Positions 1 through 37,839 of a stretch of 37,839 nt of DNA are shown piece by piece. Source of the DNA: a virus (taxonomy: Duplodnaviria > Caudoviricetes); the IMG/VR virus record IMGVR_UViG_3300032216_000935, positions 1 to 37,839 of that record; one strand, written 5' to 3'. The notes beneath the pieces were generated by a model. It was not told the DNA's origin. It did not search any database and saw only the letters and a list, made by a program, of their open reading frames with translations. Made by a program: the position numbers and the translations under genes. The stretch's first letter is position 1, and every line of letters starts with the position of its first letter.

Positions 1-123
1 CGCAGACCCAAGTGCGCAGGCCGAGCACATGACGCAGCTTGCCGCCGAAGATGGGCTTGGGTGTATGGCAAAGCGCACACATGCGCCGCGGGCTCCTGAC
101 GGTTTCAATGCGTCCCGTCATGC
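1..123. repeat. Terminal direct repeat, copy 1 (identical to 37717-37839); circular assembly overlap
   Basis: The first 123 nt (cgcagacccaagtg...cccgtcatgc) recur exactly at the window end; minus-strand ORFs read continuously across the junction. Confidence 0.95.
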
Positions 124-570
124 TGCCACCCCCAGTGCTTCGCGTGCAAAGCGCAGATTGACGACGCGGATCGGTTCGCCGGCTGCATGACGATCGAGGA
201 TGATGCGGGCCCAGGCCTTCGGGTCATAGCTTGTCGCCGGCTTTGACTTCAGCACCTCGCGCAGCTTGGCCATCTCGGCCTGCACGCGATCGGGATCTGC
301 CTTCACAAACTCGATTGCCGGTGCGTTATCCTTGCGTGGCGCTGCTCGGCAAAGCTGCTTGAACTCGATGCAGTTGGGCGATCGCGGTGGCAGGTTTTCC
401 AATGCGAAGGCGATGGCCTCCAGGTTGTTGCTGTAGGCTGCGAGCTCGTGCGCCCACACGGTCTTCACTTTGGCCTCGTCCTGGCCCATCCATCGGGCGG
501 TCCACTCGCTGCCGTAGGTGGAGGCGAGGCGTTCAAACAATCGATCAATGGCTTTCAATGGCAGGGACAT
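118..570 (-). CDS. Replication protein P-like (putative helicase loader)
   Basis: Directly follows the initiator; 'IDRLFERLASTYGSEW...W...LPPRSPNCIEFKQLC' resembles lambda P-like family proteins. Confidence 0.6.
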   Translation of the reverse strand: MSLPLKAIDRLFERLASTYGSEWTARWMGQDEAKVKTVWAHELAAYSNNLEAIAFALENLPPRSPNCIEFKQLCRAAPRKDNAPAIEFVKADPDRVQAEMAKLREVLKSKPATSYDPKAWARIILDRHAAGEPIRVVNLRFAREALGVAA

Positions 571-1366
571 GGGTCACCTCCGCGTCAATAGTTAAAAAAT
601 CGTCGGGCTCACTCGATGAGCTACCGCCCCACTTGGCTGCTTCCTGGCGCTTGATGCGCAGGTCGCGTTCGTAAAAACTCTCGGCCTTGGGTTTTGCCTG
701 CTGGCCTTGCACCCACTCAGCCTTGAAGCCTGCCCAGCCACGCTCACAGCATGTGGTCAGTGCCTGCTCGAGCTCGATGCCTGCCTTCACTGCTTCGCGC
801 CTGATGCCCAAGATGGCCAGCTCTGTGACGGCTGCGCTCTTGGCTTTGCGCACCATCAGGAATGATTGCCAAACCTCGGGAGACACATCGACAGGCTTTT
901 GAACCGGTCCGGTCTTTCTCTTCTTCGTAGAAGAAGATGGTGTCTGGTGACTGGTGTCTGGTGTCTGGTGTCTGGAGAGCATACCGTCCGCATTGCCTTC
1001 GCTATGCGTTCGCATTGCGTTCGCATTGCCATCGCTATGCTGCGGATCACGTTGCCAGCGTGCGTTCGCACTGCGTTTGGCTTTGGTTTGCTTGTCAAGA
1101 TAGCGCTCGATTTCCTCGTCGCAGCGCTTGTTGTGCCAGCCTGTGTCGCGCAGCTCAAAGAATTCTGCGAGCACCGTCTCCACGGCCTCCTTCTCTTCTT
1201 TGGTCCTGGCGCCGACCAGGCGCTGGGTTGCAGCCAGGTCGACCGGCAACGGTTTTTCCTGGGCGTAATATTTCCGGATCAACCGGCTGTAGGCTGCATC
1301 TTCCACGAACGACAGATGCGCGGTTGCCTGCGCATAGTCGCCGAGGTGATGCTCGTAGTAATTCAT
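545..1366 (-). CDS. Replication initiator, YdaU/DUF1376 family
   Basis: N-terminus 'MNYYEHHLGDYAQATAHLSFVEDAAYSRLIRKYY' typical of DUF1376; internal iteron repeats; C-terminal 'CCERGWAGFKAEW' domain. Confidence 0.85.
   Translation of the reverse strand: MNYYEHHLGDYAQATAHLSFVEDAAYSRLIRKYYAQEKPLPVDLAATQRLVGARTKEEKEAVETVLAEFFELRDTGWHNKRCDEEIERYLDKQTKAKRSANARWQRDPQHSDGNANAMRTHSEGNADGMLSRHQTPDTSHQTPSSSTKKRKTGPVQKPVDVSPEVWQSFLMVRKAKSAAVTELAILGIRREAVKAGIELEQALTTCCERGWAGFKAEWVQGQQAKPKAESFYERDLRIKRQEAAKWGGSSSSEPDDFLTIDAEVTHVPAIESH
938..1043. repeat. Putative replication origin inside the initiator gene
   Basis: Five 7-bp TGGTGWC units (938-972) and five 11-bp CGCWWTGCnnn units (989-1043); same placement as lambda ori within O. 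Confidence 0.7.
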
Positions 1367-1378
1367 GCGATCCCCAAT

Positions 1379-1479
1379 AAAAAAAGGGTTATGGGCGTTG
1401 TCTCACCCTTGCGGATGTTGGCGGACTGGAGTGGCTCCAGCAGACAACGCTCATAACCCTGCCACTTAAACGCCGCCAA
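1379..1479 (-). ncRNA. C4 antisense-like structured RNA with upstream a1/b1-type sites and terminator U-tract
   Basis: 19-bp outer stem (1385-1403/1442-1460, one mismatch), GCAA-tetraloop hairpin (1404-1417), second hairpin (1426-1440); junction CCGCCAA and loop-region GCCACT complementary to upstream TTGGCGG (1473-1479) and AGTGGC (1461-1466); T-run after the stem. Confidence 0.65.
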
Positions 1480-1524
1480 GCGTTGTTGAGATTTTAGCAT
1501 CACTTTCCTGACGCGGTTCTTACA

Positions 1525-1905
1525 TCAGAAGGGCATGCCATCGTCGTTGATCGGGCCGTCGGCTGCAGGTGCTGGTCGAGCTGCCTGGTTGCCGGCCTTG
1601 TCTCCATGCAGATCGATCTCGTTCAAGGTCAGGCGCATGGCTGTACGCTTTTGGCCATCCTGCTTGCTGGTGTATTCGTCAAGGCTGACGCGGCCAGTGA
1701 CGGTCACCTTCATGCCCTTGACCAGGTACTGCTGCAGCGCTTCGCCGCGCTTGCCCCACAAAGCGCACTCGACCCACATGGTTTTGGGCTCCTGCTTCGT
1801 GCCGATGTCGACGGCCAGGCTGAAATTAAGGACCGCGTCGCCCGCATTGCGGCGGCCGAGTTCTGCGTCTTTGCCAAGGCGGCCTGAGAAAATTCCGAGG
1901 TTCAT
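1525..1905 (-). CDS. ssb: Single-stranded DNA-binding protein
   Basis: OB-fold motifs (GRLGKDAEL, FSLAV, W...WGKRGE...YLVKGMKVTVTGR) and acidic tail DDGMPF. Confidence 0.95.
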   Translation of the reverse strand: MNLGIFSGRLGKDAELGRRNAGDAVLNFSLAVDIGTKQEPKTMWVECALWGKRGEALQQYLVKGMKVTVTGRVSLDEYTSKQDGQKRTAMRLTLNEIDLHGDKAGNQAARPAPAADGPINDDGMPF

Positions 1906-2273
1906 TTTTGCTCCAGTGAAAAAATTTTTACGACAACGTGGCCAGGGCTTGCCGGCGCTTTCCTGACAATGTGGATTTCATCAAAGAGACAATCATCTTC
2001 AACGACGCCGGCGTGCTCCAGGCTGTCGAGTAAGCTCTTCAGAATATTGTCAAGATCGCGCCGACGACGGTCTGGCGGTACGGCTTCGATCCAAACTCCA
2101 ATGCTTTTTGCAAATTTATTTGTGAATTGTGATTCTATGACTTGGCTGCAAATTTCCGACCGATAAAGTCGACCTCGTTCGCTGATGAGATGCCTTCCGG
2201 CCAACGCTCCCTTCGTGGGGTGACGCCAGTATGTGTTCACAGATGGCGGCCATGGGAGGGTCATTTCGATCAA
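1902..2273 (-). CDS. rusA: RusA family Holliday junction resolvase
   Basis: LPWPPSVNTYWR and PPDRRRRDLDNILKSLLDSL...DD motifs; probable TTG start overlapping the cro stop, GGAGG upstream. Confidence 0.92.
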   Translation of the reverse strand: MIEMTLPWPPSVNTYWRHPTKGALAGRHLISERGRLYRSEICSQVIESQFTNKFAKSIGVWIEAVPPDRRRRDLDNILKSLLDSLEHAGVVEDDCLFDEIHIVRKAPASPGHVVVKIFSLEQK

Positions 2274-2491
2274 AGCGCCTCCCGCCCGAAGATGACGTCG
2301 TGCGCAGTCAGGTCGATGTTTTTCGACCAGGCAAGCTCGAGAATGATTTTCTGCCAATAGGACGGCACGCGACCAGTTTTGCTCCAACGAGAGACGGTTG
2401 ATGGCTCACAGTTCAGAAGGCGTGCGATCGGTCGTACGCCGCCAAATGCGCACACAACAAGGGTCGACGGGGGAATCAGCGCGTTGTTCAT
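2270..2491 (-). CDS. Cro-like HTH regulator
   Basis: 73 aa, HTH 'FGGVRPIARLLNCEPSTVSRW', divergent from the repressor. Confidence 0.85.
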   Translation of the reverse strand: MNNALIPPSTLVVCAFGGVRPIARLLNCEPSTVSRWSKTGRVPSYWQKIILELAWSKNIDLTAHDVIFGREAL

Positions 2492-2499
2492 TGAGCAAC

Positions 2500-2528
2500 A
2501 TTATGCCAAAATCTCAATTCCTCGTCAA
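2500..2528 (-). promoter_or_regulatory. PR-like sigma70 promoter for the cro operon (probably leaderless mRNA)
   Basis: TTGACG-17 bp-CATAAT on the minus strand, ending 8 nt before the cro ATG; overlapped by two operator-like palindromes. Confidence 0.7.
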
Positions 2529-2577
2529 AGCAGCATGCGGTTGCAATTCATTGCCAGATGTGCAATGTGATGTGGTT

Positions 2578-3174
2578 ATGGCAATAGATACGCAATGGTT
2601 CATCGAGAGACTGGCCGACCGGAAAATGTCGCAGCGCGGCCTTGCCAAGCTGATGGGAATTGATGCTGCAGCGGTTTCCCTCATGCTGCGCGGCCGGCGC
2701 CGCATGACCCTGGAAGATGCTGCACAGATCGCTGTGCTGCTGCAGTCCACCACTACCGAAGTGCTCGAGGCGGCCGGCATCCAGGTCACCGGATCTGAAA
2801 ACCGCATCAAGGTGATCGGCTTCATGCATGGCGACAGCTCTGTCGGCCTTGAGGCTGAAGGCGTGCACGACTTGGTCGATGCGCCACCAGGTCTGCCGGG
2901 CGATGCTGTGGCCATTCAATGCAGGACAGCACGCACCGACCAAGAGCTCGTCGACGGCTGGCTTTATTTTTTGAGCGAGGGCCACGTCAATCCCGATCGG
3001 GCTGTTGGCACCTTTGCCCTGGTGGCCATCAAGAACAATGGCCTGCAGATGGCGCACATCAAGCGCGGCTATCGCAAGGGGACCTACAACATCTCCGACT
3101 CGACAGGCCGATCGATGCAGAACGTCGAGCTGGCATGGGCCTCGCCGGTGTTCTGGATCAAGACCACAGCCTAA
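2578..3174 (+). CDS. CI-like XRE repressor (HTH plus C-terminal S24-like beta domain)
   Basis: HTH 'MSQRGLAKLMGIDAAAVSLMLRGRRRM'; position between cro and the recombination operon; start placed at ATG 2578. Confidence 0.85.
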   Translation: MAIDTQWFIERLADRKMSQRGLAKLMGIDAAAVSLMLRGRRRMTLEDAAQIAVLLQSTTTEVLEAAGIQVTGSENRIKVIGFMHGDSSVGLEAEGVHDLVDAPPGLPGDAVAIQCRTARTDQELVDGWLYFLSEGHVNPDRAVGTFALVAIKNNGLQMAHIKRGYRKGTYNISDSTGRSMQNVELAWASPVFWIKTTA

Positions 3175-3208
3175 TAACCCTCAACTGTTGAAGGGAATTA
3201 AAAAACAC

Positions 3209-3245
3209 TTGCAGGCATTTTTTAGCTGTTGCACAATTCACAACA
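3209..3245 (+). promoter_or_regulatory. PL-like promoter with overlapping operator
   Basis: TTGCAG-17 bp-CACAAT; palindrome TGTTGCACAATTCACAACA (3227-3245) covers the -10. Confidence 0.6.
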
Positions 3246-3284
3246 CCGAAGCGATTGACGCAACGGATTTTCAAGGAGTGAGTA

Positions 3285-3506
3285 ATGAACGACGTAATTT
3301 TCAAAACAGGTGACCGCAGCAAGATTGGCTGCACCCTTGTCCACATGGGCCATGCATGGCGCGTGATTGGTGTCGGCACAGAACGCGACGGCAACACCTT
3401 CTGCCACCTGATCAACATCTACGAAAAGGTCAAAGGCCAGTTTGTTCAAATCAACGACTGGGTCGACAGCGCAGTGTTGGCCAATTCTAAAAACGTGGAG
3501 GCTTGA
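3285..3506 (+). CDS. Hypothetical early protein (73 aa)
   Basis: AAGGAG RBS upstream; first gene after the PL-like promoter. Confidence 0.7.
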   Translation: MNDVIFKTGDRSKIGCTLVHMGHAWRVIGVGTERDGNTFCHLINIYEKVKGQFVQINDWVDSAVLANSKNVEA

Positions 3507-3841
3507 TCATGACACCAGCCAAACAAGCCCGCGACGCAGAGCACAACGACCTGGTCAACCTGTCGATCTATGAGGTCGACATCTGTGCAGACATCGACTG
3601 CTATTTCGATCCAGACACCAACAACCTCTGGCACGCCTACGTCGGCGACCACGACATCTTCAACATCATGCGCGACAGCACGATCGCTTTCCTTGAGCGC
3701 GAGTTTGAGAAGCACTGCGGCCAGGAGCGCGAGCAGTCCCGCACTGACGCGGCCATCGATCGCTATGAGAGCCGCATGCTGGACCACGTCATGAACCGCC
3801 TGCAATGGCAGCCCTCGCTTGATGCCTTGCGCATTCGTTGA
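3503..3841 (+). CDS. Hypothetical early protein (acidic)
   Basis: Overlaps the previous stop, GGAGG upstream, phage-like codon usage; start may be ATG 3509. Confidence 0.7.
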   Translation: MIMTPAKQARDAEHNDLVNLSIYEVDICADIDCYFDPDTNNLWHAYVGDHDIFNIMRDSTIAFLEREFEKHCGQEREQSRTDAAIDRYESRMLDHVMNRLQWQPSLDALRIR

Positions 3842-3858
3842 ACCAGAAAGAAAACCAC

Positions 3859-4809
3859 ATGACCACTGAAACGATCATCACCCAGTCCGAGCAGCACTGG
3901 CTCGAATTGCGCACCAAGGACCTGACATCCACCGACGTGGCTGCACTCTTTGGCCTGTCACCCTACAAGACAGCTTTCGAGCTCTTCCACGAGAAGCGCG
4001 ACGGCCAGGTCGTCAAGCTCAAACCCAATGAGCGCATGAAGTGGGGCAACCGGTTCGAAAGCGCCATCGCTCACGGTGTGGCCGAGGACAACGATTGGAT
4101 CGTGCAGCCGCTCAAGGCCTACATGCGCGACCCCGACCTGCGCCTGGGATCGTCTTTCGATTTCCAGATCACCAGCCTCGAGCACGGTCCTTGCATCCTC
4201 GAGATCAAGAACGTCGACAGCCTGCAGTACAAGCGCAAGTGGAAGGACGACGGCGCCGGCAGCATCGAGGCGCCCGAGCACATCGAGCTCCAGGTGCAGC
4301 ACCAGATGCTGGTCAGCGGCTTTGGGGCCTGCGCCCTGGTGGCCATGGTCGGTGGCAATTCACCCAAGGTGACGTTCCGCAAATATGACCCCGAGATCGG
4401 CAAGGCCATCAAGCGCAAGGCCGCAGCCTTCTGGGCCAGCATCGCAGCCAATGAACCACCCAGCGCTGACTACATTCGCGACGCTGATCTGATCGCTCAG
4501 ATCTACAGCCAGTCAAACGAGGGCGAAATTTTTGACGCCAACAATGATGAGAATGTCGCATCACTTGTTGCGAAATACCAACACGCAACCAACGAGCGCG
4601 ATTGTTACGACGTGCTCGCCACTTCCTACAAGGCCCAGATCCTCGAGCGCATCACCACCGCCGAGAAGATCGTCGGACCCTTCGGCTCGATCACCACGAG
4701 CCGCACCAAGGATTCAGCCGGAAAGCTGATCACCGCCGACATGGTCGGCACAACCACCGGCGCGCGCTCTGGCTACCGCCAATTCAAACCCAACTGGAAA
4801 AAGGACTGA
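3859..4809 (+). CDS. YqaJ-like viral recombinase/exonuclease
   Basis: 'WLELRTKDLTSTDVAALFGLSPYKT', 'GNRFE', 'SFDF', 'LEIKN', 'QVQHQM' motifs; adjacent to RecT. Confidence 0.92.
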   Translation: MTTETIITQSEQHWLELRTKDLTSTDVAALFGLSPYKTAFELFHEKRDGQVVKLKPNERMKWGNRFESAIAHGVAEDNDWIVQPLKAYMRDPDLRLGSSFDFQITSLEHGPCILEIKNVDSLQYKRKWKDDGAGSIEAPEHIELQVQHQMLVSGFGACALVAMVGGNSPKVTFRKYDPEIGKAIKRKAAAFWASIAANEPPSADYIRDADLIAQIYSQSNEGEIFDANNDENVASLVAKYQHATNERDCYDVLATSYKAQILERITTAEKIVGPFGSITTSRTKDSAGKLITADMVGTTTGARSGYRQFKPNWKKD

Positions 4810-4813
4810 TCCC

Positions 4814-5617
4814 ATGACTGAAGCAACAACCACCGCCCTGACACCGATGGACGCCGTGCGCGGCACTCTCAACAAAATGTCGATGGAGTTCCAGAACGCC
4901 CTGCCCCCGCAGATCCCGGTCGAGAAATTCATTCGCACCACACTGACCGCTGTGCAGATGAACCCTGCCCTGCTCGATACCGATCGCCGCTCGCTCTTGG
5001 GCTCGTGCATGAAGGCTGCCCAGGATGGCCTGCTGTGCGACGGCCGAGAAGCTGCGCTCGTGATCTTCAAGGGCCAGGCCCAGTACCTGCCCATGGTTGG
5101 CGGCATCCTCAAGAAGATGCGCAACTCAGGCGAGATCGCCTCGATCGGCGCCCATGTGGTCTATGACAAGGACCTCTTCGACTACGCGCTCGGCGACTAC
5201 GAGACGATCACGCACAAGCCCTATCTCGGCACCGACCGCGGCAGTCCGATTGCAGCCTATGCCATCGCCCGCACCAAGGACGGCGCCGTCTATCGCGAAG
5301 TGATGAGCGTGGCCGACATCGAGAAAGTGCGCAACGCCAGCCGCGCCGGCGGCAATGGCCCATGGGTCCAGTGGTGGGACGAGATGGCCCGCAAGACGGT
5401 GATCAAGCGCATCGCCAAGCGCCTGCCATCCAGCGCCGACATCGACCAGGTGATTGCGGCCGACAACGAGGTTGTTGGTTTTGCGCAGCAGCCGACGGGC
5501 CCGATCGACATCACGCCGGCCCAGGCCAGCATCGAGAACCCAGGCCAGCCGTCTCGTCTCAAGCAGGCGATCATCGATGCCGATGGTGTCGTTGAAAGCG
5601 AAGGAGGTGAAGCATGA
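4814..5617 (+). CDS. recT: RecT single-strand annealing protein
   Basis: 'SLLGSCMKAAQDGLLCDG', 'GPWVQWWDEMARKTVIKRIAKRLP'. Confidence 0.95.
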   Translation: MTEATTTALTPMDAVRGTLNKMSMEFQNALPPQIPVEKFIRTTLTAVQMNPALLDTDRRSLLGSCMKAAQDGLLCDGREAALVIFKGQAQYLPMVGGILKKMRNSGEIASIGAHVVYDKDLFDYALGDYETITHKPYLGTDRGSPIAAYAIARTKDGAVYREVMSVADIEKVRNASRAGGNGPWVQWWDEMARKTVIKRIAKRLPSSADIDQVIAADNEVVGFAQQPTGPIDITPAQASIENPGQPSRLKQAIIDADGVVESEGGEA

Positions 5618-5829
5618 GCGCCCTCCAATACATGGTCAGCGTCGACGGCAAGGACGCGCCCACCCGTGTGCATGAAACGATTGCCGACGCCCGCAACCAC
5701 GCCGAGCGCCTGGCCAAACTGCCCGAGAACATGAACTCGGTGATCCGCGTGCTGATGGTCGTGGCCATCCTGCGCACGAGCGGCACTTACACGACGGCCT
5801 CTTATTGGGACCAGGGGATCAAGCCATGA
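5614..5829 (+). CDS. Hypothetical protein (71 aa)
   Basis: ATGA-coupled to recT, GGAGG RBS. Confidence 0.7.
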   Translation: MSALQYMVSVDGKDAPTRVHETIADARNHAERLAKLPENMNSVIRVLMVVAILRTSGTYTTASYWDQGIKP

Positions 5830-6221
5830 ACGTAAATCACGGAAGCAAGGCCTGGAAAATGCTCCAGGAGCTTTACGATCTGGGCCCGCAATGGCGCGAT
5901 CACCTGACCTGTTTCAGGCAGGACGAAGAGGCAGACACAGCCATCGGCCGATTGATGATGGCCGGCTACCTCAAGCGCGGTGAAGATAATCTGATTGCCC
6001 TCACCTTTGCGGGCAAGCGACTGCTGTCTCAGCTCAACCAGGCAGCAGACCCAGACCGCAGAGAAGCGGGCTTGCGGGTCATTGGACCAGGCACGGTCAC
6101 CGAACCCTACAGCGCCAAGGAACTCGGACGCACGTCGCTGCGCCCAGGCGCCTATGACGCCTACGAGCTGCCCAGCCTGATGGCCGGCAAGCGCGTCGCA
6201 CCTAGGGAGATCAAGGCATGA
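5826..6221 (+). CDS. Hypothetical protein (possible winged-helix N-terminus)
   Basis: ATGA-coupled; C-terminal 'RPGAYDAYELPSLMAGKR'. Confidence 0.65.
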   Translation: MNVNHGSKAWKMLQELYDLGPQWRDHLTCFRQDEEADTAIGRLMMAGYLKRGEDNLIALTFAGKRLLSQLNQAADPDRREAGLRVIGPGTVTEPYSAKELGRTSLRPGAYDAYELPSLMAGKRVAPREIKA

Positions 6222-6412
6222 GCGCGCTGCTGACACCCACCGACGTCGCAGCCCGCTGGCACATCGACGTGAAGACGCTGTCGAACTGGCGCGTGGCCGG
6301 CAAGGGCCCCGCCTTCGTCAAGATCGGCGTAGGCCGCAACGGCAAGGTGCTCTACCGCCAGGAAGACATTGCCAACTGGGAGATCAAACACCTCAAGGAG
6401 AAACAATCATGA
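6218..6412 (+). CDS. Excisionase-like (AlpA/HTH_17) protein
   Basis: 'LLTPTDVAARWHIDVKTLSNWRVAGKGPAFVKIG...VLYRQEDIANW'; near attP and integrase. Confidence 0.85.
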   Translation: MSALLTPTDVAARWHIDVKTLSNWRVAGKGPAFVKIGVGRNGKVLYRQEDIANWEIKHLKEKQS

Positions 6413-6549
6413 ATGAAAACTTCAACCCGACCCAGCCACTCGAGAACATTGGCATCCCGTTTTGGGACTCGATGATGCTGGTCTTTGCCGGCATGTTTTT
6501 AGGCATCGCGCTGTCGATCGTGTTTTCCCTGCTGGTGGTGTGGTCATGA
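6409..6549 (+). CDS. Small membrane protein (46 aa, not in ORF track)
   Basis: MNENFNPTQPLENIGIPFWDSMMLVFAGMFLGIALSIVFSLLVVWS; AAGGAG RBS; ATGA overlaps at both ends; one hydrophobic helix. Confidence 0.7.
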   Translation: MNENFNPTQPLENIGIPFWDSMMLVFAGMFLGIALSIVFSLLVVWS

Positions 6550-6824
6550 ACGTCGCCACCACCTCCATCGAGAACTACTACGACCACAAGGGCAGCGGCC
6601 GCCTGGGCAAGCAGTCACGCGAGCTGATCGAGTTCATTGCCAGGCATACCGATCGTGATTGGTCCAGGGCAGAGCTCGCCGAGGCTCTCAACCTGCGCCT
6701 GTCGAGCGTGTGCGGCCGGGTCAACGAGCTGATCCACAGCCGGCATGTGGACGTCCAACCGAATCGCCGTTGCCAGATAACTGGCAAGACGGTGTCGCCT
6801 GTGCGACTGCGCGGGCTGTTCTAG
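6546..6824 (+). CDS. Winged-helix DNA-binding protein
   Basis: 'WSRAELAEALNLRLSSVCGRVNEL...RRCQITGKT'; ATGA-coupled start. Confidence 0.75.
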   Translation: MNVATTSIENYYDHKGSGRLGKQSRELIEFIARHTDRDWSRAELAEALNLRLSSVCGRVNELIHSRHVDVQPNRRCQITGKTVSPVRLRGLF

Positions 6825-6826
6825 TT

Positions 6827-7067
6827 TGCGACCCAGGTGCGACCCAGCTTATTTTTGCTGGTGTCGCCCTGCGCCTAAGTTATTGAAAAGATTGGTCGGA
6901 GTGGCGGGATTCGAACCCACGACCCCTAGTCCCCCAGGTAGATGTGACTATCACAACACTGGTCCCGCATTGACATCAACCGCTTGAACTGTCACCACTT
7001 TCTCGTTGCGATAATCACAGCGAGGAACGTCATGGCACGACACGATGCGACCCAGGTGCGACCCAGG
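6827..7067. mobile_element. attP region: core flanked by arm-type repeats and IHF-like sites
   Basis: Tandem TGCGACCCAG(G) pairs at 6827-6847 and 7046-7067; IHF-consensus-like TAAGTTATTGAAA (6876-6888) and CATCAACCGCTTG (6974-6986). Confidence 0.85.
6893..6937 (-). other. attP core: 3' half of tRNA-Pro(GGG), anticodon loop to CCA (not a full tRNA)
   Basis: Reverse complement CTGGGGG ACTAG GGGTC GTGGG TTCGAAT CCCGC CACTCCG ACCA; no D-arm or 5' acceptor strand upstream. Confidence 0.88.
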
Positions 7068-8165
7068 ATTGAGCGCGATACCAAAGTCACCGGCCTGCAT
7101 ATCAAGCACGGCGCCACCGGTTCGGCGTGGTTCCTGTACTACCGCACGAAGGATGGCCAGGAGCGCCGGCCCAAGCTCGGCAGCACCACGGTGATCAACC
7201 GCACGCAAGCTCGCGAGATGGCCCTTGGGATCCTGGTCAACGTGGTCCAGGGCAAGGACCCCAGGAAAGAGGCAGCCAAGGCCAAGCAGCACACCATGCA
7301 GGATCTGCGCGACGAGTACGACCTGGTGCATGGCAGCGTCGAGATCAAACCCTCGAGCAAGGCCACCTACGATGTCTACTGGGACAAACACATCCTGCCT
7401 CACTTTGGCAAAACGACATTGGTGCGCTCGGTCACCAAGTTGGACCTGGTCGGCCTCAAGCGCAAGCTGACCAAGACGCCGGTCACCTACAACCGTGTCA
7501 CCAAGCTGCTCTCGCACGCGATGCTGCTGGCCGAGGAATGGGGCTGGCGCGATGAGCAGACGAACCCCTGCTACAACATCAAGCGCTTCAGGGAAAAGAA
7601 GCGGACCCGCCTGCCCTCACGCGACGAGGCCGATCGGCTGATCGCCGCCCTCAAGAGGTGGGAGGCCAAGCACCCGTGGTTCGTGGGCATGATCCTGCTC
7701 TTGTGCCTGACCGGTGCGCGCAAGGGTGAGATCCAGAAGAGCCGACGGGAATGGTGGCAAGGTGACCAGCTCGTCCTGCCCGACAGCAAGAGCGGTTTCA
7801 AGATCATCCCGCTCAACACGCATGCGCAGGCCGTGGCGGCCGCAATTCCTGAAGTGAAGGGCAACCCCTACCTGATCGTCGGCAGACGCCCTGGCGCGTT
7901 TCTGGCCAGCCCAAAGGAACCCTGGAAGGACCTGTGCAAAGATGCCGGCATCGAGGGGCTGAACATGCACGACCTGCGGCGCTTCTTTGCCAGCGTGTCG
8001 GTGAGTTCTGGCCAGACGCTGGAGCAGACCATGCAGCTCATGGGTCACAGCGAGGCGCAGACGACCAAGGGCTATGCCTTCCTGATGACGCCCGAAAAGC
8101 TCGCGGCCATGCAGGCCACCGGCGACCAGGTCATGAAGATGATCGAAAAAAACCCCGGCGCCTAG
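7032..8165 (+). CDS. int: Tyrosine integrase with N-terminal arm-binding domain
   Basis: Catalytic R (GARKGE), K (DSKSG), HxxR (HDLRR), H (MGH), Y (TKGY); GAGGA RBS before ATG 7032. Confidence 0.95.
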   Translation: MARHDATQVRPRIERDTKVTGLHIKHGATGSAWFLYYRTKDGQERRPKLGSTTVINRTQAREMALGILVNVVQGKDPRKEAAKAKQHTMQDLRDEYDLVHGSVEIKPSSKATYDVYWDKHILPHFGKTTLVRSVTKLDLVGLKRKLTKTPVTYNRVTKLLSHAMLLAEEWGWRDEQTNPCYNIKRFREKKRTRLPSRDEADRLIAALKRWEAKHPWFVGMILLLCLTGARKGEIQKSRREWWQGDQLVLPDSKSGFKIIPLNTHAQAVAAAIPEVKGNPYLIVGRRPGAFLASPKEPWKDLCKDAGIEGLNMHDLRRFFASVSVSSGQTLEQTMQLMGHSEAQTTKGYAFLMTPEKLAAMQATGDQVMKMIEKNPGA

Positions 8166-8172
8166 GCCGGGG
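8146..8172 (-). terminator. Rho-independent terminator ending the late operon
   Basis: CCCCGGC-6 nt-GCCGGGG stem followed by T7 on the minus strand; overlaps the integrase 3' end. Confidence 0.75.
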
Positions 8173-8208
8173 AAAGGGCTTCTGCCTTACAGCATCAACC
8201 TAGGAGAA

Positions 8209-8352
8209 TCATTTGGCCAAGAGGTACAGGCCCACGTTGGAAAAGGCATAGCCAGCATAGACAATGAACATCGAGGTGTTGCCCTTGAAGGCCTGCTCCA
8301 CAGCGATGTAGCCGTAGATCAAACCGGTGACGCAGATCAGCCAGCCACTCAT
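8209..8352 (-). CDS. Small two-helix membrane protein (47 aa, not in ORF track)
   Basis: MSGWLICVTGLIYGYIAVEQAFKGNTSMFIVYAGYAFSNVGLYLLAK; ATGA-coupled to the phosphoesterase. Confidence 0.7.
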   Translation of the reverse strand: MSGWLICVTGLIYGYIAVEQAFKGNTSMFIVYAGYAFSNVGLYLLAK

Positions 8353-9332
8353 AGTGCGCTCACGTCCAGGACCTCACCGCGGAACTCGATGCGGTCGTCA
8401 TCAAAACGGTGCACGATCTCTGGCCACAGCAGCCGACCATTGTTGAAGGTCAGCACGGCAAAGCCAGAACGCCAGTTCACCGGCGCGTCCTCGAGGTAGT
8501 CGGAGAACTGAGGCCCATCGATCTCGGCCAGCGTGCCGGTGTCGATACCAAACCGGTTGCCGTTGTAGTCGCAATAGGGCGTGACCTTCAGCGAGTGCAA
8601 GTGACCCGTGACCATGGACTTGCCGCTCATGCTGGTGTTGCCATGCGTGGCGTGGATGCCACCTTTCCAGCGGTGCTTGACGATGACGTCCTCGGTCAGC
8701 CAGGCCGACCAGCACATATGCCAGGCCGGGAAGTGGTCGCCCAGCGTGAAACCCTTGACGCCCTGGAACTCTGGCACGTTGGCAGCCAGGCGCGACTCGA
8801 GGCGCATGTCGTGGTTGCCAAGGGTCCACACCAGCTTGGTGTTTCTGCGTGCAGCCTTGGCCGCCTCCTCGATCTCACTGAGCGCCGCCTCGCAGGCCTT
8901 GAGCTCGCCGATGATGGAAGGAGGAGACGCCCATCCGATGCGTGGGTGACGGCTGATCGAGGCGCCGTCGAAAGCATCGCCGCCATTGATGATGGCTTTG
9001 GGTTTGAAAGTGTCGATCGCCCAGAGCAAACCTTTGAAAGCTGTGCTTCGAATTCCTGGCCAGAAGTGAGCGTCGCTAAAACACAACACTGTGCCGTTCT
9101 CGATGCCCAAGTTGTAGCGCGCAGCGTGATGGTGAGCGGTATGCAAGTGCTCAAATTTTTGAGCCCTGTAGTCATCTGCCGCGAGTTTGATCTTGTGTAT
9201 TTGTTCCAAAGATCTGCGTCGACGATAAATATTCGACAGCTCAATGCCGGTGACTTCTCGTATTTTTTTAGCTGACTTGTGGGTGTTCCACAGCTCAATG
9301 AATTCGGCGTCTGATAATTTCGATGCTGGCAT
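8349..9332 (-). CDS. Calcineurin-like metallophosphoesterase with N-terminal HTH-like region
   Basis: SDAH, GGDAFD, GNHD, H, GHLH motifs. Confidence 0.9.
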   Translation of the reverse strand: MPASKLSDAEFIELWNTHKSAKKIREVTGIELSNIYRRRRSLEQIHKIKLAADDYRAQKFEHLHTAHHHAARYNLGIENGTVLCFSDAHFWPGIRSTAFKGLLWAIDTFKPKAIINGGDAFDGASISRHPRIGWASPPSIIGELKACEAALSEIEEAAKAARRNTKLVWTLGNHDMRLESRLAANVPEFQGVKGFTLGDHFPAWHMCWSAWLTEDVIVKHRWKGGIHATHGNTSMSGKSMVTGHLHSLKVTPYCDYNGNRFGIDTGTLAEIDGPQFSDYLEDAPVNWRSGFAVLTFNNGRLLWPEIVHRFDDDRIEFRGEVLDVSAL

Positions 9333-9333
9333 A

Positions 9334-9699
9334 TCACTCCTTGGTTAAGAGCCGCTCAAAAATATTGATGACCCGATGCTCGGCTGCTTCCAGCTCTTCT
9401 TCTTTGGTATCGCGATTTTGCGATATGGCAATCAGGTCATAGAGCACCACATGCAGCAATTCATGCACCGCGGTTTGCTCCAGGCTTTTTGCTGTGATCG
9501 GGGTCGCGCCCCAGTCGCCCAATTTGTACACGGCCAAGCGCGCAGGAAAGTGAAACTCAACAGACGCCATGGCGTTCTTGGCTGGTTTGTTGACTCGTTC
9601 AATTCGCCAGTCGCACAAGTTAAGTAATGCCTGCCACTTCACAACATACTCATCAAACAATTTTGTTTGTTCAGCATTAGGTATGTTGTTTGGTTTCAT
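9334..9699 (-). CDS. Small zincin-like metallopeptidase-fold protein
   Basis: 'TAVHELLHV' HExxH with downstream 'AAEH' candidate third ligand. Confidence 0.6.
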   Translation of the reverse strand: MKPNNIPNAEQTKLFDEYVVKWQALLNLCDWRIERVNKPAKNAMASVEFHFPARLAVYKLGDWGATPITAKSLEQTAVHELLHVVLYDLIAISQNRDTKEEELEAAEHRVINIFERLLTKE

Positions 9700-9708
9700 A
9701 CTTTGGAA

Positions 9709-10137
9709 TTATTGTTGCTTGCGTGTCATTGTGATGACATTGTCAACCCAGGCTTTACAGGCGCCGAGCGCTGCTCTGAGCTCGTCGGCTCTGGCAGCTT
9801 CCCGCTCAAGAAACCCCGCATCCGACCTTGAAAGCTCGGCCCCGGTTCCACCGTGACAGGCAGCTCTGGCAGGCTCGGGCAAACGCTCGGCGCGGTCGCG
9901 CAGGCGCTCAAGAGCATCGGCAAGATCAGCGCTGATGCGCGTGCGATCGACCTGGTATTGACGTGAGATTTCATTCGCGGCCTCCTGCAGTTTGATTTCA
10001 CGATCATGCGCCGCGCGTTCGGCCACGATCATTTTTTGTTCCCACACGGCATCCATGTCGGACCGTCCCTTGAAGTAGGCTCCGGTTAGAATGGAGCCCA
10101 CCAAGATCAATGCGCCGAGGATTGCGTAGGGGTTCAC
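9709..10137 (-). CDS. Inner-membrane spanin (Rz-like)
   Basis: GTG start overlapping the holin stop; N-terminal TM then coiled coil; hosts a nested lipoprotein ORF. Confidence 0.8.
   Translation of the reverse strand: MNPYAILGALILVGSILTGAYFKGRSDMDAVWEQKMIVAERAAHDREIKLQEAANEISRQYQVDRTRISADLADALERLRDRAERLPEPARAACHGGTGAELSRSDAGFLEREAARADELRAALGACKAWVDNVITMTRKQQ
9726..9974 (-). CDS. Outer-membrane spanin (Rz1-like lipoprotein), nested in Rz
   Basis: Alternate frame; lipobox LLSAC followed by a Pro-rich mature part; exact start uncertain. Confidence 0.75.
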   Translation of the reverse strand: MKSHVNTRSIARASALILPMLLSACATAPSVCPSLPELPVTVEPGPSFQGRMRGFLSGKLPEPTSSEQRSAPVKPGLTMSSQ

Positions 10138-10367
10138 TTGTCTGCTCCTGGCTCTGTTTCCTTCTTGGCCATGATCGCCACGCCATGCGCGCCGGCCACA
10201 GCAGACAGCGCACCAGAGAGCTGGATCAGGTCGATCACACCGGCATGGACCATGTTGGAGATGGCCGCGCCAATGACGGTCAGGAGCGAGACAACCCAGG
10301 ACCAGCGACCGATGTCGTGGCTCTGATTGTCCCGTCCCGTCAGGAGCTGGTTGAGCCAGCCCATCAT
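10134..10367 (-). CDS. Holin (two TM helices)
   Basis: MMGWLNQLLTGRDNQSHDIGRWSW...; two hydrophobic segments and charged tail; between endolysin and spanins. Confidence 0.7.
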   Translation of the reverse strand: MMGWLNQLLTGRDNQSHDIGRWSWVVSLLTVIGAAISNMVHAGVIDLIQLSGALSAVAGAHGVAIMAKKETEPGADK

Positions 10368-10840
10368 GCGTCCTTGGTTGCGAAGCGCAAATCGTTGGCA
10401 GCACGCCCTGCCCAGCCCGAACCGAAGGTTGCCCAGGTGGAGAGCTTGCGCCAGAAGTCGAGGCGCTCTGCGACGTAGAGCATAATCACGTCGGCAGGGT
10501 TGATCTTCTGAAGTGCGGCCGCGCTGGCCGGTCCCCAATGCCCATCGTCAGCCACGCCGATCGCCGACTGCAGCTTGCGGATGGCGGTCTGGATGCCCGA
10601 GTTCACGGCAAAGTCGAAGACCTGGAACTTGATGGCCGGGTGGATGTCCTCACCCAGCACGTCCCAGAAATCGCGCTTGTAGATGGCCTTGGCGCCCTCG
10701 ACCGTCAGGCCGGCAATGTTGACGTCGGGGTAGCTGCGCTTGCAGATCCCGAATTTGGTTTCGCCACCGGGGTCGTTGGGATGATTGACGTAGCCACCTT
10801 CGTGGCTGATCAGACGGTCAAACGCGATGTCAAAGTTCAT
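10364..10840 (-). CDS. Endolysin, glycoside hydrolase family 108 with peptidoglycan-binding C-terminus
   Basis: 'HEGGYVNHPNDPGGETKFGI', 'FDFAVNSG', 'DDGHWGP', 'FGSGWAGR'. Confidence 0.93.
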   Translation of the reverse strand: MNFDIAFDRLISHEGGYVNHPNDPGGETKFGICKRSYPDVNIAGLTVEGAKAIYKRDFWDVLGEDIHPAIKFQVFDFAVNSGIQTAIRKLQSAIGVADDGHWGPASAAALQKINPADVIMLYVAERLDFWRKLSTWATFGSGWAGRAANDLRFATKDA

Positions 10841-10897
10841 GGTCCACCTTTGTTGTGAATTACCAACACTGATGAGACTATCGCATCACGTTGGATG

Positions 10898-11479
10898 TCA
10901 ATAGCCCCACCTGCTCTGCCTGTCCTGGGCCACCCAAATGAGGAGCAGGCACAGTTCCAGGGCAATCACCAGGCAGCCTGCAATGCCGGCAGCCCACAGT
11001 CTGGCCAGCTCTTGCATTCTCCTGATCCGATACGCCGCCTTCTTGTTGGCGATCTCTATTTGTTTGGCAGCCTCATCGACTGCCTCCTGTCTTTCATTGA
11101 TGAGCCGATCTCGCTCTTCAACAATCTCACCCCACAGATCCGGCATCCCCAGTTCCCAGCGCACCATGTGCTCGAGGTCCTTGTAGTATTGCCTGATCTG
11201 GCGCACGCGAATGACGTTCTCGATGGCCTCCTGCGTGACGTTTTTCTGCTTGCCAGCTTTTGCGTCTTCGGCGCGCTGCTGTTTGATTTCCTCGTGTGCG
11301 TGTTCTAGTTGCTGTTGGCCGTGAAAAAATGACGACAGGCAGCTACCGACCTCAGTGACGATTTCAGTGAGATCGCCGCCCGTGGCTTTGACATCCTTGT
11401 AGATCTCGATCGCGCCCTTGACGCCAGCATAAGCTGTCTTGGCAGTGGCAAACGCGAGAGAGACGGTTGCGGGATCCAC
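10898..11479 (-). CDS. Coiled-coil protein with C-terminal TM helix
   Basis: GTG start 'MDPATVSLAFATAK'; helical, hydrophobic C-terminus; upstream of lysis genes. Confidence 0.7.
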   Translation of the reverse strand: MDPATVSLAFATAKTAYAGVKGAIEIYKDVKATGGDLTEIVTEVGSCLSSFFHGQQQLEHAHEEIKQQRAEDAKAGKQKNVTQEAIENVIRVRQIRQYYKDLEHMVRWELGMPDLWGEIVEERDRLINERQEAVDEAAKQIEIANKKAAYRIRRMQELARLWAAGIAGCLVIALELCLLLIWVAQDRQSRWGY

Positions 11480-11480
11480 A

Positions 11481-11702
11481 TCACTTGTCGGCTTTGCCGT
11501 CGAGCTTGTCAAAAATCTGCTTCAAAATCATTTTGATTTCGGCAATGTCAGATCGATAGTCATCCTTGGCGACATAGGTGTGCGGCATATCGTTGACCTT
11601 GTCCTCGAGCTTTTGGATCACGCGGGTCAGGCTGTTGATGACATAGATGGCCAAGAAACCAGCCACGCTGACAACCAGATTGAAGAGTTGTTGGTTGTCC
11701 AT
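11481..11702 (-). CDS. Small N-terminal TM/coiled-coil protein (holin/antiholin-like)
   Basis: TM 'LFNLVVSVAGFLAIYVI' followed by 'YVAKDDYRSDIAEIK...IFDKLD'. Confidence 0.7.
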   Translation of the reverse strand: MDNQQLFNLVVSVAGFLAIYVINSLTRVIQKLEDKVNDMPHTYVAKDDYRSDIAEIKMILKQIFDKLDGKADK

Positions 11703-12130
11703 CAGACACTTTCGGTTGGCCAGGTGAACTGCACTGCAGCCAATTCGGCTGTGGTGGTGCAGGCCTCAATCAGCGCAGCGTTGGATGTGTAAGCAGTGCG
11801 AATTGCTGTGCGCTTGGTCAGCGTTGCAGCGTCGATGTCCTCACCCGTCTCGACCTTGCGCACCAGCTTGTAGTCGGTTGGCGACAACAGGCTGTATGCG
11901 GTGGCCGAGAGCTGGCTTTGCAACATGGCTTTGACCTGGCCAAAATCCTTTGGATTGCCCACGCCCCAGTAGAAGCGGTCGTCGTAGCCCTCGGGATCTG
12001 ACACCTCAGTGATGCCAATCGCGGCGCGCTCTTCGGTTGAAGCCAGGCGCAGCCAGTTTGCTGGGTACTGGATCTCGTCGTGCGTGAATGGCGTATCAAG
12101 CGCCAGCGGTTGGTTGTTGAGCATGAACAT
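11702..12130 (-). CDS. Tail fibre-associated/assembly protein
   Basis: 'QYPANWLRLASTEERAAIGITEV...DDRFYW', 'LLSPTDY'; follows the receptor-binding protein. Confidence 0.65.
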   Translation of the reverse strand: MFMLNNQPLALDTPFTHDEIQYPANWLRLASTEERAAIGITEVSDPEGYDDRFYWGVGNPKDFGQVKAMLQSQLSATAYSLLSPTDYKLVRKVETGEDIDAATLTKRTAIRTAYTSNAALIEACTTTAELAAVQFTWPTESV

Positions 12131-12133
12131 GGA

Positions 12134-15130
12134 TTACCTCGCGAGTGAGTTTTTGAATGGGTTTTCAGCGAAGGCTGCAAAGATGATTGTGTTTCCGCTT
12201 GTAACGCCCCAATCACTTACAGCGACGCGAACCTTGAAACCGTTGGACAGTACATCGACACTAAGACCCGTATTCTCTATGTCAGTTGCGTTTGGAATCA
12301 GCCGACCAGTGGAAAGGTTGTAAGTAGATCGAGCTGTGTCCACAATGTTCCAGTTTCCATTGGAAGCTGTCGCGTCCTTCACAAGAATAAAGCGAGGACG
12401 AAAACCGCAGTAGACAAACGGCCCATCAGCAGACCCGTTGGCCGTGTAGCTGCCAAACTTGGAGTAGCCAGCGACTTCTGCAAAAGCGTAAGCTACAAAA
12501 GTTCTGCCGCTTCCGTTGATACTTGATGCGCCATAACCAAGACCAATGACCGAACTTGTCATTCCAGAAAAGTAACCTGCTGCGGTTCCTGCTGCGGCAG
12601 TTGAATCTAAAATTAAATATTTACTTGCACCAAGCGTACTGCTGTAAACCAACCAATCATCAGCTGTGCTTCTTGTTTTAAAAATAACAAAACTAGGGGC
12701 AACACCAAGTCCATGGCCAGCTGTTTGGCTTGCAGAACCATTACCCGTATAAGTCACCACAGAGAAGCCTTGCGCCGCGCCGGCACTCACCTGAGAAGTG
12801 ATTGAGCCAGCGTTGTTGGTAACAGCAGCGCCGCCAGCTTTCCATTGCCAAGCAACCAACGATTCAGCGCTCTTGTTGACGTTGTTGTTTGCGTCGGCGC
12901 CGACAGAGAAGCCACCAGCATTGAATGAGGTGACGCTGTTTGCGTGTGTGACTTCGGCGTTGGTCAGGTTAGCAAAGATCGCCTGGTTCGCGCCGCGACT
13001 GGAATCGAACAGGATGTTGTTGCCTAAATAGCTGCGGCCCTTTGCCCATATTAGGTCAGGCTGAAATGCGCCGCTGTTGTTGATCGATTGCACTGCACCG
13101 GTGCCGGTGTACAGCGTGGCATCAAAATACTTGTTGCCCGCCTTGATCGTCGCATCAGGCAAGTTCTGCGTGTTCAGCGTTTTGAAGCCTGTGGGTGGGG
13201 TGTAGGTGAAGGGGCGCTGGCCAAAGTTCACATTTGGCGTCAGTGAAGCATTTGAACCGTCGTTGTAGGACATGAAAAACGGCATCATTGGAGCCGCTGC
13301 TGTAAAATATGGACTTGTGCCAGCAGCAGGGTCGCCAGTCCACCACGAACCTTCGTATCCCATCCAACACTTGCCGGTGTCAGCGTCATAGGCAACCATG
13401 AAATTTCTATCGCCAGATGTTGTTGCCCGTGTTGTGGTGTTTACGCTTGCGCCATTGTTGTATAAACCAGTTCCGTAAACAGAAATTGCCGAACGAAACG
13501 ACTGCATCCAACCTTTTGAATTATTTGCTGGTGTGCTTGCAACAGTTGCACCAATCGAAGTTAATGCAATAGATGGTTCTGCAATACCAAACCCAGCAAA
13601 TCGTGCATTCACGTTGTCGTCTGTGACAGTGAATTCCCAATAGTATTTTCCTGATTCCATGGATGCTGTGGCATAGGTTGTGTACCAACCAGAAGCCCCC
13701 GCATTTGTGCTATACAAGTTTCCATTTAAAACAGTTCCCGATGATTTCAACGGGTTCAGAACAGCATAATTCCCCCGCCCATTGCCGCCATCAGCGTACA
13801 TGGTGGGCACGTCAATCATGCTGTCGTAGGTCACGCCAGCAGTCAGCGAGATGTTGTTGGGTGTCCAGTTGTTTGGCGCTGGCACAGTTGTGGTTGGCGT
13901 GTAAGTTGTCGCGGTGGCACTTGCTTCTAGTTGGGCGCCCCAAGCAAACAGACCAGACGTTCCGTCTCCCGTATAAGTAAGCAGGTGCAGGTACGCATAG
14001 ATCGTGTTTGTCGTTAGGCTTGCTGTTGCCGTTGCAGATATTGAACAACGATACCAGCCATTACCAACGGACACTATTGCGCCTGTCGGTGATCCACCAT
14101 CTACGGCGTATGTGCCATTAGACAAGTCAAAACTAATCCGCTGCTCAGTAGTGAAAGCAGCAGACGGGAGTGACAAAAAGATTTTGGATCTTTCGGCTGC
14201 TTTGAAATATCCGCTCGACGTGTAAACCGAACCAGAAACGTATGTTGTGCTGGCATAGATGTAATGGCTGTTGCTTGCAGTTGTATCTTCAACAATTTTG
14301 TCTGCGGTGGCAGTGCCGTTTGGCGCAGTAGTCGCATTTGCAGAAACACTACATCTTGCTTTGCCCCATGAACCATTGTCGAATTGTTCCGAGTACAACA
14401 ACGAGTTTTGCCCAGCCCCATACCCCAGCGACCAGTCATAGCCCAAACTCGTAGTGCTGCTTGGGTCTTTGAACGGCAGGTAAAAGCCGTTGGTGCCGTA
14501 TGTGCCAGCGTACTTCTTGGCCTTCCACACGCCAGTGATGACATCGGTTTCACCAAAGCTCGATGGTGTCAGCGCTTGGCCGTCGATGAAGTTGACTTCG
14601 GTTAGGTAGCCGTCAAAGTAGTATGCACTTATGCGTGTGCTAGAACTAATCCTGTGCGCCGTGGCAGCATTGACCTGAGTGTTCAGGTTTTGAGTTGGGT
14701 ATGTCGAAAAGGCAAACGAAGTGATTGCCTGGCCATTGATGTACAACAAAACGCGGTTTGCGGCTGTGGCTTGAGTGGTATCGATTGCCACGACAACATG
14801 ATACCAAGCAGACGGGTCACGATACACAGCGGTTGAACGAACAACAGCAAGGTTCGATGTGCCATCAAAGATTTGAAAGTTCAAATTGTCTTCAAAGTCA
14901 ATGTAGCACTCAGGACTTCCACCTGTACCGGCTCCAGCGGAAAACAGTTGCTGTTGCCCGAACGAGCCTCGCTTTACCCACCCACTCCATGTCCACTTCT
15001 GTTGATTGCCAGCACCAGCAGGTGTTCGATTGAAATAAGCCGTCGCACTTGCGCGCAGACGCACAGAGCGGCTGATCTGGTAAGCGTCATCACCAGCAAT
15101 CAGGAGTGGGTTGCCGCCTAGGACGCTCAC
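12134..15130 (-). CDS. Large receptor-binding/tail protein (LamG/ConA-like, carbohydrate-binding insert, SPRY-like, C-terminal beta repeats)
   Basis: 'WTWSGWVKRG...RDPSAWYHVVVAIDTTQ', 'YFDGYLTEVNFIDGQAL', 'SGKYYWEF', 'FVYCGFRPRF'; T/S/G/N-rich. Confidence 0.75.
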   Translation of the reverse strand: MSVLGGNPLLIAGDDAYQISRSVRLRASATAYFNRTPAGAGNQQKWTWSGWVKRGSFGQQQLFSAGAGTGGSPECYIDFEDNLNFQIFDGTSNLAVVRSTAVYRDPSAWYHVVVAIDTTQATAANRVLLYINGQAITSFAFSTYPTQNLNTQVNAATAHRISSSTRISAYYFDGYLTEVNFIDGQALTPSSFGETDVITGVWKAKKYAGTYGTNGFYLPFKDPSSTTSLGYDWSLGYGAGQNSLLYSEQFDNGSWGKARCSVSANATTAPNGTATADKIVEDTTASNSHYIYASTTYVSGSVYTSSGYFKAAERSKIFLSLPSAAFTTEQRISFDLSNGTYAVDGGSPTGAIVSVGNGWYRCSISATATASLTTNTIYAYLHLLTYTGDGTSGLFAWGAQLEASATATTYTPTTTVPAPNNWTPNNISLTAGVTYDSMIDVPTMYADGGNGRGNYAVLNPLKSSGTVLNGNLYSTNAGASGWYTTYATASMESGKYYWEFTVTDDNVNARFAGFGIAEPSIALTSIGATVASTPANNSKGWMQSFRSAISVYGTGLYNNGASVNTTTRATTSGDRNFMVAYDADTGKCWMGYEGSWWTGDPAAGTSPYFTAAAPMMPFFMSYNDGSNASLTPNVNFGQRPFTYTPPTGFKTLNTQNLPDATIKAGNKYFDATLYTGTGAVQSINNSGAFQPDLIWAKGRSYLGNNILFDSSRGANQAIFANLTNAEVTHANSVTSFNAGGFSVGADANNNVNKSAESLVAWQWKAGGAAVTNNAGSITSQVSAGAAQGFSVVTYTGNGSASQTAGHGLGVAPSFVIFKTRSTADDWLVYSSTLGASKYLILDSTAAAGTAAGYFSGMTSSVIGLGYGASSINGSGRTFVAYAFAEVAGYSKFGSYTANGSADGPFVYCGFRPRFILVKDATASNGNWNIVDTARSTYNLSTGRLIPNATDIENTGLSVDVLSNGFKVRVAVSDWGVTSGNTIIFAAFAENPFKNSLAR

Positions 15131-16143
15131 TTCACATCTCCGATCAGACGGGCTGTGATGCGCGTGCTGCTTTCAACGTAATAGGCCAAAACATCCACCG
15201 CGCTGGCAGTAGTGGTCAGCGTTGGCGCTGTGCCTGCAGGGAATTTGAAGTAGCTGCCATAGGCCAGTGTGCGTGAGCCCGTGCCGTCTTGTGTGATGAC
15301 GATCAGGCCAGCCTGGCCGGCAGTCAGGTTGGTTGGGTTGGCCAGGGTGCGGTTGCCGCCCAGCGTCACAGAGAAGTTGTTGCCCAGCGAGAAATCAGGC
15401 GTGATGGTCGCGCCATCTGTAAGCGCCACCACCGTGCCGCGTTGGGCTTTGGTGAAGCTCTGCACCACGTTGGTCTTGGCAGTGGCTGCATCATAGGCCT
15501 GGACGCTGACACCAATGGCCGCTGCAATAGCAGAAGTGGCCGCGCTCGATGCGCTGCTGGCGCTGGTTGCCGCTGCGGTTGCAGAGCCTGCTGCTGCGGT
15601 CGCTTGCGTCGATGCCGTCGTTGCACTGGTCGATGCATTGGTGGCGCTGGTCGATGCGCTGGTGGCGCTGCCTGCGGCCGCTGTCGCGCTGGCCGAAGCA
15701 TTGGCCGCGCTGGTCGCGATCGAGGTCAGGAGCTGGTCAGGCGTGATCGTGTCAGAAATCGCGGTCTTCACCGAGCGATCGAGCTGCTCCTGCATCTGCT
15801 GCGTGATCATCGTCAGCTTGTCGAGCGCCTGCTCGTGCGTGTTGGCAGGGAATGGATCGTTGGGCTGATAGTCGACGGTCTGAGTTAGAGGAGCATTGCG
15901 CGATACCACCAGGGTTGTGCCAGTGGCAGGCGCTGTGGTCATGGTGACCGTGCCGCCCGATGTAACGCCGGCGCCAGTGACGCTGTAGTCGGTGCCCAAT
16001 GTCTTGACGGTTTCAACGCCGGCAGCGCTGCGCAGCGTGACTTTCAGATCGGACGTGGCCAAAAAGTAAAAGCCGACCGAGAAGGCCGTGGTGGATCCGT
16101 TGCCAGAATAGCTGACCTTGGATGTGGTTGTTGAGACGGTCAT
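15127..16143 (-). CDS. Tail fibre protein (T7 gp17-like N-terminal anchor)
   Basis: 'YSGNGSTTAFSVGFYF...TLGTDYSVTG...HEQALDKLTMITQQ', A/S/T-rich stalk, C-terminal beta domain. Confidence 0.85.
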   Translation of the reverse strand: MTVSTTTSKVSYSGNGSTTAFSVGFYFLATSDLKVTLRSAAGVETVKTLGTDYSVTGAGVTSGGTVTMTTAPATGTTLVVSRNAPLTQTVDYQPNDPFPANTHEQALDKLTMITQQMQEQLDRSVKTAISDTITPDQLLTSIATSAANASASATAAAGSATSASTSATNASTSATTASTQATAAAGSATAAATSASSASSAATSAIAAAIGVSVQAYDAATAKTNVVQSFTKAQRGTVVALTDGATITPDFSLGNNFSVTLGGNRTLANPTNLTAGQAGLIVITQDGTGSRTLAYGSYFKFPAGTAPTLTTTASAVDVLAYYVESSTRITARLIGDVK

Positions 16144-16146
16144 CGA

Positions 16147-18804
16147 TTATTCTCCAACGGCTCGCGCCAAGTTTGGTGCACGCATGCCTTCAGTTCCCGT
16201 GCCTGGTGTCCACCAGAACTGCTGGCCAAATTCCTTTTGAGCCCGGCGCTGCATTTGCGACAGGTAGCCGGGGCTGAAATACTCTTGCATTTGATGGAAT
16301 ATTATATGATCCAGCGCCGCTTTTGCGTACCAAAGGTTCGCACCAGGTGTGTTGCCTTTGACGAAACGCACGAGCTCTGCACCGAAGTGCGGATCCTTGC
16401 CCTGCATCGCTTCAATGATGTTGCCCTGCGTGAGCTTGAAGGCCTCTTCGACCAGGCCGGCGACCGGTCCCATGAGTGAGGCAATCGGGCCCGCCTGGTT
16501 GTGCTGCGTCGCGCCAGAAAACAGGAAGTCGCCGTAGAGGCCGAGCGATCCACCCTTGAGGAAAGCAGCCATCCAGTTCTTGGCGCCGTGCTCTCCCTCA
16601 AAGGGGTTGTAGTTGCGGACCTCTTTGCCTGACAGCAGATCGTTGATTGATTGCGACACGGCGCCGAGCACCGTTGTGCCGACGATCAGGCTGCCGAGAT
16701 ACATGGCCTTGCCGCCGGCCGTTTCCATGGAGTTGCCGCGCATCCAGTGGCGCGCGATCATGGCCAAAGGGAAGGCCTTGAACTGGAAGAACGAGCGGGT
16801 GAGCTCACCCTTCCATGTGCCGCGCTCCATGCCTGCGCCCGTCAGGAATTTATCGGTGGCGCCTGGCCGGATTACAGCCATGTCTGTCTCTTCGCCGACC
16901 ACGCCCAGGAGGCGCAGCACGGCATCGCGCTGCGCACGGTCCTGCACGCCGGCGATCTGGTCGTCATAGACCTTGGACCAGTCGGCGATCGAGGCCTGCT
17001 TCTGCTCGGGCGTCATGGCCGACATCTTGTTGATGGCGTCGATCTTGTCCTGCTTCTCGGCCTCGATGCGGGCCTGTTCGCCCTTGATCAGAGGTTCGAG
17101 CTTGGCGGCATCGATGCGCATGATCGATTCGGGCGTGAGCACGCCATTGCCGGCGCCCCATGTCTCGAGCTCGGCCTGCTTCCAGATCTGCCAATCAAGC
17201 TCGGTGATGCCTTTGGACAGCAGGATGCGGTTGTCGGTGGGGTCGATGTCTTTGAGGCCGGCATACTTGCCGACCATCTCGCCCAGCGCGCTCATGTAGG
17301 TGACGCCAAAGGCGCGGCGGCGGGCGCCATCGAGCGCTTCCATGCCTGACGCGCGCATGACCGTGTTGGCCATCTTGGACGAGAACGTGGCGCCCAGGTT
17401 ATCCTGGCCCCAGCGGTTGAGGTGGTTGAGCATCGTGTCGATGCCCAGGCCCGCGCGATGCGCAAGCTGCTCTTCGGTCTTGTTGGCAATGTTGAGGGCC
17501 GACAGTTCGTTCTGGATGAGCTGCATCTCAGGCAAGTTGTTGACGCGGGCCGTCAGGTGCAGCGTCGCCTCATCGGTCAGCGCAGTGATCACGGCCGAAC
17601 CCAGGCGAGACGACACCAGCCAGTTGCGCAGCGTGTCGAAGGTCTGGGCCAGGTGCTCATTGACGATCGGCTGCGTCTTGCCAGTGGTGTAGTCGTAGAG
17701 GCCAGCCAGGCGTCGTTCCTGCTGTTGCATTTTGGAGACATCGCCGGGCGAGGACATGGCGCCCTGCTGCAGTTGTTTTTCCAGGAACAGGTTGAAAGTG
17801 GCGTCGGCATTGGGGCCGAAGGTTTCGAGCATGGCGATCTCTTTGGAGAGCCCCTCGACGTGGCCGGTCATCACGCCCCACAGCGACTTCTCGCCGTACT
17901 TTTCCTGGTAGTCGAGATAGCCCTGCGCGTCTTTGAAATGCAGCTCGCGATGTGCGGCCCGACGGTTGGCCAGCATGCCGCTGCCGGGTGCACCAGGCGT
18001 GACCTGGTTGATGCCACCGGTGGCCAGTGTCAGCCAGGCGCTGCGCAGGACTTCCTGCAACTGCTGGTCGTTCATCTGCGTGCCGTCGTCGTTAATGTAT
18101 TTGCGACGATCGAGCTTGGAAAACACGTCAGCGATCCAGGCCTCGGCGCCGGCCTTGTTGACCTTGACCTGGCTGTGGTGCTGCGGCAGGGCCCAGTTCT
18201 CGAGCTTGCCGATCTTGCCGCCGGCCTGGTTGAACTGTTCGCGCAACTGAGTGGCGACCTCGAGCCAGGCTTCTGCGCCCTTGTCGATAACAGCGTTGCC
18301 GGTCTTCTCACCAAAAATGGCCCTGGTCAGAGTGGCCACGCCTTCCTTGCTTTCAAACAAGCCCCAGAAGCGCGGATCGACAGCCTCGAATGTATCGACG
18401 AGCTGGCGCACGGCATTGGCCTTGATGGCGTTGCCGCGGCTCTCGGCCGACAGGGTGTTGCTCTTGCCATCGGACACGAAAACAAGGGTACGCTTGAGGG
18501 CCTCAAGGCCTGCCATGCCGGTGGCCTTGGCCTCATTGATGAAGCTCTCAAGGCGATCATGCGCCTGGATGGTGAGCGCAATGCGGCGCTTCTTGAGGTC
18601 AGCTTCCTGGACCAGCTCATCGGCTGCGAGCTTGGCGGCCATTTTCAGACGATCGTCGGCGCTCATCGAGCGGAAGAATGCGGGATCGGCCGAGGCCGCA
18701 AAACGCATGTTTTTGACAATGCGCTCCTCGATGCCTTGTGCTTCCTGCTGGGTGATCTCTCGCCCGATCGCGTTGGAAACAGCCTTGATGCAGCGGTCTT
18801 TCAT
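16147..18804 (-). CDS. Internal virion (ejection) protein, large
   Basis: 885 aa helical protein, last core gene before the tail fibre; hydrophobic C-terminal segments. Confidence 0.8.
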   Translation of the reverse strand: MKDRCIKAVSNAIGREITQQEAQGIEERIVKNMRFAASADPAFFRSMSADDRLKMAAKLAADELVQEADLKKRRIALTIQAHDRLESFINEAKATGMAGLEALKRTLVFVSDGKSNTLSAESRGNAIKANAVRQLVDTFEAVDPRFWGLFESKEGVATLTRAIFGEKTGNAVIDKGAEAWLEVATQLREQFNQAGGKIGKLENWALPQHHSQVKVNKAGAEAWIADVFSKLDRRKYINDDGTQMNDQQLQEVLRSAWLTLATGGINQVTPGAPGSGMLANRRAAHRELHFKDAQGYLDYQEKYGEKSLWGVMTGHVEGLSKEIAMLETFGPNADATFNLFLEKQLQQGAMSSPGDVSKMQQQERRLAGLYDYTTGKTQPIVNEHLAQTFDTLRNWLVSSRLGSAVITALTDEATLHLTARVNNLPEMQLIQNELSALNIANKTEEQLAHRAGLGIDTMLNHLNRWGQDNLGATFSSKMANTVMRASGMEALDGARRRAFGVTYMSALGEMVGKYAGLKDIDPTDNRILLSKGITELDWQIWKQAELETWGAGNGVLTPESIMRIDAAKLEPLIKGEQARIEAEKQDKIDAINKMSAMTPEQKQASIADWSKVYDDQIAGVQDRAQRDAVLRLLGVVGEETDMAVIRPGATDKFLTGAGMERGTWKGELTRSFFQFKAFPLAMIARHWMRGNSMETAGGKAMYLGSLIVGTTVLGAVSQSINDLLSGKEVRNYNPFEGEHGAKNWMAAFLKGGSLGLYGDFLFSGATQHNQAGPIASLMGPVAGLVEEAFKLTQGNIIEAMQGKDPHFGAELVRFVKGNTPGANLWYAKAALDHIIFHQMQEYFSPGYLSQMQRRAQKEFGQQFWWTPGTGTEGMRAPNLARAVGE

Positions 18805-18805
18805 C

Positions 18806-21800
18806 TCATCCCCTTAATGCGCAAGCTACCGCTGCGTCGTAGCCTTGTGAGTCTCTCTTTGCTGCTGCGATTTCCGCATCAGCACCGGCAAGAGCACGCG
18901 ATGCGGAGATCATCGTGCCGTCTTCCATGACATAGGTCAGGCCTGGGTTGTTGCGGATGGTGACGTCGGCGCCGTAGGGGTCGGCTCCTCGTCCGGGCTG
19001 ATCGGGTACTGTTTGACCTGCGCCATCCTTTTGAACAGCTCCAGCTCCTTCGCCCGCGCCGGGCTCTCCGGCGTATCGCTGGGCAAGGGTGTCGATGGCT
19101 TGCTTGTTGACTTCGGCTTTTTCGTACCAGGGCGCATTACCAGCCTCCGTGACTTTGAACTTTTTTGGCACAACGCCATTTTCCGGCGATTTTACCGCAG
19201 CCAGGAACTCTCGGAAAGCAGGAACCGTGAAGCGATACTCGCCGCCGGTCGGTGTGTTGTACAGGAAATATGGCGTGCCCGATGCGTCGCGGCCATAGCG
19301 GGCCCCGTAGGCATAGGCGCCATACTCACCCTCTTTGGCAGTAACTTCGGCGATCTTGTGGCCGTCACCCTTGGCATCGTGCAAGATCGCGTCCAGCGTG
19401 CCGTGGCTGGCCTCCTGCTGGCTGTCAGCGACCCAGGTTTCCCAGTGATAGCGGCCGATGCTGGCATCTTCTGGACGGCCGAGCGAGGCATAGATGTTGT
19501 CGATGCGCTTGGCCAAGGCGCGCTCGATTGCTTCGTAGATCAGGAGGCCGCGGGCGCCGTAGCTGATTTCACTCAGCGCAGAGCCGGCCACGGGTTTGCC
19601 CTCTTCCTTGCGGCCGTCGTAGAGGTTGCGATCGCCAAAGCGGCCATCGTCCCAGAGCTGACGGATCTGCACGCGGTCGAGCACCATCAGGTCCTTGAAG
19701 CCGGCGACCAGGAGCGTAAACGACACGACCTTGTTGTCGATGCCCACACCTTCGGCGTTTGTGATGAACCAGCGACGCAACTGCTGGCCGGTCATGTTGG
19801 GGTCTTCCATCATGTTGTGCATGGTCTGCAGCAACGAGACGCCGTTCTCGTCCTTCTGTCCCATCTTGAAGAGGAACAGGCGGCCAAAGGCGTTGAGGTT
19901 ATGCGTAGCGCCAGATCCTGGCTGGCCGGATCCCTGCGGTGCGACCGACTTGGCCCAGGCCTCGTATGCGGGGAAGTCAGCCTCGGTCAAATTGCCGTCG
20001 GCAGCCTTCTTGATCCACTGGCCGGCGCCCTTGAAACCATCGATGAACAGGCCTTCTTGCGTGTAGGGGCTGACGCCGCGCGACAGGAAGGACCACATGA
20101 AGAGCTTGCCGGTGGTTTCGACATCGAGCTGCTTGGCGGTGTAGGCCTCTCGAAAGGCGGCCGCGTTTTCAAAGCCGTGTTGCGCGTCAGAGATCTGGCC
20201 AGGCGACAGGCGTGCCAGGTTGTTGTGGGCGCCGTCTGAATTGATGTCCTTGAGGAAGCGATAAGGCGGCACAGGCACATCGTCGGTGGCCATGGCATAG
20301 GCCATCATCTTCGACCACTCGAGCGGTGACGTATCGGCGTCAGGGAACTTTGCCAGGATGTCGTCGATTGCGCCGATCTGGCGGGCTGCGTTTTTCTTGT
20401 TTGTGCCTGTTAGGATCAGTGGCTTTTCAGGCAGCTTGATGTCGCCCATGTCGACCTTGACGCGCAGGTCAGGTTCAAAACCGTTGAGGTTGGCGGCGCC
20501 CACGTTCGTGCCAGGCTGCTCGACGTTGGGGAAAATCTTGCCGTAGGCGAGCTGATTGCCGGTGAGAGTGCCGTCAGCTTTGAGTACCGCATCAAGGCCA
20601 CGGATGACGGCTGCGTCACTTTTCAGGCCAAAGACGTCCTTGGCTTTCTCGATCAGCTCTTTGACCCATTGCACGGCCTGCTTGACCCATCCCTCGTTGG
20701 CGCGCTCGCGCACAATCTTGGAGGCGTTGACGGCCCAGAATTCTGAGGGGTTCACGAGCTGGTAGAAATTCATGTCGACCAGGCCCTGCTTGACCATGTC
20801 GACGACGCGCGCGTGTGCAGCCGAGTCGCCCATGTTGGCGCGCAGCACATCGTGGATCGCGAGCTTGAGATCGAGGCTGCCGGATTGCTCGGCCATGCGG
20901 GTGACGCGGCGCACCTCGGCCAGCCAGGCTGCATTGATGGCTTTGCGCACCGGCTCTGGCATCATGCGCTCGGCGTGGTGCAAGATTTCGTGAGCAATGG
21001 TCAGCGGATCACCTGCGCCTCTGAAAAGAGTGACCAGCTTCTTGAGTGGCTCGTATTCACCGCCGACATTGCCGTCCACGCTGTCGCGAATCGACAGGCC
21101 CAGGCCTTCGGCAAGGTTGGGGTTTTTCTCAAGCAGCCACTTGGCCAAACCCACAGCCTCGGGCGGCAGTTCGCCGGTGCGCTCTGCGCGGGTGAGGCGC
21201 TCGGTGAACCACAGCGGACCACGCACGCGGTCGCCGGATCGCTTGTCGGCATTGTTGGCAGAGCGAACGTCCAGGCGCTCCTTCAATCCTTCAAGCTCGG
21301 TGATCAGGCGCTCGGTTGGCCAGTTTTCCTTGGTGGCGCGCTCGACCATTTTGCCGATGTCGGAGCCAACATAAATCGGCTCTGAGCGGATGCGGTCGGT
21401 GATGCTGTAGAGCGTGGTATCAGACGGCAGGCCGCGGTTCTCGAGCTCGATCTTCAGAGATTGCCAGTCGGCGCCAAGATGATCCTCGACCGCATTGACG
21501 ACGCCATTGCGTGTCTCCACTGCGACAGGGTTCTCAATAAAATTTGCCTTGGTGACGGCGTCTCCCACATCGACGGGTCGGCCGGCGAGCAGGTCTTCGA
21601 TCGTTTTGTTGATCGCCTCGACGTGCGCGTTGCGTGCGGCTGGATCTGTCGGGATGCCTGGTGCTGTGCCTGTTTCGAGGTGCGAGGCGTTGTTGAGCGC
21701 CATGGCTGCGGCCAGGTCAGAAGGCTGTGCCTTGGGCGGGTTGCCGTGGAACATCTTTTCGTAGCCGTGGATGCCGCCGGCAAACAGCGAGCCGATCGCA

Positions 21801-22603
21801 AAGTCGCTGGCGATCTCGCCGATGTCAAAGGCCTCATATTGTTTGGCCATGTCGGTGTAGCCGGCATTGTTCAAAACTTCGGCCGTGATGCCTCGGGTTG
21901 GGATACCGGTTGCAGCCTGCAGCAGGCCGCCTGTCGCGATCTTGGCGCCCGTGTTGCTGGCAATGGTGGCAGTGGCTGCGCCAGCGCCGTAGAGAGCGCC
22001 TGCGGTCCTTGTGGCGCCTGCCACTTCGGCTTGCATGCCCTTGGCCATCAGGCCAACCGCCATGCCCTTTGTAACCGTCACAGGCAGGAAAGCGCCAAGG
22101 AAAGTTGAGAAGCCAGAGATCGCGCCCATCTTAGCCGCGGTGGTGTCGTCCAGGCCTTCAAACTGGCCCATGCGATAGCCTTTGTAGGCCTGCGCACCAG
22201 AAGCCACAGCGACACCAGCAAGCGGGTTTCCTGTCGTCACAGTGCCGACAGCCACGTCACCCAGGACGTTGCCGGCGCCATAGACCACATTGCCCAGCCA
22301 GCCCACGGTTTCCCGATCGGGGGTCCAGCGGTGCATGGCATCGTGGGTCTTTTGCTGCTCACTGAGCAAATAGCCCTGAACATCGGTCTTGAAGAGTTGA
22401 TCGATTTTCTTCGCGCCAGGCATGAGATATGGCGTGGCCGCATCAGCCAGCGGCATGGCAAAATCGTTGAGTGTGGACCCAACAGCCTCGACGGCAGCGG
22501 TCGGGATCCCGGAAAAGAACCCGGCCTTTTTCTCAGTTGGCGGCATCAGGGCGGCAAAAGCCTCCTGGTTGGCCATGTCGTTCGATGAGGCAAAGAGGTT
22601 CAT
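18806..22603 (-). CDS. Internal virion protein carrying zincin metallopeptidase and HhH-GPD (OGG2-like) glycosylase domains
   Basis: Ejection-gene position; Gly/Ala hydrophobic N-terminal region; 'AHEILHH...PSEFWA'; 'GIDNKVVSFTLLVAGFKDLMVLDR'. Confidence 0.75.
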   Translation of the reverse strand: MNLFASSNDMANQEAFAALMPPTEKKAGFFSGIPTAAVEAVGSTLNDFAMPLADAATPYLMPGAKKIDQLFKTDVQGYLLSEQQKTHDAMHRWTPDRETVGWLGNVVYGAGNVLGDVAVGTVTTGNPLAGVAVASGAQAYKGYRMGQFEGLDDTTAAKMGAISGFSTFLGAFLPVTVTKGMAVGLMAKGMQAEVAGATRTAGALYGAGAATATIASNTGAKIATGGLLQAATGIPTRGITAEVLNNAGYTDMAKQYEAFDIGEIASDFAIGSLFAGGIHGYEKMFHGNPPKAQPSDLAAAMALNNASHLETGTAPGIPTDPAARNAHVEAINKTIEDLLAGRPVDVGDAVTKANFIENPVAVETRNGVVNAVEDHLGADWQSLKIELENRGLPSDTTLYSITDRIRSEPIYVGSDIGKMVERATKENWPTERLITELEGLKERLDVRSANNADKRSGDRVRGPLWFTERLTRAERTGELPPEAVGLAKWLLEKNPNLAEGLGLSIRDSVDGNVGGEYEPLKKLVTLFRGAGDPLTIAHEILHHAERMMPEPVRKAINAAWLAEVRRVTRMAEQSGSLDLKLAIHDVLRANMGDSAAHARVVDMVKQGLVDMNFYQLVNPSEFWAVNASKIVRERANEGWVKQAVQWVKELIEKAKDVFGLKSDAAVIRGLDAVLKADGTLTGNQLAYGKIFPNVEQPGTNVGAANLNGFEPDLRVKVDMGDIKLPEKPLILTGTNKKNAARQIGAIDDILAKFPDADTSPLEWSKMMAYAMATDDVPVPPYRFLKDINSDGAHNNLARLSPGQISDAQHGFENAAAFREAYTAKQLDVETTGKLFMWSFLSRGVSPYTQEGLFIDGFKGAGQWIKKAADGNLTEADFPAYEAWAKSVAPQGSGQPGSGATHNLNAFGRLFLFKMGQKDENGVSLLQTMHNMMEDPNMTGQQLRRWFITNAEGVGIDNKVVSFTLLVAGFKDLMVLDRVQIRQLWDDGRFGDRNLYDGRKEEGKPVAGSALSEISYGARGLLIYEAIERALAKRIDNIYASLGRPEDASIGRYHWETWVADSQQEASHGTLDAILHDAKGDGHKIAEVTAKEGEYGAYAYGARYGRDASGTPYFLYNTPTGGEYRFTVPAFREFLAAVKSPENGVVPKKFKVTEAGNAPWYEKAEVNKQAIDTLAQRYAGEPGAGEGAGAVQKDGAGQTVPDQPGRGADPYGADVTIRNNPGLTYVMEDGTMISASRALAGADAEIAAAKRDSQGYDAAVACALRG
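18937..19137 (-). CDS. Putative overprinted small ORF (66 aa) nested in the ejection protein gene
   Basis: Alternate frame; GGAGG 6 nt before ATG; the host frame becomes a low-complexity linker over part of it. Confidence 0.45.
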   Translation of the reverse strand: MRPGTKKPKSTSKPSTPLPSDTPESPARAKELELFKRMAQVKQYPISPDEEPTPTAPTSPSATTQA

Positions 22604-25230
22604 TTTGTGTTGGGCGTTTGGGTGATCGGTTTGCCTTTGGCGCCAACAGCTTTGGTCGGATCAACGGCAGGACGTGCAGGTGGTGCAATGTTACCTGTGA
22701 CGTCGAGCACGATCATCTTGCCATCGTTGTCGCGCATGTAGCCCGTGCCATCGAGGACGCGGTAGCCGTCGCCGTAGTTTTCCAGGCCATGCGAGAAAAA
22801 GCTCGCTTGACTGCCAACACGTCCAAGCTCGACCATCTTGGCGTCAAACGCCTGCTTGGCTTTGTTGACAAATGTGTCCTCCATCATTCCCCAGGGACGA
22901 CGCACCGTGCTGCTGTTGACGTCGGTGGCGCCGCCGGTCACCGCTTCGATCGCTGTGCGCAGGCGCGTGCTGTCAAGGTTGCCGGAATAGTCGGAGGCCT
23001 GCTCTGAGGCTGCGGCGTAATAGGCTTTCACAGATTGCTTGGCCACGTTGTAGCCATCCCGCTGCTGGCCGGTGAAGGTCTTGCCGATGCTGCCGTTAAA
23101 CTGGGTGTCAAAGTCCTGCTCTTTGGGCAGCAGATTGAGCCTGGGTTTGCCGTCTTCACCCTTGGCGTTCTTGCTGGGATTGATCAGCTCCTCACCGCGC
23201 ATGATCATCGATGCGACGACCTGCGGGTTGTAAGACAGCTCGTTGCTGAAGACGCCGCCAGGACGAATGACGTTTTTTTCGTTCATGGTCACGAGCTTGC
23301 CGGCCACCGCGGAGACAGGGCTGTCTGGCGCGATCTGCTGCATGACAGCGTGCAAGGCATCCTGGTTGGGAATGGCTTTGGCGATCGTGCCAAAGTAGGC
23401 GAGCTTTTGCGGGGCGCTCATGGTGTTGAGGCCGGCTGCCAGGTTGCTGGCCTCGCCTTTGGTCAAGAGCTGATAAGGCGCCTTGAACGTGCCGGTCATG
23501 GTGGCTGCGACACCGACGCGGTTCTTGAGTTCGGCCATCGCCTTTTCGTTGTCGTTCCAGTTGATTGTGTTGACCGGAGCGGCCTTGCTGTCGATGGCGT
23601 ACTGGATCGGATCGGTGTTGCGTGCCGTGGTGACGCGGTTGGCTGCCTCTTGCATCGCCGCATAGCGCTTGTTCGCCAGGTCATAACCGGGCTTGGAGGC
23701 GTCGGGCTGGTACTTGTTGACGGCTGCCAGCATTTCCTCTGGCGTCTGCAGCTTCATGGCGTTCATGTCGACGCCCATCTGGCCGATCTGCTGGTACTGG
23801 GCATAGCGCTGTGGTCCTTCGACCGGGCCATAGGCCTTGCTGTACTCCTGTTCAGTCAGTGGCTTTTGCACGGCCTGGCCGTTCATGTAGGCCGCGACGT
23901 GATCGTTTTCGGTGGTGGCCACCTGGCTGCGATAGGTCGACTGCACACGGTTCATTTCGGTCTGCGCTTCGCTGATGAAAGCAGGCGCCCGATCGGTGTC
24001 GAGCATGGCCACCATCATGGACAGGCTTTCTGGGACCTTGACCTTGGGACCTGATGCTGACGCGCCAGCAGTGCCGCCGCCGTAATTTTTACGAATGCGG
24101 TCAACGTGTTCGGCGATCGTGCCGTTGCCATCGCTGGCTGTCTCTGACACGTTTCGGTTGCCGCCGTTGACGATCTTGTACATCGTCTTGAGGTCGTCGC
24201 CTGGCTGCACGCCGCGTGCCTTGAGGTACTTTTCCACAGCAACCATCTGCTGCTCAAAGGTCTGCTGCTGGTTTGCACCAAAGGCTTTTTGCTCGGCCTC
24301 GCCAAACTGGATCAGGCCGATGTGCTTGTTGTTCTTGCCGCCGCGCTTGGATGGGTCGAACGTGCCGCCTGTCTCATAGCCAATGATGGCCTGCAGATCC
24401 TGGGCAGAGACGCCGAGCCGGCCGGCCACTGCCGTGATCGACTCGGAGGCTGCGGGTGTCAGGTTGGGATTTGGCTTTGCAGGTCCATTGACAGTGGCAA
24501 GCTGGCCTTCGGTCACGCCAAAGCGCTCGAGCAAAGCAGCGCGGGTCAGCGATGGATCGCGCTTCATGGCGCCGGTGACGGCCGCCTCGACGATCGACTT
24601 CTGGGCAGCGAGCGCCGCGGTGTTGCGCGTGTGCTCATCAAGGCCTGAATTGGCCACGAGCTCCTTGGCTGATTTCAAATTGGTAGCTGCTGCATCGAGG
24701 TCGAGTGCTGCGCCAGCGGTGTAGGTCTTGACCGTCTCGCCGATCTTGTCGAGCTTGTTGTTGACCACCATCGTGGCCTCGGACGTCAACGAATGGCGGT
24801 AAGTGTTGACCCAGGTGCTGTCGAGTTGGTTTGACGCATAGTTGCGGACCTTCTCGTTGGGGATCTTGTCAAGAAAGCCCTGGCGGTAGGTCGCCCACTC
24901 TTCTTTGAGCTGCTGGGTCAATGGCTTGAACGTGCCATCATCCTGCGGAACCATGCCACCATTGACGGCTTTCTTGGACAGCTCGGTGACGCGGTTCGGC
25001 CACTCGACCGATGCGTTGGCGAGATCCGGCCCCATGTTGTTGATGGCCCTCTCTGTCTCGCGCTTTTGCTCGAGGTGAAAGTTGGTTGCCGCAAAATCCA
25101 TTCCGGCATTGCCGAGGTTTTGCAAGCCGCGGCCAACGGCGTCCGAGATCTCGGCTGGCCGAAAGTTTGGGCTTGGACCTGCACCTTGTGGAACCAGGCG
25201 GTCTTCGTAGGTTGGGATTTTGACTGCCAT
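22600..25230 (-). CDS. Internal virion protein with lysozyme-like/lytic transglycosylase domain
   Basis: 'LQAIIGYETGGTFDP...HIGLIQFG...FEQQMVAVEKYL' in mid-protein. Confidence 0.8.
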   Translation of the reverse strand: MAVKIPTYEDRLVPQGAGPSPNFRPAEISDAVGRGLQNLGNAGMDFAATNFHLEQKRETERAINNMGPDLANASVEWPNRVTELSKKAVNGGMVPQDDGTFKPLTQQLKEEWATYRQGFLDKIPNEKVRNYASNQLDSTWVNTYRHSLTSEATMVVNNKLDKIGETVKTYTAGAALDLDAAATNLKSAKELVANSGLDEHTRNTAALAAQKSIVEAAVTGAMKRDPSLTRAALLERFGVTEGQLATVNGPAKPNPNLTPAASESITAVAGRLGVSAQDLQAIIGYETGGTFDPSKRGGKNNKHIGLIQFGEAEQKAFGANQQQTFEQQMVAVEKYLKARGVQPGDDLKTMYKIVNGGNRNVSETASDGNGTIAEHVDRIRKNYGGGTAGASASGPKVKVPESLSMMVAMLDTDRAPAFISEAQTEMNRVQSTYRSQVATTENDHVAAYMNGQAVQKPLTEQEYSKAYGPVEGPQRYAQYQQIGQMGVDMNAMKLQTPEEMLAAVNKYQPDASKPGYDLANKRYAAMQEAANRVTTARNTDPIQYAIDSKAAPVNTINWNDNEKAMAELKNRVGVAATMTGTFKAPYQLLTKGEASNLAAGLNTMSAPQKLAYFGTIAKAIPNQDALHAVMQQIAPDSPVSAVAGKLVTMNEKNVIRPGGVFSNELSYNPQVVASMIMRGEELINPSKNAKGEDGKPRLNLLPKEQDFDTQFNGSIGKTFTGQQRDGYNVAKQSVKAYYAAASEQASDYSGNLDSTRLRTAIEAVTGGATDVNSSTVRRPWGMMEDTFVNKAKQAFDAKMVELGRVGSQASFFSHGLENYGDGYRVLDGTGYMRDNDGKMIVLDVTGNIAPPARPAVDPTKAVGAKGKPITQTPNTK

Positions 25231-25231
25231 A

Positions 25232-25729
25232 TCAGGACATCATCTTTCCGGTCGTGTTGTAGTACGAATATTTCGTCGCACCCGACAGCAGCGCCGATCC
25301 GGCATTCAGATAGCCAGCCGTCTGGGCGTTGGACGCATTCATCTTGTTCACGCCGGCATTGAAAGTATCGAGCTGCGCTTGTGACTGCAGACCCTTGGAT
25401 TTGTTGTCGCCCTCGTAGCGGATGGTCAGCGAGTCGAGCTCATTGGCGATGGCATTCTGCTTGAGCACATCGAGGTTGCTGCCATCAAAGCCGGTGCCAG
25501 ATTGTGCGATGCCGGCAGCAGCTTGTCCCTGCAGCACAGCAAAGTGACGACGTTGCGCCTCTTCCTGGGCATTGGCCTGATCTGATGCGACCTGGGCATT
25601 GTTGCGGTTGACGGTGGCGTTGTATTCGTTGGCCTGCGCCTGCGCCCGATAGTTGGCCGCCTGTGCGTCGGCCTGTTGCATAGCGCCAACAGCCCCCATG
25701 GCGGCCGAAGCAATCATCATGACTTCCAT
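25232..25729 (-). CDS. Small internal virion protein (T7 gp14-like position)
   Basis: Ala/Gln/Asn-rich, 'QGQAAAGIAQSGTGFDGS'; first core gene. Confidence 0.75.
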   Translation of the reverse strand: MEVMMIASAAMGAVGAMQQADAQAANYRAQAQANEYNATVNRNNAQVASDQANAQEEAQRRHFAVLQGQAAAGIAQSGTGFDGSNLDVLKQNAIANELDSLTIRYEGDNKSKGLQSQAQLDTFNAGVNKMNASNAQTAGYLNAGSALLSGATKYSYYNTTGKMMS

Positions 25730-26154
25730 TATTGAACCCTCGCGTAAAGTTCGCAGTCGCGGCCATCGGGCGTGAACGACCGCATGCGGCCCTCGCGCTC
25801 AAAACCAAGCATTTTTGCCCAGCGGTGACCCTGCTCAAAGTCGCAAGCGACCGATGTTTCGATGCGGCGAAAGGGATGGATCTCCATCGTGCGCAGCACC
25901 GCCTTGTGTATGACCCTGAAGTGAGGACCGGATTCTTTGGAAATGAGGCCCCAGGCCACGGCCCGGTGCTCCCATTGCTTGATCAAACCCATTGATGCCA
26001 AAACCTCATCACCGTCGACGAGCGAATAGGCAGGGCCTGCTTGGTGCAGGCTGTGCGCATATTCTGGTTTCGACAATGTTTCTTGCATGATGGCCTGGCT
26101 CGGTTGCAGAAGCAGCAGCTTCAAATGGTTGGGTTCAAACGGGACAATCCTCAT
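25729..26154 (-). CDS. GNAT-fold protein (T7 gp13-like position)
   Basis: 'RRIETSVACDFEQGHRWAKMLGFEREGRMRSF'. Confidence 0.75.
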   Translation of the reverse strand: MRIVPFEPNHLKLLLLQPSQAIMQETLSKPEYAHSLHQAGPAYSLVDGDEVLASMGLIKQWEHRAVAWGLISKESGPHFRVIHKAVLRTMEIHPFRRIETSVACDFEQGHRWAKMLGFEREGRMRSFTPDGRDCELYARVQ

Positions 26155-28430
26155 CGATCGAAAGTGTGGAGTTGGGGCATGATCGCCACCACCGTCATCG
26201 GCAAAGGCTGATCCTGTTTGACTGTCACATAGCCGTCGAAGTCATAGCCACCGGGCCACTCCATGAGCTTGTCTCCGGTGAACAACGGCGGCGCCTGGTC
26301 CATCAGGTTGGAACCCGTGCGGAACTCGATGTTGTCGAGCGTCGACGTGTCGGGACCAGCCTTTGCACCGAGCGTATTGTAGAAGCGAATGACCACTTTG
26401 TTGATGCGTTTCATCTTGCCTTGCGCGGTTCCATCACCGGCGCCAGCTTCAATGCGGGTCGTCTTTAATGTGGCAGGGCAGCCCAGGCCCACCTGCACGA
26501 CCGAGGCGGGGATCTGCAGAGTAATAACGCCAGACGTGACTACGCGATCGGGATGTGCTGCACCATCGGCAAGCACTTGCACGGTCTGGCCTTCAAGGTA
26601 GCTCAAGCCTGAGATCGTGGTGGCCGGTGCGCCAGAATAGGTTGCACCGCTGTCGACGTAGAAGCACGAGGACTGCAGGTCGCCTGTCTGATATTCGCGC
26701 TCGAGATATTCGACATATCGCTTGGTCGAGCCGTTAATCGTGCGCTTGACGATGAGCCAGAGCTCGTCGCGGTCGCGGTTGGGACCAGGGATCACGCAGA
26801 CCGATTCGACAATGCCGTTGCCGCCGATCGTGTGGCCATGCCAGCCCAGCACGTCCTGTTCTTTGTTGAAGGTGAAGCCCAACAGCTTGCCGTCGCCGCG
26901 AGCCGCCCACATGGCCACATAGGGCTCCTTGTGCCAGGTCGTCTGCACCAGGCCGCTGGAAGTGATGTGTTCGGCCAGCACGGTCAGGTCGTTGGTAATG
27001 TAGCCGTTCTGCTGGAAGCTGTAGGCAGCTTCCTTGAGCTTGCGGCCAGAGCGCTGCACGAACAGCGTGGAATAGCCCACCGACACCGGGATCACTGAGC
27101 GCGAGCCCTCGGCCGTCTGCTTCTCGATCTTGACGTTGCCGGGCGCAAATGCCTCATTGGATGTGTTCTCGCTGCAGGCGAATTCAGCACCGGACGTGCC
27201 GATCAGCAGCGCCTGCGTGGGCGCCAGCCATTGCACCTGGTTGACCTGGTCAGACGAGATCGTGACCTGGATGGCGCGATCGGCAACGATTTGGCCGCTG
27301 TCGTCCTTGGATGCAAAGTTTTCAAAGTCGCCGGCCACCGAGAAAAAGAGTTGTTGACCTTTGGCCAGCGTCAGGCGCTCGCGGAAGAAGCAGACCTTGC
27401 TGGGATAGCCCTCGACCGCGGAGAACGAGCCAAAGGCCCAGCGGAAGGTGGCAGCAGAAACGACGCCGGACGGCAGCGGGTTGTTGCCCTGCACGACGGC
27501 TGTGACGTGCGTCGAGTCGGTGTAGGCGGTGATCTTGGCATAGCCATAGCCAGAATCGACAAATTGCCAGTCGAGGCCCTGGCGCTCGCAGGTCGTGCCT
27601 GAAATGCCCTGGTAGTCGCCATCGGCCTGCGTGCCGTAGGTGTGGATCGGCTTGTCGGGACCGGTGCGCCAGACCTTGCCAGACGATGGCGTGCCGTTGG
27701 TCGTGCAGATGTAGGTCTTGCCGTCGCTGCGGCGATAGGTGTTGACCGGATTGGTCGAATATTCCTGGCCCGCGGTCCATGGCTTGATGGCCGACAGATC
27801 GGCCGGCTCGAGGTAGACGAATGTGCCCACCATCGAGGCCGTGAAAGGCGTGTGGCCGGATGCTGTCAGCGTGATCGTGCCGGTCGTGGCGCTGGCCTGG
27901 ATCGTCTGCGAGCGGGTGATGTTCTGGGTCTTGAAGGGACCGTTGGTGAGCGGCGCCGCGGCGATCGTCCAGTTGGTATTGCCCAGGCGCGACAGCTTCT
28001 GCAGCGGGTAGCTGGGGTGCGCGATGTAGATCACATCACCCGACTGCACCATGGACAAAGTGAACGTGCCATCAGCGCTGTCGGTCAGGTCGGCCACAGC
28101 ATAGGGCGAGGTGATCTCGTAAGGCGAGCCACCCGACAGCACCTGGCCGTGATTGGTGTAGAAGCGGATGTATTGGTTGCCGAACTCCAGCACATAGGCC
28201 TGGGTCGTGTTGAATTCAAACTTGGCCAGCCAGGTGCGGTTGGCTGATGTCTTTATCTCGGAGACGTAGCGCGTGCCGGCACGACGCACGGCTGGGCCCT
28301 GCACCGAGGGAATAAAGTTGTCGAGGATCGAGCAGCCGTTGTTGTATTTGGCAACGTCGGTGCGACCGCCCATGAGCGGCGACAGCTCGCCGGCATTAAA
28401 GGATGAGCGTAGGGGTGAGGCCTTGGGCAT
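26151..28430 (-). CDS. Tail tubular protein B (nozzle)
   Basis: Start MPKASPLRSSFNAGELSP; 'GYPSKVCFFRERL', 'QDQPLPMTVVAI'; follows tubular A. Confidence 0.9.
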   Translation of the reverse strand: MPKASPLRSSFNAGELSPLMGGRTDVAKYNNGCSILDNFIPSVQGPAVRRAGTRYVSEIKTSANRTWLAKFEFNTTQAYVLEFGNQYIRFYTNHGQVLSGGSPYEITSPYAVADLTDSADGTFTLSMVQSGDVIYIAHPSYPLQKLSRLGNTNWTIAAAPLTNGPFKTQNITRSQTIQASATTGTITLTASGHTPFTASMVGTFVYLEPADLSAIKPWTAGQEYSTNPVNTYRRSDGKTYICTTNGTPSSGKVWRTGPDKPIHTYGTQADGDYQGISGTTCERQGLDWQFVDSGYGYAKITAYTDSTHVTAVVQGNNPLPSGVVSAATFRWAFGSFSAVEGYPSKVCFFRERLTLAKGQQLFFSVAGDFENFASKDDSGQIVADRAIQVTISSDQVNQVQWLAPTQALLIGTSGAEFACSENTSNEAFAPGNVKIEKQTAEGSRSVIPVSVGYSTLFVQRSGRKLKEAAYSFQQNGYITNDLTVLAEHITSSGLVQTTWHKEPYVAMWAARGDGKLLGFTFNKEQDVLGWHGHTIGGNGIVESVCVIPGPNRDRDELWLIVKRTINGSTKRYVEYLEREYQTGDLQSSCFYVDSGATYSGAPATTISGLSYLEGQTVQVLADGAAHPDRVVTSGVITLQIPASVVQVGLGCPATLKTTRIEAGAGDGTAQGKMKRINKVVIRFYNTLGAKAGPDTSTLDNIEFRTGSNLMDQAPPLFTGDKLMEWPGGYDFDGYVTVKQDQPLPMTVVAIMPQLHTFDR

Positions 28431-28431
28431 C

Positions 28432-29031
28432 TCAGATCCTCGAGATGATCCAGGTGTTGTCGGGCGGTGTCGATGGCGGGCGTTCGATCGAGTTGGTGCG
28501 GATCGCCTGGGTGATCGCGCGCTTGTAATCGTTGGCCGCCGAATTCTTTTTGGTGTCGGATTGCGTGAGATCCTCGCAGATTTCCATGGCAATGCGGGAC
28601 GCCATGGCTTCTCTGAAGTTGACGTCCCAGTTGTTGGGGTCCTCGATGCGCGCAACGTAGCGCAGCTTCAAGGGTGCGGCGATGTCGGTCAGGATGAGGT
28701 TGCCCTCGATCATGTAGTCCTGGGTTTCGACGCCGATGTAATTGTCCAGCACGACGGTCGGGAACTCGTCGTTGATCATGTCCAGGCGCAGGAAGTCAGG
28801 CGGCAAAGCATATTGCAGGTTGTAGCCAAACAAAGGCGCGCTGGAGAGCGCAGCCATGGAGGTGCGCTTCATCGAGAATTGCCAGCGGTGTGCGCGCAGC
28901 TCGTCGTCGCGAATGTCCTCAAAACAAGACGCGATCGAGCGCGCCGCTTTCACGTCATCAGAAAGAGACGTGATGCGGTTGGCGCCGAGCTTGGTCAGCG
29001 CACGGTTGGCGACCTGAATGACTGAGGCCAT
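28432..29031 (-). CDS. Tail tubular protein A (adaptor)
   Basis: 'VANRALTKLGANRITSL...ELRAHRWQFSMKR...YALPPDFLRL'. Confidence 0.88.
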   Translation of the reverse strand: MASVIQVANRALTKLGANRITSLSDDVKAARSIASCFEDIRDDELRAHRWQFSMKRTSMAALSSAPLFGYNLQYALPPDFLRLDMINDEFPTVVLDNYIGVETQDYMIEGNLILTDIAAPLKLRYVARIEDPNNWDVNFREAMASRIAMEICEDLTQSDTKKNSAANDYKRAITQAIRTNSIERPPSTPPDNTWIISRI

Positions 29032-29043
29032 GCTGGGCCCCTA

Positions 29044-29361
29044 TCAACCGAGGCCGACGAGATAGGCGTTGATGCCTGACGGTGAGCCACCTGTGATGGC
29101 GCAGCGCACGTTGCCAGCAGGCAGATCGATACCGGTCTGGTTGCCTGGCAGCGCTGTGAACTTCACCAGGCTGGCAGCAAAAATCTGCACGTCAGACCAG
29201 GTGCCGCTTGGCGATTGGACCTGCAAGCTGATTGTCGAGCCGCCAACAGTGCCGTCCACCGAGAAGTGATACTGGCCGCCCTTGATGGCAACAGCAGAAC
29301 CAGTGGCAGAACCAGCGGCCAAGAGTGTGTATGCGGCGTCATCCGCGCGACGAATAGGCAT
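29044..29361 (-). CDS. Small virion-associated beta-rich protein
   Basis: GGGAG RBS; S/T/G-rich; in structural operon. Confidence 0.65.
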   Translation of the reverse strand: MPIRRADDAAYTLLAAGSATGSAVAIKGGQYHFSVDGTVGGSTISLQVQSPSGTWSDVQIFAASLVKFTALPGNQTGIDLPAGNVRCAITGGSPSGINAYLVGLG

Positions 29362-29372
29362 GTGTCGCTCCC

Positions 29373-29561
29373 TTACCAGTTTTTGCTGGCAGTTACGAGG
29401 TATTGGTAGAGCTTTTCGACAGAGAGCAGGAGCTCTTCTTTGGTCGGCACGTTGGCATTGGTGTTGATCACAATTTCAACGTCTTTGCTGGTTGTGCTTG
29501 AACCTTCAGTGACGCTGCCCATGATGCCAGCGCCGTCATTGATTCCGTAATAGTAAGCCAT
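29373..29561 (-). CDS. Hypothetical protein (62 aa)
   Basis: GGAGA RBS; in structural operon. Confidence 0.65.
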   Translation of the reverse strand: MAYYYGINDGAGIMGSVTEGSSTTSKDVEIVINTNANVPTKEELLLSVEKLYQYLVTASKNW

Positions 29562-29580
29562 GATTGATCTCCAAATGATG

Positions 29581-29608
29581 GAAGAAGGGGCCGGGTTTCC
29601 CCAGCCCC
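29581..29608 (-). terminator. Terminator after the capsid genes
   Basis: GGGGCTGGG-GAAA-CCCGGCCCC followed by TTCTTC on the minus strand. Confidence 0.65.
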
Positions 29609-29621
29609 CGCTCAGTCCCGA

Positions 29622-30068
29622 TTAGTTCGGGATGCTGTAGAACAGATCGATCACCAGCGTGCCCGAAGAAGGCAATGCTGCGGATGCGATCGTACCGATC
29701 ACGGTCTGCTCGGTCGACAAGCCGGCGTCCGAAGCTGCAGCTTCAACAGCCAAACCAAACGGTGTTGGTGTGTCAGTCGAAGTGAAAGTCGCGGCTGCGC
29801 GGTACTTGCCGGTGGCGCCAGAGATACCGATTGCCAAAGTCGAAGAACCCAGCGAAGCGCTGGAGTTCAACATGCCGTAGGCAAAGACTGCGCCAGCAGG
29901 CAAGTTGCCGAGCTGGAGCAAGTCAGTGGTAGCCTGAGAGGCCAAAGTCACGGTGGCGCGCAAGCGCTTCAAGCGAGCGCCATAGACGCTTGCACGAGGC
30001 TTGTAGCCAACGGGAGCTGCGGTCTGGTTGGCGCTGCCGCCCAGTTCAGTAGAGAGATAGGTTGCCAT
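29622..30068 (-). CDS. Capsid cement/decoration protein (Bbp16-like)
   Basis: Directly after the major capsid gene; beta-rich, 'LGNLPAGAV'; AAGGAG RBS. Confidence 0.7.
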   Translation of the reverse strand: MATYLSTELGGSANQTAAPVGYKPRASVYGARLKRLRATVTLASQATTDLLQLGNLPAGAVFAYGMLNSSASLGSSTLAIGISGATGKYRAAATFTSTDTPTPFGLAVEAAASDAGLSTEQTVIGTIASAALPSSGTLVIDLFYSIPN

Positions 30069-30095
30069 GTGGTGTTACTCCTTGTGTGTGATCGA

Positions 30096-31052
30096 TTAAG
30101 CGCAGTTGATGATCACGCACTTCTTCTCTTCCATGCGAGCTGCACCGAAAGTGCCGGTCACATAGACTTGATAGGAGTTGCGCTTGTCAGCACGGCGGTC
30201 GATGGACGTCTGGATGTCGTTCCACATGCCCAAAGCCATGCCAGATTTGGCGTAGCAAGGAACCATGTAGCGAGAGCCAGTGGTGAAGTTGCCGTCAGAC
30301 GAACCGCTGGTGATCGTGGGGTTGATGGCGGTGTTGAAGTTGGCGCCGCCAGGGATACGCTCAGAGTGGACAAAGTTGAAGCCCATGAACTGAGAGATCT
30401 TGCCGTCAACCAAAACTGGCTTGGTGTTGTAGTCCAAGCTGATAGCCTGAGCTTCGTTCAACAAGTCGTCGTGCTGCTTGGCAGTGATCACGCAGAAGAG
30501 CTGGTCATTGTCGACGTCGACTTCAGCTTCCAACAGCTTGCGCTTGGCTGCACGCAGCTTTGCGATGTTCAAGCCGGTGGCAGACGATGCACCAGTTGCA
30601 GCAGCGACAGACTGGCTGTTGCTGTTGTAGGCGTACAAAGTACCAGTGGCAGACGTGCCGTTCTCGCCAGTGTTGTTGGACGTCAACAGACCCGAGATGA
30701 TCTCGTCGTCCATTGCGCGGCCCATCGCCCATGCGCCAGCCATTGCGTAATTGCTGGTCGGGTCGATCAACATGCGGAGCTTGTCCTGGCTGTCGACCAA
30801 GTCAGCCCAATCGTAGTCGTTGGGATAAACCCAGCGCTTGTCTTGGGGGGTAGAAATCAGGGGAGTGTCGCTGTGGCGAGACGAGTTGCGGACAGGCGAA
30901 ACGCTGCCGAACTGTTCTGCCATGGAGGCGGCTTTACCCTGGAACTTGAGGTTCTGCACAGTATTGCGCAGACGCGAGCCTTGCTGTTGCAAGAGCATTT
31001 GGACGTTTGTGCTGTACTGTTGTACAAACGCCGTAGATACGTTGAATGACAT
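30096..31052 (-). CDS. Major capsid protein
   Basis: 'FVQQYSTNVQMLLQQQGSRLR', 'DKLRMLIDPTSNY...AMGRAMDDEII', 'GAARMEEKKCV'. Confidence 0.92.
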   Translation of the reverse strand: MSFNVSTAFVQQYSTNVQMLLQQQGSRLRNTVQNLKFQGKAASMAEQFGSVSPVRNSSRHSDTPLISTPQDKRWVYPNDYDWADLVDSQDKLRMLIDPTSNYAMAGAWAMGRAMDDEIISGLLTSNNTGENGTSATGTLYAYNSNSQSVAAATGASSATGLNIAKLRAAKRKLLEAEVDVDNDQLFCVITAKQHDDLLNEAQAISLDYNTKPVLVDGKISQFMGFNFVHSERIPGGANFNTAINPTITSGSSDGNFTTGSRYMVPCYAKSGMALGMWNDIQTSIDRRADKRNSYQVYVTGTFGAARMEEKKCVIINCA

Positions 31053-31076
31053 GGTGTCACCTTTCGAGAGTTGTGA

Positions 31077-31316
31077 TTAAACGGTTGCCTTGGAGGCGCT
31101 CTTCGGAAGGCTTGTCCGTGCAGAAACTGCCGGGGCCGCTTTGCCCACTTTCTGGCTGTCACCCGGCCCTTGAGGGGTTATCGGGGCTGACACACCACCG
31201 ACCCAGGCCAGATATTCTCGAGCCATGGCGATCACCTCTTGAGGCGATCTGTCGGCGCGGTGCGCCAGTTTCAAACATTCTAGCCTAATTTCCGAATTGT
31301 GTTGAGAATTTTCCAT
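31077..31316 (-). CDS. Hypothetical protein (79 aa)
   Basis: 'EIRLECLKLA...EVIAMAREYLAWV' helical hairpin; start codon lies inside an operator-like palindrome. Confidence 0.6.
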   Translation of the reverse strand: MENSQHNSEIRLECLKLAHRADRSPQEVIAMAREYLAWVGGVSAPITPQGPGDSQKVGKAAPAVSARTSLPKSASKATV

Positions 31317-31332
31317 GAGTGCTGTGACTTTC

Positions 31333-32235
31333 TCAAGACTCGGGATAAGCCAAAGCCATCAGCTTCTGCATTTCATTGCGGGCATCGGCATCGCCTGAGA
31401 TGTATTTGGTCGACCAGGCCGTGTCGTTACGCAATGCACCAATGCGATCGCGCGCAGCTTCTGGTGTCATGCCGAACTTGTTGCCCTGGCCGCCACCGGA
31501 CTCGAACGTGTCCTCGGACAGACCGCGGCCGACGCGCGCCATGAACTTCAGCATCTCGCCGGTGCCCAATGCGTTCTCGATTGCTGTCAGCTTGGTGGCA
31601 TCGAGGCCGAACTCGCGCGCAGCACGCTGGCCATAGTTGACGTTCTCTTCGTAGGCGCCGCCCCACTCGCCCTTGAGGGCGGTCAGATCAGCCTCGACCT
31701 TTTGCGCAGACTGCTGCTGCTGCTGGGTCTGCATGCCGGTCTGCGTCTCGTTCCACCAGTTGGCCAGGCCCTCTGCCTGCTGCTGGCTGATACCGAGCTC
31801 GTGGAACTTGCCAGAAGCAGCCTTGGCAAACGTGCCAGGGTCACCTTCGGGCACGGGCAGCTTGTACTCTTCTGCGGTCTTGGGGCGACCAAGCTGGTCA
31901 TAGACGCGGGCCCAGCCTTCCTTGTCCTCTGCGCCCTTGGGCATGGGCAGCTTCTCGCCACCCAGGAGCTTCTCGAGGTTCTTGTAGCCATTGGCCAGTT
32001 CGACTGGATCCTTCCAGCCTTTGTTTTGAACGTAGCCCTTGAGCTCGTTGTCTTCGATCTGGTCGTACCAGTTGCCGGTCGACTGGTCGGTCGGCTTGCC
32101 AATGTCGCCAGTGGCGTTGCCGCTCTGACCTGTTGTGCCTGTGGATGCGGCGTCATTGCCGCCGGTGGGAGCGGCAGCGTTATCGCCTGCCGGGTTGCCT
32201 GCCAACATGGCAGACCCGCTTGATGCATCGGACAT
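31333..32235 (-). CDS. Capsid assembly scaffolding protein
   Basis: Acidic low-complexity N-terminus, 'YKNLEKLLG', 'LGRPKTAEEY', 'LKGEWG'; upstream of the capsid gene. Confidence 0.85.
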   Translation of the reverse strand: MSDASSGSAMLAGNPAGDNAAAPTGGNDAASTGTTGQSGNATGDIGKPTDQSTGNWYDQIEDNELKGYVQNKGWKDPVELANGYKNLEKLLGGEKLPMPKGAEDKEGWARVYDQLGRPKTAEEYKLPVPEGDPGTFAKAASGKFHELGISQQQAEGLANWWNETQTGMQTQQQQQSAQKVEADLTALKGEWGGAYEENVNYGQRAAREFGLDATKLTAIENALGTGEMLKFMARVGRGLSEDTFESGGGQGNKFGMTPEAARDRIGALRNDTAWSTKYISGDADARNEMQKLMALAYPES

Positions 32236-32250
32236 GGAAAACTCCTTGGT

Positions 32251-32493
32251 TTAAGTGGCGCGGCCGACGAGAGATTTCCCGTCGATGCCGTCTGCCTGGT
32301 CATCCTCGATCGTCCAGGTGATCTGGTCGTTCGATAGATTGAGCGCTGCAGCGATGGCTGCAAAGTCAGTGCCCAGCGTGAATTCCTCACCGTGGGTCTT
32401 GAAGATCTTTTTGCCGGATTGTGTAGCGTCCTGGACTACGATCATGTCGCCTGTCTCCTGTGTTGCGACGGCTTTGGGTTTCCGAGTGGCCAT
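32251..32493 (-). CDS. Hypothetical protein (80 aa)
   Basis: Fills the gap in the head operon, same strand. Confidence 0.6.
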   Translation of the reverse strand: MATRKPKAVATQETGDMIVVQDATQSGKKIFKTHGEEFTLGTDFAAIAAALNLSNDQITWTIEDDQADGIDGKSLVGRAT

Positions 32494-32502
32494 AGGTTAC
32501 TT

Positions 32503-32955
32503 TCAGGATAAAAACTTGAGCTTGTAGGTGGTCGAGTCGAGCAGCGACACGATCTCGTCGATCATGTTCTGGTGCTCGCTGTCGTCGCTGACATTGGCGC
32601 GCTTGTCGTCGATGTATTTGTTGAGGCCGGTCACAAAGGCCACGCAGTTGGTGGAGGCCGGCAGCGGCGGCTTTGGCGGGTAGTCCATCACCAGGCCATA
32701 CTTGCCCTGGTAGGCCTCGATCAGGCTGTCGGTCAGACCAGGCAGCTCGGTGTAGAGAGTGTCGAGCGCCATGTGCTCGGCAAAGGACCGGGTCTGCAGG
32801 TGCAGGACATGCGCCACTACGGCTGCCTGCAGCAGGACCATGAAGAACTCGGACGCAACCTTGTTGGTGTTGGCGTGGGTCGAGTTGCCGTATTCGACGT
32901 CCTCGTCGGCCGGATTGTCGCCGGCCAGCATCGATGCTGCGTTAGTTGCCATCAT
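32503..32955 (-). CDS. Ferritin/Dps-like four-helix-bundle protein (DUF5856-like)
   Basis: 'AHVLHLQTRSFAEHMALDTLY...DSLIEAYQGKYG...NMIDEIVSLLDSTTYKLKFL'. Confidence 0.8.
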   Translation of the reverse strand: MMATNAASMLAGDNPADEDVEYGNSTHANTNKVASEFFMVLLQAAVVAHVLHLQTRSFAEHMALDTLYTELPGLTDSLIEAYQGKYGLVMDYPPKPPLPASTNCVAFVTGLNKYIDDKRANVSDDSEHQNMIDEIVSLLDSTTYKLKFLS

Positions 32956-33244
32956 TGGGCTCCTCGAGATTAAAGACTTGTTTTTCGTCGATGTGCAGGT
33001 GGGCCATTAGGCGCAGCCACACCTCGCGCCGACCTTCGGCCATGGCCATGGCCAGCGGGTCGATCGACTTTGAGATCGGCGACACAATGACGGTCGTGGA
33101 ATTCGCCCGGCAAAACTTGCGCAGGTCAGCCAGGACGATCTCGGCATCGCGGCCAATGTTGCCAGACGCATCAAAGAACGTCCGGCGGTAGGCCGCCTTG
33201 CGGTTCAGGATGCGCTGGACGCTCTTGGTCAGGTTGCCGATCAT
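32942..33244 (-). CDS. Bbp19-like protein
   Basis: 'VLADLRKFC...AMAEGRREVWLRL' directly after the portal. Confidence 0.75.
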   Translation of the reverse strand: MIGNLTKSVQRILNRKAAYRRTFFDASGNIGRDAEIVLADLRKFCRANSTTVIVSPISKSIDPLAMAMAEGRREVWLRLMAHLHIDEKQVFNLEEPNDGN

Positions 33245-34896
33245 TGCGGGAAGATCGCAGGAGCTTGCTGGGCAGGGTTAGCACCAGCCATGGATTGGGC
33301 TTGCGCCAGGTCCTTGACCACGCCGGATGCCACGGGTGCGGCAGCCAGGAGCTGCTGGGCCTGGGCCGCTTGCGCTGCCTGGTCCTTCATGGCCTTCACG
33401 TCTTCAGGCGAGCGCATGACCTTGGCCGGCACGCCGTTGATGTCGGCAAGCTCACGGGCCACAGCCTCGGGATCGAAAATGTCCATCACGCCAGGATTGA
33501 TCTGGGCCAGAGGCGTGATCGCCTGCAGCGTGTTCATGATGGCCACACCCTCGTCCGCACGCTGGGCACGGTTGAGCGGTGACACATATTCGATCTCGAC
33601 CGAGCCGCCGTATTCACGCAGCGCATCGGGCATGGGAGGCAGCACGCCGGCACGGGCCAGGATGTCGATCTCGCGCTCGATCAGTGGTCCAAGAAACTCA
33701 GATTGCTGGCGGCCCATGGTAGGAGCCAGCAAGGCGCCCTTTTCCTGCGCACGCAGCATGGCCTCGGTGGCCGTCATGGTGGGTGCGTCGACCAGGATCT
33801 GGAACAGTGTGACCAGAAAGGCGTCGTTGATGGTCTTGCGGCGCTGCTCCATCATGTCGAGGCCGATGTCCACACGGGCGCCAGTCTGCAAGGCATGCAC
33901 GAGCTGCTGGCCCTGTTCGTTGACGCCACCGTAGTTCAGCGCGCCTGGGCGCAGGTCAAAGGCTGCAAGCGCGCCGTCTTCTTGCAACAGCAAGGGAGGA
34001 TCCACCAGCTTGTGGGCTGCGCGGATCACGGTCTTCGACATCTCGTTGAGCATCTTGATGTCGGGCAGCACGGTCATGGCAGGCGAGCGGCCATAGACCT
34101 CTTTGGGTCCGGTCACATAGCGGCCAACAGCGTAGGGCATGGCGTGATAGCCACCCTCACTCAGGATGTTGCGGCCATCGATCGACAGGTAGCAGGAATA
34201 CCAGGGCATGCCCTTGTAGTTCTTTTTCGTGCCGTCGAAGTCGTCACGCGGTCCGACCGCATGGATGAAGTCGAAGGACTGCTCAGGGCTCTTCTCGAGC
34301 GCTGCCTGCATCTTTTCCGACAGGTTTTTCTCGCCCCACTTCTGCGCAGCCTGGCGCACGGTCATGGGAAAGCGACGGTGCACGGTGTCGACCGCGCCCT
34401 GGTGGTTCTCGGCGATATACATCTCCGACAGCGGGATCGTGCGGTATCGGATGCCACGGCCAACCAGGTCGTCAGTGAACACAGCACCAGTGCCGAAGGC
34501 GCCCAAGCTCATGTAGGCCTCGTTGGCCTGTGACGCAAAATTGGCGCGCGGTGAATAGCGAACCTGGAACAGGATCTTGGTGACCGTGTCAAGGTATTCC
34601 TTGACGCTCTGGTCCTCGTCGAGCTCCTCGATGCCGGTCTTGAGCTTGTGCCAGCGCTGCGTGCGTGGCGTCAGCATCGATTCCATGGCCGCGGCAAAAC
34701 GCTCGAGCGCCAGGCCTGCAGTGGCATCGAAGATCTTTTCGGTGTGCTTGTCGCCAGGGTTGCGGTTGACGCGGAAGTGGTCGGCACGAGGCATGATGCG
34801 CTCGGCGATCTCGCGCCAGTGGCTGTCGAAGATGGCACGGTCTGTGGCCATCTTCTCCTGACGCCGGATGATGTCATCAGCGCGAGAGTCGGACAT
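33241..34896 (-). CDS. Portal (head-to-tail connector)
   Basis: 'YGRSPAMTVLPDIKMLN', 'TMTATEAMLRAQEK', 'IEYVSPL'. Confidence 0.95.
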   Translation of the reverse strand: MSDSRADDIIRRQEKMATDRAIFDSHWREIAERIMPRADHFRVNRNPGDKHTEKIFDATAGLALERFAAAMESMLTPRTQRWHKLKTGIEELDEDQSVKEYLDTVTKILFQVRYSPRANFASQANEAYMSLGAFGTGAVFTDDLVGRGIRYRTIPLSEMYIAENHQGAVDTVHRRFPMTVRQAAQKWGEKNLSEKMQAALEKSPEQSFDFIHAVGPRDDFDGTKKNYKGMPWYSCYLSIDGRNILSEGGYHAMPYAVGRYVTGPKEVYGRSPAMTVLPDIKMLNEMSKTVIRAAHKLVDPPLLLQEDGALAAFDLRPGALNYGGVNEQGQQLVHALQTGARVDIGLDMMEQRRKTINDAFLVTLFQILVDAPTMTATEAMLRAQEKGALLAPTMGRQQSEFLGPLIEREIDILARAGVLPPMPDALREYGGSVEIEYVSPLNRAQRADEGVAIMNTLQAITPLAQINPGVMDIFDPEAVARELADINGVPAKVMRSPEDVKAMKDQAAQAAQAQQLLAAAPVASGVVKDLAQAQSMAGANPAQQAPAIFPQ

Positions 34897-34899
34897 AGG

Positions 34900-35112
34900 T
34901 TAGCTCCCCAGTAATTGCTTGGTGCCGGTCTGTGGTGCGACCAGGTCGCCCTGTTGGCCAGTCAGGATGTTGGCTGCACGTCCTTGACGGCCGGCCATGC
35001 GGTCTTGGTTCTGCTGTGCCTGGCGTGCCGAGTCGATCGTCGGCGCTGGCGCTGGTGCAGGAGGAGGAGGAGGAGGCGTTGGCGCTTCAGGCTTGCTAAA
35101 TAATCCACCCAT
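34900..35112 (-). CDS. Small Pro-rich virion protein
   Basis: MGGLFSKPEAPTPPPP...GRAANILTG...KQLLGS; typical pre-portal gene of this phage group. Confidence 0.75.
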   Translation of the reverse strand: MGGLFSKPEAPTPPPPPPAPAPAPTIDSARQAQQNQDRMAGRQGRAANILTGQQGDLVAPQTGTKQLLGS

Positions 35113-35116
35113 GATT

Positions 35117-36511
35117 TCACCCCATGATGTTGTAGTCGGAGATTGCGGACGCCTGCCGAATTGCAGATCGCTCGCGCTTGACAAGAGTTCGCGCTTCGCC
35201 AGCACCAACCAGCATGTATTGGCCTGCTTCGCACACATGCGAATACATGCCCTTGTCCGGCACGTCGCGATAGCGCTCCTCTCCTGTGACTTGTAGTCGC
35301 TTGTAATTGTACCCGCCTGCCATGCCTTTGCGTAAAGTCTTGCATTGCGGGTGGATCACCAGGCCGGGCTCGCCATCAACAAGGCGCGACAGGCACATGG
35401 CCACACTCTCGCGGCGCTTGGTGTAGTCGTTGGTCGGTGCAGGATTGGCCATCACGCCGGCTGCACGCAGGATCTGGAAAGGTGTCGTCTCATCGGTCTG
35501 CGCCCTGCCCTCGCCTGCCGGGTCTCCGGTGATGGCTGCAAACGTCATGCCCTGGTAGCGCTCGTGCATGGCGCTGCGCAGGAGCTCGGCAAAGCGCTTG
35601 GCGCCCATGTCCTCGGTCACCAGCTCAGAATGCCAGCGCCACTGCCCCATCGGGCTCTTCTGGCCAAACACGGCAGCCGGCGTCAGACCGAAGTCGATGC
35701 CCACATACATCGGCCAGGAGCGCACAACGTCGAATTCCTTGCAGTGCAGGCTGTCCTTGAATTCGGGATAGATCGGCTTGCCGTCACGCACAAAGCCGTA
35801 TTCGCCATGGACGTAGACCTTGATCCAGTCCTCTTCCTTGCCGGCAAGCTGGCGCTCGTAGTAGTTGGGCGGCAAGTTCTCTCTGTTTTCGGCGTTCTCA
35901 TCCATGCCGCTTGGCTGCCGGAAAAACTGCCAGCCTTCGGGGTGGACCTCTTCGGCGAGCTTGTACCACCAATGATCATTGTCGGGCGGGTTGGTTGAGG
36001 CCAGAATGCCTGACCAACTGCAGCCACCCATGAGCACCGACGGGTAGCGGCCAACACGGCCAGTCAGGCCATCGATCACAGCCTTGGGCACTTCGCGTGC
36101 CTCATCAACCCAGGCGCCGGTCAGCTCCATGCCGAGCAGCTTGGCGACGTCGTCAGGCCGATCGAGCGACACGAAGATCACCTCGATGTCGAGATCGCCT
36201 TCCTGGATGTGATGCATGGGTGGACCGGTGTCGACCCAGCGGCCGATCGATGGCGGCACCCATTGATGCCAGGTCTTGATCGTGGTGGTGCGCAGCTCGG
36301 GATAGGTGTTGCGCACGACAGCCCAGCGGCTGCGCCGTTTGCCATCAAGGCCGATGCGCTGGTCCTTCGACTTGCGTAGGATCTCCATCACACAGACCGT
36401 CGACTTGCCCGATCCAAACGGCCCCATGATGCCGCGAAAGAAATCGTCGGACAGCATGAAGGCCCGAGAGATCGGACCAGGCGGCTTGTAGTTGATCGAG
36501 GTTGCGGTCAT
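35117..36511 (-). CDS. terL: Terminase large subunit
   Basis: Walker A GPFGSGKS, Walker B WVDE, TNPP, nuclease GIDFG and GDPAG. Confidence 0.95.
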   Translation of the reverse strand: MTATSINYKPPGPISRAFMLSDDFFRGIMGPFGSGKSTVCVMEILRKSKDQRIGLDGKRRSRWAVVRNTYPELRTTTIKTWHQWVPPSIGRWVDTGPPMHHIQEGDLDIEVIFVSLDRPDDVAKLLGMELTGAWVDEAREVPKAVIDGLTGRVGRYPSVLMGGCSWSGILASTNPPDNDHWWYKLAEEVHPEGWQFFRQPSGMDENAENRENLPPNYYERQLAGKEEDWIKVYVHGEYGFVRDGKPIYPEFKDSLHCKEFDVVRSWPMYVGIDFGLTPAAVFGQKSPMGQWRWHSELVTEDMGAKRFAELLRSAMHERYQGMTFAAITGDPAGEGRAQTDETTPFQILRAAGVMANPAPTNDYTKRRESVAMCLSRLVDGEPGLVIHPQCKTLRKGMAGGYNYKRLQVTGEERYRDVPDKGMYSHVCEAGQYMLVGAGEARTLVKRERSAIRQASAISDYNIMG

Positions 36512-36606
36512 TGATCGTCGTGAGCCGAGAACAGGAGCGCAGACACAAGCAGGCCGATGCAGGCGCCAAAGGACACGCAGGCCAGGTAGCTGATGAAGTC
36601 GCTCAT
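36508..36606 (-). CDS. Small membrane peptide (32 aa, not in ORF track)
   Basis: MSDFISYLACVSFGACIGLLVSALLFSAHDDQ; ATGA overlaps with both neighbours. Confidence 0.55.
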   Translation of the reverse strand: MSDFISYLACVSFGACIGLLVSALLFSAHDDQ

Positions 36607-36896
36607 GCGCGCATCACCCGCACAGGCAGCTCGATGGTCGGGCGCTTGCTGGCCTCGCGTGACGCCACTTCTGCGATTACGTCGGACAGCTCGCCGCTTT
36701 CCAGCTCGATCAGCTTCTCGAGATAGTGCTGGGCCTTGCGCAGGTCATCAATGCCACCCTTGCTGCGCCAGCGTGAGACGTACTTCACGACGTTGCCTTC
36801 GAAGTAGCCGAGCTCATTGGCGGCGATGTAGTCCCACGGCTGGATCGATTTCGATTTGTAGTGGCTGCCACTGACCTGGTTGTCGTTCGCGCTCAT
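36603..36896 (-). CDS. DUF3310 (SaV-like / T7 gp1.7-like) protein
   Basis: 'QVSGSHY...IQPWDYI...YFEGNVVKYVSRWRSKGGIDDLRKAQHYL'; GGAGG RBS; ATGA-coupled to terS. Confidence 0.88.
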   Translation of the reverse strand: MSANDNQVSGSHYKSKSIQPWDYIAANELGYFEGNVVKYVSRWRSKGGIDDLRKAQHYLEKLIELESGELSDVIAEVASREASKRPTIELPVRVMRA

Positions 36897-37309
36897 GCTG
36901 CTGCCTCCGATGATTTGAGATCGATGTTGATGGCCAGGCCCACAGCCTTGCCGCCAGACGTCACGTCGATGCGGTCGCCGTAGCGCTCGGGGCGCTTCTT
37001 GGAGAGCGTCCACTTGGCCGTGTCGATCTGCATGCGCTTCCATTGGACCCAGCCGGAATCGACCTGGCCCTTGTCGTTGAGAGGCGGCGGCTCGGCTGCG
37101 AGCTCGCCCAGCTTGTCGAACTCCAGATCGGCGCCAGTGGCGCGTGCGCGCGCGTATTGTTCGGCCAGTGCTTCGTCAGCTTCGACCCAGCCCAGGTATG
37201 TGGACGGGGCGATCTTGGCCTCAAGGCAGGACTCGCGCAGGCTGGCTCCTTCGGCGAGGCGTCCAAGCACTTGCTCGATGATTTGAGGTTTGCGTGTGTT
37301 TGTGGCCAT
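36893..37309 (-). CDS. terS: Terminase small subunit (Sf6-like)
   Basis: 'RLAEGASLRESC...STYLGWV...EQYARAR...QIDTAKWTLSKKRPERYGD'. Confidence 0.88.
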   Translation of the reverse strand: MATNTRKPQIIEQVLGRLAEGASLRESCLEAKIAPSTYLGWVEADEALAEQYARARATGADLEFDKLGELAAEPPPLNDKGQVDSGWVQWKRMQIDTAKWTLSKKRPERYGDRIDVTSGGKAVGLAINIDLKSSEAAA

Positions 37310-37335
37310 GGTTCAATTCTAATCGTTGATGAGAT

Positions 37336-37560
37336 TTAAGCAACAGGCGGGTCAATCCAAAGCCCAACCATGCCGCGGTTTCCAAGGATCCATTGCTGGG
37401 TGACGTCCTTTTCGAGTTTTAAACGGGCTACACGGCCCCGAGACTTCTCGACCTTGTCCAGGTAGTCCCAGGCCCAATTAGACCCCTTCTTGACCCGTTT
37501 GGTGAGAATGTCGCGCACTTCGCACTGGTGTCGATGGTCTTCTGACCAGGTGTCAATCAT
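37336..37560 (-). CDS. Hypothetical protein (74 aa)
   Basis: MIDTWSEDHRHQCEVR...QWILGNRG; ATGA-coupled start rather than the longer ORF-track call. Confidence 0.7.
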   Translation of the reverse strand: MIDTWSEDHRHQCEVRDILTKRVKKGSNWAWDYLDKVEKSRGRVARLKLEKDVTQQWILGNRGMVGLWIDPPVA

Positions 37561-37691
37561 TCTGGATCTCCGATGCCGATGCAAAAGATCAGCCAGGCAA
37601 GCTCGATAAAGGGGAACCCGTCGCTGGATGTGCCGATGATCAGCGATGGCCAGATGAACACGACGTCGGTGTCCCAGGTGACGTAGATCAT
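37557..37691 (-). CDS. Small hydrophobic protein (44 aa, not in ORF track)
   Basis: MIYVTWDTDVVFIWPSLIIGTSSDGFPFIELAWLIFCIGIGDPE; ATGA overlaps at both ends. Confidence 0.55.
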   Translation of the reverse strand: MIYVTWDTDVVFIWPSLIIGTSSDGFPFIELAWLIFCIGIGDPE

Positions 37692-37837
37692 GCCTTGACC
37701 TTTGGCTTGCAATCAACGCAGACCCAAGTGCGCAGGCCGAGCACATGACGCAGCTTGCCGCCGAAGATGGGCTTGGGTGTATGGCAAAGCGCACACATGC
37801 GCCGCGGGCTCCTGACGGTTTCAATGCGTCCCGTCAT
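37688..37837 (-). CDS. Small zinc-ribbon protein (49 aa) running through the terminal repeat
   Basis: MTGRIETVRSPRRMCALCHTPKPIFGGKLRHVLGLRTWVCVDCKPKVKA; two CxxC; ATG equals position 121, coupled to the stop of the P-like gene. Confidence 0.65.
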   Translation of the reverse strand: MTGRIETVRSPRRMCALCHTPKPIFGGKLRHVLGLRTWVCVDCKPKVKA

Positions 37838-37839
37838 GC
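37717..37839. repeat. Terminal direct repeat, copy 2
   Basis: Identical to 1-123. Confidence 0.95.

Follow-up and report, generated by a model that had tools for sequence, protein, structure and literature searches.

A predicted OGG2-fold glycosylase module with a rebuilt base pocket in an internal-virion-type protein of a temperate podovirus

The gene block and the parts of the 1265-aa protein

The stretch of DNA analysed here, hereafter the window, corresponds to a virus record of 37.8 kb (37,839 nucleotides; IMGVR_UViG_3300032216_000935) that by gene content represents a temperate podovirus. It encodes terminase, portal, capsid, tubular tail, nozzle and internal virion proteins, tail fibres, lysis proteins, an integrase and RecET, the last two of which mark the phage as temperate. 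All of the features considered below lie on the minus strand. The ejection block starts upstream with T7 gp14-like, IVP-A-like and nozzle genes (25232–28655) and leads on to the genes for an 876-aa internal virion protein of the epsilon15 gp15 type (22600–25230; phrog_992), the 1265-aa protein studied here (18806–22603) and an 885-aa virion protein of the epsilon15 gp17 type, or IVP-D (16147–18804; phrog_684). This order of a nozzle gene, two small and three large internal genes is that of phiV10 p14–p20 and epsilon15 gp11–17, with the 1265-aa protein in the slot of epsilon15 gp16 and phiV10 p19; the first-pass annotation had placed the gene at a locus whose products are injected with the DNA, and the gene does lie in an internal-virion (ejection) block. 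Hardies et al. describe epsilon15 gp15 and gp16 as candidates for IVP-C and gp17 as a candidate for IVP-D (PMC4819975), and ejection of internal proteins by epsilon15 is confirmed by Swanson et al., who number the ejection proteins otherwise, as gp11–13 (PMC8954989).

At its N-terminus the protein has a structural domain (residues 1–400; 21404–22603; phrog_1145) with around 30% identity to genes of SPN1S, phiV10 and Tyrion. The domain matches 42 cultured-phage records, SPN1S and phiV10 among them, and the PHROGs match to the protein is confined to residues 13–370. The phiV10 gene that it matches is annotated as similar to epsilon15 gp16, and the arrangement associated with the gp16 type, in which a homologue of this domain lies after the nozzle gene and between gp15-type and gp17-type genes, is present in the window. 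The likeness to epsilon15 gp16 and phiV10 p19 (Uetakevirus type) lies in the gene order and in this domain, which is 33% identical over 280 aa, but p19 is 600 aa in length and has neither the peptidase-like domain nor the glycosylase described below. Homology and gene order place the 1265-aa protein of this temperate podovirus among the internal virion proteins of the epsilon15 gp16 type, which would be packaged and ejected, and it is likely to be injected along with the viral DNA.

The N-terminal domain is followed by a zincin-like, metallopeptidase-type domain (residues 430–700; 20504–21316), assigned by its motif, with HEILH at residues 538–542 and Glu621. The HExxH...E arrangement is retained in 52 homologues, and this region shares 38% identity with part of a DarB-like giant protein of the Erwinia phages PEp14 and Pavtok. 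Beyond it is a glycosylase module (residues 705–1185; 19049–20491) consisting of an N-terminal extension, an HhH-GPD core that superposes on OGG2 (residues 783–1070; 19394–20257) and a small C-subdomain of beta-sheet and helix (residues 1084–1180; 19064–19354). The latter, when folded alone, had no clear structural counterpart: the top score was Z 3.2, and PC4/Pur folds, which appeared in several rows at Z 2.5–2.8, are a lead only. A C-terminal tail (18809–19006), kept in slot relatives that hold other cargo, completes the chain. Pfam gave zero matches for the whole of the 1265-aa protein, the peptidase-like domain included. The first-pass annotation had proposed an HhH-GPD glycosylase domain at 19430–20490, and all of the fragments it quoted do lie within 19430–20491, equivalent to residues 705–1058, but the module runs on to about 19049 and a conserved Q1063/E1064/H1067 motif (19403–19423) falls just outside the proposed limits.

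The combination of an HExxH peptidase-like domain, recognised by motif, with shuffled cargo and a virion-gene context places the 1265-aa protein among the polyvalent proteins of phages (Iyer et al. 2017, PMC5512222). The MPTase-type HExxH, the shuffling and the context are features of that group and of the PEp14 DarB-like protein alike, and ART-PolyVal, LPD22/23/38, DdrB-ParB, InPase and GNAT are partners common to polyvalent proteins and carriers of the module. The difference lies in the cargo, since the word 'glycosylase' occurs 0 times in the main text of the 2017 paper (PMC5512222). The annotation had known of no characterised example, and the literature searched, including the main text of Iyer et al., likewise contains no description of this domain.

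Distribution and mobility of the module

Residues ~705–1185 behave as a unit, being covered by nearly all of 120 homologues among the matches listed, and the rest of the protein is common to less than half of these. Uncultured podoviruses commonly carry the module: its profile finds 450 cluster representatives (50% identity clusters) at E ≤ 0.001 and 325 at E ≤ 1e-30, and it is present in 355 of 380 candidate IMG/VR stretches, within carrier proteins of 350–5000 aa. Pfam, PHROG and NCBIfam hold no entry for it, and DUF7178 gave no Pfam match among 51 family members at E ≤ 1. A few proteins of 440–580 aa hold little beyond the module, possibly as truncated gene calls. The occurrence of the module is sporadic, with one of 80 loci fetched via the nozzle gene possessing it, many of these loci being short. 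None of 50,697 cultured-phage records has it, 185,579 prokaryote genomes yielded only four module loci, every one on a small MAG contig, and a 167-aa part of the module used as a query gave no match in plasmids. When 28 carrier proteins were scanned for partner domains, ART-PolyVal matches were seen in nine (six above the cut-off), LPD22/23/38, GNAT and methyltransferase domains were also encountered, and 18 gave no match at all.

The slot itself accommodates other cargo. In one relative (L117), whose gp17-type and nozzle proteins are 69% and 75% identical to those of the window, the slot holds a DdrB-ParB domain together with a weak RelA/SpoT match, and in another (L107) it holds DdrB-ParB and a Zeta-like domain. 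As both relatives keep the N-terminal domain and the C-terminal tail around different cargo, the glycosylase can be viewed as swappable cargo between two anchoring parts. The cargoes of these relatives (DdrB-ParB, Zeta-like, weak RelA/SpoT) are of kinds that need cytoplasmic substrates. Might the module not be delivered at all, and act in the producer cell, late in infection or during packaging? The requirement for a folded 480-aa module to unfold for passage through the tail would favour this. We consider it most improbable, however, given that the module is flanked by two parts kept in virion-type relatives, that no intact stand-alone short form exists among the 24 shorter matches, each of which spans ≤36% of the module, and that ejected enzymes have described precedents in N4 vRNAP and T4 Alt.

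Fold, catalytic pair and base pocket

How close is the module to known glycosylases? The OGG2-like motif in the 1265-aa protein exceeds chance: an HMM of 18 OGG2 proteins (the ORF having been obtained from 18 of 20 loci) scores the protein at 4.6 bits over residues 939–984, a value reached by 0 of 2000 shuffles (best 2.2), and the pattern G-x-G-x3-K-x17-D-R arises in 5 of 20,000 shuffles. The idea that kinship with OGG2 is provable by sequence alone was rejected, as the likeness is faint in phmmer, hhalign and PDB profile searches. Alignment to OGG2 with hhalign is weak (E = 0.21–0.23), the best PDB match of the family profile is MjOgg at E = 0.029, and phmmer and a broader alignment each returned 0 matches in the PDB. 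The Pfam Ogg-HhH model matches seven of 51 family members (best E = 0.0028), the window protein not being among them, and the PRK01229 score of the window protein, at 10.7 bits, is below the curated cut-off of 183. It is the predicted fold that settles the OGG2 likeness.

An AlphaFold2 model of the module, made with 51 sequences, has a pLDDT of 87.6 and a pTM of 0.84, and displays the HhH-GPD superfamily fold of a six-helix barrel plus a helical domain bearing the helix-hairpin-helix. The best seven Foldseek rows are all OGG2 chains (E 0.0017–0.047, none below 0.001). With VIA-align, run over 48,161 chains, the best match is TmOgg (Z 15.5, rmsd 3.2, 207 of 209 TmOgg residues), followed by hOGG1 (Z 10.3), EndoIII-3 (10.2), ROS1 (9.3) and Qng1 (9.3), and the 22 top rows are HhH-fold enzymes. 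Four OGG2 entries compared with the model give Z 14.9–15.6, AGOG 5.7–6.0 and PaMx11 gp46 4.2. The ESM Atlas points toward Ogg-HhH clusters, as a lead only. In the predicted structure, therefore, the core of the module folds like the OGG2 glycosylases, which is the outcome that the first-pass annotation, in naming AlphaFold and Foldseek as its check, had anticipated.

The likeness to OGG2 (TmOgg 3n0u, MjOgg 3fhf/3knt, SsOgg 3fhg; PF22175, PRK01229) extends over the whole two-domain fold, with 201–207 residues aligned, and includes a Lys/Asp pair 18 apart, a stacking Trp and a Y-x3-E helix; like OGG2, the module is without the OGG1 A-domain. It differs in being only 12–18% identical, in having insertions of ~85 aa along with N- and C-terminal extensions, in being without the C-terminal Lys and in being fused within a virion-type protein.

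Conservation was followed across 291 full modules, with identity down to 36%, drawn from 316 proteins with a match, of which 25 were left out for partial cover. The predicted nucleophile, K958 (19730–19732), is situated in the helix-hairpin-helix (19700–19777), where Asp956 takes the place of the second hairpin Gly, a position that is mostly Asp among relatives. The predicted catalytic D976 (19676–19678) follows at a distance of 18, equal to that between K129 and D147 of MjOgg (numbering from the alignment). K958 is kept in 291/291 and D976 in 290/291, so that both the matching spacing noted in the first-pass annotation and the conservation it wished to see verified hold. Invariant in all 291 are also W1057, H1053, H1067, W837, S841, E850 and N902. 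Among eight orthologues the core is 75–89% identical compared with 37–55% for the structural N-domain (8/8), and no other part of the gene is as strongly constrained, with a pN of 0.08–0.17 against a pS of 0.39–0.48. Conserved residues and a pN far below pS point to an enzyme-like site under selection.

The pocket is where the module departs from OGG2. In OGG2 the carboxylate of the C-terminal Lys reads N7-H of 8-oxoG, and its removal abolishes excision while the lyase is kept (PMC3397491); this carboxylate acts with Arg(K+7), Asp and His(K+4), and His(D+2) binds phosphate (PMC13490550). In our OGG2 set His(K+4), Arg(K+7), Asn(K+8) and His(D+2) are invariant (18/18), the guanine-edge residue is always Asp (D194 in MjOgg, D185 in AfOgg; 18/18) and every ORF ends in Lys (18/18). 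The corresponding changes in the module are His133>Phe at K+4 (F962, 290/291), Arg136>Leu at K+7 (L965, 289/291), Asn137>Val at K+8 (Val966; V/A/L/M in 291/291), His149>Val/Ile at D+2 (residue 978, 291/291) and Asp194>His at the guanine edge (H1053, 291/291, in a register set by sequence). H1053 lies with the stacking W1057, which matches W198 of OGG2, at 19433–19447. The OGG2-module register was taken from sequence alignment together with the points where structural alignments stop; the last aligned OGG2 residue, 207, falls at S1066/H1067, beyond which the module chain continues for ~200 aa, and the place of the C-terminal Lys sensor is taken by the Q1063/E1064/H1067 motif (290, 267 and 291 of 291, with Val replacing E1064 in 20). 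A His at a similar helix position, matched by eye, is seen in three of six Nth/MutY-type proteins. On this alignment none of the OGG2 residues that recognise 8-oxoG is retained; in their place are His1053, His1067 and hydrophobics that are equally conserved, and the first-pass label 'OGG2-like', taken to mean an 8-oxoguanine enzyme, is not supported. With two carboxylates exchanged for two histidines, the excised base would probably be without the donor edge of guanine, and the pocket, rebuilt and invariant, is predicted to have a new base specificity.

Could the substrate on the arriving DNA still be 8-oxoG (or FapyG)? The pocket would then be of a fourth type, with E1064/Q1063/H1067 recognising N7-H and H1053 the Watson-Crick edge. 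OGG2 is the closest fold by a wide margin, and L965 matches the position that is non-basic in hOGG1. F962 is the Phe of AGOG, so OGG pockets do vary (PMC3397491, PMC9638937), and the acceptor of N7-H is described as different in each of the three OGG subfamilies. Nonetheless this reading is improbable, as the Asp or Gln placed on N1/N2 in all three subfamilies (PMC3397491) and the Arg/Lys at K+7 of OGG2 and AGOG are gone, Val stands in for E1064 in 20 of the 291 modules, and OGG2 itself fails to excise 8-oxoG once its C-terminal Lys is removed (PMC3397491). AGOG is no closer in its details, for its Lys and Asp are 32 apart with a long second helix compared with 18 in the module, it has Lys at K+7 and Asp on N1/N2 where the module has Leu and His, and the likeness is limited to the Phe at K+4 (PMC9638937).

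The same fold might also support another chemistry. The module could act solely as an AP lyase or as a covalent clamp on AP sites, or it could be a nucleoside hydrolase/transferase in the manner of Qng1 and the phage amino-acid:DNA transferases. C-truncated OGG2 offers a parallel, as it loses glycosylase activity and retains the lyase (PMC3397491), both Qng1 and PaMx11 gp46 appear in the fold list, and the loss of the phosphate-binding His at D+2 and of the second hairpin Gly would be in keeping. This is very unlikely given that the fit to OGG2 is far better than to either protein and that an invariant aromatic/His pocket (W837, F962, H1053, W1057, H1067) implies base reading. On the model, the module would work like a bifunctional glycosylase of the OGG2/Nth type but is not a member of OGG2, of AGOG or, by the residue tested, of the Dag families.

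Candidate substrates and the DNA acted on

Which base is removed, and from whose DNA? Our leading, though tentative, reading of the model is that the module is an ejected bifunctional glycosylase/AP lyase which acts on the phage's own DNA as it enters, excising a lesion other than 8-oxoG. The protein would be synthesised late with the structural genes and packed into the head through its gp16-type N-domain and tail, as homology and gene order suggest. Following ejection into the cytoplasm the HExxH domain may free the module, in line with the proposal of Iyer et al. that cargo is set free by such peptidases once injected (PMC5512222). The helix-hairpin-helix would bind DNA with the base flipped between F962 and W1057, and K958 and D976, going by the chemistry of the family and the predicted fold, would excise it and nick the AP site. 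H1053, H1067, Q979 and Q1063 would take the place of the guanine-reading Arg/Asn and both carboxylates, and with the guanine-reading residues replaced the target would likely be an adenine-type or pyrimidine lesion acquired outside the cell. Host AP endonuclease, polymerase and ligase would then complete the repair ahead of early transcription and replication.

The gene content of the carriers bears on whose DNA is involved. FolE, TGT, PurZ-like and thymidylate-synthase-like markers were each found in 0 of 50 carriers (20 of them ≥90% complete), DpdA possibly escaping the TGT profile, and the idea that carriers have modified genomes of their own was rejected with these four markers. The window avoids restriction-type palindromes, with AAGCTT present 0 times against 26 expected and CAGCTG 4 against 41. 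The absence of modification genes and this avoidance fit the phage's own canonical DNA as target. Across 47 carrier loci no 4-mer is avoided relative to 10 non-carriers, and a sequence-specific 'restriction glycosylase' was rejected on that account.

Marks made by the host, such as methylated or ADP-ribosylated bases, would provide a different substrate, the module then serving counter-defence on the phage's own DNA or attack on that of the host. The slot and its partners, the DarB-like protein, an ART-PolyVal domain adjoining the module in several carriers, the finding of N6/N4 methylases in 0 of 50 carriers and the presence of the 5mC glycosylase ROS1 among the fold matches (Z 9.3) could all be cited for it. 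We hold it to be quite unlikely, as controls have the methylases in only 3 of 48, no real difference, such that their exclusion from carriers was rejected, the 1265-aa protein itself lacks an ART domain and the carrier loci avoid no 4-mer. Attack on host DNA in particular fits badly because the window is temperate, and the integrase found in 9 of 50 carriers likewise opposes damage to the host chromosome.

A more serious rival is an injected weapon akin to Dag1 and Dag2, which would excise a non-canonical base and destroy a co-infecting base-modified phage genome with its own canonical DNA spared; 2-aminoadenine or a modified pyrimidine would be among the candidates, 7-deazaguanine being less likely. 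The Dags share with the module the HhH fold, the Lys-Asp pair and the stacking Trp, used in phage-host conflict and outside housekeeping repair, and Dag1 shows that such enzymes destroy modified phage DNA (bioRxiv 10.1101/2025.10.29.685425). The four markers absent from 50 carriers would suit this reading equally, and the cargo of polyvalent proteins is described as largely conflict-related (PMC5512222). The differences are nevertheless considerable. The Dags, compared here by description with the register set by D-x3-W spacing, are encoded by the host as stand-alone genes, retain Asp at the guanine edge and cleave 7-deazaguanine DNA, whereas the module is phage-encoded and fused, with His at that place. 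Dag1 requires Asp184 and Trp188 (bioRxiv 10.1101/2025.10.29.685425), and the position of Asp184 is His in 291/291 modules in the inferred register. The Dag families are fast-diverging genes of defence islands, typically <20% identical to one another (bioRxiv 10.1101/2025.10.29.685425), and the module is slow-changing and near-absent from prokaryote genomes, with the four loci mentioned above. Few injected copies acting briefly would, moreover, require frequent co-infection. PADLOC 2023, a release that predates the Dag families, gave 0/48, and the Dag preprint mentions virion-packed countermeasures as speculation only (bioRxiv 10.1101/2025.10.29.685425). The weapon reading is unlikely, and slightly more so in its boldest form, in which the module represents a widespread class of podovirus-injected base-excision proteins that shred co-infecting non-canonical genomes, for instance those with 2-aminoadenine, through a His/His pocket that has no counterpart in any characterised glycosylase, as a phage-side mirror of the Dag/Brig defences.

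A slow, fixed module sequence would be better suited to a fixed chemical lesion than to an arms-race target, and for this reason, together with loss of the Asp essential to Dag1, clean-up of the phage's own DNA is modestly favoured over attack on a rival. Several points stand against the own-DNA reading. Nicking DNA that arrives as a single copy carries a risk, and the benefit of injecting a base-excision enzyme is not obvious because hosts usually possess their own. The absent modification genes fit attack on a competitor equally well, and the base rate of such genes is low in phages of this kind. The side chain of E1064 or Q1063 could also replace the lost carboxylate, with 8-oxoG retained as substrate. 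T4 endonuclease V (DenV) and phage UvdE have other folds, are made after entry and are not virion cargo. They do resemble the proposed role in that the phage encodes them and uses them to repair its own DNA by excision (PMC7824862).

In the literature searched, the injected phage cargo that has been described methylates DNA, ADP-ribosylates proteins or transcribes early genes, and base excision is absent from it. A new base specificity, if true, could give a tool for mapping that base. If the module is active on the phage's own genome, virions would bring with them a repair kit for damage acquired outside the cell, which bears on the survival of phages in the environment; if instead it acts on the genomes of others, these phages would attack the modified DNA of their rivals.

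Cargo of the gp16 slot and variation in the glycosylase module

The place held by the putative peptidase and predicted glycosylase in the window's 1265-aa internal-virion-type protein is occupied by other cargo in two gp16-slot relatives from different virus loci, where DdrB-ParB is found together with either a weak RelA/SpoT-like domain (L117:6702-9998) or a Zeta-toxin-like kinase (L107:9698-13411). The glycosylase module also appears in a further carrier, a single protein that combines an InPase, a methyltransferase domain and the module (L082:7781-12376).

Homologues of the module contain insertions of 30-100 aa near residues 860-900 and near residue 1000, and comparison of the window with a close relative identified an in-frame segment, at 19830-19993, that is 174 nt longer in the relative. 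The pocket of the homologue P0270 differs at several positions (962, 965, 979 and 1063), and this protein is a possible specificity variant. In a second homologue, P0275, the position of the catalytic Asp is a Gly; it may be a dead copy of the module, or the Gly may reflect an alignment effect. Uncharacterised phage proteins with weak matches to the HhH-GPD core fold are found in BFVD (A0A6J5LC27 and A0A6J7WE55), with more in ESM Atlas clusters, and additional HhH cargo families probably exist.

Neighbouring genes of the window

The middle of the gp15-type internal virion protein is variable, with a weak phrog_21656 match at residues 265-343 in the window (22600-25230) and a GH108 lysozyme in L117 (3583-6702). 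The TTG start of the nozzle ORF (26151-28655) is probably placed too early; homologues begin near its residue 76. The 998-aa tail protein (12134-15130; Laminin_G_3, DUF7483), encoded by a stretch of ~50% GC compared with ~60% in the rest of the window, is likely a swapped receptor-binding module. A metallophosphoesterase gene (8349-9332) adjoins the integrase, and a DUF5856/phrog_858 gene (32503-32955) is flanked by the portal and scaffold genes.

Avoidance of restriction-type sites

Across the whole window several 6-bp sites are strongly avoided, with AAGCTT, CACGTG, AACGTT, ACATGT and CAATTG each absent (0 copies), CAGCTG reduced (4 vs 41 expected) and GGTCTC likewise strongly avoided, a pattern of site usage that points to restriction systems of the host.
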